The position numbers and the translations under genes were made by a program. Of a stretch of DNA of 64,000 bases, positions 1-64,000 are shown one piece after another; position 1 is the first letter of the stretch; the number at the start of each line of letters is the position of its first letter. The notes beneath the pieces were generated by a model. That model searched no databases. It was given only the letters and a program-made list of their open reading frames with translations, and was not told where the DNA came from. Source of the stretch: Candidatus Latescibacterota bacterium (GTDB taxonomy: Bacteria; Latescibacterota; UBA2968; UBA8231); contig CBDETK010000013.1 of assembly GCA_965242865.1 (NCBI GenBank), positions 5,376,001 through 5,440,000 on the forward strand, written 5' to 3'.

Positions 1-318
1 CTGATGGGCGCGGGTGCTGCGTTGTTCACGGCACTGGGGACCGGGGCAGTCTGCTCCCTCTTGGGCGACTGGGTGTTGAATCGATTGAGCGACTCAAGGG
101 CCGACAGCTCGCTGGAGGGCGACGACTTAATCGGCCTCGAAGCCCAAGTCACGGTCCCCATCGCCTTGGGCGGCACCGGCAAAATTTCCGCGGTCGTCCA
201 AGGCCGCACCATCGAGCTGTTGGCGCGCCGAGCCGAGGACCAAGGCCCCCTCAACCCGGGCGACCGGGTCTTGGTCCTCGAAATCGACGATGGAGTCGCG
301 GTCGTCGATCCGAGCTAG
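1..318 (+). CDS. NfeD-like C-terminal (OB-fold) membrane protein, probably 5'-truncated by the window edge
   Basis: Hydrophobic segment, then 'LIGLEAQVTVPI..GTGKI..VQGRTIEL.AR...GDRVLVLEIDDGVAVV', typical of NfeD/YqiJ; the frame is open from base 1. Confidence 0.7.
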   Translation: MMGAGAALFTALGTGAVCSLLGDWVLNRLSDSRADSSLEGDDLIGLEAQVTVPIALGGTGKISAVVQGRTIELLARRAEDQGPLNPGDRVLVLEIDDGVAVVDPS

Positions 319-325
319 TGCTGCG

Positions 326-1663
326 CTACCTCCCAAAGCGGCAGACGATTTCGTAGAGCACCTGCGTTGCAAAGAGCAACTCCTCCACGGAGGTGCGCTC
401 GTCGTGGCCGTGGATCAATTCCATCTCCTCCTCGCCCGGCTGCTGCCGATAGGGCATAAAGCCATAGATCTGGGTTTCGGGGCGGCGCGGTACAATGTGC
501 TTGGCGTCGGTGCCGGCGGGCATCAGGTACGGGAGCACGGGGGCGGCTGGATCGCGTTCCTGCATTGTCGCGGCGATCGCCCGGAAGAGCGCAGTATCCG
601 CGCTCGCCTCCAACGGCGGCGTGTATTGATCAACCTCAATGGCCACCTCAGTGCCGACAAATGCGCGCAGCTCGGCCGCGAAACTCTCGGCCGTCTGCCC
701 GGGCACTAACCGCCCATCGATCCAAGCGGTCGCCTCCCCGGGAATCACATTGATCTTGGAACCAGCCTGCACCAGGGTCGCCGAGGCCGTGTTGTGCAGC
801 ACCGCGCTCAACTCGCGGCGCAAGGTGTGGCCGATGGGCAGCACCCGCAGCGCGTCAGCGGCCGTCGCTTGGTCGAGCACTTGCTGCCACAGGGCCGCCT
901 CCAGGGCTGGACGGCGGCTGGCAATCCCCTCGACAAAGCGGCGCACACTCGCGGACCGGTGCATGGGGAACGCGGCTCCGGCCAAACCGGCCAGCGCGCT
1001 GGACAGCTTGACGATGGCGTTGTCGCCGTGCGGCATGGAGCCGTGCCCGGGCGTTCCACGGGCGATCAGACGCAGCCGGCACAACCCCTTTTGCCCGGTC
1101 TGGCAGGTGTAAAACCGCTGCTCGCCAACGGCGAAGTCGCTGCCGCCGCCCTCGGTGATGATGAAAGGCGCGTCCCACAGCTCGGGTCGATTGTCGATAA
1201 TCCACCCCGGCCCGTGATTCCCTTTGCCCGCTTCCTCGTCGGCTGTGGCGGCAAAGACGATGTCGCAGTTGAGCCGGACGCCTTCTCGGCGCAACAAGAG
1301 CAACACCATCAGATTCGCGGCGACCATGTTCTTCATGTCCAACGCGCCCCGCCCCCACACGCAGCCGTCGGCGAGTGCCCCGGAAAAAGGCGGGTGGGTC
1401 CAGTGCTCCGGCTCGGCAGCCACCACGTCTGTATGCCCCAACAGCATGAGCGGCGGCTCGTCGCCCCCGGCTAGCCGGGCGAGGACATTGCCCCGCCCGG
1501 GCGAGGACTCGACGAAAATCGGGGCAAAGCCCTCCCGCCGCAGCACACCTTCGAGATAGCGCGCGGCCTCGCTTTCGTTGCCCGGGGGGTTGGTGGTGTC
1601 GAGGCGGATGAGGGCCTGCAAATGCCCGGTCACCTCGGCGCGTACCGCTTCCCAGTTGATCAC
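326..1663 (-). CDS. M20/M25/M40 family metallopeptidase/amidohydrolase
   Basis: Motifs GHTDVV, GRGALDMK, DEEAG, GHGS, HGHDE. Start chosen at GTG 1663 after a GAAAGGA RBS; the ORF track extends to 1780. Confidence 0.9.
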   Translation of the reverse strand: MINWEAVRAEVTGHLQALIRLDTTNPPGNESEAARYLEGVLRREGFAPIFVESSPGRGNVLARLAGGDEPPLMLLGHTDVVAAEPEHWTHPPFSGALADGCVWGRGALDMKNMVAANLMVLLLLRREGVRLNCDIVFAATADEEAGKGNHGPGWIIDNRPELWDAPFIITEGGGSDFAVGEQRFYTCQTGQKGLCRLRLIARGTPGHGSMPHGDNAIVKLSSALAGLAGAAFPMHRSASVRRFVEGIASRRPALEAALWQQVLDQATAADALRVLPIGHTLRRELSAVLHNTASATLVQAGSKINVIPGEATAWIDGRLVPGQTAESFAAELRAFVGTEVAIEVDQYTPPLEASADTALFRAIAATMQERDPAAPVLPYLMPAGTDAKHIVPRRPETQIYGFMPYRQQPGEEEMELIHGHDERTSVEELLFATQVLYEIVCRFGR

Positions 1664-1830
1664 AATGGTTCCTTTCTCATCATGGTGCAAGAACGGCACG
1701 GACTTAGGCCAATTGTGCGCAACCCCTGCCAATTTTTCCAAGCCGCGCTGCCAGCATGGGCCATGCCCTCTTTGCGTCAAAAAAACTCAACTCTTTGTAT
1801 AACAACGAGATATAAAAAAATTTAAGCATG

Positions 1831-1847
1831 TTGGCACGGCTTTTGCA
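1831..1847 (+). promoter_or_regulatory. Sigma54 (-24/-12) promoter of hsp20
   Basis: TTGGCACGGCTTTTGCA matches YTGGCACGRNNNTTGCW exactly; 55 bp upstream of the ATG and preceded by an AT-rich tract. Confidence 0.8.
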
Positions 1848-1902
1848 ATACAATGGGCAAAGGCCATATACACCAACCACCACTCAACAAGGAGGAAACA
1901 TC

Positions 1903-2364
1903 ATGGCCATCAAGACCTTACTGCCCAGCGTGTGCGTCAGCAATCGCCCGTGGCGCAGCCCGTTCGACCACCTCTTCGACGCCTTCTTCGGCGGCGACTC
2001 GCGCCTGCCCGTTTTGCCCGGCCACGCGACGTTCACCCCGCGCATCGACGTCCGGGAGGACGCCAACTCCTACGAGATCGCGGCCGAACTGCCGGGACTG
2101 GCGGAAAAGGACCTCGAACTGTCCATCGCCGACGGAACCCTCGTGCTGCGGGGGGAAAAGGGCAGCGACCACGAGGGCAAGGAAGGCCAGTACTTCCGCC
2201 AAGAGCGCCTCTACGGCCGCTTTGAGCGCACCTTCCACCTGCCCGACGGCGTAGAGGCCGACAAGATCGAAGCCCAGTTCAAAAACGGCGTCTTGTCGAT
2301 CCACCTGCCCAAAAAGGAGGAGGCCAAAACGGTCGTCCGCCAGGTCCAAGTCAAGACCGGCTAG
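1903..2364 (+). CDS. Hsp20/alpha-crystallin small heat-shock protein
   Basis: PRIDVRE..YEIAAELPG, ERLYGRFERTFHLP, AQFKNGVLSIHLPK; AGGAGG RBS before ATG 1903. Confidence 0.95.
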   Translation: MAIKTLLPSVCVSNRPWRSPFDHLFDAFFGGDSRLPVLPGHATFTPRIDVREDANSYEIAAELPGLAEKDLELSIADGTLVLRGEKGSDHEGKEGQYFRQERLYGRFERTFHLPDGVEADKIEAQFKNGVLSIHLPKKEEAKTVVRQVQVKTG

Positions 2365-2381
2365 CCGGCCTTGAGACGCGC

Positions 2382-2428
2382 AAACGGGGAGGGGTCGCAC
2401 GGCCCTTCCCCGTTTCGTTTTATTTTTA
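2382..2428 (+). terminator. Rho-independent terminator after hsp20
   Basis: Stem AAACGGGGAGGGG/CCCTTCCCCGTTT followed by a T-rich tail. Confidence 0.8.
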
Positions 2429-2780
2429 TCCTGAGTACACTCAATAACTCTGCATGCAACAAGCTGTTGACAAAATCAGCATATCCTAAGCATATCCTAT
2501 AATAATGATGCTGTCCTCCACACTTGTAATGCGGGCCTTGTGCCTCTGTATCCGTTCGGAGCGACAACAGGATGGGTGGGTGAGGGGTGTCTTACTCCCG
2601 CACGGTGCCGCCGCCCAAACCAGGCCGCGCACCCAATGCCCACGACGCGCCCCTCACCCCGCCCTTTCAGAGTGGCCAATCGGAAACCCGACCGCAACAG
2701 ACAAATGACGGCACGAGTCGTCATGCAAGACTAGGCCAAAAGCGACACGAGTTTTAAGACCGCTTCTGAGGATTGCCTTA

Positions 2781-3704
2781 GAAGCCTTTTTAAAATTCTT
2801 TTTTTTTGTTTTTTCGCTTGAGCAACAGATGGATCATAACGATATGTATAAAGGCTTGGCTATTGTCGGTTACGATCTCATAGTCTTTGGCGTGGATACG
2901 ATAGTTGCCCAACCAAGCAAAGGTTCGTTCTACGACCCACCGGCGTTTGAGTAGAGTAAAGCCGGGTCGTGGTTTTTCGCTGCCCTCCAATCGGATTTTA
3001 TAGGTTTGTTTTAATCCGGCGCCCCATGCGTTGAGGGCTTCGCCTCGATAGCCGGCATCGACCCACACGCTTCTCAGCCGTTGGACGCCGGCGGCGAAAT
3101 AGTCCCTCAACAGGGCCTTTAAGCCATCGGCGTCGGAGATGTGGGCGGCGGTGACCTTGCCTTGCAGGATCGAGCCTTGGCTATTGACGAACAGGTGGCG
3201 TTTGCGTCCTTTGACCCGTTTACCGGCGTCATACCCTATGTCGGTGCCTTGCGTAGCGGTTTTCACGCTCTGGGCGTCGATGCCGCCGGCCGAAGGAGTG
3301 GGCGGCCGGCCTTGTCGGGTGCGCTGTTGGCGGGTCAAGGCGTCCAATATCCGCTGCCAGGGTCCGGCTCGTCGCCAGCGGTTGAAGTATCCATACACTG
3401 TTTGCCAAGGGCCAAACGTCGGCGGTAGCATCGGCCCCGGGCAGCCGGTTTTAGCTCGATAGAGAATCCCATTGAGCACCAAACGTAGAGTACGGGGAGG
3501 ACGACCCGGACCCCCCCGACGCCAACGACGAGAGGGTACGAGGGGAGACCGCCGCTGCCATGGCGCGTCTGTTAGGTCGGTCGGATATTGATAGGGCGTG
3601 CTCATCGGAGACCTTTCGTTCAGGGGTCTTAGGCGAAACCTGAAGGGGTGCGGTGAATACGCCAACGTCAAATCCAAGCAAAAAAGGAGTTTTAAAAAGG
3701 CTTC
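2781..3704 (-). mobile_element. IS5 family insertion sequence (IS1031-like), 924 bp
   Basis: Terminal inverted repeats GAAGCCTTTTTAAAATTC (2781-2798) and GAGTTTTAAAAAGGCTTC (3687-3704); TNA flanks (TTA/TGA); single transposase gene. Confidence 0.85.
2790..3605 (-). CDS. IS5 family DDE transposase (some conserved residues degenerate)
   Basis: YPTDLTD, GRP, TVYGYFNRW, IDAQSVKT, GKRVKGRKRH, VDAGY, RRWVVERTFAWL; stop codon lies inside the TIR. Confidence 0.9.
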   Translation of the reverse strand: MSTPYQYPTDLTDAPWQRRSPLVPSRRWRRGGPGRPPRTLRLVLNGILYRAKTGCPGPMLPPTFGPWQTVYGYFNRWRRAGPWQRILDALTRQQRTRQGRPPTPSAGGIDAQSVKTATQGTDIGYDAGKRVKGRKRHLFVNSQGSILQGKVTAAHISDADGLKALLRDYFAAGVQRLRSVWVDAGYRGEALNAWGAGLKQTYKIRLEGSEKPRPGFTLLKRRWVVERTFAWLGNYRIHAKDYEIVTDNSQAFIHIVMIHLLLKRKNKKKEF

Positions 3705-3782
3705 TGAACAGATCGGCAAGACGACGGATTTTGAACTTGTGACGTGGCTGGTGATTAAATAGCAATCCCATATCATTCAGGA

Positions 3783-3807
3783 CTGGATTCCCGCGTTCGC
3801 GGGAGTG
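3783..3807. repeat. REP-like palindrome (CTGGATTCCCGC..GCGGGA family)
   Basis: CTGGATTCCCGCGTTCGCGGGAGTG; near-identical copy at 62108-62134. Confidence 0.7.
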
Positions 3808-4005
3808 CAGCAGGGTCTGCCATGCCCGGAGAAACACACCTTGTTTCACCCATTGACGGAACCGACCATGCACCGTTGAGCCGGGAGGATAGGCTGGCCG
3901 CGTGGCCGCGGAAGGGCCTGCCACGGCCAGCCGCTGCACAACACAAAGATCAAGGCGTCAAAGATAACGCGGTTGGGGGTGGCTGGACGTCCGACCGTGC
4001 CGGGT
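3808..4005 (-). pseudogene. N-terminal fragment of a second IS5 transposase, frameshifted and truncated
   Basis: Reads GRPATPNRVIFDALIFVLCSGWPWQALPR / AYPPGSTVHGRFRQWVKQGVF; the frameshift sits at the 8-bp tandem duplication TGGCCGCG (3895-3910). Confidence 0.8.
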
Positions 4006-4067
4006 GGAGAGAGGCCGTCAAAAAGAGGGATTGGACAGGCAATAGCATAAAACAGGTTTAGGTCTGC

Positions 4068-4274
4068 TTACTTGAGCAAGTTGAGCATTTTTGCCTGTGC
4101 AGATTCTGCAATTGAATCCCGAATAAAGTCACTCGCCCTGAGAATTTCAATGCCAATGAGCTCGCCCTTGTCATTGTATTCTACTGTTATATTGGGACTA
4201 AGTTCAATGCTGCCGTTTTCCGGGTCGTCCGATATCTCCAAGTATAGGATGTCCTCTTGCTCAAAATATTTCAT
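4068..4274 (-). CDS. DUF2283 family small protein (putative antitoxin)
   Basis: Y..EDILYLEI...S.ELSPNITVEYNDKGELIGIEIL.AS pattern; AT-rich relative to the flanks. Confidence 0.85.
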   Translation of the reverse strand: MKYFEQEDILYLEISDDPENGSIELSPNITVEYNDKGELIGIEILRASDFIRDSIAESAQAKMLNLLK

Positions 4275-4333
4275 CGGTCAAATCCGCATAAAGAGGCTTT
4301 GTACTTCAGATAGTCCGTCCAAGCAACTCTCAT
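4271..4333 (-). pseudogene. 20-codon remnant of the DUF2283 partner (putative toxin)
   Basis: MRVAWTDYLKYKASLCGFDR*; ATGA overlaps with both the fdh stop and the DUF2283 start; family recalled from memory, not searched. Confidence 0.55.
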
Positions 4334-7050
4334 TGGCTCTCAACCAGTGCCTTGATGCGCACCGGGCAGACCTTGAGCTCGGCGGTGTGGGTGACCGGGT
4401 CGTACCCGGAGCCGGTGAGGATGTTGATCGGCACGTCGTTGAAACTGAAGCTGGCAAAGACCGTGCCGCGCGGCGAGCGGGTGGTGGCCTTGAGGCGGAT
4501 TTCGATGGCGCCGCGGGTGCTGGACAGGCGACACAAGCCCCCGTCTTGCAACCCCCAAGCGGCGATGTCCTCGGGGTGGACTTCGAGGCGCTCTTCGGCG
4601 AGCAGGTAGTCGATCCCTTGGGCGCGGCCGGTCTGGGTGCGGGTGTGGTACGCTTGGAGCCGGCGGCCGGTCGTCAGCCAAACCGGGAACTCGGGCGAAA
4701 GGGTCTCGGCCGGGTCGCGGTAGCGGATGATCTTGAACAGGCCGCGCCCGTTTTTGAAGGCCCCCTCGTGCAAAATCGGCGTCCCCGGATGCCCTTTTTC
4801 AGGCACGGGCCATTGGTACTGGCCCGCGTCAATTCGGTCCCAATCGAGGCCGGCGTAAATGGGCGACAGCCCGCACAGCTCGTTGAACACGTCCTCGGCC
4901 GAGGTGTAGTCGAAGCCGCTAAAGCCGAGCCGCTGGGCGAGTTGGCTTATGATCCACCAGTCGGGCTTGGCCTCGCCGGGTGGGGGCACGGCTTGGCGCA
5001 GGCGCTGGACCCGGCGCTCGGTGTTGACGCAGACCCCATCGGTCTCGGCAAAGGCACTGGCCGGGAAGACTACGTCGGCCAGCGCGGCCGTCTCGGTGAG
5101 GAAGATGTCGATGACCACGAGGTGCGCTAGGCTCTTGAGGGCGCGCTCGCAGTGGTGGCGGTCTGGGTCGGAGACGACCGTGTTTTCGCCATCGATAATC
5201 ATGGCAAAAATTTCGCTGCCGCAGCGGTTGAGCGCTTGGACTTTGGTGATGCCTTTGGCCAAGTCCAAGTCCCGCCCGTAGAGCGCGGTGAATTTTTCCC
5301 TGTTTTCTGGCTGGTCAACCGGCTGGAAGCCGGGGTAATTGGATGGAATGGCTCCGGAATCGCCGGCGCCTTGGATGTTGTTCTGCCCGCGCATGGGGTT
5401 GATGCCGGTGCCCTCGCGGCCGACGTTGCCGGTCAGCAGGGCGAGATTGCACAAGCTCTGGACGTTGTCGACGCCGCAGATGTGCTCGGTGATGCCGAGG
5501 GTGTAGTAGATGGCCCCGCGGTCGGCGGCCCCGTACCAACGAGCGGCCCGTTCAATGTCGGCCGCGGGCACCTCGGTGATGGCCGAAGCCCATTCGGGCG
5601 TGAACTCGGCGACGTGCGCTAGGAAGTGCTCAAAGTCGGCCGTGCGCGCTTCGATAAAGGCGCGGTCGAGCAGGTCGTCGCGGACGATCACGTGAGCCAT
5701 GGCCAACAGCAAGGCCACGTCCGAGCCGACGCGGATGGGCAAGTAGAGATCGGCCAGGTGCGCGAGCTCGATTTTGCGCGGGTCGGCGACGATCATCTTG
5801 GCCCCGCGCTTGAGGGCCTTTTTGAGCCGGGTGGCCGCGACCGGGTGGCACTCGGTCATGTTGGTGCCGATGCAAAAGATCAAGTCGGGTTTTTCCATGT
5901 CGGCGAGGGGGTTCGACATGGCGCCGCGTCCAATTGAGGCTGCCAGACCGGCAACCGTGGGCGCGTGTCAGGCACGGCTGCAGTTGTCTATGTAGTGGGT
6001 GCCGTAGCCCCGGCGAATGAACTTTTGCAGGCAGTAGTTGGCCTCCGAAGGGGTGCGGCCGGAGGCGACGCCGTAGATGGCGTAGCGACCGTGCTCGGCG
6101 AGCACTTGGGCAAAGCCTTGGGCGGCGCGGTCGAGCGCGGTGTCCCAGTCGGTGGGGTGGAGTTGGCCGTCCGCGCCGCGAATGAGGGGCTGGGTGAGCC
6201 GGTCGCGGTGCTGGACAAAGTCAAAGGCAAACTGGCCCTTGACGCACAGCGCGCCCTCGTTGGCCGGGCCGTCCATGGCCGGTTGGATGCCGACGAGGGT
6301 ATCCCCTTTGGACAGCAGATCCACCGAGCAGCCCACGCCGCAGTACGGACAGACCGAGCGGGTCTTTGCCAACTCGTCGGGCAGGTCGGCCGCGCGCAGG
6401 GCCTTTTTGTCGGCGAGGGCGCCGGTGGGGCAGGTCTGGACGCATTGGCCGCAGAAGGTGCAGGACGAATCCTTGAGTAGGCCATTAAACTCCGTGGTGA
6501 TCTGCTTGTGGAAGCCGCGTCCCATGGCGGCAATGGCGTGGTCGCCTTCCTGCTCGGCGCAGACGCGGACGCAGCGGTTGCACGAGATGCACAAGTCGTA
6601 GTCGCGCAAGATGAAGGGGTTGTCGTCGGTGGGATGCGACTGGCCCGATTGGCCGCCTTGGAAGCGGCCGGAGCCGGCCTGATAGCGATCGACGAGGGCG
6701 GTTAGCTCTTGGGAAGCGTACCCGCGCAGGGGGTCCACCGCCACTTCGCGGTTTTCCGAGACGACCATTTCGAGCAAGGTCTTGCGGTGCTTTTCGAGGG
6801 CCGGGGTCGCCGTTTTGACGACCATGCCGGGCGCGGCTTGCGCCGTACAGGAGGCGACCGGATTGCGCGCTCCTTCGATTTCGACCACGCACAGCCGACA
6901 GGCGCCAAAAGGTTCTAGGCGCGGGTCGTAGCAGAGGGTGGGGATGTCGCGGCGCTGGCGTTGGGCGACTTCGTAGAGGGTTTCGCCCGCGGCAAAGGCG
7001 ACTTCTTGGCCGTCTAAGGTCAGGGTGGGTTGTGGCTCATTGGCAGGCAC
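4330..7050 (-). CDS. fdhF: Formate dehydrogenase alpha subunit, selenocysteine-containing (UGA at 5968-5970); joins ORFs 5968..7272 and 4330..5919
   Basis: N-terminal 2Fe-2S/4Fe-4S motifs (GACRLC, CISCNRC, CTFCGQC, CPYCGVGC); the sequence reads DNCSRA-UGA-HAPTVAGL...GAMSN in frame; molybdopterin motifs downstream. Confidence 0.93.
5938..5956 (-). promoter_or_regulatory. Bacterial SECIS hairpin of fdhF
   Basis: GGUUGCC-GGUCU-GGCAGCC starts 11 nt 3' of the UGA and resembles the E. coli fdhF SECIS. Confidence 0.88.
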
Positions 7051-7064
7051 GGTACGGCTCTCGT

Positions 7065-8759
7065 TCAGGCGCGGACGCGCACTTGGTCGGGAAAGTACTG
7101 GAGGAGGCTGTCGGTGATAAAGGGGGCGGCCATGCCGAGGCCGCAGGCACTGGTGGCCTTCATGACTGCGCCGATGTCGGTTACTTCGGCTCGCCAAGCG
7201 GCTAGGTCGGTCGGTCCTTGGCCGGCGAGCCGCTCGGCGAGCCGCTGGGTGCCGATGCGGCAGGGGAAGCACTTGCCGCAGGACTCTTCGGCAAAAAAGG
7301 CCATGGCGCGGCGGGCGATATCGACGATGTCGCGGCGGTCGTCAAAGGCCATGATGCCGCCAGCCCCGAGCATGGAGCCGCGGGCGCGAATCGACGGCTC
7401 GTCGAGGGTGACGTCGAGGGCTGGACCGGCGAGAAACCCACCGGAAAGGCCGGCCATGGTCACGGCCTGAATCCGGCGGCTCGGCCCCGGCCCGCCGGCC
7501 CATTCGTGGAGCAAGGTGTTGAGGGGCAGGCCAAAAGGGACTTCGTAGTTGCCCGGCCGCTGCACATCGCCCGACAGGCTGATGACCTTGGTGCCCGGGC
7601 GACCGTCGAGGCCCAGCGAGCGATACCACGCGGGCCCGCGCCGCACGATTTGGGGCACTGAGGCCAAGGTTTCGACGTTGTTGACGGCCGTGGGCAGGTT
7701 TTCAAAGCCGTGCGTCACTGGGAAGGGCGGGCGATTGCGCGGATAGGGGTGTTTGCCTTCGAGGCTGTTGAGCAAAGAGCCTTCCTCGCCGCAGATGTAC
7801 GCGCCCGCGCCGCGGCGGAGGTGGATTGCACAGGAGAAGTCGCTGCCGAGGATGTGCTGGCCGATGAGGTTGGCGGCGCGAGCCTCGGCCAGGGCTTGGG
7901 CGAGGAGGGCGCGGATTTCCGGGTATTCGTAGCGCAAATAGATAAAGGCGCGAGTCGCGCCGGTGGCATACGCAGCGAGGAGCATGCCTTCGATGACCGC
8001 TTGGGGGTCCCATTCGAGGAGGGCGCGGTCCTTAAAGCAGCCCGGCTCGCCTTCGTCGGCGTTGCAGACGACGGTTTTGGGCGCGCCCGGGGCCTCGGCG
8101 ACGGCCTGCCACTTCTGGCCGGTGGGAAAGCCCGCGCCGCCGCGGCCGGCGAGCTGGCTGTCGGCAATGAGGGCCACCAGCTCGGCGGGTTCTCTGGCGA
8201 GGGCTTGCTGGAGGGCTTGATATCCGCCGCTTTGGCGATAGCCGGACAAGGTGGCGCGGCCGGGGATGCGGATGTCGGCAAAGACGCATTCCTCGTACCC
8301 CCCGGGATTGGGTGCCGGCCGGGGCGAGGGGCCGGGGGCGAGGGCTGCTGCGTCGGCTCCGACCAGCACTTGCTGGCCTTTGATGACCGGGATGGGGTCG
8401 TCGCAGCGACCAGCGCACGGCATGGGGGTGGCATCGGCGAGGTCGGTACAGAGGGCGTCGGCCCCGCGCAGGGCGCATATCGGGCCGGTGCAGACGCGCG
8501 GAGCACTCTGTCCGGGCGTTTGGCGGGCGAAGTGGTGGTAGAAGGTGACAGTGGCAAAAAGCTCGGCCAGCGGGATTTTCAGGCCCGTTGCTACGGCCTT
8601 GAGCGCTCCTTCCGACAAATAGCCATCGCGGTCGTGGAAAGCGTGCAGGAGCGGCAAGAGGGGAGCGGTTTCGCGCTGCCAGCGGGCGACGAGCGCGGCG
8701 TCGGTAGGTGAGGCCAAGCTAGGAATCTTTGTGTAGGTGGTCGCTAAAAGGCGACCCAT
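7065..8759 (-). CDS. NuoE-NuoF fusion: NAD(H)-binding diaphorase subunit of the FDH (start uncertain)
   Basis: ATVTFYHHF, VCTGPIC, CAGRC (NuoE-like); GRGGAGF, CNADEGEPG, GAGAYICGEE, ESCGKCFPCRIG (NuoF). Confidence 0.9.
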   Translation of the reverse strand: MGRLLATTYTKIPSLASPTDAALVARWQRETAPLLPLLHAFHDRDGYLSEGALKAVATGLKIPLAELFATVTFYHHFARQTPGQSAPRVCTGPICALRGADALCTDLADATPMPCAGRCDDPIPVIKGQQVLVGADAAALAPGPSPRPAPNPGGYEECVFADIRIPGRATLSGYRQSGGYQALQQALAREPAELVALIADSQLAGRGGAGFPTGQKWQAVAEAPGAPKTVVCNADEGEPGCFKDRALLEWDPQAVIEGMLLAAYATGATRAFIYLRYEYPEIRALLAQALAEARAANLIGQHILGSDFSCAIHLRRGAGAYICGEEGSLLNSLEGKHPYPRNRPPFPVTHGFENLPTAVNNVETLASVPQIVRRGPAWYRSLGLDGRPGTKVISLSGDVQRPGNYEVPFGLPLNTLLHEWAGGPGPSRRIQAVTMAGLSGGFLAGPALDVTLDEPSIRARGSMLGAGGIMAFDDRRDIVDIARRAMAFFAEESCGKCFPCRIGTQRLAERLAGQGPTDLAAWRAEVTDIGAVMKATSACGLGMAAPFITDSLLQYFPDQVRVRA

Positions 8760-8864
8760 GGTGCTAGAAGGTTGATCGAGGTCTGGGGCGTTGCCATGAC
8801 CATTGGTCGAATATTGGTCGAATAATTTAGTAGTTGCGCCCACTAGGGGCAACTGAGCACGCGC

Positions 8865-9959
8865 CTAGCGGACTTTGCCGCGGCCGGCGATTTTCCAGAT
8901 CGCCTCTAGGCGACCCGCTCGCAGCGCGTAGAGGGCGTCGTGGAGATTGACGGTCGTGCAGCCGTGGCCAGGGATAAATTCGAGCAGGTCGCCCGGGCGG
9001 AGGTCGGTGCAGGGGCCGGATGCGGTCTGGAGGCGGCCGTGTTCTTCGGACAGGGCATGGCAAACTAGGTCGGGGCGGTCCTTGACGAGGGGGAAGCCGT
9101 GCTCAGGCGTCAGGCTCTTTAGGCCGGCGTCGGTGATGACCTGCTCGGGCGCGGGGCGGCTCGTAACGGTGGTTAGCACGCTGAGGGCGTTTTTGAAGCC
9201 CAAGCCGAGCTTGGCGTACGCCGCGTCCATCAGCGCGTACGAGCCGGCTTGGACCTCGGTAATGCCGTCGAAGGACGTGCTGACGTAGTAATCGCCCGTG
9301 CCCGAGGCGCTGCAAATCGGGCAGTCGAGCCCGGCGCGTTCCACTGCGTCGCGGGCATCAACGAGGCGCTGGAGGCAGGTGCGGGCGCCCGCGTCGCGGG
9401 CTTCTTGGTCTTCGAGGTCGATGACGTGGCCTTCGTAGCCCATTAGGCCGCAGAAACGGAGATGGGGGGCTTGGGCGGCTGCGCGGGCGAGCTCAACGGC
9501 TGCGGTGGGGGCGACGCCGCAGCGGTTGTGCCCGATGTTGACCTCCACGAGGACGCGGGGGCAGACCTTGTAGGCGCGAGCGGCCTCGTGCAGGTCGGCG
9601 AGGTTTTGCGGATCATCGACCGCGACCATGATGTCGCAACGAGCGGCCAACGCCATGAGACGCTCGATCTTGCGCCGGCCTACGACTTCATTGGCAATGA
9701 GGATGTCTTGGATGCCGGCGTCGGCCATGACCTCGGCTTCGCCGACCTTGGCGCAGGTGATCCCCTGGGCGCCGGCCGCGAGTTGGAGGTGGGCGATGGC
9801 CGGGGTTTTGTGCGACTTGGTGTGCGGCCGGAGGTTTTTGCCTGCCGTGCGGAAGTGCTCGGCGAGCCGGGCGATGTTGTATTCGAGCGCGTCGAGATCG
9901 ACCAAGAGGACGGGGGTGTCGATGGCGTCGCGGGTCATGCCGATGTGTTCGGTGGTCAT
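8865..9959 (-). CDS. DSD1-family PLP-dependent enzyme (D-threonine aldolase / D-serine dehydratase-like)
   Basis: TPVLLVDLD, LRPHTKSHK, GITCAKVGEAE, RCGV, YEGH, SEEHG, PGHGCTTVNL. Confidence 0.9.
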   Translation of the reverse strand: MTTEHIGMTRDAIDTPVLLVDLDALEYNIARLAEHFRTAGKNLRPHTKSHKTPAIAHLQLAAGAQGITCAKVGEAEVMADAGIQDILIANEVVGRRKIERLMALAARCDIMVAVDDPQNLADLHEAARAYKVCPRVLVEVNIGHNRCGVAPTAAVELARAAAQAPHLRFCGLMGYEGHVIDLEDQEARDAGARTCLQRLVDARDAVERAGLDCPICSASGTGDYYVSTSFDGITEVQAGSYALMDAAYAKLGLGFKNALSVLTTVTSRPAPEQVITDAGLKSLTPEHGFPLVKDRPDLVCHALSEEHGRLQTASGPCTDLRPGDLLEFIPGHGCTTVNLHDALYALRAGRLEAIWKIAGRGKVR

Positions 9960-10180
9960 AGTCGGGTCTTTGTGGGTTGAGTGGATATTGTTTGCGAATA
10001 AAGAAACCGCGTCGCCCGCTTCTCGTCCAGTGCTTGGGGGCGTAAGGTCAAAGGGCGGTAGAAGGGGGTGCGCTCGGCGCGGCTAACCCCGTTCAGCACA
10101 CGCGCCCCACAGTTGCATAAATGACGAAAATTTAATAAGATAGGATACGTCGTAACACTGTTTTCTACCGCTGGACTCCC

Positions 10181-11320
10181 ATGCTCATCGCCATTTTTTG
10201 GGCCGCTTTATTCCTCGTCGTCTATACCTATCTAATCTACCCGGTTTTGCTCTGGCTCTTGGCGGCCGGCCGCAAGAGGCCCGAGTACGCGCCGCTCGGG
10301 GAATGGCCCACGGCGTCGCTGATCATTGCCGCACACAACGAAGAAGCCGTATTGCGCGCCAAGCTAGAAAACGCGCTGGCCATGGATTACCCGGCCGAGC
10401 GGCTCGACATCATCGTCGTCTCAGACGCCTCGACCGATGGCACCGACCGCATTGCCGCCGAATTTGCCGCACGCGGGGTGCGCCTACACCGGCAGGAAGT
10501 CCGCCGCGGCAAGACCGAAGCGCAAAACGCGGGGGTGCGCTTGGCGCGAGGGCAGTTCCTCGCGTTCTCAGACGCCAACAGCATGTACGCGCCCAGTGCG
10601 CTCAAGCGGCTGTTGGCCCCCTTTGCCGACGAGCGGGTCGGCTGCGTCTGCGGCGAGCTGCAATACGCCAATCCAGCCGACCAAGGCGCCGGCAAGGGCG
10701 AAGGCCTGTACTGGCGCTACGAGCAATTTCTCAAGCGTCGCGAGAGCCTGCTCAGTTCTGCGCTGGGGGCCAATGGGGCCATTTACGCGCTTAGGCGCGA
10801 GCTGTTCGTCGAGCTGGGCGGCGACATTATCAGCGACTTTGTCGCGCCGCTGGGCGCATGGCGGCGCGGCTTTCGCATCGCGTACGAACCCAAGGCCGTT
10901 GCCACCGAGTGCAGCAGCGAGGGCTTTGGCGATGAGTTTCGCCGCCGCCGCCGCATTGTCTCGCGCTCGCTCTACGGGCTGTGGACCGAGGCCGGGGTGC
11001 TCAACCCGTGTGTGCACTTTTTTTTTGCGTTTCAGATGTTTTCCCACAAGCTGCTCCGCTGGCTCGTGCCGGTGTGGCTGTTGGTCGCACTCGCGGTCAA
11101 TGTCCCGTTGGCCACGAGCGAGTACTACGGCCTCTTGCTCGCGCTGCAAGTCGCTTTCTACGGCTTGGCCGCCTTGGGCCTTTTGTTGCCGGAGCGGCTC
11201 GGGCGGTATTGGCTCTTCTACGTGCCGGCCTATTTCGCCGCCACCAATGGGGGCACCTTGCTGGGGGTGCTGAGCTTCCTAACGGGTCGCCGCGACCGCG
11301 TCTGGCAGCCCGCGAGGTAG
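10181..11320 (+). CDS. Glycosyltransferase family 2, membrane-bound
   Basis: IIAAHNEE, VSDASTDGT, FSDAN, GANGAIYA, SDF, SHKLLRW; terminal TM helices. Confidence 0.92.
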   Translation: MLIAIFWAALFLVVYTYLIYPVLLWLLAAGRKRPEYAPLGEWPTASLIIAAHNEEAVLRAKLENALAMDYPAERLDIIVVSDASTDGTDRIAAEFAARGVRLHRQEVRRGKTEAQNAGVRLARGQFLAFSDANSMYAPSALKRLLAPFADERVGCVCGELQYANPADQGAGKGEGLYWRYEQFLKRRESLLSSALGANGAIYALRRELFVELGGDIISDFVAPLGAWRRGFRIAYEPKAVATECSSEGFGDEFRRRRRIVSRSLYGLWTEAGVLNPCVHFFFAFQMFSHKLLRWLVPVWLLVALAVNVPLATSEYYGLLLALQVAFYGLAALGLLLPERLGRYWLFYVPAYFAATNGGTLLGVLSFLTGRRDRVWQPAR

Positions 11321-11327
11321 AGCGTTT

Positions 11328-12782
11328 ATGTCGCGCCTAAAACGCATCGTCCTGCTGCTGTTGAGCGACATCGCAGCCGTCAGTTTGGCGTCGGTTTTCT
11401 TTGTGTGGATGAAGTTGGCTGGCGGCGGGCTGGAGATCGTCCGCCACAACTACGAGCGGCTCTACCCCGACGCTGCGGGCGGGCCGACCTTCTGGTATGC
11501 GCTGGGCTATTACTCGGATGTGTTGCCGCTGATAAGCGGCTGCTGGCTGCTGCTGTTCCTGTTCTTTGGCTTCTATCAATCCTCGCCTTCTCGCTCGCGC
11601 TTTGACGAAATTTTCGAGGTCGCCAAGGTCGTCACCTTGGGCCTTTTGCTGGCCATGGTCGCCACCTTTGACCGCGACATCCGCCTGACGCGGTTGCTGG
11701 TCTTGTTCTACTGGCTGGGCATGGTCGCGCTGGTGGCGGGCGGGCGGGTGCTGGTGCGCAGCTTTGAGCGGCAGCTCTTGCTGCGCGGCATTGGCCTCCG
11801 GCGCACGGCCATCGTGGGCGTGAATGCGCGCGGCCTGCGGCTTTTGCATGCGCTGCACACCTCGCCGGCGCAGGGATACGAGATTGTGGGCTTTGTGCGG
11901 GCGTGCGGCGAGAAAGCAAGCGGGCCGATCGACGGCCTGCCCGTGCTCGGCGAGGTCCGCGAGCTGCGAGCCATCCTCGAGCCCGAAGGCATTGAGGCCG
12001 TGCTCATCGCCTTGCAATCCAATTCGCACGAAGAGATCATGCAGATCGTCGAGGAGGCCGAGGGGTTGCCGGTCTCCTTCGGCATCACGCCCGACCTGTA
12101 CGACATTGTGACCGGCCACGTGCGCACGATGCAGATTTACGGCGTGCCCTTGATGGAGCTCAAGCCCGAGTTGATGCCGGCTTGGCAGCGGACGGTCAAG
12201 CGGCTGATCGACGTAGTGGTGGCGGCCGGCGTGCTCGCGGGGTTGGCCCCGTTGTGGCTGGTAGTGGCCGCGGCGATTAAGCTGACCTCCAAGGGGCCGG
12301 TGTTCTTCCGCCAAGAGCGCGTCGGCGAGGGCGGCCAGCCCTTTTCGATGCTCAAATTTCGCTCGATGTACGTGGATGCCGAGGAACAGACCGGCCCGGT
12401 GTGGGCCACGGGGGCGGATCCCCGGGTGACCCCGGTGGGTCGGGTGTTGCGCGCCCTGCACTTAGACGAAATTCCCCAGTGCCTCAACTTCCTGCGCGGC
12501 GACATGAGCTTGGTCGGCCCCCGGCCCGAGCGCCCGTTTTTCGTCGAGCAGTTCAAGAAGCAGATTCCCTTGTACATGCGGCGCTTTAACGTCAAGCCCG
12601 GCCTGTTGGGCTGGGCCCAGTCCAAGCACGAGTTCGATCTCGATTCCAAGGATGTGGTGGGCATTGCCCGCGAGCGGCTGGAGTACGATTTCTACTACAT
12701 CGAGAACATGTCGCTCAAGCTCGACTTCAAGATCATGCTGCAAACGGTGTGGTTCGTGCTGACGGGCAAGAGCACGCGCTGA
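11328..12782 (+). CDS. Polyprenyl-phosphate sugar phosphotransferase (WcaJ/WbaP-like)
   Basis: KRLIDVV, FRQERVG, KFRSMY, DPRVT, LDEIPQ, GDMSLVGPRPERP, VKPG. Confidence 0.93.
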   Translation: MSRLKRIVLLLLSDIAAVSLASVFFVWMKLAGGGLEIVRHNYERLYPDAAGGPTFWYALGYYSDVLPLISGCWLLLFLFFGFYQSSPSRSRFDEIFEVAKVVTLGLLLAMVATFDRDIRLTRLLVLFYWLGMVALVAGGRVLVRSFERQLLLRGIGLRRTAIVGVNARGLRLLHALHTSPAQGYEIVGFVRACGEKASGPIDGLPVLGEVRELRAILEPEGIEAVLIALQSNSHEEIMQIVEEAEGLPVSFGITPDLYDIVTGHVRTMQIYGVPLMELKPELMPAWQRTVKRLIDVVVAAGVLAGLAPLWLVVAAAIKLTSKGPVFFRQERVGEGGQPFSMLKFRSMYVDAEEQTGPVWATGADPRVTPVGRVLRALHLDEIPQCLNFLRGDMSLVGPRPERPFFVEQFKKQIPLYMRRFNVKPGLLGWAQSKHEFDLDSKDVVGIARERLEYDFYYIENMSLKLDFKIMLQTVWFVLTGKSTR

Positions 12783-12813
12783 CCTACCCCGCGGACGAGC
12801 GTTGATGAGGAGC

Positions 12814-12840
12814 TTGACCGCGTCACCCGTTTGCGGTCAA
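12814..12840 (+). promoter_or_regulatory. Palindromic operator over the -35 region of vapBC
   Basis: TTGACCGC-N11-GCGGTCAA just upstream of vapB. Confidence 0.45.
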
Positions 12841-12874
12841 TTTATGTGTAACGATATGTGTCGGAGGTAACACA

Positions 12875-13075
12875 ATGGCGACCAACTTGGCGATAGACCC
12901 CAAGCTGCTCGATAAAGCACTCGAAGTCGGCGGCGAGAAGACGAAGAAGGCGACCGTCAACCGGGCCTTGCGGGAGTTCGTTGCGCGCCGAGAGCAGGAA
13001 CGGCTCTTGGAGCTTTTTGGCAAATTCGACTGGGACGATGGCTTTGACTACAAACGAGAACGGAGTCGTGGATGA
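12875..13075 (+). CDS. vapB: VapB-family antitoxin
   Basis: MATNLAIDPKLL..AL.VGG.KTKKATVNRALREFV; ATGA overlap with the PIN gene. Confidence 0.9.
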   Translation: MATNLAIDPKLLDKALEVGGEKTKKATVNRALREFVARREQERLLELFGKFDWDDGFDYKRERSRG

Positions 13076-13479
13076 GGCTATTTGTGGACACGAGCGTCTG
13101 GTCGCTGGCCTTGCGACGAGACGCGGTGCCCGAAGTGCCCGAAGTCCAGTGTCTGCGGGAGGCACTCAGTAGTGGCGAATTGATTTACACAACCGGAATC
13201 GTTTTGCAGGAGTTGTTGCAAGGCTTTCGAGGGCCGAAAGCCAAAACGCGGATCGTCGAACGGTTCGGGGCACTCCCCCTGATCGCGCCCGTGTGTGAAG
13301 ACTACATTGACGCAGCCGAGTTGCACAACGAATGCCGCCGGCATGGCATTCAGGTCGGAACCATCGACGCGCTACTCGCCCAGATCTGCATTCGTCATAA
13401 GCTAACTATGTTGACGAACGACCTCGATTTCAGCCAGATGACAAAGTGGACGCCGCTTCAACTCTGGCGCGCCCGATGA
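13072..13479 (+). CDS. vapC: VapC PIN-domain ribonuclease toxin
   Basis: FVDTSVW, VLQELLQG, TIDALLAQ, TNDLDF acidic PIN residues. Confidence 0.92.
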   Translation: MRLFVDTSVWSLALRRDAVPEVPEVQCLREALSSGELIYTTGIVLQELLQGFRGPKAKTRIVERFGALPLIAPVCEDYIDAAELHNECRRHGIQVGTIDALLAQICIRHKLTMLTNDLDFSQMTKWTPLQLWRAR

Positions 13480-13521
13480 TTCCACAGGATGCTCCGGTGT
13501 CGGGGTGGATGAGATTCGTAT

Positions 13522-14295
13522 TCACGACCCGCGCGGATTGGCGCGCAGGGTTTTGAGGTGGCTGTCGAGGACTTGGACGCCGTAGCGCAGGGCGTTGCCG
13601 ACGTTGAGGAAGCGATACCCCCAGCGAACTTTTTCTTGAATCTGATCTAATTCCGACAGCGTAGTGCCCACGGCAATCTCGGTGTCGGCTAGCCGCTGCG
13701 GCACGGCGCGCATGATTTCCTGCACCGCCCGCGACTCGGTGTTGGTGATCGTCCCCACAGTGGCGGACAGGTCCAACGGGCCGACGAAAAGCACGTCAAT
13801 GCCGGGAACGCGCTTGATTTCGTCCAAGTTGTCGTAGGCCCGCTGGCTTTCTAGCTGGAGGACGACGAGCGTCTCTGCGTTGGCGGTTTTGATGACCTCG
13901 TTCCAGTCCGCGCCGGCGATTTGGGTCCACATGGGCGACAGCCCGCGCCGGCCTTCGGGTGCGTAGCGGGCGGCCTCGACCGCGGCGGCCGCTTCCGCCG
14001 CCGTATCAACTTGGGGCACCATCACGGCCACTGCGCCCGCATCGTACGCCTTTTTGATCAGGGCCGGATCGTTCCACGCAACGCGCACCATGGGCGCGAC
14101 GCCGCGCAGCCGCGCCAGTACCAAAATGGAGTCGAGGGCTTCGGTGGCGTGGGGCATGTGCTCGGTGTCGGCCCAGAGGAAATCGGGCCCCGTGTCGAGG
14201 ACCGACCCAGCTACGTGTGGGGTGGGGGCCGGCAGGCTGGTGCCGAAGACGAGTTCGCCGCGGCGCAGCCGCGCTTTTAGGTCGTTGGGATACAT
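13522..14295 (-). CDS. HpcH/HpaI aldolase family protein
   Basis: DTEH, PMVRV, DAGA..VMVPQV, LQLES, FVGPLDLS. Confidence 0.9.
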   Translation of the reverse strand: MYPNDLKARLRRGELVFGTSLPAPTPHVAGSVLDTGPDFLWADTEHMPHATEALDSILVLARLRGVAPMVRVAWNDPALIKKAYDAGAVAVMVPQVDTAAEAAAAVEAARYAPEGRRGLSPMWTQIAGADWNEVIKTANAETLVVLQLESQRAYDNLDEIKRVPGIDVLFVGPLDLSATVGTITNTESRAVQEIMRAVPQRLADTEIAVGTTLSELDQIQEKVRWGYRFLNVGNALRYGVQVLDSHLKTLRANPRGS

Positions 14296-14313
14296 AGGAT
14301 AGCTCCGTTGGCG

Positions 14314-15123
14314 TTAGCCGTACAGCGAGTAGAAGATGGCGCCGCCGAGCAGGATGCGATAGACGGCAAACGAGTGGGTTCCGCGGCGTTGGAGGAAGCG
14401 GAGGAGGAATCCGATGGACAGGTAGCCGCTCCCGGCCGCGGCCAACACTCCGACCCCCAAACTCAGCAGCCCGGTGCTGCCTAGGCCCCCGTTGAGCAGG
14501 GCGAACAATTGCAGGAGGCCACTGGCGCCAATGGCCGGCAGGCCGAGCAAAAAGGAAAAACGGGCGGCGTCTGGGCGCTGGAGGCCGACGAAGAGCCCGC
14601 CCATGATGGTCGAACCAGACCGCGAACACCCGGGAATCAGGGCGAGGGCTTGGCACAGGCCAATGAACTGAATCGACCAGAAGCCGAGCTCCTGCATAGT
14701 GCGCTCGCGCCGCCCCACGCGCTCGGCTAGCAGCAAAAACAGCGCGAGGACGATCAAGCTCGCGGCGATGAGGGGCAACTGGCGCGCCTCGGTCTCGATA
14801 AAGTCGCGGCCCCCGAGGCCGAGCACGGCAATGGGCACGGTGCCCGCGGCAATGGACCAAGCCATGCGGCAGTCTGCGCTGTGGTTGAAGTTGCGCTGGA
14901 TCGCCCCTTGCAGCGCGGCAACGGTCAGCCTTTTGACATCGCTCGTAAAATACGCGAATACGGCCGCCAGCGTCCCCAGTTGGATCACCGCGGAAAACGC
15001 CGCGCCCGGGTCGCCCCAGCCGAGGAAGTGGGGCACCACCCGCAGGTGGGCTGTGCTGCTGATGGGCAGGAATTCGGTTAGTCCTTGAACTACGCCCAAG
15101 ATGAGTGCTTGTAGCCAGTGCAT
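14314..15123 (-). CDS. uppP: Undecaprenyl-diphosphate phosphatase
   Basis: GVVQGLTEFLPISSTAHL, IQLGT, PGCSRSGSTI, AARFSFLL; start ATG 15123. Confidence 0.95.
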   Translation of the reverse strand: MHWLQALILGVVQGLTEFLPISSTAHLRVVPHFLGWGDPGAAFSAVIQLGTLAAVFAYFTSDVKRLTVAALQGAIQRNFNHSADCRMAWSIAAGTVPIAVLGLGGRDFIETEARQLPLIAASLIVLALFLLLAERVGRRERTMQELGFWSIQFIGLCQALALIPGCSRSGSTIMGGLFVGLQRPDAARFSFLLGLPAIGASGLLQLFALLNGGLGSTGLLSLGVGVLAAAGSGYLSIGFLLRFLQRRGTHSFAVYRILLGGAIFYSLYG

Positions 15124-15175
15124 GGGAGGGGTTAAGCTAACCGCAGCCGCCCGCCCGGACAAGGAGGCGCGTCCC

Positions 15176-15205
15176 TTGACAAAAACGCGGGCCGCTGTGC
15201 AGAAT
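15176..15205 (+). promoter_or_regulatory. Sigma70-like promoter of the dehydratase-ackA operon
   Basis: TTGACA-N18-CAGAAT, then an AAGGAG RBS. Confidence 0.45.
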
Positions 15206-15240
15206 ACCCCCTGATTTTCACCGCCAACTAAGGAGACATC

Positions 15241-16440
15241 ATGCCCGTTCTGATCAAAGACCTCCAAGTCATTCTCACCCAACCGGCCGGCTCCCGCTTG
15301 GTCATCGTCAAAATCATCACGTCGGACGACGGCTTGTACGGACTCGGTTGCGCCACCTTTACCCAGCGCTTCCACGCCGTGCATGCGGCCCTGGACCAGC
15401 ATCTCAAGCCCTTCCTCATTGGCCGCGACGTCGACCGCATTGAGGAGACTTGGCAGATGTTGATGGTCAACGGCTATTGGCGCAACGGCCCGGTGCTCAA
15501 CAACGCCATCTCTGGCGTGGATCAGGCGTTGTGGGACATCAAGGGCAAGCGGGCCGGGATGCCGCTCTATCAGCTTTTGGGCGGCAAGTGCCGCGAGGGG
15601 GCCGCGGTGTACGGCCACGCCGGCGGCGATACGCCCGAGGCCGTCGTCGATAGCATCCGCCAGTTCCAAGAGCAGGGCTATCGCTACATCCGCTGCCAGA
15701 TGGGCGGCTACGGCGGCAAGGCCTCGACCTTGGTCAAGCCCGAGGGCGCACCCGAAGGCGCGTACTACAATCGCAAAGAGTATATGATGAACCACCTGCG
15801 GATGTTCGAGCACATCCGCGCCGAACTGGGCTTTGAGGTCGAGCTGCTGCACGACATCCACGAGCGGCTACACCCGATTGAGGCGGTGGGCTTTGCCAAG
15901 GACGTGGAGGAGTTCAAGCTGTTCTTCTTGGAGGACGCGCTCGCGCCCGAAGACATCGAGTGGTTCCGCCCCATCCGCCAGCAATGCGCCACGCCGCAGG
16001 CCATGGGCGAGTTGTTCAACCATCCGCACGAGTGGACGCCGCTCATCGAGGGGCGATTGATCGACTTTATGCGGATGCACGTCAGCCAGATGGGCGGGAT
16101 TACGCCGGCGCGCAATGTGGCGGCCTTCGGGCAGATGTACGGAGTGCGCACGGCTTGGCACGGCCCGGGCGACACCTCGCCGGTGGGGCACGCGGCCAAC
16201 CTGCACTTGGACTTGTGGGCCCCCAACTTCGGGATCCAAGAGTGGTGCCGGTTCCCGGAGCACGTGTACGAAATCTTCCCGGGGCTGCCCGAGGTGCGCA
16301 ACGGGTACATGTATCCGAGCGACGGACCGGGGTTGGGCATTGACATCGACGAGGATTTGGCGGCCCAATACCCTTGTGCGGACGAGGTCATTGGGTGGAC
16401 GCAGACGCGCTTGCCCGACGGCAGCCCGGCCCGGCCCTAA
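15241..16440 (+). CDS. Mandelate racemase/enolase superfamily sugar-acid dehydratase (RspA/ManD-like)
   Basis: YWRNGPVLNNAISGVDQALWDIKGK, LLHDIHERL, FFLED, AMGELF, AWHGPGD. Confidence 0.92.
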   Translation: MPVLIKDLQVILTQPAGSRLVIVKIITSDDGLYGLGCATFTQRFHAVHAALDQHLKPFLIGRDVDRIEETWQMLMVNGYWRNGPVLNNAISGVDQALWDIKGKRAGMPLYQLLGGKCREGAAVYGHAGGDTPEAVVDSIRQFQEQGYRYIRCQMGGYGGKASTLVKPEGAPEGAYYNRKEYMMNHLRMFEHIRAELGFEVELLHDIHERLHPIEAVGFAKDVEEFKLFFLEDALAPEDIEWFRPIRQQCATPQAMGELFNHPHEWTPLIEGRLIDFMRMHVSQMGGITPARNVAAFGQMYGVRTAWHGPGDTSPVGHAANLHLDLWAPNFGIQEWCRFPEHVYEIFPGLPEVRNGYMYPSDGPGLGIDIDEDLAAQYPCADEVIGWTQTRLPDGSPARP

Positions 16441-17630
16441 TGAAGATCCTAGTCGCCAATTTGGGCAGCACCTCGTTTAAGTACAAGGTCTTTGCCATGC
16501 CCGCAGAAGGGGTCTTGGCGCGGGGCGGCATGGACCGGATCGGCGGGCAAGGCTCGGTCCACACCTTCCAGATCGGCGGGGCCGACGCGGTCGAGCAAGC
16601 CGTGGATTTGCCCGACCACGCCGGCGCGATTGACGAGGCCCTCGCCCGCTTGGCCGAGGGCGGGGTGTTGGAATCGGTGGAGGCGTTAGGCGCGGTGGGG
16701 TTTAAGGCTGTCCACGCCCGCGCTATTTCTGGGGTGGTCGAGCTCGACGCGGATGTGGTCCGGCGGATGGAGGACTTTTACCCGCTGGCACCGGCGCACA
16801 ATCCCGCTTATGTCGCGGCGATCCGGCAGTTTGCGCGGGTGGCCCCCAAGGCGCGGCGGGTCGGGTGCTTTGAGACGGCGTTCCACAGCGCGATGCCGCC
16901 GCGGCGCAAGCTGTACGCCGTGCCCTACGCTTGGTACGAACAGTACGGCATCCAGCGCTACGGCTTCCACGGGGCCAGCCACCGCTACGCCGCAGAGAAG
17001 GTCGCTGAACTGGCCGGCCGCGCCGATCTCAAGCACGTCAACCTGCACTTGGGCGGGTCCTCGTCCGTGTGTGCGATAAAGGACGGAGTCTCGCAGGGGG
17101 CGTCGCACGGGCTTAGCCCGCAGGGCGGCCTGCCGCAAAACAACCGCATTGGCGACTTGGACCCGTACGCGCTGGACTTGGTGATGCGCAACGAGGGCCG
17201 GCCGTGGGACGAGGTGTTGGCGCAGTGTGCCAGCGAGGGCGGCCTGTGGGGATTATGCGGGCACAGCGACATGCGCGACATTGAAGCGGGCGCGGCCAGC
17301 GGCGACGAGCGCTGTGCCTTGGCCATTGCCGTGCTGGCGACGTCGGCGCGCGACTGGCTGGGGGGGTTTGTGGTGGAACTGGGCGGACTGGACGCGATCA
17401 GCTTTACCGGCGGCATGGGCGAGCACTCGGCGGTCGTGCGCGGCGAAATCCTGCGCGACTTGGAATTTTTGGGGGTGGTGCTGGATGCGGCCAAAAATGA
17501 GAACGTCCGGGGCGAGGGCCGCTTACACGCCGCGGCGAGCCGCGTGCAGATCCACGCGCTACGCACCGACGAGGAGCTGGTGGTGGCGCGGCAGACGTGG
17601 GAGTTTTTGCGGGGGACGAGGGAAGCGTAG
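16440..17630 (+). CDS. ackA: Acetate/propionate kinase
   Basis: MKILVANLGSTSFKY, APAHNP, FETAFH, RYGFHGASH, HLGGSSS, FTGGMGE, TDEE. Confidence 0.92.
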   Translation: MKILVANLGSTSFKYKVFAMPAEGVLARGGMDRIGGQGSVHTFQIGGADAVEQAVDLPDHAGAIDEALARLAEGGVLESVEALGAVGFKAVHARAISGVVELDADVVRRMEDFYPLAPAHNPAYVAAIRQFARVAPKARRVGCFETAFHSAMPPRRKLYAVPYAWYEQYGIQRYGFHGASHRYAAEKVAELAGRADLKHVNLHLGGSSSVCAIKDGVSQGASHGLSPQGGLPQNNRIGDLDPYALDLVMRNEGRPWDEVLAQCASEGGLWGLCGHSDMRDIEAGAASGDERCALAIAVLATSARDWLGGFVVELGGLDAISFTGGMGEHSAVVRGEILRDLEFLGVVLDAAKNENVRGEGRLHAAASRVQIHALRTDEELVVARQTWEFLRGTREA

Positions 17631-17663
17631 CGGCGGTTGCTGCAAGATAAAGGAGGTGTGCTT

Positions 17664-18956
17664 GTGAAGCTGAAATCTGTGGACATTGAAAACTACCGCG
17701 CCATTGAGCAGATCTCGTTGACGCTCGACCCGTCGCTGACGGTGTTGCACGGCAGCAATGGGTGCGGCAAGACGAGCGTTTTGAGCGCGATTGCGGTGGG
17801 GTTGGGGAGTGAGGGTCTGCTCGGATCATTTCTCGATACATTCATTGATTTTTGCGAGGGGGATTGGCGCGAGGACGCTGGGGAGCCGCGGGTATCACTC
17901 ACTGACATGAACGAAAATGTTTGGGACCGACAAGGGACTAGGTCGGTGGTTGAGCGGGAGAGGATGGAGCAATGGAGGTTGAGCCACCGGGAGCGTCTGG
18001 AGAAGGGACTAGTAGAGAACAGCCATGCAGAGAAGAACGATATGCCGATTGGTGTCCTTTATGGTACGGATCGGACGGTCTCAGGTATGCCGGAATCAGT
18101 GCTGCGTCATCCACCACCACGCCTAGTTCCTCGGTTAGACGCGCTGAAGGGGGCACTCGCCGCTCGCACGAACTTTGAAGGTCTCCTGACTTGGTTCTAT
18201 TTCAAGGAGATAGAGGAGTTGAGGAAACGGAGTGCCCTCCGCGATTTAGATTATCAGTTAAAGGATGTATCTGTGGTTCGCCAAGCGATCACGTCCATGC
18301 TCCCAGAAGTGTCCGATCTGCGTACCGAGTCGAATCCGCTCCGTTTTGTGGTGTCTGTTAGATCGGAGCAGGGACAGGTAGAAAGGCTCTCGCTTGACCA
18401 ATTGAGCGGCGGCTATCGCATTATGCTGGCACTGGCGGCCGATCTGGCGCGGCGGATGGTGCAGAGCAATCCGCACTTGGACGATCCGCTCAAATCCGAG
18501 GCGATTGTGCTAATTGACGAAATAGAGCTACACCTGCATCCGGCTTGGCAGCAACGCATTTTGGCCGATCTGCGGCGGACGTTCCCCAACGCGCAGTTTA
18601 TCGTCTCTACCCACAGCCCGCAGGTGCTGACTACGGTCGAGCCGCAACGCATTGTGGAGCTTGTGCGCGAAGGCGACCGCATTATTGCCGGGGCACCGGC
18701 AGGGGCGACTTATGGGGCCGAGGCGGGGGATGTGCTTTCGGTGGTGATGGGCGTGAAAGAACGGCCCGAGAACGAGTTCACCAAAGCACTGGAACAATAT
18801 CGGCGTCTGGTCAGCGAGGGTGAGGGAGAGTCCGAAGAAGCCTTGATGCTCAGGAGTAAGCTCGAAAAGCTCTCGCCCCGCGATTACGCTCTTACCAGAG
18901 CCAAGCTCGAAATCCGGCGACGCAAGCTATTCAAGCAGATGGCCGAGTCGCAGTGA
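17664..18956 (+). CDS. ABC/SMC-type ATPase, PtuA-like (Septu / retron effector)
   Basis: Walker A GSNGCGKT, signature LSGGYR, Walker B LIDEIELHLHPAWQ, STHSP; AGGAGG RBS before GTG 17664. Confidence 0.85.
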   Translation: MKLKSVDIENYRAIEQISLTLDPSLTVLHGSNGCGKTSVLSAIAVGLGSEGLLGSFLDTFIDFCEGDWREDAGEPRVSLTDMNENVWDRQGTRSVVERERMEQWRLSHRERLEKGLVENSHAEKNDMPIGVLYGTDRTVSGMPESVLRHPPPRLVPRLDALKGALAARTNFEGLLTWFYFKEIEELRKRSALRDLDYQLKDVSVVRQAITSMLPEVSDLRTESNPLRFVVSVRSEQGQVERLSLDQLSGGYRIMLALAADLARRMVQSNPHLDDPLKSEAIVLIDEIELHLHPAWQQRILADLRRTFPNAQFIVSTHSPQVLTTVEPQRIVELVREGDRIIAGAPAGATYGAEAGDVLSVVMGVKERPENEFTKALEQYRRLVSEGEGESEEALMLRSKLEKLSPRDYALTRAKLEIRRRKLFKQMAESQ

Positions 18957-19711
18957 AGGCTATCCGCGAGTTGGACGAGCCCACTCCCGGCCTTGCCGAA
19001 TATGTCGATGCTGTAGGCGACGACGCGACTTGGAACGGATTCCGCGACCACAACGCTGGTGCATCCTACAACGAACTCATTGAAAGGTTGATCGATGTTC
19101 AGCGCGGATTGTGCGGCTACTGCGAGATTGATCTTATAGAGCTAGATCGCCAGATTGAGCACGTTATTCCGCGAAGCGATCCTCAGCAAGGAGCATCAAA
19201 AGAGGTGGACTTCACCAACATGATCGCTTGCTGCAAAGGCGGGACATCGCTCGTGTTTGCTCCCTCTGAAAAAAGCAGCGATGAAGCTCGGTATCGCGAT
19301 CCAGTAAAGGATAACAGGAGCTGTGGTCAGGCGAAGGGAAACCGCAGTGACGCGGACTTTTTAGATCCTCGGAATTTGCCCGCGCTACCGTCGCTTACAA
19401 AGGTGCTTGTTGATGGTCGGATCGAGGTAGATGAGGAAGCCTGCAAATCGGAAGGTATTCCCGTCGCTCGCGTGACCCGCACCATTGAGATCCTGAACCT
19501 CAACGCGGAACGGCTTAGGGCGGCGCGGGAGATGCACTGGAAGGCTCTCGAGGAAGAGGCGGACCAAATTTCGGATATTGATTCTTGGATGCGCTCCGTA
19601 CTGATGCCAGATGACGCCGACCGATTGGTCACCTTCTTCACGACAGCCCGGTCGTATTTCGGCCCACTCGCCGAGCGCGTCCTCGAACAACAACCGCAAG
19701 CGTGGATATGA
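18953..19711 (+). CDS. HNH endonuclease, PtuB/TIGR02646-like
   Basis: QRGLCGYCE, IEHVIPRS, NMIACC, CGQAKG, TIEILNLN; GTGA overlap with the ATPase gene. Confidence 0.85.
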   Translation: MKAIRELDEPTPGLAEYVDAVGDDATWNGFRDHNAGASYNELIERLIDVQRGLCGYCEIDLIELDRQIEHVIPRSDPQQGASKEVDFTNMIACCKGGTSLVFAPSEKSSDEARYRDPVKDNRSCGQAKGNRSDADFLDPRNLPALPSLTKVLVDGRIEVDEEACKSEGIPVARVTRTIEILNLNAERLRAAREMHWKALEEEADQISDIDSWMRSVLMPDDADRLVTFFTTARSYFGPLAERVLEQQPQAWI

Positions 19712-19799
19712 GGGATGTCTGGCCTTCGTCCAATTGAGCAATAGCTGTCGATTGTCGAGCCTAAGCATTACGTAAAAACAACGATAGAGCACTCCCATT

Positions 19800-19869
19800 G
19801 AGCCGAGTGCTCGTTTACGTGCTGCACACCGACGAGAAACTGGTGGCGCGGCAGCCGTGGAAGTTTTTG
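19800..19869 (+). repeat. Degenerate copy of the ackA 3' end (17537-17609)
   Basis: Translates SRVLVYVLHTDEKLVARQPWKFL vs AckA SRVQIHALRTDEELVVARQTWEFL. Confidence 0.8.
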
Positions 19870-19874
19870 AGCCT

Positions 19875-20340
19875 ATGAATACACCTACGATATTCGAGAC
19901 CTGTCACCCGAGAGCAGATGTGCTCCAAGGGGCCATCTCCGAGGCCGATTTTGCGGCGGATTTGGCCCAAGTCACCGTCGGGACCGGAAGCGCAGAGTAC
20001 GTTGATCCGGTGCGGTTTTTTGCCCACACCTATCCGACGCGGGGCTTGAAGAACTTACTCGCCAACGTCATGCGTCGGTTGAGTGGCCAGAGTGGAGACG
20101 CGGCGATCTTTCGTCTTGACACTTCCTACGGCGGCGGCAAGACCCACGGGTTGATCGCGCTAACGCATGCGGCCCGTAGTGCAAGGGATGTGGAGACAAT
20201 GGAGGAATTTGTCGATCCGGCGTTGTTGCCGCCAAAGCGCGTCCGCGTTTGATGCGGCAGAGAAACTCACCGAGCGTCTCGCCAAGTTCACGAGTGGGAT
20301 GGCTCATGTGTCCGCGACGCCGAAGGGTGAGCCCCAATGA
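19875..20340 (+). pseudogene. DUF499 ATPase with a large internal deletion
   Basis: N-terminus PRADVLQG...FAADL...FFAHTYPT.GL...LDTSYGGGKTH stops at 20252; a shifted frame gives DAAEKLTERLAKFTSGMAHVSAT, ending in an ATGA overlap with the next gene. Confidence 0.8.
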
Positions 20341-20831
20341 CGCGCTTGGAGAGGATTGCTCAGATCAAAACGCCGGCATCGGCGCCCCGGTACGAACTGC
20401 GGGTGTGTCGGCACGGGCTAGCCGATAGCGAATACGAAATTTGGCAGATGCCCGCGCCAGCCACGCCGCAGGTCACCTTGGCCCTGCGCGTTGCAGGGCT
20501 TAGAGGCCGCAACCTCGAACTAGTGGAGCACTGGGTGTTGAAGCGGCTCGTGCAATCCGGCCTCAAGCTCGACCACAGCGCAGGTACTGGGAAATGCGGC
20601 TACGCGCTCAGCGAAGACTTGGCCCTGACGTTAGGGCTACTGTTCCGTACGCTGGCTCCGATGCGCAGCCGCGCCAACATGCGGGCGGTGACCGAAGGCA
20701 TTGAGACGATGGGACGCGAGGAAGCCGCCTATTGGTTGGGCATGGCGCTGCATCGCAAACGCCCGCGGCGCGTACTGATGGCACTCCGCGTTCTCTTGAC
20801 GGAAGGGCGAACAGGGCGGATTATCTCGTGA
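20337..20831 (+). CDS. Conserved hypothetical protein of DUF499/DUF1156 loci
   Basis: LALTLGLLFRTLAPMR..EEAAYWLGMA..RRVL.ALRVLL; translationally coupled to the DUF499 remnant. Confidence 0.65.
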   Translation: MTRLERIAQIKTPASAPRYELRVCRHGLADSEYEIWQMPAPATPQVTLALRVAGLRGRNLELVEHWVLKRLVQSGLKLDHSAGTGKCGYALSEDLALTLGLLFRTLAPMRSRANMRAVTEGIETMGREEAAYWLGMALHRKRPRRVLMALRVLLTEGRTGRIIS

Positions 20832-20888
20832 ACTGGATTCGCAACGCTACTGCACACGACCCCGGCTAGGTCGGAGAGGACGGATGAC

Positions 20889-21590
20889 ATGAGAATCGAG
20901 CCGGAAATCAGCGGCGTGAGTGTCGTCTTGCTCGGGGATTTCAACCCGGCGATCTTCACACCTGCTTGGTTCGCGCTGCATGGTCTCCTGCCGGAGGATG
21001 TCGCAGACAATGCCGACTTGCAGGTTGCCCACCAGCAGGTGACAGAATTTGCCGCTGATTGGCTTCACTTGCAGGTCGCGGTTGATAGATTTTCCATCGA
21101 AACATTGCAGGCACCGCACATTCGCCTGCGAGACCTCGTCGTGCGGATCTTCAAAGAGCATCTGCACCATACGCCCCTCAGAGCGTTCGGAATCAACCGT
21201 CAGGTTCATTTTCGAGTAAAAAGTTCGGCTGAGCGGAATCGAATCGACAGGACGCTGGCACCGGTGGAACCGTGGGGAGCTTGGGGGCGGAACCTCGGCC
21301 TTGATGGCGAGTATAACGGGATGAGGTCGCTGACGATGTCGCAAGTCAACCCCGAGGGAAGGCCAACGGGCGGTCAAATCAACGTCACGGTGGAGCCATC
21401 CAACCAGATTCGCAATAGGCGAATCGGAGTGTATGTTAGGGTCAATGATCACTATGCCGGCGACAATGCCGAGTTGGAAACTGCCGAGCGTTTGATGCAA
21501 CTTTTCGAGAGCAGCTTCGATACGTCACTCGAGCGTAGTAATGGTATCATTGATCACATTATGTCCCTAGCCAAGCCAAAGGAGGAATAG
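20889..21590 (+). CDS. Hypothetical protein (TIGR04255-like N-terminus SVVLLGDFNPAIF)
   Basis: Long ORF with RBS, coupled to the next gene; family assignment tentative. Confidence 0.6.
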   Translation: MRIEPEISGVSVVLLGDFNPAIFTPAWFALHGLLPEDVADNADLQVAHQQVTEFAADWLHLQVAVDRFSIETLQAPHIRLRDLVVRIFKEHLHHTPLRAFGINRQVHFRVKSSAERNRIDRTLAPVEPWGAWGRNLGLDGEYNGMRSLTMSQVNPEGRPTGGQINVTVEPSNQIRNRRIGVYVRVNDHYAGDNAELETAERLMQLFESSFDTSLERSNGIIDHIMSLAKPKEE

Positions 21591-21593
21591 TTC

Positions 21594-22205
21594 ATGCTGC
21601 AGGTGGCTCAATCCACAGCGGCGCAACATGCCAATCCGCATGAAAGGCTCAGCGATTCCGGTGAGGATGCCGTGCGGGAGGATCCCCTCGTTCAGAATAC
21701 AGACCAAGCTATCGCCTTGGCGTTAGAGCAGAGAACAGGCTCGCCGATAACAGATATACACGACCAAGATACGAAAGAAGGGACCCTGCCGATATTTGCA
21801 GGTCGTGAACAGGACAGCAGTGTTCTCCCCCGGGTTTTGGACTTTCCGCAGCCGCGAGTACGCCGGTCACAGCCCGTGACTCTCCACGCCCTGCAAGAGT
21901 GGGAAGGCTATGTCGTGGAAATAGGCGAAGACGAGTTTGTGGCGAACTTGGTCGATTTGACCGCTGGCATGTCTTATGCAACTGACGAGGCCACCATCCC
22001 GATGGAGGAAATCTCGGAGCATGATGCCGAAAAGATGAGCGAGGGCGACATTTTTCGCTGGGTGATTGGGTACGAACGTTCGGCATCTGGAACGAAACAG
22101 CGCGTCTCTCGGATCGTGTTTCGCGATCTGCCTAGGATGACCGCTGCCGACTTCGAGGAAGGCCGGAAGTGGGCGGAGAAAATCGCGCGATCGCTCAATC
22201 CGTGA
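21594..22205 (+). CDS. Hypothetical protein: disordered N-terminus plus beta-rich C-domain (LQEWEGYVVEI)
   Basis: AAGGAGG RBS inside the upstream gene end; stop overlaps the next start. Confidence 0.65.
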   Translation: MLQVAQSTAAQHANPHERLSDSGEDAVREDPLVQNTDQAIALALEQRTGSPITDIHDQDTKEGTLPIFAGREQDSSVLPRVLDFPQPRVRRSQPVTLHALQEWEGYVVEIGEDEFVANLVDLTAGMSYATDEATIPMEEISEHDAEKMSEGDIFRWVIGYERSASGTKQRVSRIVFRDLPRMTAADFEEGRKWAEKIARSLNP

Positions 22206-23269
22206 CGAGGGCGGAGGGGCCGCCGGGGGATGGCGAGTTTGAGATCACGGTTTTCGGTCCCGGTTATGGAGAAAGCATCGTCCTACATATCGGCAACGGA
22301 GCTTGGGTCCTCATTGACTCCTGCGTTGATGCGAATGGACATCCTCATGCCCTGCGATACTTGAAGAGTATCGGCATTGACCCAGCCTCGACCGTCAGGC
22401 TGATCGTGGCGACTCATTGGCACGACGATCATATCCGCGGGTTGGCGCAGATGGTTGGAACATGTCCCGCAGCCACCTTTTGCTGCGCGGCCGCCCTATG
22501 CAGAAAGGAATTTCTTGCCTTGGTCCAAGCTATCCAAGGCCGTCATCTCTCCGCTGTCGGTTCCGGGTTGCGCGAGATTCACGCGGTGTTTTCGCAGCTT
22601 GACAGCACGGGGAAGAAACCGATACATGCGATCGCCAACCGCGTTGTATTTCAGCGGGAGCCTTGCCGTATCTGGTCGCTTTCGCCCGGCGACGATGTCT
22701 TCCAGCGTTTTCTAGGGGCTGTCGAAGAGACAATCCCCGGACAAGGCAATAACAAGAGACGCATTAAAAGCCTCTCTCCCAACGAAGCCGCCGTTGCACT
22801 CTGGGTTGATGTCGAAGATTTCGCCCTGCTTCTCGGCGCAGACCTCGATAGACGCGGCTGGGTGACCGTTGTGTATGATTCGGAACGCCCGGCAGGCAGG
22901 GCGTCAGTGTTCAAAGTCCCGCATCACGGCTCACAGGACGCTGATGAATCCGCCGTGTGGCAACGAATGCTGGAAACCAATCCTGTTGCCATCCTCACAC
23001 CATGGCGGCGAGGTGGTCGCTCCCTGCCGACTCCTAGCGATGTAAATCGCATTCTCAAGGCCACGCGGAACAGTTACGTTACCAGCGCCGGTTCGATCTC
23101 GCCACACTACAAGGTGGTTGACCGAACTCTGCGGCAATCGGGCGCACACCTTCGACGGCAGACTCCCCATGCCGGAGCGGTTCGTTTACGGCGTCCTCTG
23201 GGGTCAGGCCGGCAATGGACGGTCGACACACTGGGGGACGCCTGCCATCTCGCGGATTATGCGGCCTGA
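22202..23269 (+). CDS. Metallo-beta-lactamase-fold hydrolase (ComEC/Rec2-like, probable nuclease)
   Basis: GPGYGESI, LIDSC, HWHDDH (HxHxDH), GAD, KVPHHGS. Confidence 0.85.
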   Translation: MTRAEGPPGDGEFEITVFGPGYGESIVLHIGNGAWVLIDSCVDANGHPHALRYLKSIGIDPASTVRLIVATHWHDDHIRGLAQMVGTCPAATFCCAAALCRKEFLALVQAIQGRHLSAVGSGLREIHAVFSQLDSTGKKPIHAIANRVVFQREPCRIWSLSPGDDVFQRFLGAVEETIPGQGNNKRRIKSLSPNEAAVALWVDVEDFALLLGADLDRRGWVTVVYDSERPAGRASVFKVPHHGSQDADESAVWQRMLETNPVAILTPWRRGGRSLPTPSDVNRILKATRNSYVTSAGSISPHYKVVDRTLRQSGAHLRRQTPHAGAVRLRRPLGSGRQWTVDTLGDACHLADYAA

Positions 23270-23276
23270 AGCGGCG

Positions 23277-23393
23277 ATGACTGACACCCGCCTCATACCG
23301 ATTGCCGAACTTGGCGAGGAGAGTACGCACGAGCAGTGCTCCATGACGACACTTCCGCTCGACGCCGATTCCGCGGCGGGGTGCCGACGCTGA
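23277..23393 (+). pseudogene. N-terminal remnant of a DUF1156 adenine methyltransferase
   Basis: MTDTRLIPIAELGEESTHEQCSMTTLP resembles, from memory, DUF1156 N-termini (..RLIE..LPIA.LGEES.RE.SMT.LPP). Confidence 0.55.
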
Positions 23394-23460
23394 TGCCGAG
23401 GGGCTCAGCTCTTTTACAAACAACGCTTACAGCAGGTAATACCTGTGGAGGATAAACCCC

Positions 23461-24177
23461 ATGTTCGGAACCATTCGCAATCCGTCCGGCGAAGCGCTGG
23501 ACTACACTTTTCACGCCGGCGCACAGAGCGAGCGGCGCATCGCGGTCTTGGGGCACGGGGTGACCGGCAACAAGGACCGGCCGTTTGTCGTAGCCCTGGC
23601 CGAGGGATTGGCGGCCGCGGGCATTCACGCGCTGCGCTTTTCCTTTGCCGGCAACGGCGCGTCCGAGGGCCGCTTTGCCGACGCGACCATTTCCAAAGAG
23701 GTCGCCGACCTCGGCGCGGTTCTCAGCGTCTTGGACGGCTACTCGGTCTGCTATGTCGGCCACAGCATGGGGGGCGCGGTCGGCGTCTTGAGCCGCGACG
23801 AGCGCATCGACCGGCTCGTCTCCTTGGCGGGCATGGTGCATACGCGCGCCTTTGCCGAGCGCGAGTTCGGCGCGGAAGTGCCCGATGAGGGCTGCATGTG
23901 GGACGACCCCGATTGCCCGCTCTCGCAGGCTTACATGGACGACATGGCTCAGATCGACACCGTGGTTGGGCGCGGGGCCGAAATCGCCGTGCCGTGGCTG
24001 CTGATCCACGGCAGCGAGGACGACGTGGTGCCGATGGCCGACGCGCACGACATCGTCGCCCGAGCCGGTGGCAACGCCGAACTCGTCGTCATCGACGGGG
24101 CGGACCACGTCTTTAGCGAGCATGTGCAGGTAATGGTCGAAAGGGTCGTTGGCTGGCTGCGAGGGCCGTGGGCCTGA
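23461..24177 (+). CDS. Alpha/beta hydrolase
   Basis: GHG, GHSMGG nucleophile elbow, HGSEDDVVP, GADH. Confidence 0.9.
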   Translation: MFGTIRNPSGEALDYTFHAGAQSERRIAVLGHGVTGNKDRPFVVALAEGLAAAGIHALRFSFAGNGASEGRFADATISKEVADLGAVLSVLDGYSVCYVGHSMGGAVGVLSRDERIDRLVSLAGMVHTRAFAEREFGAEVPDEGCMWDDPDCPLSQAYMDDMAQIDTVVGRGAEIAVPWLLIHGSEDDVVPMADAHDIVARAGGNAELVVIDGADHVFSEHVQVMVERVVGWLRGPWA

Positions 24178-24270
24178 GCCGCGCCGCTTGTCTATCAGAG
24201 ATCGCGCTCAACTCCTATCTTTAAGCACCCGGCAATCCGGCCGGCCGCGTGCGATTTGCCCAACGAAGCC

Positions 24271-27135
24271 ATGCAAAAGAAAACTCCGAGTCGCCTCAGT
24301 GCTCGCCAGCAACGGGCCTTGCTGGTGGTGGTGGCCTTGGGCGTCTTTATGGTCGCCGATACGCTCTATTTGCTGACCAATCGGCTGGCCGACGCCCTCG
24401 ATTTTGCCTATTTCGCGGTCACCGCCATCTCGCTGCCCAAGTTTTACCAAGGCATGGTGCTGTCGCATACGGCCGTCGGGCTGGTGCTGGTGGTGGTGGC
24501 ACTGGGCTTTGTGGCTTGGCATTTACCGGCCGTTTGGCGCAAGAGCCGCAAGCGGGCCATCTACACGGGCATCGCCACCCTGACGCTGGGCGTCGTACTG
24601 GCCGTCAGCGGGCTGTTCATCCTCAGCGCGGCGAGCAACCGCGGCAACCCGGTGGCCTATTGGAGCCACGTGGTCGCGGCGGTTTTAGTCCCCCTCTTTT
24701 ACTTGGCGCACCGCCGCCTCTCCCTGTGGAAGCCGGCCGCGCGGACTTATCGCGTCGTGCCGGCCGCGGTGGTCGGGCTGCTCGCGCTCGCCGTGGTGCT
24801 CCACGGGTTGACCTATCGCGGCGAGCAGTACACGCCGGCGGCCGAGCAGGCTTTTGCCGCGGGCAAACACACCGGCCCGGGCGCCAAGGCGCGGCAGGTG
24901 GCCGACTACGCGCCAGCCGGCTTTATCCCCGCCAATTTCGTCCCGGCCGAAAGCCCCTTTTTCCCGGCCGCGACGACGACCACCACCGGCGACTTCTTGC
25001 CCTCGCGGATCATCACGCGCGGCGACCTTGCTCAGCCGGAGCAACTCGCCGGCGACCTCGACGACTATGGCTTTGTGGTCAACGCGCCCATTGGCTCGGA
25101 GACGTGCGCTCGCTGTCACGCGGCCATCGTCGAACAGTGGGCGACGTCCGCGCACCGCTTTGCCTCGTTCAACAACCCCTTCTACGAGGCCACGATCAAC
25201 CACTTGCGCCGCAACTCGACCGACAGCAATGCCGAGGTCGCGGCCCATATCGCCTATTACAAGGGCTTGGCGGGCGAGGAGGGCAAAGTCAAGTCCAAGT
25301 GGTGTTCGGGTTGCCACGATCCAGCGTTGATGCTGGCGGGCAAAATGACCGAAGAAATCGACCGCGCCTCCCCCCAAGCCCAAGCTGGCCTGACCTGCCT
25401 AAGCTGCCACGCCATCGACGCCATTCACGACCGGACCGGCAACGGCAACTACAACATCGCCGACGAGCAGGAAGATCCCTATCTGTTCGCCGAGGCCAAA
25501 GAAGGCGCGGGCCGTTTCTTGCACGACACCGCCCTGAAGGCGCGGCCCATCGTCCACAAGAAGCAGATGCTCAAGCCCTTCTTCCGCACCTCTGAGTTTT
25601 GCGCCACCTGCCACAAGGTCAGCCTCGACGCGCGCGTCAATGGCTACCGCTGGCTGCGCGGCCAAAACGAATACGACAACTGGCACGACAGCGGCGTGGC
25701 GCTCAACGCTTCAAGAACCTTCTACCTGCCGGCGGTCGAGCGAGTCTGCCAAGACTGCCACATGCCGCTGGAGGAAGCGGGCGCCGGCGACGTGTCGGCG
25801 CGGGATGGGTACGTCAAGTCGCACCGCTTTTTGGCGGTCAATACGGCCCTGCCTTACCTCCGCGGCGACCGGGAAACCATCGCGCGGATCGAGGAATTTC
25901 TGCAAGACGAAAAACTCAGCGTCGATGTGTTCGCGCTGCACCGCCAAGGCGCGGCGCACTACGCGCTGGACAAGAGCCAGCCCGCGTTGGTGCCCGGGGG
26001 TGAGTACGCATTCGACGTGGTGGTGCGCAACAAGGGCGTCGGGCACACCTTCCCGGGCGGGACCAACGATTCCAACGAGGGCTGGCTAGAGGTCTCGGTG
26101 GTGGGAGACGATGGCGCGGTGATCGCGTTGAGCGGGGCGGTGCAAGACGACGGGCACGTCGATCCAGCCGCGCACTTTTACAAGGCACTGATGGTCGATG
26201 CCAGCGGACGAGCCATTCACCGGCGCAACGCTCAAGACATTGTCACGGCCGTGTACGTCCGCACCATTGGCCCGGGCGCGGCCGATGTGGCCCACTACAG
26301 TTTTCGGGTGCCGGCCGACTACGCCGGACGCAAGCTGACGCTGCGAGCGCGGCTGTTGTGGCGCAAGTTCGACCGGGCTTATACGGAATTTGCCTTCAAC
26401 AGCAACCGCGCCGGGTTCGGCCGCTTCGACCAAGTGCCGGACTTGCCGGTAACCGAGATCGCCCGCAGCGAGGTGGAGCTGGCGGTGGGGGGGGCGTCCG
26501 CGCCCGGGGCGGCTGTTGCGGCGGACTGGACGCGCTTCAACGACTATGGCATTGGCTTGCTGCTCCAAGACGACACCCAAGGTGCGGCGCGAGCCTTTGC
26601 CACGGTGGAACAGCTCGCGCCCGAGCGGTTGGATGGCTGCCGCAACTTGGCGAGGGTTGCCGTGCGCGATGGCCACTTGGAGCGAGCCTACGAGCATTTG
26701 CAGGACTGCGAGGCGTTGGCGAGCGGCGACGGGCAGACGGCTTGGGTCTGGGGCGTGGTGTTGCAAGAGGACGGCCGCTACGAAGCCGCGGCGCAGGCGT
26801 ATCGCCGGGTGTTGCGCGACTTTCCCGCGGATCGGGCGGCGTGGCGCAACTTGGGCCGGGTGCTCTATCTCGATGGCCGCTACGAGGAGGCTTTGGAGGC
26901 GCTCAACCGCGTGCTGGCCATTGACCCGGAAGACCGCGTCGCGCACTACCACCAGATGCTTTCGCTGCGCGCCCTCGGCCGCGAGGACGAGGCCCTCGTG
27001 GCCGAGCAGGCGTACCAGTACTACCAGATCGACGAGTCAGCGCAAGAACTGACGCGCCGCTACCGGCTAGCACACCCACACGACAACCGCGAGGCCCTCA
27101 AAATCCACGTTCATCCGCTGGGGGAAGGGGGTTAG
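24271..27135 (+). CDS. Membrane-anchored multiheme (5 CxxCH) cytochrome c with C-terminal TPR repeats
   Basis: About 5 N-terminal TM segments; CARCH, CSGCH, CLSCH, CATCH, CQDCH; GHTFPGG; TPR helices. Confidence 0.88.
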   Translation: MQKKTPSRLSARQQRALLVVVALGVFMVADTLYLLTNRLADALDFAYFAVTAISLPKFYQGMVLSHTAVGLVLVVVALGFVAWHLPAVWRKSRKRAIYTGIATLTLGVVLAVSGLFILSAASNRGNPVAYWSHVVAAVLVPLFYLAHRRLSLWKPAARTYRVVPAAVVGLLALAVVLHGLTYRGEQYTPAAEQAFAAGKHTGPGAKARQVADYAPAGFIPANFVPAESPFFPAATTTTTGDFLPSRIITRGDLAQPEQLAGDLDDYGFVVNAPIGSETCARCHAAIVEQWATSAHRFASFNNPFYEATINHLRRNSTDSNAEVAAHIAYYKGLAGEEGKVKSKWCSGCHDPALMLAGKMTEEIDRASPQAQAGLTCLSCHAIDAIHDRTGNGNYNIADEQEDPYLFAEAKEGAGRFLHDTALKARPIVHKKQMLKPFFRTSEFCATCHKVSLDARVNGYRWLRGQNEYDNWHDSGVALNASRTFYLPAVERVCQDCHMPLEEAGAGDVSARDGYVKSHRFLAVNTALPYLRGDRETIARIEEFLQDEKLSVDVFALHRQGAAHYALDKSQPALVPGGEYAFDVVVRNKGVGHTFPGGTNDSNEGWLEVSVVGDDGAVIALSGAVQDDGHVDPAAHFYKALMVDASGRAIHRRNAQDIVTAVYVRTIGPGAADVAHYSFRVPADYAGRKLTLRARLLWRKFDRAYTEFAFNSNRAGFGRFDQVPDLPVTEIARSEVELAVGGASAPGAAVAADWTRFNDYGIGLLLQDDTQGAARAFATVEQLAPERLDGCRNLARVAVRDGHLERAYEHLQDCEALASGDGQTAWVWGVVLQEDGRYEAAAQAYRRVLRDFPADRAAWRNLGRVLYLDGRYEEALEALNRVLAIDPEDRVAHYHQMLSLRALGREDEALVAEQAYQYYQIDESAQELTRRYRLAHPHDNREALKIHVHPLGEGG

Positions 27136-27143
27136 GCACGGGC

Positions 27144-27461
27144 TTACGAGGGCCAAAACCGCAAGACGATATTGAGTAGTGCTAAACCGGAAGTCATCAC
27201 TACAACCAGAATTTTGACGCTGCCCTTGAGCTCGGCCATCTCGGCCTGCAATCGCGCCATATCGTCCTTGAGGCCGCTCTCAACGTGCGCAATATCATCC
27301 TTGAGGCCGCTCTCAACGCGCGTAATCTCGGCCTGTAATCGCGCCATATCATCCTTTAAGACCGCTCTCAACTCAGCAAGGTCTGCTTTGGACGCGAGGT
27401 GATCGTACACGCCTTCGAGCCGAGCTAGACGCTCTTCAATCGTTGGGGGCACAGTAGCCAT
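27144..27461 (-). CDS. Small coiled-coil protein with C-terminal TM anchor (DUF1640-like), copy 1
   Basis: HLASKADL, 11-residue repeats (xxVESGLKDD), hydrophobic tail. Confidence 0.75.
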   Translation of the reverse strand: MATVPPTIEERLARLEGVYDHLASKADLAELRAVLKDDMARLQAEITRVESGLKDDIAHVESGLKDDMARLQAEMAELKGSVKILVVVMTSGLALLNIVLRFWPS

Positions 27462-27739
27462 CGTCGGTGCTCTCCTTTCGTTTGGGTTGGGGTGTACTTA
27501 TGAACATACAGGACGAGACTGAGCGGCGTCAATGAAAAATCTAGCGCAGTTTTAGAACCATCCAAAGGCAATAGTGAGAGGCGGGAAATTGAAGAGTCCA
27601 CCATCGTCAGGGAAATCAGACGGTATGGTAGCTTTTGGCCTCGGTTCTGCGTAAACTTAGTTGGAGGCTTGGCGAGTGCGGTCCTATTTACAGGATTCCT
27701 CGTGCTTTTAGATCAAAGCTCTAGATAGAAGAAAGTGGC

Positions 27740-29521
27740 TTGCTAAGGTCGTATTCTCGTAGTTTTTCGCTGACATTTTTTCGCGTGATCGGCGCGTTGC
27801 TGTGGATGGCCTGCGGCCCGGAAGAGCCTTCAGAACCAGCGCCGACGCCCGAGTACGCCAAAGCACCGGCGGCCGACTACGCGGTCGGGCGCGGGCCGCC
27901 TGCGGCCCCGGCCGTGCGCTTCGTCGATGTGACGCGAGAGGCCGGTCTCGAATTTGAGCACGAGACCGGGGCGCGCGGCGACAAGTGGATGCCCGAAACC
28001 ATGGGCAGCGGTTGCGCGCTCTTTGACTACGATGGCGACGGCTGGCTCGACGTGCTCTTGGTCAACAGCCAAGGCTGGGGCGGCGAAAAGACCCCGGGCA
28101 AGCTCTATCGCAACCTCGGCAACGGCACCTTTGCCGACGCAACGGCCGGCGCGGGTCTAGACTTTTCAGTCTATGGCATGGGCGCGACGATTGCTGATTA
28201 CGACGCCGATGGCGACCCGGACATTTACCTGACGGCCTTGGGGCCGAACTTGCTGTTGCGCAACGACGCAGGTCGCTTTGTCGATGTGGCGCGAGAAGCA
28301 GGCGTGGCTGGTGTGCGCTGGCGGGACGACGCCGGTCACGAGAATCCCGAGTGGTCCACGGGCGCGGCTTGGGTCGATGTGGATGGCGACGGCTGGCTGG
28401 ATTTGTTGGTCGCCAACTACGTGCGCTGGTCGATCAGCACCGACATCTATACCTCGCTCGACGGCCGAGAAAAATCCTACGCCACCCCCCAGCAGTACCC
28501 CGGCTCAACGCCGCGGCTCTATCGGAATCTGGGCGGGGGCCGCTTCCGGGAGATAACCCAAGAAGCCGGCCTGCTGTTGCCCGAGGGCAAGTCCATGGGC
28601 GTGGCCATGACCGATTTTGAAGACGACGGCCGCATCGACTTGGTCGTCACCAACGACACCCAGCCCAATTTCCTATTGCACAACCTAGGCGGAGGCCGCT
28701 TTGCGGAGCGGGGGTTGGCCGCGGGCATCGGCTACGACGAGACCGGCCGGGCGCGCGCGGGCATGGGCGTCGATATTGCCTCGGTGGCCAACGACGGCGT
28801 GCTCTCCATTGCCATTGGCAACTTCAGCCGCGAGGCGCTCTCGCTCTATAGCCAAGCTGGCCGCGAGGTCTTCGTCGATGCGGCCGGCCGAGCGCGGCTG
28901 ATGCAGGCGACCCTGCGGCCGCTGACCTTTGGGCTGCGCTTTTTCGACTACGATCTCGACGGGTATCAGGATCTGATCTTGGCCAATGGGCACATCGAGC
29001 CGGAGATCAACTCGACGCAGAAGGAGATCGAGTACCAGCAGGTCCCGCAGTTGTTTTGGAACGACGGCGACGGGCGAATGGTCGAGGTGTCCGAGCAGAC
29101 CGGCGGACCGTTCCGCAAGCCGCTGGTGGCGCGCGGGCTGGCGGTCGGCGATATCGACGCGGACCGCGACTTGGATGTGCTGCTGACGACCAATGGCGGT
29201 CCGGCCTATCTACTCCGCAACGAAGGGCCGACCGGCCGCGCGGTGGCACTCAACCTGACGGGCAAGGCACCCAACCGAGACGCCATCGGCGCCAAGGTGA
29301 CCGCGCAGGTGGGCGAGCAGGCGCAGGTGTTCATGGTGCGCACGGGGTCTTCCTATCTGAGCCACAGCCCTACTACCCTGACCGTGGGCTTGGGCGAGGC
29401 CGAGCAGATCGACCGCTTGGAGATTCGCTGGCCCGATGGGACGGTGGAATCCCTCGAACAACTAGCGGCTGGGACGCGCTACGAAATCGCGCAGGGCGAG
29501 GGCATTGTGGAGACGCGGTAA
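27740..29521 (+). CDS. CRTAC1-family FG-GAP/ASPIC-UnbV protein, probable lipoprotein (start may be ~27785-27806)
   Basis: Multiple DxDxDG loops, FVDVT, RGLAVGDID, AIGAKV, GSSYLS, IRWPDG. Confidence 0.9.
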   Translation: MLRSYSRSFSLTFFRVIGALLWMACGPEEPSEPAPTPEYAKAPAADYAVGRGPPAAPAVRFVDVTREAGLEFEHETGARGDKWMPETMGSGCALFDYDGDGWLDVLLVNSQGWGGEKTPGKLYRNLGNGTFADATAGAGLDFSVYGMGATIADYDADGDPDIYLTALGPNLLLRNDAGRFVDVAREAGVAGVRWRDDAGHENPEWSTGAAWVDVDGDGWLDLLVANYVRWSISTDIYTSLDGREKSYATPQQYPGSTPRLYRNLGGGRFREITQEAGLLLPEGKSMGVAMTDFEDDGRIDLVVTNDTQPNFLLHNLGGGRFAERGLAAGIGYDETGRARAGMGVDIASVANDGVLSIAIGNFSREALSLYSQAGREVFVDAAGRARLMQATLRPLTFGLRFFDYDLDGYQDLILANGHIEPEINSTQKEIEYQQVPQLFWNDGDGRMVEVSEQTGGPFRKPLVARGLAVGDIDADRDLDVLLTTNGGPAYLLRNEGPTGRAVALNLTGKAPNRDAIGAKVTAQVGEQAQVFMVRTGSSYLSHSPTTLTVGLGEAEQIDRLEIRWPDGTVESLEQLAAGTRYEIAQGEGIVETR

Positions 29522-29546
29522 CACCCTATACTCCCGCAAAAGAACG

Positions 29547-29684
29547 TCACCCTGTGTCCTGACACGGGGCGGGATCCACACCGGAACCCCGCCCGCTGGA
29601 CGCCCGCTTGCGCGGGCGTGACGGCAACCACTCGCCCGAGACAAGACGCGCATGGTTGCGCTTGCGCGGGCGTGACGGCAACCA
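29547..29684. repeat. Cluster of GTCA-type REP palindromes
   Basis: CTGGACGCCCGCTTGCGCGGGCGTGAC (29596-29622); CGCTTGCGCGGGCGTGACGGCAACCA repeated at 29605 and 29659; extra hairpin at 29547-29570. Confidence 0.7.
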
Positions 29685-29707
29685 CCGGCTGACGCGGAGG
29701 ACGACAA

Positions 29708-31303
29708 ATGCAACTGCGCGACGTGAATACTACCGACATCGGCGACGCCATCCGCTTGGGGTGTCAGGCCATGGGCCGGGCTTTTAACGCCGATGACGCC
29801 GACCTGCCCTACGGCGGAGCGCAGGTGCGGCCCCAAGCCTTTTTGGCCGGCAGCATGGAAGGGCATATCCCGGGGCGTCACTTGAACGCTTTGCTGGCGG
29901 CTGAAGACGCCGTGGGCTTGGACTTGGACGAAGCGGTGATCGACAAGCACGCCCGTGCGGCTTTTTTCTCGTACAGCCGAGCACCCCTGCCCTTGCAGCG
30001 CATCGGCCAACACGCCCACGGCAAAGGGGATCCCATTGAGCTGCAAGAGCACAATTTGCGCGAAGGCTTCCACGCCCTGTACGCCTTGGCCGCGTTTCGC
30101 GGGTCGGAGCGGGCCATGGAATTGGCCGCGGCGAGCATTGAGTTGCTCTTCGATTATTGGGTGCCCAACGAGCAATGGGATCGGGTGCGTCTCGCACGCG
30201 ACACGCCGGTGCGCCTCCGCGATGGCGGCGCGGCGACCTTTATCCAAGGACCGGCGCGCGCCATTGGGCCGCTGGTCAAATTGTACCAAGCCACCGGGCA
30301 CCGGCCGGCCTTGGAGTTGGCCGCTGTGCTCAAGGACAAGGCCGTGCGCGAGTTCTTGCTCGACGCCGGCACCACCGAGCACTTTGGCTTACACGTGCAT
30401 TCAATTACCTGCGTGTTGTCGTCGCTGGCTCAGCTCGCCGAATGCACCGGGGATGCCGGGCTGATGCAGCGGGTCAAGCGGTTCTACGATGGCGAGCTGT
30501 GGGACTTGCGCGATCAGATCGGCTGGTCCATTGAGGTCTCGACCCGACCCACGTCCTGTCGCCGAGGCGAGGCCAACAATACCGGCGATATTATCGAGAC
30601 CGCGCTCATCTTGGGGCGTTGGGGGCACCCCGAGTACTATGCCGATGCCGAGCGCATGTTGCGCAGCCATTTGCTGCCATCGCAGTTGCGCGATGTCTCG
30701 TTTATCGTCGAGCCGGATAATCCCGACGGGGTGGATGGCAAGTGTGCAGTGGCGCACCGGCTGCGCGGCGGCTTTGGCTTTCCAGCGCCCTACGGGCACG
30801 AGCCGCTGGGGATCTGGCAGTCGGACAAGCCGCGCATTGGCTTTAATACCGACATTGTCGGCGGGGCTGTCGGCTCACTCGTGGCCGCGTATCAGGCTGG
30901 GGTGCGTCGCGATGGAGCGGGGCATTGGGTCGATATGCTGTTCGACAGCGAGACCGATGCCTTGGCCGTGCAGTCGCCCTATACGCATTCGCGCCTAGCG
31001 GTTAAGGTCAAGCGGCCGGGGGCTTTGCATGTGCGGCTGCCGGCTTGGGTTGAGGTAGAGGGGGGGATGGGGCCACAAGAGGCACAAAGAGCACAAGGGT
31101 TGCCTTGGGTTGAGGAGGGGGGGTATGCGGTGATTGGGGAGCCGCCGGTAGGACGCTGGATCGGCTTTGCGCTCGACTTGCCCGTTCACGAGACGACCCT
31201 GACTTGGCGCGACAGTGTCATCCGCGCCCGCCTGCGCGGCGACGAGGTAGTCGCGATGGATAACTTTGGCACGGACCTGACCTTTTTCCCGCCGTTTGAT
31301 TGA
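29708..31303 (+). CDS. Hypothetical protein, six-hairpin glycosidase (GH127/146-like) fold suspected
   Basis: HVHS, GEANNTGD, YADAERMLRSHLL, LHVRLPAW resemble GH127 layout; GGAGG RBS. Confidence 0.6.
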   Translation: MQLRDVNTTDIGDAIRLGCQAMGRAFNADDADLPYGGAQVRPQAFLAGSMEGHIPGRHLNALLAAEDAVGLDLDEAVIDKHARAAFFSYSRAPLPLQRIGQHAHGKGDPIELQEHNLREGFHALYALAAFRGSERAMELAAASIELLFDYWVPNEQWDRVRLARDTPVRLRDGGAATFIQGPARAIGPLVKLYQATGHRPALELAAVLKDKAVREFLLDAGTTEHFGLHVHSITCVLSSLAQLAECTGDAGLMQRVKRFYDGELWDLRDQIGWSIEVSTRPTSCRRGEANNTGDIIETALILGRWGHPEYYADAERMLRSHLLPSQLRDVSFIVEPDNPDGVDGKCAVAHRLRGGFGFPAPYGHEPLGIWQSDKPRIGFNTDIVGGAVGSLVAAYQAGVRRDGAGHWVDMLFDSETDALAVQSPYTHSRLAVKVKRPGALHVRLPAWVEVEGGMGPQEAQRAQGLPWVEEGGYAVIGEPPVGRWIGFALDLPVHETTLTWRDSVIRARLRGDEVVAMDNFGTDLTFFPPFD

Positions 31304-31320
31304 GCCGACCCCGGCCCTTG

Positions 31321-32400
31321 CTAGTCGGCTAATTCGCGGCCCCGGCGGTTGGCGATGGAGCGCGGCGTTAGGTCGAAGAGGGTTTCGTGCCCGTGGAAGA
31401 AGCGGTCGAGCTCATCGACCATGAGCTCAAAAAAGCGCGGGTAGCTCTGCTCGGTCACGCCGGCGATGTGCGGCGTGAGAAAGACGTTGTCGAGGTGGAG
31501 AATCTCCCGGTCGCCATACGCGTTGTCCGCGCCCACGTCCGGGTCGAACACGTCTAGACCGGCGACGATGTCGCCCCGCTTGAGCCGCCGCACCAGCGCG
31601 TCCGAATCAACCACTTTACCCCGCGACACATTGACGAACACCGCGCCCGGCCGAATGAGGTCTAGCTCCCGTTGCCCAATCATGCGCTCGGTGCGCGGGG
31701 TGTGCGGAGCTAGGCAGACGATGGCGTCGCACTGAGCCATGACGTTGTCCAACGAGGTTTTGAGGAAGCCGACCGCGTCGGCCATCTCCCGCGCCAAATA
31801 GGGATCGCACACCCACACTTGGGTTCGGAAGGGGCGCAAAAACTGGATCAGCCGCCGGCCAATGTGCCCGCAGCCGATCAGGCCGACTCGCTTCCCGGTC
31901 AGATCGCCGTGGATAAAGCCAAAGTCGTTGGGCGGACGGGGGCGCACATCGCCGGCGATGAGGCGGCGGAATTGGGCCCCGGCGTTGCGCAGGGCAATGA
32001 GGATGAGGGCCAAGGCCCACTCGGCCACCGGATACGAAGAGCCATTGGTCGTATCCACCGTGCAGACGCCCCGCGCCCAAGCGGCTTCGACGTCGATGCG
32101 GCTGGCAAAGCGGTCGCCTTCTAGCTCGCCGATGATCTTCAGATTGGGTGCTCGGTCCAAGAGCGCGGCGTCGATCGTGGGGCAGCCGTGGCAGACGACC
32201 AAGCCGTCGCAACGGCCTAGCCGCTCGCCGAGTGCTTGGGCGATGGCCGGGTCGGCGTTGGTGTCGTAAATGCCGCCGCCTTCGCATTTAAACCAATCCC
32301 AATCGGCAAAGGCTTTGAGGCGGTCGAGATCAGCGGTGGCGAGGTATTGCTCGCGGACGTGCTGGTTGCAGGCGATGAGTATTTGCGGGCGGGTGTGCAT
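31321..32400 (-). CDS. D-isomer-specific 2-hydroxyacid dehydrogenase
   Basis: VAEWAL, GLIGCGHIG, FVNVSRG, AGLDVF, LTPHIAG. Confidence 0.92.
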   Translation of the reverse strand: MHTRPQILIACNQHVREQYLATADLDRLKAFADWDWFKCEGGGIYDTNADPAIAQALGERLGRCDGLVVCHGCPTIDAALLDRAPNLKIIGELEGDRFASRIDVEAAWARGVCTVDTTNGSSYPVAEWALALILIALRNAGAQFRRLIAGDVRPRPPNDFGFIHGDLTGKRVGLIGCGHIGRRLIQFLRPFRTQVWVCDPYLAREMADAVGFLKTSLDNVMAQCDAIVCLAPHTPRTERMIGQRELDLIRPGAVFVNVSRGKVVDSDALVRRLKRGDIVAGLDVFDPDVGADNAYGDREILHLDNVFLTPHIAGVTEQSYPRFFELMVDELDRFFHGHETLFDLTPRSIANRRGRELAD

Positions 32401-32427
32401 GGGTTGCAAGTCTCCGTTGTGGCGGAG

Positions 32428-32506
32428 TTATCCGCCGATTTTCGGTATGGAGAGCACTTTACAAATCATTACGTCTGAGATGCCGTAGCAGTGCTCCTCT
32501 TTTCAC
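32428..32506 (-). pseudogene. hicA: HicA toxin with internal deletion
   Basis: GTG start overlaps the hicB stop; MKRGALLRHLRRN is joined out of frame to ICKVLSIPKIGG*; the central His-containing region is missing. Confidence 0.7.
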
Positions 32507-32718
32507 TGGACAACTACAATATCTTGTTCGGCGTCGTCGGGAAGACTTCGTAACGCATCTTCGAGACGGTCCTGAAAGATGAGCTCGATCGCGCTCGCCA
32601 GACTTTCTCGAGCCTCTTGCTTGGTGCGGCCTTGGCCGTTGGCACCCGGCACCTCTGGACAATATGCGATGTGCCATTCGCCATCTCGTTCAAAAATTGC
32701 CGTATAGGTATTGCTCAT
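32503..32718 (-). CDS. hicB: HicB-family antitoxin
   Basis: YTAIFERDGEW.IAYCPEVPGANGQGRTK.EARESL..AI. Confidence 0.9.
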   Translation of the reverse strand: MSNTYTAIFERDGEWHIAYCPEVPGANGQGRTKQEARESLASAIELIFQDRLEDALRSLPDDAEQDIVVVQ

Positions 32719-32841
32719 GGTTCAAACCTTTCGTGCCAACTTAGGCGGAGAAATCATCGTGAAAATACTCAGCCGAGCAACTCCCTGCGCCGTCTCGCGG
32801 CCCATCGGCCCCCAATTTAGCGCTGGAAGCGTAGGCATGGC

Positions 32842-33126
32842 TTACGAGGGCCAAAACCGCAAGACGATATTCAGTAGAGCTAAACCGGAAGTCATCACTA
32901 CAACCAGAATTTTGACGCTGCCCTTGAGCTCGGCCATCTCGGCCTGCAATCGCGCCATATCATCCTTGAGGCCGCTCTCAACGCGCGTAATCTCGGCCTG
33001 TAATCGCGCCATATCATCCTTTAAGACCGCTCTCAACTCGGCAAGGTCTGCTTTGGACGCGAGATGGTCATACACGCCTTCGAGCCGGGCTAGACGCTCC
33101 TCAATCGTCGGGGGCACGGTAGCCAT
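32842..33126 (-). CDS. Small coiled-coil protein with TM anchor, copy 2 (one 11-aa repeat fewer)
   Basis: Same protein as 27144-27461 except for a 33-bp deletion. Confidence 0.75.
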   Translation of the reverse strand: MATVPPTIEERLARLEGVYDHLASKADLAELRAVLKDDMARLQAEITRVESGLKDDMARLQAEMAELKGSVKILVVVMTSGLALLNIVLRFWPS

Positions 33127-33269
33127 AATCAATGCGCTCCTTAATCGTTGGACTTATGAACATACGGGACGAGATTGAGCCGCGTCAATGAAAAATCGGC
33201 AGTGGATTGCTGGCGGCCCCCTATCCGCAGCTTATCCTTGTAAAATCACCATCTGATGGGTAATATACG

Positions 33270-34469
33270 ATGTTGTTGTACGCCTTTATGGAAAGGTGCC
33301 TCGTGGTCATCCCCCGTTTTGCCCAAAACAGTGTGCTCGCGGCGCTGGCGCAGTTCCCGGCCGTCGCGTTGGTCGGCCCGCGGCAGTGCGGCAAGACGAC
33401 CTTGGTCCGCATGCTCGACCTGTTGCCCGCGCCCGTTTTTTTCGACTTAGAGGATCCGCGGCACCGGCTGATCTTGGAAGACCCCTTGCGGGCGTTGCAG
33501 GCTGGCGAACTCGTCGTCATTGATGAAGCGCAGCGCATGCCGGAGTTGTTTCCCGTTTTGCGGGTGCTCATCGACCAGAACCGTCGCCCTGGGCAATTCC
33601 TCCTGCTCGGTTCGGCCACGCCCGACCTGCGTCGGCAGAGTGCGGAAAGTCTGGCTGGCCGGTTGCTGACCCTAGAGCTGACGCCGTTCACCGCCGCAGA
33701 GGTCGTCCCCGACCGCTGCTCGTTGGAAGGGCTGTGGGAACGCGGGGGCTTTCCCCTGTCGCTGCTAGCCGCCACGAGCGAGCAGAGCGTTTTGTGGCGT
33801 CAGCAGTATGTGCGCGACATAACCGAGCGCGATTTGCGGCTTTTGGGGTTTGATCTGCCGCCGGCGAGAATGTATCGCTTCCTGCAAATGCTGGCCCACA
33901 ACCACGGCCAACGCTGGAATGCCAGCCAACTGGCGCGCAGTCTCGAAATCGGCGCCACGACCGCCGGGCGCTATCTCGATGTCATCCAGCAAACCTATCT
34001 CGTGCGGTGTCTGCCGCCCTACCTGCGGAACTTGGGAAAACGCCTTACGAAATCCCCCAAGGTGTACATCCGCGACTCGGGCATCCTCCATTCTCTGCTC
34101 GCCCTGCAAAGCCGCGAACAGGTGCTTGGACATCCCGTAGCCGGTTATAGCTGGGAGGGTTTTGTCGTGGAGCAGTTTGCCGCGGCGCTGCCGCTTGGTT
34201 GGGAGTTGGCCTTTTGGCGCACGGCGGCCGGCGCGGAAATCGACTTGGTCCTGCTGCACGGCGGGCACCCGGTCATCGCGGCCGAAATGAAGATGAATAC
34301 CACTGACCCCCGCTCCGGTAGAGGGTTTTACGAAGGATGTAAGGATCTGGCCCCGCGTGAAAAGTGGGTCGTCTATCCCGGCGATGAGACCTTGGCCTTG
34401 CCCAATGGGGTGCTGGCCCTGCCGTTGGCCGAGGCCATAGAGCGGTTTGGGTCCATGGCTCAGCCGTGA
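33270..34469 (+). CDS. AAA_14 ATPase with DUF4143 domain (start uncertain)
   Basis: GPRQCGKT, IDEAQ, LLGSA, ESLAGR, GGFP, KSPKVY..DSG, EIDL. Confidence 0.88.
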   Translation: MLLYAFMERCLVVIPRFAQNSVLAALAQFPAVALVGPRQCGKTTLVRMLDLLPAPVFFDLEDPRHRLILEDPLRALQAGELVVIDEAQRMPELFPVLRVLIDQNRRPGQFLLLGSATPDLRRQSAESLAGRLLTLELTPFTAAEVVPDRCSLEGLWERGGFPLSLLAATSEQSVLWRQQYVRDITERDLRLLGFDLPPARMYRFLQMLAHNHGQRWNASQLARSLEIGATTAGRYLDVIQQTYLVRCLPPYLRNLGKRLTKSPKVYIRDSGILHSLLALQSREQVLGHPVAGYSWEGFVVEQFAAALPLGWELAFWRTAAGAEIDLVLLHGGHPVIAAEMKMNTTDPRSGRGFYEGCKDLAPREKWVVYPGDETLALPNGVLALPLAEAIERFGSMAQP

Positions 34470-37090
34470 CTGGACGACTGATCGCTCGCCTCGCCGGTGC
34501 CGCCCTGCTGCTCGGCGGCTTGGCCTTCAATCCGCTGGCCCTAGCGCATTTTTTTGGCGAGCCGCCGCTGGGCACTGAGGGTATCATCGCCCTCCAGATC
34601 GCCGCGATTGTGAGCGGCGGTTGGCTCGTTTGGCGCGGCCCTCGGCTGCCGCTGGTTCCCATCGCGCTCCTCGCGGTTGCCTTGGGCGCGCTGGCCGTTG
34701 TCGGGGGATACGGCACGGCCCGCTCCCTGCAAAAGGCGCGCGACCGCAACCGGCTCTTGGCCGCTATCGACCGCAGCGAACAAGTGCAGCAGCACCTCAG
34801 CGGCGAGGCCCTGCCGCTGCTCGCCTTGGGGATCTACCAAGGCCAACTGCCGGCGGCCCCGGCTCGCACGCTTTTTGCCGCTACGGTGGTGGTCGCGGAC
34901 GTGGTGCCGAACACAGAGGCGACCCAAGTCGTCCCGGCCTTGGGCATTAAACGCCAGCACTGGAAGATCGCTCCCGCCGAGCCGGTTTCCGCCGCCGACA
35001 TCGCGCTGTGGGAGCCGCTTTGGGCCGCGCTGGAGGGGTGCGATTATGCGGCCTTCCACATTGAGACCGGGCAGTTCCTCGACGCGGCGGGCGCGATCTA
35101 CCAAGCCCGCTTGCGCTTTGACGCCTCGGCGCAGACCAAGGACGGGGAGCGGGCGCAAATTCGGGCTGGGCTGAGGCTAGCGTGGCAGCAACAGGACGAT
35201 GCCGCTTGGCGGATTCAGCGCTGGGAGACCGAATCGCTGGAGACGCTCACGCGGCCGCACGCCCTGTTTGCCGGAGTTCTCGACGAGGCCCTCCCCGCTC
35301 AGGCTAGGGTTTCGCGCCACGCGGAACTGGTGCTCCAGTCGTTTCGCGACTCCGCGTTCGTCGCGCCGCACCGCTATTTCACGCGCCAAGCCTTTGATCG
35401 CCATCCCGGCATCAGCGTCGTAGATATCGACGCCGATGGGTACGACGACCTGTACCTTGCCGTGCGCCGAGGTAGGAACATGCTGTTGCACAATGGCGGT
35501 GACGGCGCGTTCACCGAGCGGGCGGCCCACTACGGCCTCGATGTGGAGCACCACACGGCCGCGGCGCTCTTCGCCGACTTTGACAACGATGGCGACCCGG
35601 ATGTCTTCCTCGGCCGCACGCTCGCGCCCAGCCGCTACTTGGTCAATGAGTGCGGGCGTTTTGTTCCCCGCGACTTGGGTGCTGACGTATTGCCGTCCCT
35701 CGTAGCCTCGATCTCGGCAGCCGATTACGACCGCGACGGGCTGCTCGACGGGTACTTCTCCACCTATGCCGCGCGGATGGTGCTCGACGCAGTAACCGCT
35801 GCTCCTCGCGCCGCGCTATTGGCCGACTTCCTGCCGGCGGACCGCGCTCGGACGCTCTACGACCTGAGCCGCGACCGCATCGGCCAGCTCATCCGCGACG
35901 CGCCCGGGCCGCCCAATGTCCTGCTGCACAACCTCGGCAACGGACGGTTCGCGCCCACAGCCGCCGTGTGGCGCAATACCTTGCAGGCGACTTGGGCCGA
36001 TTACGACCGCGACGGCGACCCGGATCTCTACCTCGCCAACGACTTTGCCGCCAACAACCTGTTTCGCAACGACGGCGGGGTCTTGGTGGATGTCACTGCG
36101 GCGAGCAAGGCCGCGGACCCGGGCTTTGGCATGGGCGCGAGTTGGGCCGATTACGACGGCGATGGCCGCCAAGACCTGTACGTGACCAACATGCACAGCA
36201 ACGCCGGGCGCCGCATCACGGCCGCGGCGGGGCCGGCGGGCGCGGCTTTTGCCCGGTTGGCTCGGGGCAGCTCCCTGTTGCGGAACAGCCGGGCGGGCTT
36301 TGTCCGGGTTGCGGATTCGCCGGTGGAGGACAGCGGCTGGGGTTGGGGCGGCCAATTTTTGGACTTTGACAACGACGGCGATCTCGACATCTACGCCCCG
36401 AGCGGGTACTACACCCCGCCGGCCGCCGTGGCCCTGCCCGAGGATACCTGAAGCCTGTTTTGGCGCACGGTCGTGCGCCATGGTCGGACGGACGGGGCGT
36501 ACAACGTAGGAGCGCGGCTCGACGCGGGGGCCTCGCTCAGCGGCTACCAGCGCAACCGGCTATTCCTCAATGTGGAAGGCCGCGCCTTCCTCGATGTGTC
36601 GGGCTTGTCCGCGGCGGATTCGCCGGCCGATGGCCGCGCCTTTGCCACCTTGGACTTCGACCGCGATGGCCGCATTGACTTGGCCATCGTCAATGCCAAC
36701 GAGCCGCTCTGCGAGCTGTTTGCCAATCGCAGCAAGGCGGGGCACTTCCTCGCGGTGCGCTTTGTCGGGGGCAATGACCGCGCCGCGCCCACGAGCGCGT
36801 GGAGTGTGCGCGATGGCTATGGCGTGCAAGTGGAAGTGGAGGTCGACGGACGGACGTTACTGCGCGAGCACCGCGCCGGCGAGGGCTTTTCGGCCCAGAA
36901 CAGCGCGACCCTGATCGTCGGTCTAGGTGATCATCCGCAAGCGGACGCCCTGCGCGTACATTGGCCTTCGGGGCGAGTGCAGCGCGCAACCGACGTGGCG
37001 GCCGGGACGCTATTGACCGCGTACGAAAATCCCCGGCACTCGCCTACGGGGGCGGCGTTTGTAGTGGGGCCGTATCGCGGCACACCGTAA
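34466..37090 (+). CDS. CRTAC1/ASPIC-UnbV FG-GAP protein read through an in-frame UGA (36449-36451), probable selenoprotein
   Basis: ORFs 34466..36451 and 36473..37090 share one frame with no other stop; the junction reads EDT-UGA-SLFWRTVV; the FG-GAP repeats continue into the ASPIC-UnbV tail. Confidence 0.78.
36461..36480 (+). promoter_or_regulatory. Candidate SECIS hairpin
   Basis: Perfect 8-bp stem UGGCGCAC-GGUC-GUGCGCCA, 9 nt after the UGA; same GGUC loop as the fdhF SECIS. Confidence 0.7.
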
Positions 37091-37187
37091 GGGCGATTGC
37101 GGGGTAGTTGCGCGTTGGCTGCATCGGTAGGATATTGACAAGACGTAACGACGGTGCTAATGGCATCATGAGACAAGATATAGAATA
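36907..37187 (+). repeat. Direct repeat, left copy (gene 3' end plus promoter); right copy at 46663-46946
   Basis: GACCCTGATCGTCGG...GGATATTGACA...TAGAATA shared between the copies. Confidence 0.9.
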
Positions 37188-37199
37188 CTTAGAGGAACC

Positions 37200-40100
37200 G
37201 TGAACGACAGAGATCTGAAATTTACAGATGTTCAAGCACTCGCTGGTAAGGATAGTCTAGCCTCTTTTTTCGCTACCCTTGGTTATGACACAGAGATGCG
37301 CCTGCCGCTGACCTCCACTGCCTTGGGCATCACAGCCGAACAGCTTCAGCGCCAGATAAAAAGTATAGAGCAACTCGCCGTTCAGGAGGATGGAGCGGAG
37401 CCACTATACGTTTATCTCGTAGAGTTGACCTCCGTCACGATTGCGGCTACGCAGGGTCTGGCTCGTGCCCTCAAAAACAGGGAGGGGAACTACGTTTTGG
37501 TGCTCACTGACGACTACGAAAGGCTGGACTTCGTCCTGCTCGAAAGGACTCTCCCCCAATCGAATGGTTCAATCCTCTCTCCACGCCAAGTATCCGTCAG
37601 GCCGCGCATCCTTACGGTCCATCGGCGCAACCCGTCGCGGGTCCATGTCCATTTGCGGGTTCTCAGAAGGTTCACCTACACCGAGGCGGACTCAGATGCT
37701 CAGTACGATAAGCTGCTGTCGGCTTATACTGTCGCCGAATGGTCCGAGCCTTTGTTCAACAATCGCGCCCTATTTTCTGACTATTATCTGAACGAACGCC
37801 TCCCCGAACTACAAGCATGGCAGGAGCATCCTGAGACGGTATATCACCGCTTTCAAGCACTATTCGCCGACTTCCGCGGTCACTTGTCTGATGATAGCCA
37901 AGCTACAATGCGGAATCTCCTAGTACCTGCTTTTAAGGCTCTTGGGTTCCGCGCTGTAAAGGACCAGCAGCGTTATCTCCTCTATACAGCCGATGCGCCC
38001 GACAAGCCTATCGCCTTTTGCTTGGCCTACAGTTGGAATCGCTACCTAGACGGACGCGATGAGACCCGCGACACAGATTCCCCCGAAGAGAATCCGGGCG
38101 CACGTGTCGTCTCTATCCTCGACTCGGGCGAGGCTCCTTGGGCTGTTGTGACCAATGGCAAGCTCTGGCGTCTCTACTCAGCGCAGGCGCACTCTCGCGC
38201 AACCAACTACTATGAGATTGACCTTGAAGAGACTCTAGCCATGGCCGATCCCAACAAAGCCTTCCGCTATTTTTATTTATTTTTCCGCGCCGCCGCCTTT
38301 GTGCCCGAAGAAGACGTGAGCGATGACCAAACTCGTCAAATTTGTTTCTTAGATAAACTTGTTGAAGAAAGCGAGACCTATGCCAAGGGCCTCGGAGATC
38401 GTCTGAAAGAGCGAATATTCGAGCAGGTATTCCCACACTTTGCCAAAGGCTTCATAGAGTACCTTGAACAACAGCCGGGTATTGTAGCTCCTCATCAGAA
38501 AACGCTGTTTCGCGTTGTACAGCAGTTGTCCCTTAAACAAGAGCCCAACGAGGAATTCCGCCGTCAGGTGTTCGAGGGGACGTTGACCCTGCTTTACCGC
38601 CTACTGTTCTTGCTGTACGCAGAGGCTCGTGGTTTGCTGCCGGTTAGAGAAGAACGAGGATACTTTGAACATAGCCTCACTAAGCTAAAGGAGGAAATCA
38701 AAGAAAAAGCAGGAAACATCCTCAACGAAGCTCCTACGAAACTCAGCTCAGTCTATCGCACCGACACCACTGACCTGTACGACAGACTGCTGACGCTATT
38801 TGCGGCCATTGACCAAGGGAGTCGCGACCTGAACATTCCTCTTTACAATGGCGGCCTTTTCATTACCGAGCCACAGGCCAAGGACAACTCTCTAGAGGCC
38901 ACAACCGCCCGTTTTTTACGGCAGCAAAAAATCCCCGACCGCTATTTGGCTATGGGGTTGGATTTGCTGGCACGAGATGTGGACGACAAGCGACAAGACC
39001 TTGTTTTTATTGACTATAAGTCGCTAGGGGTGCGTCAACTCGGTTCCATATACGAGGGGCTTCTGGAGTTCAAAATTCGCATCGCTCCTGAAAAAATGGC
39101 TGTGGTCAAGGGCAAGCGAACCGAAGAGGTCGTTCCCTACAAAGAGGCCAAGAAAGTTTTGACCAAAGGTAGAGGCCGCAACGCCGAGGAGCGCGTGTAT
39201 CACGCCGGCGAGATGTATCTTGAAAACGACCGCCGGGAGCGCAAAGCGTCCGGATCGTACTATACTCCCGATCATATCGTGAAGTACATCGTCGAGCATG
39301 CCGTAGGGCCGGTGCTTGAGGAGAAGTTTGAGAAACTGCGTCCTATATTTCGGAAGGCAGGGCAACAATACCGCCAGAAAGTGCAGCAAGCCAAGATCCT
39401 CAAAAGGCAGGGCTTGGAACCAGATGACCCGAACAAGATCGCCATTACTTTTCGTCCATTAGTGGACGATCTATTTGATCTGCGGATTCTCGACCCGGCG
39501 ATGGGTTCAGGGCACTTTCTGGTAGAAGCGGTGGACTTTATCTGCGACCGCATCCTTGGAGAGCAAGAGGGTTTCCTACAATCGTTCCCGTGGAACCCCG
39601 TGACGGCCTTCCTCGATGATACCCGTCGGGCCATCAGCACGGAAATGGAACGGCAGAAAATTTCGGTGGATACAGGCCGTCTAACCGACGTCAACCTGCT
39701 GAAACGCTACGTACTCAAGCGTTGCGTCTATGGTGTTGATTTGAACCCTATGGCCGTGGAGTTGGCCAAGGTGTCGCTGTGGCTGGACTGTTTCACCATT
39801 GGAGCACCGCTTTCTTTTTTAGACCATCACCTCAAGTGTGGCAATTCGCTCATTGGCACCACGGCACAGCAAGTGCAAGCCGAACTACCTAATCAAACCG
39901 ACCTGTTCGGCGGCCCTTTCCAAGGACTTATCGCTGCTACTGCCACGATTGAGCAACTGCGGCGCATTCCCGACGCCACGGCGTCGGAAGTCGAGGCCAG
40001 CCATACCCTTTTTGCAGACTTTGAGCAGGATCAAGCCCCGTACAAGGCTGCACTCGACATCTGGGTCAGCCGACACTTTGGAAACAGACTCGCCGAGGAA

Positions 40101-41639
40101 TACTTGGCCTTCTCAGGGGCTAATCTAGTCAAGCAGATACGCCCTGGAGGGAGCAGTCCTCCGCTGCCTAATAAATACCAAGAGACTATCAAGAAGGCCG
40201 CTGAAATAGGCATAGAGAAACGCTTCTTTCATTGGGATTTGGAGTTCCCGGAGGCATTTGTCGATTTGCGAGGCGGCCGGTGGAAGGCAAAGAGTGAACA
40301 GGGATTTGACGCGGTGGTGGGGAATCCGCCATATGATGTGCTTGGTAGAGAAATGATAGATAAAGAAACACAAAGGGAACTAGATTTCTACGATAGAATA
40401 CCTCTCTATACTCCTGCTTTGATTGGAGCGAAAAATATCTACAAATTATTCATCTGCCGTGGAATAGCTACCACTTGCAAGTCTGGAGTTATATCTTTTA
40501 TAGTGCCAATGTCTCTTTTGGGGGATAGACAGGCTACTGAGATCCGAAGGTTGTTTTTAGAAAAGATGAACTTGATTGCCATTGAGGTTTTTCCACAGAA
40601 AGATAACCCTAGCAGGCGTGTTTTCTATGAAGCTAAGCTATCAACCACGATTTTTGTATTGTGTAATAAATTTAGTGATAGTGAATTCTTAGTTCGAACA
40701 CATTCTGCACACAGTATCGTTGACAATACTCAAGATACATTGCAGGTCACATCGAAACAAATTCATCGCATGGATCCAAAATTTCTCTCGATTAAATCCT
40801 GTACGAAACGTGATTTTAAGATAGTTGATCGGTTATTCAGTTCTAAGACGACCACAATGGAAGAAAAAGTTCAACTTATGGAAGGAGAGGTTCATTCTGC
40901 TAGCCATAAAGAATTTCTCTCAGATAGTAAACATGTCGGTCCACTTGTTCTAAGAGGTGCATCCATATCTCTATATGCATTGAGAGAAGCTTCTCAGGGT
41001 GAAATTCTATATCTTGACATAGAGAAATATTTACAAGGAAGACGAGCGAGCTCTAAAGCATATCATCATCGTCAAAGGCGAATCGGATTCCAACGGTCAG
41101 CACCGCAGAATAATTTTCGCAGATTAATTGCTGCTCCAATACCAATAGACAATTTTTGCTTTGAGTCAATCAAGTATGTGACTACAGAAACAAGTCATAT
41201 GGATCTCAATTTGTTTATGGCTTTAATGAATTCAAAAATACTAGATTGGTATTTTCGACTGAGTAGTACGAATGCCTCTATTAACGAATATCAATTCAAT
41301 CAGTTACCAATTCCTAGTATGTCAAAAGACGAAATATATATTGATTGGTGTCCATTACTCGATACAGGCAAATGGCCTGATCTCTCAGGTCTGCTTTCAT
41401 CAGCCTGTAAGAAACCTGGTATTATGCCTAAGAATGTGGGAGAGGCAATCGCAGAAATGTGTCGTCGAATTCAGGAAATAGAAGCTCGTCGTGTGCTCAA
41501 AAATCGATCTGAACGATCGAGCCTATCACCTGAGAGCCAGCCTATTCAGGACACGATTGACAAGGTACTGTTCCGTTGCTACGGCTTGTCAGACGACGAC
41601 GCCCAGTACATTGAAGAACGTCTGCAGGAAATGTTGTGA
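37200..41639 (+). CDS. Type IIG / Eco57I-like restriction-modification enzyme (N6-adenine MTase)
   Basis: VTNGKLWRLY, LGSIYEGLLE, GSYYTP, LDPAMGSGHFL, YGVDLN, FHWDLEFPE, VVGNPPY. Confidence 0.92.
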   Translation: MNDRDLKFTDVQALAGKDSLASFFATLGYDTEMRLPLTSTALGITAEQLQRQIKSIEQLAVQEDGAEPLYVYLVELTSVTIAATQGLARALKNREGNYVLVLTDDYERLDFVLLERTLPQSNGSILSPRQVSVRPRILTVHRRNPSRVHVHLRVLRRFTYTEADSDAQYDKLLSAYTVAEWSEPLFNNRALFSDYYLNERLPELQAWQEHPETVYHRFQALFADFRGHLSDDSQATMRNLLVPAFKALGFRAVKDQQRYLLYTADAPDKPIAFCLAYSWNRYLDGRDETRDTDSPEENPGARVVSILDSGEAPWAVVTNGKLWRLYSAQAHSRATNYYEIDLEETLAMADPNKAFRYFYLFFRAAAFVPEEDVSDDQTRQICFLDKLVEESETYAKGLGDRLKERIFEQVFPHFAKGFIEYLEQQPGIVAPHQKTLFRVVQQLSLKQEPNEEFRRQVFEGTLTLLYRLLFLLYAEARGLLPVREERGYFEHSLTKLKEEIKEKAGNILNEAPTKLSSVYRTDTTDLYDRLLTLFAAIDQGSRDLNIPLYNGGLFITEPQAKDNSLEATTARFLRQQKIPDRYLAMGLDLLARDVDDKRQDLVFIDYKSLGVRQLGSIYEGLLEFKIRIAPEKMAVVKGKRTEEVVPYKEAKKVLTKGRGRNAEERVYHAGEMYLENDRRERKASGSYYTPDHIVKYIVEHAVGPVLEEKFEKLRPIFRKAGQQYRQKVQQAKILKRQGLEPDDPNKIAITFRPLVDDLFDLRILDPAMGSGHFLVEAVDFICDRILGEQEGFLQSFPWNPVTAFLDDTRRAISTEMERQKISVDTGRLTDVNLLKRYVLKRCVYGVDLNPMAVELAKVSLWLDCFTIGAPLSFLDHHLKCGNSLIGTTAQQVQAELPNQTDLFGGPFQGLIAATATIEQLRRIPDATASEVEASHTLFADFEQDQAPYKAALDIWVSRHFGNRLAEEYLAFSGANLVKQIRPGGSSPPLPNKYQETIKKAAEIGIEKRFFHWDLEFPEAFVDLRGGRWKAKSEQGFDAVVGNPPYDVLGREMIDKETQRELDFYDRIPLYTPALIGAKNIYKLFICRGIATTCKSGVISFIVPMSLLGDRQATEIRRLFLEKMNLIAIEVFPQKDNPSRRVFYEAKLSTTIFVLCNKFSDSEFLVRTHSAHSIVDNTQDTLQVTSKQIHRMDPKFLSIKSCTKRDFKIVDRLFSSKTTTMEEKVQLMEGEVHSASHKEFLSDSKHVGPLVLRGASISLYALREASQGEILYLDIEKYLQGRRASSKAYHHRQRRIGFQRSAPQNNFRRLIAAPIPIDNFCFESIKYVTTETSHMDLNLFMALMNSKILDWYFRLSSTNASINEYQFNQLPIPSMSKDEIYIDWCPLLDTGKWPDLSGLLSSACKKPGIMPKNVGEAIAEMCRRIQEIEARRVLKNRSERSSLSPESQPIQDTIDKVLFRCYGLSDDDAQYIEERLQEML

Positions 41640-41672
41640 ATGGTTCTAGAAGGACACATATAGGAGTTTGCA

Positions 41673-42563
41673 ATGAGAAAAACAGAACCAGTACCAGTAC
41701 CATCTGCAATCACGAAGACTTATCCTCAAAGAGGACCACTACAGCAATATAGATTTGCTACGGCAACAGCATTTCGCTGTTTCCGATGTGGCGCGACTAA
41801 GAAATCCAAGCTAATTACCATCTATCGAGATTGGATGAGAAAGCTATGCAATGGTTGCTATGGTCGTCTTCTATCCCTGTACGAGATTAAAGCTGGAACA
41901 GATTGTACTGACGAGAAAGCGGAACAGATAGCCGTACTGCTGATCTCTTTAGCCCGTGTCAATGACCGCCGGAATGCGGAATACCGTTTACTCGCTTCAG
42001 AGAGCCGTGCAAAATATCTATCCTCAGAATCGCTACGGTTTCTCGCAACATCGGAATTCATAGCATCAAAGTTGTGTTCAGAACCAGAACTTGAGTGGTC
42101 TCCTGCTGTTATCGGTATCTGTAAGGCGATTGAGATAGAGATTGTAAATCGTCTTATCCTACCTCTCGCTCAAAGAGTTGCTTCCGAAGATCTCTCAAAC
42201 GATACTAAAGATAAAGATGTAGGGCGAGTAGCAGCGTTTTGTGTCGATCCAAAGAGGAATCCACTAGAATTGGGTGCTATCTCTCACTTTTTGCAGACTA
42301 CAATTCACAGTCAACGACGGCGGGAAAGTAGTATTTTGATGGGTGTATTCTTACAGCTTGCATCTGATTGGGCTGGCTCCCAATGGATATTGAATCCAAA
42401 TGGTATATGCCAAGCTCTGTCAAAACTCAGGATAGACTTCAGAAATAAATCTGCACATATAGATGAAATGAGTGAAATACATTATCGTCAATGCAGGGAA
42501 TTAGTCATGGGAGTTGATGGTGTTCTTTGGAGACTCATACAGTCAGTTGAGAAACATAGATGA
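41673..42563 (+). CDS. Hypothetical protein: Zn-finger N-terminus plus HEPN-like C-terminus
   Basis: CFRC...CNGC; KAIEIEI; RNKSAH (Rx4H); AT-rich. Confidence 0.65.
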   Translation: MRKTEPVPVPSAITKTYPQRGPLQQYRFATATAFRCFRCGATKKSKLITIYRDWMRKLCNGCYGRLLSLYEIKAGTDCTDEKAEQIAVLLISLARVNDRRNAEYRLLASESRAKYLSSESLRFLATSEFIASKLCSEPELEWSPAVIGICKAIEIEIVNRLILPLAQRVASEDLSNDTKDKDVGRVAAFCVDPKRNPLELGAISHFLQTTIHSQRRRESSILMGVFLQLASDWAGSQWILNPNGICQALSKLRIDFRNKSAHIDEMSEIHYRQCRELVMGVDGVLWRLIQSVEKHR

Positions 42564-42682
42564 TTAGAGTAAAGGAACTTACAGAAACCACACAGGATGT
42601 GAAATACTTAGAAGCGATCTTAAATCATTTAGGATGGCTATATATACAGCATAGATGACATGATCCGTGAAGAGGATTGTAA

Positions 42683-43018
42683 TTGAATCTACCTAACGCA
42701 CAAAATGTCCGCATTAAAAAAGAGAAAATTACAGATTATCTGCTTTCAACAAGTAGCCTCGATGGTCGAAGCAAAGCCGAATTCTTCTTCGGATTCGGCT
42801 TTTGTATAGAGGAGTGGCAGATTTTTTTGGACGCATTGCGAATTCATGGAACGAGCCACGGAGTCGTCGAAATTAAAGAAACTAACTACGGCACGAAGTA
42901 TATTATAGATGGATCACTTGAGACCCCCGATGGACGCGACCCATACGTGCGGACTATCTGGCAGATTGATAGGGAAAGTGACTCTCCTAGGTTTATTACG
43001 GCGTATCCTACTGATTAG
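42683..43018 (+). CDS. DUF6883 domain protein, copy 1
   Basis: KITDYLLS...GRSKAEFF, YGTKY, TPDGR, TIWQID, PRFITAYP. Confidence 0.82.
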   Translation: MNLPNAQNVRIKKEKITDYLLSTSSLDGRSKAEFFFGFGFCIEEWQIFLDALRIHGTSHGVVEIKETNYGTKYIIDGSLETPDGRDPYVRTIWQIDRESDSPRFITAYPTD

Positions 43019-43027
43019 GAGGCAAAT

Positions 43028-46000
43028 ATGTTCAAGGAATTAGACACCATTGTTCTTACAACCGAAATTCCGCTCGATCGTATCTGGGATATTCCACCTG
43101 GTAGCCCGCTGCTTGGGAACAGCAGTTCAGGAGAAGGTCTGAAAGCCGGCGATGTCGGCACGATTGTGTATATACAGGGTGCAGGGGAAGCCTTTGAGGT
43201 AGAGTTCTTGAAGCCAGATGGCTACACAGTCGCTATTGCCACGGTCTTACCATCGCAGGCTCGCCCGGCCACCAAAAAGGACCGCGCCAACTACCGCTTT
43301 GGGGAGAAGTCGCCCGCACATATCCCCTATGTTATAGACAACGAAAATTATCGCATGGCTGATGTGCTCAATGGGATTTTGGCAGGGCACGACAGCAAAT
43401 CACTGGACATCGCCACCGCCTATTTCAATGTACAAAGCTTTACGCTGCTCCAAGAAGGCTTGCAAGGACTTGGTAGCTTTCGCCTGCTGCTAGGCGATGA
43501 ACCCGAGGATGGAGAGTCGGTGGGGCTGCGTCCCCGGGCAGCGCTTAGGTTAATCCATGAACTGAACGCCGCTTCCTTTGACGAAGCTACCCTCAGAGCC
43601 GTTGAAGACCTCATCGCCTTTTTGCGCCGCAACTCAGTGGAGGTTCGTGCCTACCAGAACGGATTCCTCCACGCCAAGACCTACCTCTTCTACGGCGACT
43701 TACCCGTAGGCGGCGCAGACCGCTTTCAGCCTGTCGCGGCCATTGTTGGCTCTAGCAACTTTACTGGCCCTGGTCTAACCACGAATAAAGAACTCAACCT
43801 TTCCCACAAAACAGTGCTTGCCGAAGAAGAGGTCGCTCGGATAGACCCACCACCTGTTGACGGGCGATTGGAAATGGAACTTCGCCAACAGCTGGCCAGC
43901 GGAGTGGGTGCTCAGGCTATCGCCGAACTAGATAGATGGTTCCGAGCACACTGGGAACAGTCCCGCGATTTCAAAGACGACCTCATCGAACTCTTGGATG
44001 CTTCCAAGTTTGGCGAGAAGGAGTACACGCCCTATCAGGTGTATTTGAAGGCACTTTTCGAGTATTTCAAAGACGACCTCGACTCCGAGATGCAGGACCA
44101 TACGCGCTCTGCTGTCGAGTTGTCCGAGTTTCAAGAAGACGCAGTGAAAAAGGCCCGCAAAATTCTGACTCGCTACGATGGCGTGTTAATCGGCGATTCT
44201 GTGGGATTGGGCAAGACGTGGATCGGCAAGAAGCTGTTAGAGGACTACGCTTACTACCAGCGCCAGAAGGCACTCGTAATCTGCCCCGCATCCCTGCGTC
44301 AGATGTGGACCGATGAACTGCAAGACGCTACCATCTCAGCCGCAATCATTTCCCAAGAAGAACTCGGGCGGGCCAATTTTGACACCCATCGCAACGCTGA
44401 TGCAGAGGTGGTGCTGATCGACGAATCTCACAATTTTCGCAATCGCAGTACTCGGCGATACGAAAACCTCGAACGCATCCTTAGTGCCAATGGCAGTAAT
44501 GGTCGGGTCGATGCTCGCAAGAAACTGATCATGCTCACCGCTACTCCCATCAACAACAACATCTTCGACCTATACAACCAGATAACCCTGTTCACAGGCG
44601 GGGACCGTAGCTATTTCGCCAGCGCGGGTATTGGCGATCTACACAGGTTCTTCCTCCGCGCACGTCAAAATGCAGCCGATCACCACACCGGAACCGCGCT
44701 CTTCAACCTGTTAGAGGAGGTCGTGGTTCGGCGCACTAGGGCTTTCATTCGCAAGGCGTATCCCAAAGCTACCATCCAAGGCAAGGCTCTACAATGGCCT
44801 GAGCGCAGGCTCAAGACAATTCGCTACAATCTCGAGTCCACGTACGATGGAATTTATGAGAAAACTGTTGAATCCATAGGTGATCTGAGCCTTGCTCCCT
44901 ATCAACTGGAGACTTATAAGAAGGCGGGCGTTAAGAGAGATAAGTTTGAACAAGGCCGGGAAGAAGCACTGGCCGGCATTTTCAGAAGTCGCTATCTGAA
45001 GCGATTCGAGTCGAGTGTGGAAGCCTTCCGCATTAGCGCAAGACGCTCCTTGGAATTTACCAGAACTTTTGAACGCTATCTTTTGGCAGGCAGGCTGTTG
45101 GACAGTACATCATTCCGCAAAGCTATGCGCTTTCTCGACTACGAGAATGAAGAAGAGGACGCCAGCACTCCTTCCAGTATAGCCAATGACTTGGACGCTA
45201 CTGAGGAGGCGCGGTCTGCACTGGAAAGCCTGTCGGTTTTGGACCCTGAGCAGTACGATCTCAGCCGCCTACGCGAATCGCTACAGCGCGATGTAGAGGC
45301 GCTGACCGAGGTTTGGCACCTGACTAGCAATATCAAACCAGAGCAGGACGCCAAACTGGCGACTCTCAAGACGATCCTCTCTCAAGACTTGAAAGACAAG
45401 AAAGTCATCGTCTTCTCGTACTACCGGGATACAGCCCGATATATCCACCGGGAACTAACTGAAGAACGCGGTGAGAAATTTAGGGAGGAAGCCGGGGATC
45501 CAGTCATTCGTTGCGTGGATGGCGGTGTTTCGCCGCAAGACCGCAGACGATTTATTGAGGCGTTCGCTCCGCGTTCAAACGGCAGAGAGGAACTCGTCGG
45601 CTCTGAGAAAGAAGTGGATATACTCATATCTACGGATGTCTTATCTGAGGGCCAAAACCTCCAAGACTGTGGCATACTGGTCAATTACGACCTGCATTGG
45701 AATCCGACGCGCATGGTACAGCGTGCCGGCCGTATTGACCGCATAGGCTCGGAATTTCCGCAGCTTTGGGTTTACAATATGTTCCCAGAAGCGGGGCTGG
45801 AACGGCTCTTGGGACTAGTAGAGAGCCTAAGTCAAAAAATTGACGATATTGATAAGGCGGGATTTCTGGATGCCTCGGTACTGGGCGAAACGGTCCATCC
45901 TCGGAACTTCAACACCTTACGCCGCATTATGGAAGAGGATGGCAGTGTCGTCGAAGAGCAGGAACAGTTCGCGGAGTTGGCGAGCAACGAGTTCTTGTTA

Positions 46001-46648
46001 CAGCAGCTTCGCAATGCGCTGGGATCCGGTGCTCATGGGACGCTTGAGGAACTGCCCGATGGCATTCATTCTGGCTTAGTCCGAGAAGGGGAACGCGGCG
46101 TATTCTTCTACTTCACCGCACCCGCGACTCGCGGCGGAGATCGCCGTCACTTCTGGCGTTACTACGACCTGAATCGGAACGAGATACAGGATAATCGCCT
46201 TCTGATTACCAACCTGATTGCCTGCTCTGAGGATACTCCGAGGATAGTGGGCGATTGCGACTTATTCGCCGTGCAGGAAAAGGTAATAGAGAACATCTTG
46301 CAGTCCGTACAGGAGCAGCAGGCCGTGGCCGTGGCCCCTAGGATCCTCAACCCCATTCAGAAGAGCGTCATCACCCTGCTTCGCAGTTACCTGAATAGCC
46401 CTGCCATTGATCGACAGGAAGTAAGATCGGCGATGAAAAGACTTTCCCAGCCCATGACGCACGTTGTGGTCAGAGAGCTGAGAAAGGCTTACACAGCCTT
46501 CTCTCAGCACAGAGATGTCCATCAACTGATCAATGCTGTAAATGCTTCTACAATAGATGGAATAGAGCGAGAAAGGAATACCGGGAAGTCCGCACCGCTC
46601 AGGCGCGAAGACCTTCACCTTGTGTGTTTCGACTATGTTTGGTCGTAA
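43028..46648 (+). CDS. PLD-nuclease + SNF2-family helicase with a fused N-terminal DUF4926 domain
   Basis: GDVGTIV..FEVEF (DUF4926); IATAYF, HAK, GSSNFT (PLD); DSVGLGKT, IDESH, LTATP, SEGQNLQ, QRAGRIDR (SNF2). Confidence 0.9.
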   Translation: MFKELDTIVLTTEIPLDRIWDIPPGSPLLGNSSSGEGLKAGDVGTIVYIQGAGEAFEVEFLKPDGYTVAIATVLPSQARPATKKDRANYRFGEKSPAHIPYVIDNENYRMADVLNGILAGHDSKSLDIATAYFNVQSFTLLQEGLQGLGSFRLLLGDEPEDGESVGLRPRAALRLIHELNAASFDEATLRAVEDLIAFLRRNSVEVRAYQNGFLHAKTYLFYGDLPVGGADRFQPVAAIVGSSNFTGPGLTTNKELNLSHKTVLAEEEVARIDPPPVDGRLEMELRQQLASGVGAQAIAELDRWFRAHWEQSRDFKDDLIELLDASKFGEKEYTPYQVYLKALFEYFKDDLDSEMQDHTRSAVELSEFQEDAVKKARKILTRYDGVLIGDSVGLGKTWIGKKLLEDYAYYQRQKALVICPASLRQMWTDELQDATISAAIISQEELGRANFDTHRNADAEVVLIDESHNFRNRSTRRYENLERILSANGSNGRVDARKKLIMLTATPINNNIFDLYNQITLFTGGDRSYFASAGIGDLHRFFLRARQNAADHHTGTALFNLLEEVVVRRTRAFIRKAYPKATIQGKALQWPERRLKTIRYNLESTYDGIYEKTVESIGDLSLAPYQLETYKKAGVKRDKFEQGREEALAGIFRSRYLKRFESSVEAFRISARRSLEFTRTFERYLLAGRLLDSTSFRKAMRFLDYENEEEDASTPSSIANDLDATEEARSALESLSVLDPEQYDLSRLRESLQRDVEALTEVWHLTSNIKPEQDAKLATLKTILSQDLKDKKVIVFSYYRDTARYIHRELTEERGEKFREEAGDPVIRCVDGGVSPQDRRRFIEAFAPRSNGREELVGSEKEVDILISTDVLSEGQNLQDCGILVNYDLHWNPTRMVQRAGRIDRIGSEFPQLWVYNMFPEAGLERLLGLVESLSQKIDDIDKAGFLDASVLGETVHPRNFNTLRRIMEEDGSVVEEQEQFAELASNEFLLQQLRNALGSGAHGTLEELPDGIHSGLVREGERGVFFYFTAPATRGGDRRHFWRYYDLNRNEIQDNRLLITNLIACSEDTPRIVGDCDLFAVQEKVIENILQSVQEQQAVAVAPRILNPIQKSVITLLRSYLNSPAIDRQEVRSAMKRLSQPMTHVVVRELRKAYTAFSQHRDVHQLINAVNASTIDGIERERNTGKSAPLRREDLHLVCFDYVWS

Positions 46649-46662
46649 TGTTTTTTTAGTGA

Positions 46663-46946
46663 GACCCTGATCGTCGGCTTGGGCGCACATCCGCAAGCGG
46701 ACGCCCTGCGCGTACATTGGCCTTCGGGGCGAACGCAACGCACAACCGACGTGGCGGCCGGGACGCTATTGACCGCGTACGAAAACCCAAGGCACTCGCC
46801 TACGGGCGCGGCGTTTGTGGTGGGGCCGTATCGCGCTGGCGAGCCGTAAGGGTGATTGCGTAGCGACCTCATTGGTCGGATATTGACAGGACGTAACGAT
46901 GGGCTTATGAACCGCGACCAGCATCATGCGATCTAGATGTAGAATA
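46663..46946 (+). repeat. Direct repeat, right copy: orphan 3' end of the ASPIC-UnbV gene plus promoter
   Basis: Still encodes TLIVGLGAHPQADALRVHWPSG...VVGPYRAGEP*. Confidence 0.9.
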
Positions 46947-46969
46947 TACTGGATGTCGGAGATTCACTT

Positions 46970-47323
46970 GTGAAGGCCAGAGAATTGAGGCTACCCAACG
47001 CGCAATATGCCCGAGTTGAACGAGAAAAAGTTACAGGCTACCTGCTTTCGACAACTAGTCCCGATGGTCGAAGTAAGGCCGAATTCTTTTTTAGATTCGG
47101 CTTTCGAGTAGATCAGTGGCAGAATTTAGCGGACGCATTACGGGTTCAGGGAACAAGCCATGAAGTTGTCGAGATTGTAGAAACCGTTTTCGGCCCGCGC
47201 TACCATGTAGATGGGATTATTGAGACGCCTGATGGACGTAAGCCGAGAGTAAGAACGGTTTGGCAGGTAGACATAGGGAGCAACAGCCCCAGGCTCATCA
47301 CAGCACATCCGCTCGGAGGATAA
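46970..47323 (+). CDS. DUF6883 domain protein, copy 2
   Basis: Paralog of 42683-43018 (LPNAQ, GRSKAEFF, TPDGR, PRLITAHP). Confidence 0.82.
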   Translation: MKARELRLPNAQYARVEREKVTGYLLSTTSPDGRSKAEFFFRFGFRVDQWQNLADALRVQGTSHEVVEIVETVFGPRYHVDGIIETPDGRKPRVRTVWQVDIGSNSPRLITAHPLGG

Positions 47324-47325
47324 AG

Positions 47326-47559
47326 ATGTTCAAAGAACATGAACGTATCGTACTTATAACCGATGTTTTGGAGGAGGGGTTGGTCGCTGGCGATGTCGGC
47401 ACGATTGTTCACACCCATCCAAGAGGCGAAGCCTTTGTGGTAGAGTTCATGACGCTCGACGGGCATACGGCGGCCATTGCCACGGTGCTGCCATCGCAGG
47501 CCCGCCTAGTCTCCGACAAGGATATTACTCACGCCCGCATGATGACGATGACAGATTGA
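47326..47559 (+). CDS. DUF4926 domain protein
   Basis: MFKEHERIVL...GLVAGDVGTIVH...AFVVEF...G.TAAIATV. Confidence 0.85.
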   Translation: MFKEHERIVLITDVLEEGLVAGDVGTIVHTHPRGEAFVVEFMTLDGHTAAIATVLPSQARLVSDKDITHARMMTMTD

Positions 47560-47691
47560 TTGTGCCCGCGCCACCGCACGCCCCAATCGAGCCTTCCACA
47601 AACCGCGACCACGTGCGGAAAGAGCACCAGATGCGCCGCAGCCCACGCGGAGACAAAGACAAACAGCCACCACGGCTCGCCGCGTTGCGAG
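47494..47691 (+). repeat. Direct repeat of 50251-50680 with an internal deletion of about 230 bp
   Basis: 47494-47573 matches 50251-50330; 47574-47691 matches 50563-50680. Confidence 0.88.
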
Positions 47692-47810
47692 TGTCTAAAA
47701 ATCCACCTTGGGTCGTTTTGAACAAGCCGTAGAGGCGGTCGCCATCCTTCCCGCTCGGCCTTAGCCCGTCGCCTCAACGCCATGCAAGCCGGGCCGGTGA
47801 TCCTCCATGA

Positions 47811-49472
47811 CTACCGAATATCCAGCGCGATGGTCGATGGAGTATCCAATCCCGTGGTGATGAGGTTTTCGACGACGCGTGGGCCATCGCTATACAAGTT
47901 GGCCCGCTGAATTTTATCCGTGCCAAAGTCCGCCCAGTACATCTTTCCATTCTTCAAATCCAGCGCGATGCCAAATGGAAGAGTCAATTCCGTGTTCGAA
48001 TCCGTGACGAGGTTTTCGACGACGCGTGGGCCATCGCTATACAAGTTGGCCCGCTGAATTTTATCCGCGTTATAGTCCGTCCAGTACATCTTTCCATTCG
48101 CCAAATCCAGCGCGATGCGCGCTGGACCACTCAATCCCGTGACGAGTTCTTCGACCTGTGAGCCATGTAGGTTAGCCCGCCGAATATTATTCATGCCCGT
48201 GCCACTGTCCGTCCAGTACATCTTTCCTCTAGTCAAATCCAGCGCGATACCCGATGGAGTATCCAACCCCTCGGTGATGAGGTCTTCGATCTCTTTTCCA
48301 TCCAAATTGGCCCGCTGAATTTTATCCGCGCTCGAGCCGAAGTCCGTCCAGTACATCTTTCCTCTAGTCAAATCCAGCGCGATACCCGATGGAGTATCCA
48401 ACCCCGTGACGAGGTCTCGGACCTGTTTTCCATCCAAATTGGCCCGCTGAATTTTACCCGCGCTCTCGTCCGCCCAGTACATCCTTCCGCTCACCAAATC
48501 CAGCGCGATGCCCGATGGATTAATCAATCCCGTGACGAGGTCTTCGACGACGATGTCTGGGCCATCCAAGTTGGCCCGCTGAATTTTACCCGCGCCCCAG
48601 TCCGTCCAGTATATAAAGGATTCCGGCGGTTCCTCCGATTCTGGTTCCGTTTGGACGGTTTCGACGCGGGGGTGGCTTTCTACATGCGATTGGACACGGA
48701 GGCCGTTTGTTATCGCAGCGGCGAGTTGTTGGTTGGCCGCGTGCAGGCTGAGGGCGTTTTCCATCACGCCCAGCCATCGCAGGTTGGTTAGGCTCGCCAA
48801 CGGACTGACATCCGCAATGTCGTTGTCTCCTAGCTGGAGAAATTGCAGGTTCGTTAGGCGGGCTAACGGCTGCACGTCGGTAATCGCGTTGCCCCACATA
48901 TCCAGCTTGCGCAAGCTGATCAGGCTGGCCAGCGGACTCGCATCCGCCACCTTGTTCCCCCACAGCGACAGCGTGTGCAGATTGGTCAGACTGGCCAACG
49001 GGCTGACGTCGGTAATCGCGTTGCCCCGCAGATACAGCGTGTGCAGTGCCGTTGCGTGTTCAAGGCCGGCCACGCTCTCAATGTTTTTGTAGCTGGCGTC
49101 GAGTTCGGTCAGGGCGGCCAAGTCTGCCGGGGTCAGCGGCCCTTGCGGACGGTCCAACGCCTCCCGCACCGCCCGCTCCAGATTGGCGTCGGCGAACTCA
49201 ACGACGGTTGATTGGGTGCTATCGGCGTCAGCGTCGTCGGTCTGAGTGCTATCGGCGTCGGCTTCGGTCTGGGTGGTGTCAGGGCTTTCGGGGGCGGGCA
49301 GCCCGTCGGTAGCGGTGTAGGTGTCGTCGCCCAAGAATTCGCACAAGGAACAGGTGGCTTTGCCGGCCGGCCGTGAAGCGACTGGCGCAGAGTCTGAGCA
49401 GCCCATCCAAGCACTGACGACGCCCAAAAGGACGAACCCAAGCAGGGTTTTGAGAGATTTCAACGAAAGCAT
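47811..49472 (-). CDS. Lipoprotein with internalin-type LRRs and a YWTD (LDL-receptor class B) beta-propeller
   Basis: Signal ending WMGC; LxxLxLxxNxIxDVSPLxxL repeats; six YW(T/A)D..KIQRANL-type repeats. Confidence 0.88.
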   Translation of the reverse strand: MLSLKSLKTLLGFVLLGVVSAWMGCSDSAPVASRPAGKATCSLCEFLGDDTYTATDGLPAPESPDTTQTEADADSTQTDDADADSTQSTVVEFADANLERAVREALDRPQGPLTPADLAALTELDASYKNIESVAGLEHATALHTLYLRGNAITDVSPLASLTNLHTLSLWGNKVADASPLASLISLRKLDMWGNAITDVQPLARLTNLQFLQLGDNDIADVSPLASLTNLRWLGVMENALSLHAANQQLAAAITNGLRVQSHVESHPRVETVQTEPESEEPPESFIYWTDWGAGKIQRANLDGPDIVVEDLVTGLINPSGIALDLVSGRMYWADESAGKIQRANLDGKQVRDLVTGLDTPSGIALDLTRGKMYWTDFGSSADKIQRANLDGKEIEDLITEGLDTPSGIALDLTRGKMYWTDSGTGMNNIRRANLHGSQVEELVTGLSGPARIALDLANGKMYWTDYNADKIQRANLYSDGPRVVENLVTDSNTELTLPFGIALDLKNGKMYWADFGTDKIQRANLYSDGPRVVENLITTGLDTPSTIALDIR

Positions 49473-50010
49473 TTTTTGCTCCTTTGTATGGTGTGGGAAG
49501 AAATGGTATGCAGGTTGGAAGAGGGGCATGACGCCCCAAAAGAGGCGGAGTTAGCCCTAGGGCTATCACTTGGAGTGCTCAGGATGTGCGCCCCTTGCTG
49601 TGGGTGCGCCTTTGCTGGTGTTCTGGCGGCGTCTAGATCGAAGAGATTCCGCCCTCGGTCCTTGGCAGACGGGTTGCGGGGGTGGTGCAGTAAACGTGGA
49701 TCCGCATAAAGGCCGCACGGTAGCGTGCGCTTGGGGCCACGCGGCCAGATCGACGCGCCGCCCAACAGCCGCGCACAATCCGTCGGCCTATGCAGAGAAG
49801 TAGAGAGTTTAGTGCTTGGTGCTAGCGGAGAATTTTCGGGGGGGGGGGGGGTAAGTCGTTGTTTTTCAAGGACTTACGACACATTAAATCGGACGATGAA
49901 TCCAAGCACCCAACAGGGTTTTGCCCCACAGCAAGGCCCCTGCCTGATATGAAATGCTTAACCATCGTCTCGTTCATTTGCCAACCGATCGTGCCAAATT
50001 TGCAGCTGTA

Positions 50011-50147
50011 ACGGGCAGGCACGGGGGCCTGCCCCAACGAAATTCTTACGGGCAGGCACGGGGGGCCGCCCCAACGAAATTCTTACGGGCAGGCACGGGG
50101 GCCTGCCCCAACGAAATTCTTACGGGCAGGCATGGGGGCCTGCCCCT
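50011..50147. repeat. Tandem array of about 3.7 x 37-bp palindromic REP-like units
   Basis: Unit ACGGGCAGGCACGGGGGCCTGCCCCAACGAAATTCTT; no unique spacers. Confidence 0.9.
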
Positions 50148-50262
50148 GATTGTAGGTTATTTGCCGTCGTTAAATAAAAGCCTAAACACAGAAGTTGCAA
50201 CCTGCACTTCTACGGCAATCCTTAGAGGCGGTCTGAAAACCTGTGATGTATCGCAGGCCCGC

Positions 50263-52533
50263 CTAGTCACCGACAAGGATAGTACTCACGCCCGCATGAT
50301 GACGATGACAGATTGATTGTGCCCGCGCCATACTACGCAGCAGCAGCAATGCTCCCAGATAGCAACCGATAGCGGCCCACAGCGCGGCGACAAATCCCCA
50401 ATGCAGGGCGAGGAAAACCGCCAAGGCCGCGCCAAAGACCGAGGCCACGCCGTTGACGGCAAATCCCCAGTCAATGCACTCGCCGACGTAGCGCACGGCG
50501 CGCGGGAAGGGCATGCCCATAAAGAACCCCGCCGGGGCGATCAACGCGCAACTTATGGCGACCCGCACGCCCCAATCGAGCCTTCCACAAACCGCGACTA
50601 CGTGCGGAAAGAGCACCAGATGCGCCGCGGCCCACACAGCGACAAAGACAAAGGGCCACCACGGCTCGCCGCGCTGCGAGCAGAAACTCCCCGCGCCCGA
50701 ACTCAGCAAAAGCGCCAACAGAACGATGGGAAACGCATAAGCCGAATGGCCCAAGAGCAGGCTGTACTGCTGGATCCACACCACCTCGATCAGCATGTAG
50801 CCCATGCCAATGGCGGCAAAGTACAGCCAAGCGGCCCCCGCCAGCCCGGTTTGCCCCCGCCAGCCCGGCAAGAGCAAGAGCGGCACTCCCACGACGACGA
50901 CGATCGCCAGCACGGCCCCTACCAACAGCCGCGCCAGCGGAAAGCCGGCAAACTCAAGGGCTCTACCGCCCGCGTCCAAGCGGTCCCAACGCCCCATCTG
51001 CGCCACAAAGGGCCGGTCGTCGGTCGGCGGGCTGATGTCGGTGGGTGCTGCGGCCCAATGCGCTTCCCAGCCGTCGGCCGCGATCCGGCTGATCAGGTGC
51101 TCGGCCACCGGGGACGGATGGAGGATGCGGCTGGCCGGATCGGCCGCGGCAAACAGGGCTGGCAAGGTCGCATGGACTAGGGTACTCGCCAGCGGCTGCC
51201 GCCCCAAAACCAACACCTGCCGTCGCTGGGTGGGCAGGTCGTACACCACGAGGTGGCTTTGGGCCGCTAAGCCCAACGCCCGCAGCGATGCTAGGGCCGC
51301 ACTGGTCAGCCGCGGGACGTACACTTGGTGCTCGACGAGCAAAAGCCCGTCTGCGGTCAGGGCGCGGTAGAAGTCGGTAAAGGCTTCGACCGTGAATAGG
51401 TAGTTTTCGGCGAGGGCAAAGGCCCCGGACGACAGCGCGGCGAACGTGTTGGAACTGCGCGAGATAATCAGGTCAAACGCGCCCGGGTGCTGCCGGGCAT
51501 AGACGCGGGCGTCCGCGCTGTGGACCTCGACCCCGTCGCTCTCGTATAGATGGCCAAAGAACGCAGCCTGTGCTCCGTGGGTGAGCATTTTGTTGAGCCC
51601 GGCGTTGACTTCAACCGCATCCACGCGCTGCGCCCCGCCCGCTATGGCCTGCAGCACTTCGCTGCCCCCACCGGCCCCCACCACCATCACCCGCTCGGGC
51701 GCGAGGGCGCGAATCAGCGGCCGCAGGTCGAGCGCGAACTCGGGTGGGTCCGCCGGCAGCCCCGAATCGCCGCGCACCCGGTGGAGCAGCATGTTGGCCG
51801 CGCCGTCGATGTCGATGCCGCGCACGGCCGCGCTGTGGGCAAAGACCCGGATGCGGCCCATGGCGTCCCAGCGTTCGGCGATGACCGGGGACTTGGTCGG
51901 GGCCTTGGGCACGAGCGCGGCATCGGCGACCAAGGCCGCGCCCCCGAGCGCGGCGACCAAGGCCAGCACACCGGCGCGCTGGTAGCGGCCCGGCCCCCAT
52001 CCGGCTAGGGCACCGGGAACGCAGCACAGCATGGCCGCGGCCGGCACCCCAAAGGCGTTCATCGCGGCGATGGCAGCCGCACCGCCGCCGGCCGCGCCCA
52101 CTAAGTCGGCCGCGTAGAGTTGGGCCGCGGTTGCGCGGTGGCGGCGCAAGAGCGCGGCGCAGCAGGCCCCGCCGGCCAGATAGGGCAGCAACAACAGCCC
52201 CACGCCCGCAGCCAGCAAGGCGAGGTCGCCTCCAGAACGCCCCAGCGCATTGAATTCGATGGGCAGGCGCGTCACCGCGGCTGGCCCGAGCGCGGCCGTG
52301 CCACTGGCCAAGAGCGCGGCGATGTGCGGCGCGGTGGCCCACGCCGGCCAAAAGCGCAGCGACAGCGCCCCGAGGCCGAGGCCGAGCACGGCGAGGGAAA
52401 CCACGAGAAAGGCAAAGGAGTAGAAGAATTCAGCGGAGAATATCCGCGTCCAGACGATTTCTAGCGCCACCAGCATGGCCGCGACCAAGCCGATGGCCAC
52501 TTGGTCGCGGCGCAAGGGACTCATGGTGCTCAT
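50263..52533 (-). CDS. Polytopic membrane protein with a spermidine-synthase-like SAM-binding domain
   Basis: LEIVWTRIFS, YAADLVGA, VVGAGGG, DAVEVN, ENYLFTVEAF, TDDRPF, FFMGMPFP. Confidence 0.85.
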   Translation of the reverse strand: MSTMSPLRRDQVAIGLVAAMLVALEIVWTRIFSAEFFYSFAFLVVSLAVLGLGLGALSLRFWPAWATAPHIAALLASGTAALGPAAVTRLPIEFNALGRSGGDLALLAAGVGLLLLPYLAGGACCAALLRRHRATAAQLYAADLVGAAGGGAAAIAAMNAFGVPAAAMLCCVPGALAGWGPGRYQRAGVLALVAALGGAALVADAALVPKAPTKSPVIAERWDAMGRIRVFAHSAAVRGIDIDGAANMLLHRVRGDSGLPADPPEFALDLRPLIRALAPERVMVVGAGGGSEVLQAIAGGAQRVDAVEVNAGLNKMLTHGAQAAFFGHLYESDGVEVHSADARVYARQHPGAFDLIISRSSNTFAALSSGAFALAENYLFTVEAFTDFYRALTADGLLLVEHQVYVPRLTSAALASLRALGLAAQSHLVVYDLPTQRRQVLVLGRQPLASTLVHATLPALFAAADPASRILHPSPVAEHLISRIAADGWEAHWAAAPTDISPPTDDRPFVAQMGRWDRLDAGGRALEFAGFPLARLLVGAVLAIVVVVGVPLLLLPGWRGQTGLAGAAWLYFAAIGMGYMLIEVVWIQQYSLLLGHSAYAFPIVLLALLLSSGAGSFCSQRGEPWWPFVFVAVWAAAHLVLFPHVVAVCGRLDWGVRVAISCALIAPAGFFMGMPFPRAVRYVGECIDWGFAVNGVASVFGAALAVFLALHWGFVAALWAAIGCYLGALLLLRSMARAQSICHRHHAGVSTILVGD

Positions 52534-52564
52534 TCCACGGGCGGTCCCATGAAAAATCGGGCGG

Positions 52565-53815
52565 CTAGCTCAAAAACCACGCAATCGGCACGGCCGTAAT
52601 CCCCTCGGCTAACGCCTGAACGCGCCCATCGTTGGACAGAACCAGCGCGTGCAATACAGGTTTATCGAGAATGTCTGCCAAGCGCCGCAGGTGACGGGCG
52701 TCGCCCGCGGCGACGTGTTCGGTCATTTTGATTTCTATGGGAATAAATCCGGCCTCGGTTTCCAATAACAGATCGACCTCCCGGCCGTCGGCGGTGCGCA
52801 GGTGGTACAAGGTCACCGGCAGGCGGCTGTTCTTAATTTGCTTGTAAATCTCGGCAATCACCGCGCTTTCAAACTCGCCTCCCGTAGGCAAGCCACGCCG
52901 CTCTAGCAGGGCGCGTTGCACGCCCGGATCGACAAAGTGGACCTTGGGGGCTTTGGACAAGCGCTTCTGCACATTGCGAAACCAAGGCTGGAGCAAAATG
53001 ATCTGATAGCTGATCTCCAGATAGGTCACAAAACGCTTGGCTGTCTTGGTTGCAATCCCGGCCTGATTGGCCAAACTGGCCAGATTTAGGAGACCGCCGG
53101 TCATGCCGGACAGTGCCTTTTGCGCCCGCACAAAAGGTTCCAATTCCCGCAAGTTGGCCAAGTCGCGCACATCGCGCTGGATATAGGTCTGGATGTAATT
53201 GGCCAGCCATTCGTATTTCTCGGCGGCGTTTAGGCTTTGGTCTGCCAACGCCGGCATGGCCCCAAACTGCAAATAGTCTTCCAAGAGTTGGCGCACCTGT
53301 GCATAGCGCGTCTCTTGATTGGGCATCCCCCACAACAGGTCAGCGGGCGTCCCGCTTCTGAGCCATTGAATCAGGCGCGATTCGGCCACGGGGTCGCTCC
53401 ACGAATCGGTCAGCATTTCCGCAAACGTCAGGGGATACAATTCGACCAAAGAGACTCGCCCAGCCAAACTTTCGCGGATTTTTTTTATCAACAGAATTTG
53501 GCTCGATCCCAAAAGGATGTAGCGCGCATCCGCATACAGGTCATAGACCGCCTTGATCGACTCCACCAAGCGGGGGGCCTTTTGCACCTCGTCGAGAATC
53601 GCCACCGGATACTGCTGCCGCCACTGCGCGGCCGATAGGGCCAGAAAATCAGGGCGCACGACGGGATCTTCTAGCGAGAGATACGCATACTCGGCAAAGC
53701 CAGCCCGGACGAGCGTGGTCTTGCCCGTTTGCCGCGCCCCGGTCAGCACGATGATGCGCCCGAACTTGGACGCTGATTTTTGTTTTAGATCGGGAAGTAA
53801 GGCCCTGTTTTTCAT
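52565..53815 (-). CDS. AAA_14 ATPase with DUF4143 domain
   Basis: GARQTGKT, LDEVQK, LLGSS, ESLAGR, KAPKVHFVDPG, EVDL. Confidence 0.88.
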   Translation of the reverse strand: MKNRALLPDLKQKSASKFGRIIVLTGARQTGKTTLVRAGFAEYAYLSLEDPVVRPDFLALSAAQWRQQYPVAILDEVQKAPRLVESIKAVYDLYADARYILLGSSQILLIKKIRESLAGRVSLVELYPLTFAEMLTDSWSDPVAESRLIQWLRSGTPADLLWGMPNQETRYAQVRQLLEDYLQFGAMPALADQSLNAAEKYEWLANYIQTYIQRDVRDLANLRELEPFVRAQKALSGMTGGLLNLASLANQAGIATKTAKRFVTYLEISYQIILLQPWFRNVQKRLSKAPKVHFVDPGVQRALLERRGLPTGGEFESAVIAEIYKQIKNSRLPVTLYHLRTADGREVDLLLETEAGFIPIEIKMTEHVAAGDARHLRRLADILDKPVLHALVLSNDGRVQALAEGITAVPIAWFLS

Positions 53816-53888
53816 AGTAGTCCCTTTTTGGGCGTAAAATCGGGCATTAAGGCCATAATTTACGCCGAATAGAGACGCTATCAAGGCG

Positions 53889-54212
53889 CTAGTCGAGATG
53901 AAAGACTTCTTCGAGCTCGATCAACACGTCTGCCGGGCTGCCGCCGGCCGGTATATCGACCAAGTCGCCGCAAGCCTCGCCCCAGCGTTGCGTGGCCTCT
54001 TCCGCGAGAAAGCCGGCGAGGGCGGTGGCAAAATCCGTCTCGGTCTCAAAGTAGCCGAAGACGAGCCCGTCTGCGTTCATAAAGAGGGAGTAGCGCTGCC
54101 AGCCGTGGCGGGTGAGGGCCGCGCAGACTTCGGGCCACACGCGGCGATGCACTTCCTTGTACTCGGCGATCCGATCTTTTTTGACCTGCAGCTGAAAACC
54201 AACTCGTCGCAT
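53889..54212 (-). CDS. rhaM: L-rhamnose mutarotase
   Basis: EYKEVHRRVWPE, YSLF, FGYFE, LEEVFHLD. Confidence 0.88.
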   Translation of the reverse strand: MRRVGFQLQVKKDRIAEYKEVHRRVWPEVCAALTRHGWQRYSLFMNADGLVFGYFETETDFATALAGFLAEEATQRWGEACGDLVDIPAGGSPADVLIELEEVFHLD

Positions 54213-54234
54213 TTGATCAAGCTCCGCGGAAAAT

Positions 54235-54846
54235 TTATTGGCCGCCAAATCTGGTGCCGAGGCCGATGAGGAATGAGAGTCCGGTCGCTCCGCTTTTAAT
54301 AAGTGGAAACTCTTCGTTGTGAAACCAGCGCCGAAAGCGCCCTTCCACCCGCAGGACAAAGGCAGAGCCCACGCGCTTCTGATACCCTAGACCCGCTCCG
54401 GCGGCGAAATAAGTGTCGAAGTCGCCATCCGCCACTAGCTCCTGTAGAGAGCCGTTCACCAGCAGGTAGGGGCTGGACACCGCGTTGCTTGGCACAAAGA
54501 ACGCACCGCGAATTCCAAGATAAAGATCAGTGAGGGAGTCTTTACCACTTGACCTCATCCCAAGACTGAATTCAGGACCAAGGGCTAGCCACTCACGCGG
54601 AAACCACGAAACGTAGAGCGCAGGGATTCCAGGTGCCCAAGAAAATATGGGAACAGCTGGCCCCCCAATAACGGTCACCTCCCTAGCAGGAGAATAGGAA
54701 AACCCAAACAGCGTTCCGACTTCAATGTCCGTCGCTGGGGCGTCCTCTTCTTGATGGGCGAAAACGGGGGAGGGTGCTGCAATAGCCACAAAAGTCACAA
54801 AAGTCACAAAAGGCGTCAGGGACGCAATCGGGATAAAACGCAGCAT
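54235..54846 (-). CDS. Secreted outer-membrane beta-barrel-like protein
   Basis: Signal peptide, alternating beta-strand pattern, GAGLGY, terminal IGLGTRF. Confidence 0.6.
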   Translation of the reverse strand: MLRFIPIASLTPFVTFVTFVAIAAPSPVFAHQEEDAPATDIEVGTLFGFSYSPAREVTVIGGPAVPIFSWAPGIPALYVSWFPREWLALGPEFSLGMRSSGKDSLTDLYLGIRGAFFVPSNAVSSPYLLVNGSLQELVADGDFDTYFAAGAGLGYQKRVGSAFVLRVEGRFRRWFHNEEFPLIKSGATGLSFLIGLGTRFGGQ

Positions 54847-54916
54847 ATCTTTCCTCCTATTCGGCCCTTCCAGCGCGAACTTAGGCAGCACCGGCTCGCC
54901 AGAAATCGCGCTCCTT

Positions 54917-55459
54917 TCAAGCTCCTTGGAACCGCTCCATATCCGGCACAATGGACTGGCCGCGCTCCAAGTCGAAGTCGATCTCTACGGAGTGGGCTTG
55001 GTACTCTTGGTCGCCGCGCGTGGTCTGGTACACGTCGCGGCCCTCAACGCAGATGGGCATGGTGTGCCACGTCCCGAGGTGCAAGCAGACGCCCACATCG
55101 CCGGCCGAGTAAAAAGCGCGCAGCTCCTCGGCCTTGATGTCGGGTTGGATCGGTCCGACGAGAAACACGGTCGGCGAGTGCAGGCTGGGGTAAAACGACT
55201 GACCGGCGTCCGTGTGAAAGGCAAAATGGGCGCGCGCTAGCCCCTCGGAGATGGGTACGCGCTGCGGATGGAGGGCGTACCAGCTCGGGGGGTCCTTGGG
55301 TTGGGGGCCGGGCGCGGCGAGGACCGGGTACGCGTTGGTGGCATAACCGCCCTTGACCTTGTCCGGCTTGCGCTCCTCAAAGGTGCGAATCACGTGGCCG
55401 AAGGGGGCAAACGCTTGGGATTCGAGCGGCTCAACCGGGATTTTCACGAGGTTCCACAT
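54917..55459 (-). CDS. Ureidoglycolate lyase-like cupin
   Basis: EPL...FAPFG.VI, HTDAGQSF, GTWHTMP. Confidence 0.7.
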   Translation of the reverse strand: MWNLVKIPVEPLESQAFAPFGHVIRTFEERKPDKVKGGYATNAYPVLAAPGPQPKDPPSWYALHPQRVPISEGLARAHFAFHTDAGQSFYPSLHSPTVFLVGPIQPDIKAEELRAFYSAGDVGVCLHLGTWHTMPICVEGRDVYQTTRGDQEYQAHSVEIDFDLERGQSIVPDMERFQGA

Positions 55460-55501
55460 GGCAATCTCCTTTTGCAGTGATTGGGAATCAGGGGCCAGAC
55501 G

Positions 55502-56746
55502 CTATTCAATGCCCAAGGCGGCGTCTATCTCCGCTTGATAGGCGTACGCTTGGCAGGATTCGACCGCGCGGAGCGCGACCGGGCCGCCAGCGCGCCACGA
55601 CTCAAGCACCGCGTAGAGCGCGGCCACGTCCTTGAGGCCGCAGCGGGCATCCACTTCAACGGTGCGCTGGCCGCGAATGGCTTCGGCCAGTTCGTGCAAC
55701 TCATAAGCGATCAGCTTCACATCGACGAGCGGGTCGCCGGCCGAGACGCCGCTCGGAAACAGGTAGCGCGTCAGCGGGTCGAACGATAGGGACGCGCTCT
55801 CGGCCGACGCGAGGATGTCCTCTTGGCTGAGGGGCGCGCCATGACGCCGGGCCAGCGTTACGCGCCCCCCGCGGATGCCAAAGCCGTCAATGCAGCCAGC
55901 GGTGCCCATGATGAGCTCGCGGTGGACGCTGGCGTGGCCGGCGATTCCGACGATCCAGTTCAGGATCGCGCCGCTGGCCATTTTGAAAATCGCTTGGGTC
56001 GTGTCCTCGGCCGCGGCCGGGATGCGCTCCGGCATGGCCTCGAAGCTCTTTTGGTAAAATTCGTAGTCCATGGACATAGAGGCCGATTTTTGCCGCTCCG
56101 GTTCGACCAGCCGCGCATCGGCATAGACTTCGGCAACATCCCCCAACTGGTAGCGGATTACATGGGTGAAGTGAACGGCCATGTCGAGGATAAAGCCGCC
56201 CAACTCGCGGCGGTGCCGCCAAGGGGTGATAAAAATGGAATTGCCCGGGCCGAGCGAGTGGTACAACCCCATGTACGGCGTGCCGATGGCGCCGCGGTCA
56301 ATTAGGTGGCGCACGATGCGGGCCGAAGGGTCGCGGCGGAAGTTTTCGGCCACGGAGACTAGGCGTTCGTTGCGGTCGGCCGCGGCGAGAATGTGTTGGC
56401 AGGCGCGCACGGTGATGGCCAGCGGCTTTTCCACTAGCACGTGCAATCCCAAGTCGAGGGCCTCGCAGACGACCTCGTGATGCACCGAAGGATCGGTCAC
56501 CACATCTACGGCCTCTAGGTCCGGCACCTGCTGGACCAGCTCGTCCAGCTTGGTGCAGACCTTGGGGCGAACCCCGAAGAGTTGGGCGGCTTCGGCCGCG
56601 GCCAGCTCAGCGTTTTCAGCGCGGATGTCGCAGACCGCGCTTAGTTCTATTGAATCGAAGGGGGAGTCCGCGAGTTGCTTGAGGCCGTGTAGATGGCGGG
56701 TGCCCATGCCGCCGCAGCCGACGAGGGCCAAGCGCACTTTGTCCAT
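55502..56746 (-). CDS. Gfo/Idh/MocA oxidoreductase
   Basis: VGCGGMG, HVLVEKPLA, AENFRR, DMAVH. Confidence 0.92.
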   Translation of the reverse strand: MDKVRLALVGCGGMGTRHLHGLKQLADSPFDSIELSAVCDIRAENAELAAAEAAQLFGVRPKVCTKLDELVQQVPDLEAVDVVTDPSVHHEVVCEALDLGLHVLVEKPLAITVRACQHILAAADRNERLVSVAENFRRDPSARIVRHLIDRGAIGTPYMGLYHSLGPGNSIFITPWRHRRELGGFILDMAVHFTHVIRYQLGDVAEVYADARLVEPERQKSASMSMDYEFYQKSFEAMPERIPAAAEDTTQAIFKMASGAILNWIVGIAGHASVHRELIMGTAGCIDGFGIRGGRVTLARRHGAPLSQEDILASAESASLSFDPLTRYLFPSGVSAGDPLVDVKLIAYELHELAEAIRGQRTVEVDARCGLKDVAALYAVLESWRAGGPVALRAVESCQAYAYQAEIDAALGIE

Positions 56747-56762
56747 TTATATAATTCCCCTG

Positions 56763-58247
56763 TCAAAAGGCCAATAGCATCGGCCCCATGCGCTCAAGCA
56801 AGAGGGCGCGGTAGCGCTCGGCCTTGGCTACTTGCAGCCGCTCGAGCGGGTTGAAGTCGTCGGTGATGAGCTCGCCTGCGGGGGGCATGGGGTGTTCGTG
56901 GGCCGCGAGCCAGTCGGCGGCCGCATGGAGGGCCATGGGCTGCCGCGAAGCCAAGAACACAAAGTCGTTAAACGCTTCGCCCGGCAGGGAGACCAGAGCT
57001 AGGCGGTGCGGGTACAGCGCGCCCAGCGTGTGGTACACGGCCGCCGCGGCCTCGGCTTCTGGCCCCTCTGTGAAGCCTACGAAGTTCAGGGCCAAAACCC
57101 CGTCGTCCTTGAGGAGCCGGTCGAGGTCGTTGAGCATTTCGACGCTCAGCAGGTGGCTGGGCACGGCCCCGCCGGTGAAGCAGTCGTGGACAATGAAGTC
57201 GTATTGCTGGTTGAGGCGGCGGATTTCGTAGCGGGCGTCGCCCACGCGCAGCGCGCCCGATGGCTCGTAGAGAAAGTATTGCTGGGCGGCTTGGGCCACG
57301 GCCGGATCCAGCTCTAAGGCGTCGGTGGCAATGCCTTGGGCCGCAAAGGCCATTGCAATGTAGCCCCCGCCGAGGCCGATCAGCAGCGCGTCGCGCCCCT
57401 CCGGGCGCAGGGAAGGCAGGGCGGCGATGATTTTTTGGTAGCTGAGCACTGGCCCGCGGGTGTCGAGCCGCAGCGCACTGATGACCGAAGCGTCCGACAG
57501 CATCCACCGGACGCGGCGAGCGCGGTCGTCGATGACCCGCACCCAGCCGTAGTGGCTTTCGGTTTGGTGGACGAGGCGATAGTCGCCGTATTCGGTCGGC
57601 TTGGGCGCGGCCTGTAGCCAGAGCAACGCGCCGGTCGCCAGGGCCGCAGCCGCGGCCACCCCCCAGCGCCGCTCGTACCATGCCACGACTAGGGCCAGCA
57701 GGATCAAGGCCGCGCTGACGCCGCTGAGAATCACCCGCGACCCCAGGGCCGGCAGGAGGAAAAAGCCCAACAGCAAAGTGCCCACCACGCTGCCGACCGT
57801 GCTGACCGCAAAGACCGATCCGGCCGTGCGGCCCACGCCCGCTCGCCGCGCCGCCAGCTCGATCACCTGCGGCCCCACCATCCCGAGGCAGGTCAGGGGC
57901 AGGGCAAAAAGCAGCAGGGCGCTGGTAAAGGCCCCGGCGCGTAGCCCCAGATCGTTGGTCCACAGCAAGACCGGGCGGCTGACAAACGGAATCGCGGCCG
58001 TCGTCAGCCCGGCGAGCGCGATGGCGTGGGAAAGCCGAAAGCGCGTCTTGCGGTCAGCGACCAAGCCCCCGAGGTAATAGCCGAGGGCCAAGGCGATCAA
58101 CGCGACCGATATGAGCGACGACCACACGTACAGACTGACCCCGTAAAAGGGGCCGATGATGCGCGTACCCAGCAGCTCCAGCATCATCACCGCGGCACCC
58201 GAGAGGGTCGCGGTGCCGTACAGCAGCAGCCGATCCAGTTTAGTCAT
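56763..58247 (-). CDS. Fused membrane / spermidine-synthase-like protein
   Basis: MMLELLGTR, STVGSVVGT, LIGLGGG, ELDP, GDAR, DCF, ITDDFNP. Confidence 0.88.
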   Translation of the reverse strand: MTKLDRLLLYGTATLSGAAVMMLELLGTRIIGPFYGVSLYVWSSLISVALIALALGYYLGGLVADRKTRFRLSHAIALAGLTTAAIPFVSRPVLLWTNDLGLRAGAFTSALLLFALPLTCLGMVGPQVIELAARRAGVGRTAGSVFAVSTVGSVVGTLLLGFFLLPALGSRVILSGVSAALILLALVVAWYERRWGVAAAAALATGALLWLQAAPKPTEYGDYRLVHQTESHYGWVRVIDDRARRVRWMLSDASVISALRLDTRGPVLSYQKIIAALPSLRPEGRDALLIGLGGGYIAMAFAAQGIATDALELDPAVAQAAQQYFLYEPSGALRVGDARYEIRRLNQQYDFIVHDCFTGGAVPSHLLSVEMLNDLDRLLKDDGVLALNFVGFTEGPEAEAAAAVYHTLGALYPHRLALVSLPGEAFNDFVFLASRQPMALHAAADWLAAHEHPMPPAGELITDDFNPLERLQVAKAERYRALLLERMGPMLLAF

Positions 58248-59592
58248 GCCCGCTGCTTTCTCGGGCCGCTTGCGCGAGTTGTTGGTAACGCTGCATGGCC
58301 GCGGCCGCCCGGGCGTCTAGCCCTTGGCTCTTGTAGAGACGCGCGAGGTGGAAATGGGCGTCGGCGTACTCTGGGGCCAGCCGGAGGGCCTTGGCGAGGG
58401 CTTGGCTGGCGCGCTGCACATCGCCGCCGAGCAGGTACGCCGCGCCGAGGTTGGTAAAGCCCTTGGCGTAGCGCGGGTTGATCGCTAGAGCGATCTCGTA
58501 GTGTTCAATGGCCTCGGCAATGCGGCCTTGGCGCAACAATACATTGGCGAGGTTGTTGCGCGCACTCAGGTCTTGGTCGTTGATGCGGAGCGCGGCCGCG
58601 TACTCGACGCCGGCCTCGGCATAGCGCCCCAAGCCGCCGTAGAGCACGCCGAGGTTGTAGTGCGCGTTGGCGTCGTCGGGGTAGAGGCCGAGGATGTAGC
58701 GGAACCGCTCGATGTCGTCGTACACGGGTTGGACGCGCTGAAAGGTGGCCAAGAGCTTCTCGCCCCGCTCGGCGTCGCCGCGGCGCGTCAACAGGATGCC
58801 GAGCCGGTGGTACGCCTCGGGATTAAACGGGTCGAGGGCTAGGGCGCGGGCCAAGAGCTGCTCGGCCTCGTCGGCCCGGCCCTGCTGGGCGCGCACTTGG
58901 CCCAACCCGATGTGCGGGGCTGCGTCGTCCGGGCGCAGCGCAATGGCCCGGGCAAAGTGGGCGGCCGCTGCGGCGTGCTCGCCCTGCTTGGCTTGGATTT
59001 GCCCCAGCCGGAGATAGGCGTCGCTATACGCGGTGTCGAGCTGGGTGGCGCGGGTGAACGCCGCGCCGGCCGCGCTGTACTGCGCTTGGCGTTCGTAGAT
59101 CACCCCGAGGTTGTAAGTGATGGCGGGGTCGTCCGTGGCCCGCGCCTGCGCTTGCTGGAGGACCGCGACCGCTTCGGCGTAGCGGCCATCGTCTGCGTGG
59201 GCAATGGCCAACTTGCGGTAGAGGTCGATGCGGTCGGGGGCCGTCGCCAGCCCCTCTTGGTAGGTGGTGGCTGCATCCCCGTTGCGCCGCTGCCGGACGT
59301 AAATGTCGCCCAAGAGGACGTAGGTGTCCGGGTCGCTTGGGGCCAGCGCGACGGCCTGCTCGGCCAGTTGGGACGCCAGCCCTAGCCGCCCTTGTATCAA
59401 GTCGAGGCGGGCCAGCAGCAGGCGGGCTTGGAGGTGCTGGCTGTCTGCTGAGAGGACCTGCTTACAGGCCGCGACCGCGGCCGTGTACTCGCCGGCCGCG
59501 GCGAGGCGCTGCGCTTGGTCAAAGGGGTCGTCTGTGGGGTTGCCACAGGCGGCGAACAGGGCGGTCGCCCAAACGCTAACCTTGAGAATCAT
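58240..59592 (-). CDS. Tetratricopeptide-repeat lipoprotein
   Basis: FAAC lipobox; many TPR motifs (AHYNLGV, ARNNLAN). Confidence 0.88.
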   Translation of the reverse strand: MILKVSVWATALFAACGNPTDDPFDQAQRLAAAGEYTAAVAACKQVLSADSQHLQARLLLARLDLIQGRLGLASQLAEQAVALAPSDPDTYVLLGDIYVRQRRNGDAATTYQEGLATAPDRIDLYRKLAIAHADDGRYAEAVAVLQQAQARATDDPAITYNLGVIYERQAQYSAAGAAFTRATQLDTAYSDAYLRLGQIQAKQGEHAAAAAHFARAIALRPDDAAPHIGLGQVRAQQGRADEAEQLLARALALDPFNPEAYHRLGILLTRRGDAERGEKLLATFQRVQPVYDDIERFRYILGLYPDDANAHYNLGVLYGGLGRYAEAGVEYAAALRINDQDLSARNNLANVLLRQGRIAEAIEHYEIALAINPRYAKGFTNLGAAYLLGGDVQRASQALAKALRLAPEYADAHFHLARLYKSQGLDARAAAAMQRYQQLAQAARESSGHD

Positions 59593-61228
59593 ACATGGCC
59601 GCGAGGTGATCTCGGTAGATGGAGATGTGCGCGGCGTGCTTTTCGCGCAAGTGGGCGACGAGCTCGTTGTAGAGGCGGTTCTCTTCCCGTTGGGTATGCC
59701 AGTAGCGCACTTGTTTTTTCACCTCGTCGTAGGGCTTGGGCGCGGGGGCGGTTTTGTGCTGCACCTCAAACAGGGAGAAGCCGCCTTGGCGGTGATCGGT
59801 GGCCGTGATTTCGATGGGGCCGGTCAGCACCCCTACTTCTGCGGCGAGGGCCGCTTCGAGCAATTCGCCAAACGCGACCCGCTCAAAGGAATGGAGGTGG
59901 AAGACGCCGGCGTCGTGCCCTGAGCGGATGCTGTGCTCAGCCGCCAACTCGCCCAGATCGGCCCCGGCCCGGACTTCGGCGGCGAGGGCTGCGGCTTCGG
60001 CGCGAGTGCCCACGAGGATTTCGCGCACGGTGAGGGTTTGATCGGCCATAAAGCGGTGCAGGTTGGCCTCGTAGTAGCGCACGAGCGCGTCTTCGCTCTG
60101 ATCGACGTGCATTTCCACGCGCCGGGCGCGCAGCGCATCGACGAGCATGGCGCGCTTTTTGCGCTTGAGCCACTCGACGATCGCCGGCTTTTGCGCCAGC
60201 CCGCGCCGCTCAATTTCCAAGGGGAAGAGCACTTCCGGGACGAGGTAGAGCCGGACGAATTCGTCGAGGCCGCTGCTGTCGGCGCGGACGCGTGCGACTC
60301 GGCGGACCTTGGGATAGAGGGCGTTGAAATCGGCTTGGGCGATGTGGCCGCCGTTGTAGCGGCCGAGGACGCCGGCCGGGTCCATGTCGGCCACAGTGCC
60401 GGCCGCGACGTTTGCAGCGAGATCGGCCAAGGCGCGACCGTCGAGCTCGACCGCGTAGGCTTTGCTCAATTCGGCGACTAGGGCGCGGCGGCGCTCGCTG
60501 TGGGCGGCGAGCAGCGCGCCTTGGGAAAAGACCAGATAGTAGCTCGCCGGGGCCGGGCGCTCGTCCAAGACCTTGTACAGATCGTAGTGCGGGCCGACCG
60601 CCAGCGGGGCGCTGACCTCGCCTTTGGCCAGCTCAAAGATGGCCTCGGCTACCTCTAGGGGGACTGCCAAGGCGTCGAGATTCCCGCGCCCGAAGTAGGA
60701 TTCCAGCCCGGGTTGGCGGTGGGTCAAGTGCGGGCCGGACAACTCCGCAAAGGGGGTGCCGGTTGCTAGCTGGCGCACCACCTGTGCGGCTTGGTCGGCC
60801 GTGGCCGAGCGAATGCGCGCCAACTTGAGAATCCGACTCCACTTACTCTCGCTCCACTGCCGCTTTATTTCCTCCGGCGGCAGGTCGATTTTGTCTTGAA
60901 TTTCCAGCTTGACGAATTCTGCAAAGAGCTTCTTCTCGCGCTCTTCGGCCCACTGCGCGGCAAAGCTCGAATCGGCCGCGAGCGGCTGGGCTTCCACCAG
61001 CAGGAGCTCCAGATCGATCATGGCTTGGAGGTACTCGTCGAGCGCGTCAACGCCCTCCTTTTCGGACAGCAAGAGCGCCGGCATAGTGCCCTTAAACCGC
61101 AACACGTCCTCAAAGGTGATATCGACCTCGCCGACCCGGGCGACGACGCTTTGGTCAACCGGGGCACTGCAAGCGGCGACGAGCGCGAGCAGATAGAGGG
61201 CGCGGATGGCCTTAGCTGTTGTCGGCAC
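59576..61228 (-). CDS. PpiC/SurA/PrsA-type peptidyl-prolyl isomerase lipoprotein
   Basis: VAAC lipobox, VVARVG, GEVSAP, VREILV, LAAEHS; start chosen at GTG 61228. Confidence 0.8.
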   Translation of the reverse strand: MPTTAKAIRALYLLALVAACSAPVDQSVVARVGEVDITFEDVLRFKGTMPALLLSEKEGVDALDEYLQAMIDLELLLVEAQPLAADSSFAAQWAEEREKKLFAEFVKLEIQDKIDLPPEEIKRQWSESKWSRILKLARIRSATADQAAQVVRQLATGTPFAELSGPHLTHRQPGLESYFGRGNLDALAVPLEVAEAIFELAKGEVSAPLAVGPHYDLYKVLDERPAPASYYLVFSQGALLAAHSERRRALVAELSKAYAVELDGRALADLAANVAAGTVADMDPAGVLGRYNGGHIAQADFNALYPKVRRVARVRADSSGLDEFVRLYLVPEVLFPLEIERRGLAQKPAIVEWLKRKKRAMLVDALRARRVEMHVDQSEDALVRYYEANLHRFMADQTLTVREILVGTRAEAAALAAEVRAGADLGELAAEHSIRSGHDAGVFHLHSFERVAFGELLEAALAAEVGVLTGPIEITATDHRQGGFSLFEVQHKTAPAPKPYDEVKKQVRYWHTQREENRLYNELVAHLREKHAAHISIYRDHLAAMYDSQG

Positions 61229-61967
61229 GCCGAGTCCGGGCGTAGTACACTTCGCGCTGGAAGTCGTACGGTATATCCACGGTCTCCACGGGCGCGTCGC
61301 GGAAGTCGAACCGTAGCACCATGTCGCGGACCCACAGCGTAAATTCCTCAACGTCGCGGTCGAGCGGGGGAAAGACTAAGTACCCCTCTTGCTCTTGGCC
61401 GCTGAAGATCATGTCGTCGGCAAACAAGGTGCGCTGCAAGAGATCGCGCCGCGCCTTAAAGCCCTTGCGGGCATTGCCGCCGTAGGCTTGGGCGTAGGGC
61501 CAATAGTACTCGGTCAGGGCGAGGAGACTGAGCGCCTCGTAGTGCCGCCCGTTGGGGGCGATCAATTCGATGGTGGCTGGATTTAGGCGCACCTTGGGGT
61601 AGGCGTAGTTTTTGATTTTGACCAAAAATACGGTAAACCGCGTCGGAGCCTCCTCCTCGCCGGGCGGCGTCCAATCGCCATAGGTGTAGGGGTTGGTCGC
61701 CACCGCATAGGGGTTGGGCAGGGTAAAGCCCTCGGGGGCCTCTGAGATGCCGGCGAATTGCCGGTTCAGGGCTTCGGGCGACATGGGCAATATCGCCACT
61801 TCGAGGCGATCTTTGACGAAAGTGATGCTGTGGTCGTCGCCGACTAAGTAGTTGTCGTCCGCGATGGCGGCGGGCACGACCGGGCCGGTAAAGTGCCGAT
61901 ACCCCAACTTTAAGCCGCATCCGGCGAGTGCGATTAGCACTAGGAATACGCTACCCAATTTGTTCAT
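61212..61967 (-). CDS. Hypothetical lipoprotein
   Basis: LAGC lipobox; overlaps its operon neighbours. Confidence 0.75.
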   Translation of the reverse strand: MNKLGSVFLVLIALAGCGLKLGYRHFTGPVVPAAIADDNYLVGDDHSITFVKDRLEVAILPMSPEALNRQFAGISEAPEGFTLPNPYAVATNPYTYGDWTPPGEEEAPTRFTVFLVKIKNYAYPKVRLNPATIELIAPNGRHYEALSLLALTEYYWPYAQAYGGNARKGFKARRDLLQRTLFADDMIFSGQEQEGYLVFPPLDRDVEEFTLWVRDMVLRFDFRDAPVETVDIPYDFQREVYYARTRRADNS

Positions 61968-62149
61968 GGCTCCTCTCGCTTCTCGATTTCTTTCACCGCT
62001 TGCTCAAAAGGAATCGCCTCGTCGTCGGTCGATTTAGCTCGGTCGTAGGCCCGAATCGACGCTCGCTCCTCCTGCTCTTCGAGAAGATTCTCTCTAAACG
62101 ATACTGGCTGGATTCCCGCTTTCGCGGGAATGACGGTAGGAGCATTCAC
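61964..62149 (-). CDS. Small antitoxin-like protein with an in-frame REP at its N-terminus
   Basis: AAGGAGG RBS; VIPAKAGIQ is encoded by the REP; C-terminus IRAYDRAK..DEAIPFEQAVKEIE. Confidence 0.5.
   Translation of the reverse strand: MNAPTVIPAKAGIQPVSFRENLLEEQEERASIRAYDRAKSTDDEAIPFEQAVKEIEKREEP
62108..62134. repeat. REP palindrome
   Basis: CTGGATTCCCGCTTTCGCGGGAATGAC. Confidence 0.8.
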
Positions 62150-62178
62150 GGGAATATTCGTTCCTCCTTATACAAGAT

Positions 62179-62203
62179 GAGGAGGGGCGGCTTGCCCCTC
62201 CTC
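62179..62203 (-). terminator. Hairpin downstream of 62245-63168, probable terminator
   Basis: GAGGAGGGGC-GGCTT-GCCCCTCCTC. Confidence 0.6.
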
Positions 62204-62244
62204 TCTTTACTGCGGCTGATGCCTGATGCAATGCAGCCGTTGGT

Positions 62245-63168
62245 TTAGTCGAGCTGGCTGTCGAGATGGCTCTTGACGCGGCCCCAGCTCGTGGCTTCGA
62301 CCGACGTGTCGTCTTCCTCGATCTCGTCGGCTTCGAGCAGGATGTAGTCGAGCATCTGGTCGCCCTTTTGGTCTTGACCTGTGGAGCCGCCCAGCGGATA
62401 GAGCTGGTGCTTGGCCCCGGTCTCGCCGCCGTCGCCGTCGAGCGGGCGGACGCCGATGTGGGTTACTTGGTCCGCTTCAAAGATGTGCCGAATCGCCTCA
62501 TCTTGGGTCACGCCGTGGATGTCCCAAAAGGCGTTGCGGAACTCAAAGGTGTACGAGACGTTGGTCGAGAAATGCTCGGCATCCGGCGGATTGACCGTCC
62601 AAGCGATCTCAAAGATGTCGCCCGTTGGCTGGCCCTCAAACATATCCGAACTCCAGCCAATCGGCGGCAGGTCGATGTATTCGAGCAGGCTGTTGTACGC
62701 CACGGGCTGGCCCGGCAGCGGCTTGATGCGCAGGTGATACCGCTGGGCGTTGAGGACCTGATCGACGTTTTCGCCGAGGAAGTCGCCGCCCGAATGGTCT
62801 GGGTCGAAGGTGATCTGGATGCAGTCGTCGTTCCACCAGCGCTTTTGGTCTTCTTCGATCAGACGCAGGGTGTCGTCTTGAACGCGAATGAAGAAGTAGA
62901 AGCGATTGTCCGGCGGCTCGCTCCATGCCATCAGAATGCTGACGTCGTAGTCTTCCTTGGCGATGGTTTCGCCGCCAGCGGTGAACATGCCCTCGGTCGT
63001 GAGGATGAATTCCTCGTCCAGCCAGCCCCAATCGTCTTCGAGGCCGTCGATGGTCATGGCGCTGGGATTGGGCACGCCCGGGATGAAATACTCAGCCCCG
63101 ACGTGGGCGTTGGCCGCGCTCGCCAAGGCGAATGCTGCGGCGGCAAACAAGAACAAGAACTTTTTCAT
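62245..63168 (-). CDS. Secreted DOMON/CBM9-like protein with C-terminal TSWGxVK motif
   Basis: Signal peptide, IDGLEDDW, VQDD, NDDCIQITFDPD, TSVEATSWGRVK. Confidence 0.75.
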   Translation of the reverse strand: MKKFLFLFAAAAFALASAANAHVGAEYFIPGVPNPSAMTIDGLEDDWGWLDEEFILTTEGMFTAGGETIAKEDYDVSILMAWSEPPDNRFYFFIRVQDDTLRLIEEDQKRWWNDDCIQITFDPDHSGGDFLGENVDQVLNAQRYHLRIKPLPGQPVAYNSLLEYIDLPPIGWSSDMFEGQPTGDIFEIAWTVNPPDAEHFSTNVSYTFEFRNAFWDIHGVTQDEAIRHIFEADQVTHIGVRPLDGDGGETGAKHQLYPLGGSTGQDQKGDQMLDYILLEADEIEEDDTSVEATSWGRVKSHLDSQLD

Positions 63169-63259
63169 GCGTTCCCTCCATTGGGATTGGTGGTATAGCG
63201 ATGACGATTTATCGCGCTAGAAGGCCCTATATTACGTTTTTCAAAAGGGCTTAGCAAGT

Positions 63260-63319
63260 TCAATTTTCAGCACCGGACTGCCCCGTTTGGTTACCGAATC
63301 CACAATTAGTTGTCGGCAT
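63260..63319 (-). pseudogene. Probable N-terminal remnant of the partner gene of 63306-63554 (aspartyl-protease-like)
   Basis: MPTTNCGFGNQTGQSGAEN* overlaps the upstream stop; similarity recalled, not searched. Confidence 0.35.
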
Positions 63320-63554
63320 ATACGGGTCTGTACAGCGCAGAAGCCGGTAGGGTCGGCGGTGGTGCGCCGATTCGTCTGATTAGGTATGGGCCGTACCCGA
63401 AACGCTGTACTGCGTCGGCGGCAGCCTCTTGAAAATCGGCATAGGTCCCAACGAGTTTTTCGTCGTGCATAACGACCCATTCGCCCAAGTGCTCCAATTC
63501 GAGGTCGTCCCGCATGCGTTCGTACGCGGCGATTTCCTTCTTTATTCCAAGCAT
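63306..63554 (-). CDS. Small hypothetical protein (DUF5678-like)
   Basis: EIAAYE.MR..LE.EH.GEWVV.HD..LVG.Y..FQEA...AV.RFG.GPYLIR; GGAGG RBS. Confidence 0.7.
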   Translation of the reverse strand: MLGIKKEIAAYERMRDDLELEHLGEWVVMHDEKLVGTYADFQEAAADAVQRFGYGPYLIRRIGAPPPTLPASALYRPVYADN

Positions 63555-63684
63555 AGTCTGCCTCCTCCGCAAGGGGTATTTTTAGCGTACCAAGCGCAAA
63601 TCGCCATGTCAAGGTTCCCGCTACAGACCCGAGAAACAGCGGAAAGTTTCAAAGTGATCCCCTACCCAATTTGCGCGGTTTTTG

Positions 63685-64000
63685 CTACTCCTGCCCGGTG
63701 CTGGCGAAAATGCGAATGAACCCCAGCGAGGTGTTGCGATCCGAGGCTTCGAAGTTTTGCTGCTCCAGTTGAAGGCCCGCGTTTAGGGTGAGCTGGTAGC
63801 CCAAATAGGCCGAAGTATTGGAAAACAGAATCGAGTAAACGCGGCTGGTAAAGTCTTCGGTAAAGCCGACTTGAGCTTCGGCGGGCCGGTCGCGCAAGTT
63901 CTCAAACCAACTGAACTCTAGGCCGAGAGCGATCCACGTCTGTTCGAGGATCGCATAGCGCGAGATCAAGAACAAGGTTTCTTCTAGCTCGCGGATGTGG
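63685..64000 (-). CDS. C-terminal part of a probable outer-membrane protein; runs off the window
   Basis: Frame open to the window edge; amphipathic beta strands. Confidence 0.6.
   Translation of the reverse strand, partial: HIRELEETLFLISRYAILEQTWIALGLEFSWFENLRDRPAEAQVGFTEDFTSRVYSILFSNTSAYLGYQLTLNAGLQLEQQNFEASDRNTSLGFIRIFASTGQE

Follow-up and report, generated by a model that had tools for sequence, protein, structure and literature searches.

A conserved in-frame UGA followed by a SECIS-type hairpin suggests a candidate selenoprotein family on the CRTAC1/ASPIC-UnbV β-propeller

The 64,000-nucleotide stretch of Candidatus Latescibacterota DNA analysed here (the window) contains, at 34466..37090 on the forward strand, a candidate selenoprotein gene of 874 codons plus stop that is read through an in-frame UGA. 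When TGA is translated as selenocysteine (Sec, U), the sole internal stop of this frame is the TGA at 36449-36451 (..ALPEDT-U-SLFWRTVV..), as a sequence-only reading of the window had claimed. Translation table 11 splits the frame into two open reading frames, 34466-36451 (661 aa) and 36473-37090 (205 aa), and gene callers annotate the gene as a 661-aa protein. Its database orthologues are 661-690 aa long and stop at the same final residue; some sources label the truncated fragments 'VCBS repeat-containing protein'. The same reading had described the downstream frame as lacking a clear ribosome-binding site, and inspection by eye agrees, revealing no purine-rich Shine-Dalgarno stretch ahead of its GTG at 36473. 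The last 178 nt of the gene, 36902..37079 (+), are repeated with 90% identity at 46658-46835, and this repeat of the 3' end borders a variable island of defence genes.

The full-length translation combines several structural elements. The AlphaFold2 model begins with hydrophobic helices within residues ~1-85 (34466..34720, +; helices 3-16, 23-30, 37-55 and 64 onwards, at low pLDDT) that form a putative membrane anchor; it is solely from these helices that the membrane anchoring proposed earlier can be predicted. They are followed by an α+β domain with long antiparallel strands (residues ~137-270, 34874..35275, +; secondary structure of model m04ee4b175ef5), which has no Pfam match in that range and is kept in homologues (alignments A1 and A3). 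An FG-GAP/VCBS β-propeller with helical inserts spans residues ~315-780 (35408..36805, +), supported by four stretches of Pfam FG-GAP_3 plus FG-GAP and a model pLDDT of 86.9. The third of these inserts starts with U662, and DSSP assigns a helix to residues 662-672 (U-SLFWRTVVRH, 36449..36481, +; block pLDDT 87-88) with Sec as its first residue, at the N-cap. U550 likewise goes with helix 549-559 in the model of a sister protein, so that Sec is placed at a helix N-cap in two models (pLDDT 86.9 and 82.0). The chain closes with an UnbV_ASPIC domain modelled as a β-sandwich (residues 784-851, 36815..37018, +; PF07593, E 8.6e-17; model strands 788-869). PF13517, PF01839 and PF07593 each pass their cut-offs, giving the protein the CRTAC1/ASPIC-UnbV architecture. 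The FG-GAP repeats are in the part upstream of the UGA, and the part downstream supplies the ASPIC-UnbV domain, as first proposed from comparison with the ordinary paralogue at 27740-29521, which carries FG-GAP and UnbV_ASPIC in one chain and is gapped where the Sec-bearing insert lies.

The in-frame TGA is conserved far beyond this genome. At the DNA level, it occupies the column in 51/53 of the phylum loci that were retrieved and in 24 (26 genes) of the 30 readable in-family loci from other phyla, with TAA or TAG in neither set; all 77 genes read at this level with a stop at the column use TGA. Every column-spanning match in 61 relatives likewise contains exactly one TGA. Among 168 phylum genomes, this holds for 51/57 match rows; each of the other six, which have no stop, falls short of the column or is a distant paralogue gapped there. 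The phylum loci fall into four subfamilies with a mutual identity of 36-57%, one second paralogue with TGA (L002, ..DRDL-U-SFFWRQVV..) being in the same genome, and 28 further species of the genus share the TGA at a protein identity of 71-94%. Judged by record title, TGA loci beyond the phylum belong to Verrucomicrobiota, Planctomycetota, Acidobacteriota, Myxococcota, Gamma- and Deltaproteobacteria and Cytophagia. Of the best 150 representatives (one per 50%-identity cluster), 105 terminate immediately before the column, and all 105 have Asp at position -2, defining the motif D-x-U-S-x-x-W-R. On the strength of this conservation, we assign the UGA at 36449..36451 (+) to a predicted Sec, U662, within D-T-U-S-L-F-W-R, and on these alignments Sec is the predicted predominant residue at the column across a large multi-phylum family.

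Nine of the best 150 representatives span the column uninterrupted, with four Glu, four Ser and one Cys; the Cys form is found in two clusters, P0008 (..IDL-C-SDFWR..) and P0133 (..YDL-C-NEYWR..), and a Gly form (GGA, L093) also occurs among relatives. So few Cys homologues are unusual for a selenoprotein family. The sequence-only reading had expected homologues with UGA or Cys here and had counted variable residues, or TAA and TAG, against a Sec codon. The first expectation is borne out by the 77 genes, and Cys is present but rare, Glu and Ser being commoner in the uninterrupted forms. This Glu/Ser variability could have told against Sec, but it is outweighed by the conservation of TGA, to the exclusion of TAA and TAG, across phyla.

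A SECIS-type hairpin occupies 36461..36480 (+), immediately 3' of the UGA. Its 8-bp stem pairs 36461-36468 with 36473-36480 (U36461-C36468 with G36473-A36480), and the apical loop, GGUC at 36469-36472, begins 17 nt past the UGA, so that the perfect hairpin described from the letters is confirmed by the sequence and by folding. Folded alone, it has an energy of -14.3 kcal/mol. The minimum-energy fold includes it in 42-nt and 49-nt contexts; in a 71-nt context, that fold uses another pairing without the hairpin, with a z-score of only -0.69. As set out in section 5 of PMC13188914, the bacterial SECIS model calls for a loop of 3-9 nt with G at its first two positions, a stem of 4-16 bp, a spacing of 16-37 nt and a minimum free energy of at most -7.5 kcal/mol, and the window hairpin fits each of the values given in that section (4-nt GGUC, 8 bp, 17 nt, -14.3 kcal/mol). 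A whole-genome scan (12 Mb, both strands counted) for TGA followed after 14-21 nt by a GGUC-looped hairpin with a stem of ≥6 bp returned 41 sites. Six have at least 40 open codons on each side; among these, fdhF and the gene studied here have the longest frames. The combination of UGA and GGUC hairpin at this gene exceeds chance.

The fdhF frame offers a comparator within the window. The gene, at 4330-7272 (-), contains Sec in the context ..NCSRA-U-HAPTVAGL.. (TGA 5970-5968), and its SECIS at 5956-5938 (-), GGUUGCC-GGUCU-GGCAGCC, has a GGUCU loop starting 18 nt past the UGA, exactly as noted earlier. Both hairpins lie just 3' of a UGA within coding sequence, at 17 and 18 nt, both loops begin with GGUC, and both elements fit the consensus model in that section of PMC13188914. 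They differ in the stem, in loop length (5 nt in fdhF and 4 nt here) and in the unrelated proteins that carry them. A search of the whole window with Rfam at gathering thresholds gave no match; it is uninformative either way because the fdhF element was missed too.

Conservation of the hairpin extends to its synonymous sites. Across 45 distinct sequences, each of the six core pairs forms in 87-100% of cases (~96% of cells overall), and in 27 loci of the genus the third positions of codons +4 to +8 have zero entropy. Covarying hairpins, which had been named as a check, are found to different degrees. Within the main hairpin type, two pairs show changes on both sides in four cells, a number reached in 0/500 shuffles, which suggests modest covariation; the signal appears clearer between subfamilies, where the same place is taken by hairpins with other stems (GGCGCCA/UGGCGUC, GGCGUCA/UGACGUC, GAGGCA/UGCCUC and GCGGCA/UGUCGC). 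The stem by itself is weak evidence, because the sequence encoding W-R-T/A-V-V-R is partly self-complementary by nature and because two of the four Glu-form loci (L067 and L073) keep a perfect hairpin, with the loop CAUG.

Both sides of the UGA are translated. Over the 27 genus loci (348 pairs, dS ~0.46), dN/dS is 0.140 for 500 codons upstream and 0.128 for 212 codons downstream, values that indicate equal purifying selection on the two halves. The five codons from the UGA to the first possible restart keep S-L/F-F-W-R despite synonymous changes, the Ser after the UGA being encoded by both AGY and TCG codons, and the interval from UGA to GTG aligns residue for residue with the uninterrupted Glu, Ser and Cys forms. 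These data bear directly on a conserved split gene, in which translation would stop at the UGA and restart at GTG 36473 or nearby, the 661-aa and 205-aa fragments would assemble, and the hairpin would mediate termination-reinitiation coupling or arise incidentally from the codons. Although most loci have a GTG, the codon of a conserved Val, 21-24 nt downstream of the UGA, no Shine-Dalgarno-like stretch precedes it here, and the codons before it are conserved as amino acids. Gene callers do split the gene everywhere, but the stop is TGA in 77/77 genes across subfamilies and phyla, and 60/62 genomes with TGA forms are selA-positive. Likewise, the W-R-T-V-V-R codons partly explain the stem, which persists in 2/4 Glu forms, but synonymous sites preserve the GGUC loop, which agrees with that of the fdhF SECIS. 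We consider a split gene very improbable.

The source genome encodes the Sec machinery, namely selA, a SelB wing domain, selD and tRNA-SeC, and its selD itself has an in-frame TGA. Reassignment of TGA to sense throughout the genome was set aside, as the whole window reads as ordinary ORFs under table 11 and the in-frame TGAs found sit in the known selenoprotein genes fdhF and selD. The sequence-only reading had asked whether the UGA is confined to Sec-competent genomes. selA is present in 47/47 phylum genomes with a TGA form and in 13/15 genomes of other phyla with TGA loci, making 60/62 in all; it was not found in the other two of those 15, both metagenome-assembled and of unknown completeness. 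The expectation holds throughout the phylum and largely elsewhere, although the association has little statistical power within the phylum because selA occurs in 131/168 of its genomes overall, and related genomes are non-independent. The machinery also weighs on a second alternative, in which a standard tRNA, such as that for Trp, Cys or Gly, would read through the UGA in a programmed manner, independently of the Sec machinery, to yield a selenium-free full-length protein. Our data show that the frame is read through and leave the inserted residue to inference, and Gly (GGA, L093), Ser and Cys forms exist among relatives. The hairpin, however, agrees with the bacterial SECIS model in its placement and in the size and sequence of its loop, and it is similar to the fdhF element; the genome has the complete Sec machinery, selA accompanies the TGA forms in nearly all genomes, and a leaky stop in >100 sequence clusters is hard to explain without a specific advantage of Sec. 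We regard such read-through as very improbable. A lone in-frame stop that splits a gene usually marks a pseudogene. A defect private to the source genome, whether a nonsense mutation, a pseudogene or an assembly error, is nevertheless a negligible possibility here and is ruled out by the TGA shared with the 28 further species of the genus and many other lineages and by purifying selection on the downstream part (dN/dS 0.128).

Sec forms in most of the family are fused to a C-terminal TlpA/ResA-like thioredoxin domain, which is absent from the window's subgroup. The window protein ends after UnbV_ASPIC, with no AhpC-TSA/Redoxin domain bearing W-C-x-x-C in Pfam, and the 27 orthologous loci of the genus are alike, their downstream frames running for 209-234 residues after U. 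The domain is present in L002, in L041-L060 and in 17 genes of other phyla, these last with ATWCxxC. In alignment A3, CxxC is intact in 8/8 Sec or Cys forms that have the domain, and in only 5/20 Glu/Asp forms, having decayed in the other 15; both Cys clusters, P0008 and P0133, keep it. This association of an intact CxxC with Sec or Cys argues for redox coupling. The redox selenoenzyme proposed in the first reading accordingly gains support from the CxxC of sister subfamilies, from which a redox role of Sec may be extended to the window protein; the role is borrowed, because that protein itself has no thioredoxin-like domain. The flanks of 24 loci from other phyla (58 longest flanking frames, searched with Pfam) showed no conserved neighbourhood hinting at a substrate, the only recurrent neighbours being CRTAC1-like paralogues at L064, L072, L088 and L089.

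The closest described relatives are CRTAC1 / ASPIC-UnbV proteins, which have in common with the window protein the architecture of FG-GAP_3/FG-GAP plus UnbV_ASPIC. Murine CRTAC1 (PDB 9etn) is the top fold match of the sister-protein model (Foldseek E 4e-25, TM-score 0.72 on target) and also ranks first by sequence against the family profile. Compared with CRTAC1, the window subfamily adds the N-terminal anchor, the α+β domain and the helical insert with D-x-U-S-x-x-W-R, and most members of the wider Sec family add the C-terminal TlpA-like domain. Several homologues are named 'CRTAC1 family protein' in public sources. We know of no catalytic or selenium role described for CRTAC1 proteins or for the propeller scaffold. 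Selenoproteins of the thioredoxin fold resemble the sister subfamilies in that they perform extracytoplasmic thiol-disulfide chemistry, as does the TlpA/ResA-like CxxC domain, but their Sec lies inside the motif itself (UxxC or UGC); in the sister subfamilies, CxxC is kept and Sec lies ~260 residues upstream of the thioredoxin-like domain, in the β-propeller. The large envelope selenoprotein families treated in PMC12013277 were likewise predicted from a conserved UGA and a SECIS-like hairpin with no earlier link to selenium. They are unrelated to the window family in fold and motif and are reported there with many Cys homologues, whereas here Cys is rare and Glu or Ser is the usual alternative. 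None of the 119 prokaryotic selenoprotein families catalogued in 2026 matches it, and neither NCBIfam nor the literature searched yielded a counterpart. The family therefore appears absent from current selenoprotein catalogues, in line with the original suggestion of a new family, and a selenium-free counterpart that is usually Glu or Ser rather than Cys may explain its omission from Sec/Cys homology screens.

Taken together, the conserved TGA, the hairpin, the selection on both halves and the Sec machinery support the central claim of the sequence-only reading, a Sec-encoding UGA with a 3'-adjacent hairpin in a CRTAC1/ASPIC-UnbV propeller. We hold it highly probable that the UGA at 36449-36451 is a Sec codon and that the gene encodes one 874-residue β-propeller selenoprotein of a multi-phylum family. 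SelB and tRNA-Sec would decode the UGA, aided by the hairpin at 36461-36480, to give a single product composed of a membrane anchor, a small α+β domain, a CRTAC1-like FG-GAP propeller and an UnbV_ASPIC β-sandwich. Within D-x-U-S-x-x-W-R, Sec662 would cap the N-terminus of the propeller-inserted helix, where it may serve as the active-site nucleophile of an extracytoplasmic enzyme. The CxxC domain could keep Sec reduced or recycle it after each turnover; in the window's subgroup, the reductant would have to be a separate protein because no CxxC domain is fused. A more specific proposal, which we consider rather unlikely, is that Sec is both ancestral and predominant in a very large family of envelope β-propeller enzymes and, instead of forming a thioredoxin-fold redox centre, works with the invariant Asp at -2 as a covalent nucleophile, and that selenium-free lineages took Glu (or Ser) rather than Cys, after which the CxxC 'maintenance' domain decayed. 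If that proposal were true, the family would be the first selenium-dependent enzyme on a CRTAC1/integrin-like propeller, and families with a carboxylate in their selenium-free forms would be systematically overlooked by searches based on Sec/Cys pairs.

Public annotation truncates such genes at ~660 residues, and the same error is therefore expected in many genomes. If the Sec assignment is confirmed, the bacterial selenoproteome would gain a large multi-phylum family, with at least 105 clusters at 50% identity ending at the Sec column. The retention of CxxC in the fused TlpA-like domain of forms with Sec or Cys in the propeller offers a directly testable mechanism, and a selenoprotein of ~900 residues built on a β-propeller would open a first functional route into the CRTAC1/ASPIC-UnbV proteins that are so abundant in bacteria.

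Translation of 34466-37090 on the forward strand with TGA read as selenocysteine (Sec, U) gives a chain of 874 residues whose sole recoded position is U662, encoded by TGA 36449-36451 in the context ..ALPEDT-U-SLFWRTVV.. and thus the single in-frame UGA that the sequence-only reading had reported. Under genetic code table 11, the same DNA is read as two open reading frames (ORFs), 34466-36451 (661 aa) and 36473-37090 (205 aa). The Pfam matches are four FG-GAP_3 stretches plus a single FG-GAP repeat upstream of the stop and UnbV_ASPIC (residues 784-851) downstream of it. As that reading had also proposed, the uninterrupted CRTAC1-like paralogue in the window (27740-29521) carries the same domains in one chain; its alignment has a gap precisely at the residues following U. 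We consider it very probable that this UGA is a genuine Sec codon with a SECIS in a new, large selenoprotein family; the mode of recoding is that usual in bacteria.

Past the UGA, U36461-C36468 pair with G36473-A36480 (forward strand) around a GGUC loop (36469-36472) that lies 17 nt from the codon. The formate dehydrogenase-type comparator fdhF (4330-7272, minus strand; ..NCSRA-U-HAPTVAGL..) has the hairpin GGUUGCC-GGUCU-GGCAGCC 18 nt past its own UGA, and both elements are as first described from the sequence. The window hairpin folds alone with -14.3 kcal/mol and also appears in the minimum-energy structure of contexts of 42 and 49 nt; it is absent from the fold of a 71-nt context (z-score of -0.69). 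It agrees in all four constraints with the consensus model of bacterial SECIS elements (PMC13188914, section 5). Scanning the genome (12 Mb counting both strands) for TGA followed after 14-21 nt by a GGUC-loop hairpin with a stem of 6 bp or more returned 41 sites, only six of which are flanked on both sides by 40 or more open codons; the two longest frames among these six are fdhF and the window selenoprotein gene.

A protein search with residues 520-874 returned many matches of 661-723 residues that are 73-98% identical and cover only 40% of the region; under a strict scripted rule, query residue 661 is the end point of 36 of the 120 proteins listed, which finish in ..[ED]D[TS]. In six-frame searches reading through stops, every match spanning the column (the alignment position of U662) contains one TGA, which gives 34 of 37 rows from 61 relatives and 51 of 57 rows from 168 phylum genomes; the stop-free rows do not reach the column or are distant paralogues gapped there (genomes G116 and G117). 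Read as DNA, 51 of 53 phylum loci (L002 and L011-L062) have TGA at the column and none has TAA or TAG, in keeping with the expectation that homologues would share the UGA. These TGA loci form four groups: the window's own (..EDT-U-SLFWRTVVRHG.., 29 species of one genus); L041 and L042 (..ADL-U-SFFWRTVV.., 56-57% identical); a widespread group (..SLKDT-U-SLFWRHVLAS.., 36-43% identical, several genera in two families); and L002, a second paralogue in the genome holding the window (..DRDL-U-SFFWRQVV..). L040 shows a further variant, ..PDG-U-ACIWQAVV... The L002 gene, at C8:117523-119385, has 1334 codons with TGA at L002 2095-2097 and is fused to AhpC-TSA/Redoxin (WCPPC) and a long TPR region.

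Beyond the phylum, a one-genome-per-species scan with alignment of the column region returned 80 loci, of which 31 (L063-L093) were taken as in-family; the other 49, more distant FG-GAP/ASPIC proteins without the motif, were left out of the counts. TGA stands at the column in 24 in-family loci, with 26 genes in all, which by record title belong to Verrucomicrobiota, Planctomycetota, Acidobacteriota, Myxococcota, Gamma- and Deltaproteobacteria, Cytophagia and Gemmatimonadetes; four have Glu (GAA or GAG), one has Asn, one has Gly and one is cut by a contig end. We also compared a full-length family profile with 1.84 billion sequences, each representing a cluster at 50% identity. Among the best 150, 105 end, at their own C-terminus, exactly at the profile position before U, and all 105, compared as protein sequences, have Asp at -2; nine span the column (four Glu, four Ser and one Cys), and the other 36 are either giant FG-GAP proteins or imprecise at their ends. 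Cys, the other residue anticipated in homologues, is found in protein clusters P0008 and P0133. On these counts Sec predominates at the column, and the family motif reads D-x-U-S-x-x-W-R. Two planctomycete loci, L088 (TGA 1013-1015 and 3627-3629) and L089 (3627-3629 and 6205-6207), each hold two tandem family members with their own TGA and hairpin and the motif U-S-C-x-W-R, in which Cys lies two residues past Sec. In L093, the Gly form, the GGA codon is one step from TGA and one from GAA.

Among 45 distinct main-type sequences, the six core pairs of the hairpin are 87-100% paired (~96% of cells overall), and none of 500 shuffles reached the observed pairing or covariation score; sliding the 3' partner lowers pairing to 19-65%. 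The covarying hairpins foreseen from the sequence were recovered as two pairs changed on both sides in four cells and as different stems in other subfamilies. Individual compensated variants are C-G to A-U (L063), A-U to G-C (L065 and L074) and C-G to U-A (L079). The ..SLFWRH.. group has GGCGCCA/UGGCGUC with a 5-nt loop (GGCGUCA/UGACGUC in one member), L002 has GCGGCA/UGUCGC, and L090 has GAGGCA/UGCCUC, with AGG as the Arg codon and a 3' arm encoding Pro, not Arg. The W-R-T-V-V-R coding sequence is partly palindromic anyway. In the genus loci, codons +4 to +8, which are four-fold degenerate save the single-codon Trp, have a third-position entropy of 0; at the other codons examined it is mostly ~0.2-1.65. 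The GGUC loop, which requires G as third base of the Thr/Ala codon and GUC as the Val codon, is kept in most of the 45 sequences. Of the four Glu-form loci, two show perfect pairing along the stem, under a CAUG loop, and two have a disrupted stem. The perfect hairpin, GCGCAC-CAUG-GUGCGC after the GAA codon in L067 and L073, may be a relic of a SECIS.

Across 27 genus loci (348 pairs with dS > 0.05), dN/dS is 0.140 (dS 0.452) over 500 codons upstream of the UGA and 0.128 (dS 0.467) over 212 codons downstream. Codons right after the UGA keep their amino acids through synonymous changes, with Leu as CTG, CTC, CTT, CTA or TTG, Phe as TTT or TTC and Ser as AGC or AGT (TCG in two planctomycete genes), and they line up position by position with the Glu, Ser and Cys forms that have no stop. 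We read the two halves as one translated frame. Because these codons are conserved as amino acids and aligned to uninterrupted forms, a restart at the conserved Val codon is disfavored, and we regard a conserved split gene as very unlikely.

The genome holding the window encodes SelA (467 bits), a SelB wing domain, SelD (381 bits; C13:4179924-4180847, minus strand) and a tRNA-SeC found with aragorn; SelD has one in-frame TGA and is probably itself a selenoprotein. Within the phylum, selA is present in 131 of 168 genomes, including 47 of 47 with the TGA form, which occurs in none of the 37 genomes without selA. UGA is thus confined to selA genomes there, as had been predicted, an association only weakly supportive because selA is so common and the genomes are related. 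In other phyla selA was found in 13 of 15 genomes with TGA loci; the two misses are metagenome assemblies of uncertain completeness. Genomes with Glu or Asn forms have selA in four of five cases. Sec-independent read-through of the UGA is likewise very unlikely, and the chance of a pseudogene or assembly error is negligible.

This family seems not to have been described before. Table 1 of a May 2026 review lists 119 prokaryotic selenoprotein families and subfamilies (PMC13188914), none of them an FG-GAP, VCBS, ASPIC/UnbV, CRTAC1 or propeller entry, a supplementary listing being possible; PF13517, PF07593, PF01839 and the domain words have no match in the review text. The domain words are likewise without a match in the accessible portion of the deep-Sep paper (PMC12013277), whose supplement may hold a listing. 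Full-text literature searches, assessed on listings and abstracts, gave nothing relevant linking selenoproteins or selenocysteine with FG-GAP, ASPIC, CRTAC1, VCBS or beta-propeller, and turned up no article describing a family of this kind. No model in NCBIfam release 20 matches the window protein. Public names for the shortened forms, where given, are 'VCBS repeat-containing protein'.

An AAA_14/DUF4143 ATPase gene (33270-34469, forward strand) ends 4 nt inside the selenoprotein gene start; a second lies at 52565-53884 (minus strand). A copy of the selenoprotein gene's final 178 nt (36902-37079) lies 9.76 kb downstream at 46658-46835, with 90% identity. Between the copies, an island (~37156-47233) holds an Eco57I/MmeI-like restriction-modification fusion (37200-41639), an ORF without family match (41673-42563) and a DUF4926-PLD-SNF2 helicase (43028-46648), with no integrase seen. 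Three of the four genus relatives compared match the ~42.7-43.8 kb and 46.9-47.6 kb parts past the gene end and have no match to 37156-42680 or 43762-46935; the fourth, L015, has no match beyond the gene end. This looks like a variable defense-gene island at the 3' end of the selenoprotein gene, and a forward-strand cluster of an AAA_15/AAA_21 ATPase, an ORF without family match and a DUF7680 protein (17637-21590) looks like another defense-type module. Just upstream of the CRTAC1-like paralogue lies the gene of a 959-aa protein (24256-27135, forward strand) with multihaem cytochrome motifs (MtrC/MtrF-like, doubled CXXCH) and C-terminal TPR repeats, and an IS4/IS5-type DDE transposase (2790-3776, minus strand) adjoins fdhF.

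In an AlphaFold2 model of the window protein (pLDDT of 86.9, pTM of 0.85), hydrophobic N-terminal helices of low confidence and a long helix precede an alpha+beta domain (residues ~137-270), a propeller with helical inserts (~315-780) and a beta-sandwich (788-869); U662 opens helix 662-672. The model of a 915-aa sister protein in the ..SLFWRH.. group (pLDDT of 82.0) is arranged likewise, with U550 at helix 549-559, and adds a C-terminal thioredoxin fold. The closest solved match of this sister protein is murine CRTAC1 (9etn; Foldseek E of 4e-25, TM-score of 0.72 on target); next come thiol-disulfide oxidoreductases of the ResA/TlpA type. Both Pfam and NCBIfam assign its last domain to AhpC-TSA/Redoxin, with ResA/TlpA under the curated cut-off.

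In our protein alignment of the family (A3), W/Y-C-x-x-C is kept in eight of eight Sec/Cys forms having a thioredoxin-like domain and C-x-x-C in five of 20 such Glu/Asp forms, counts that are taken over related sequences and are not independent events. The other 15 Glu/Asp forms have decayed motifs (for example, SPAA, SPSS, NPAS and SASG), whose wide variation suggests relaxed selection on CxxC once Sec is gone. All ..SLFWRH.. group members whose translations were inspected have W/Y/H-C-x-x-C. ATWCxxC occurs in 17 further Sec genes from other phyla and, by the pattern used, such a motif is missing in nine, six of which end 211-243 residues past U, like the window protein.

Judged from these sequence patterns, the CxxC probably serves the Sec site, with redox coupling to the CxxC domain in the sister subfamilies. 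Gene neighborhoods gave no substrate clue. From the CxxC link, the location of Sec at a helix N-cap and the invariant Asp two residues before it, we infer that Sec would act as the active-site nucleophile of an envelope enzyme. Its chemistry could be a redox cycle, and covalent catalysis with reductive maintenance is kept alive as a second possibility because the Glu forms (D-L-E-S-N-L-W-R) are well conserved. In the sister subfamilies the fused TlpA-like domain would reduce Sec, and in the window's subgroup a separately encoded partner would do so.
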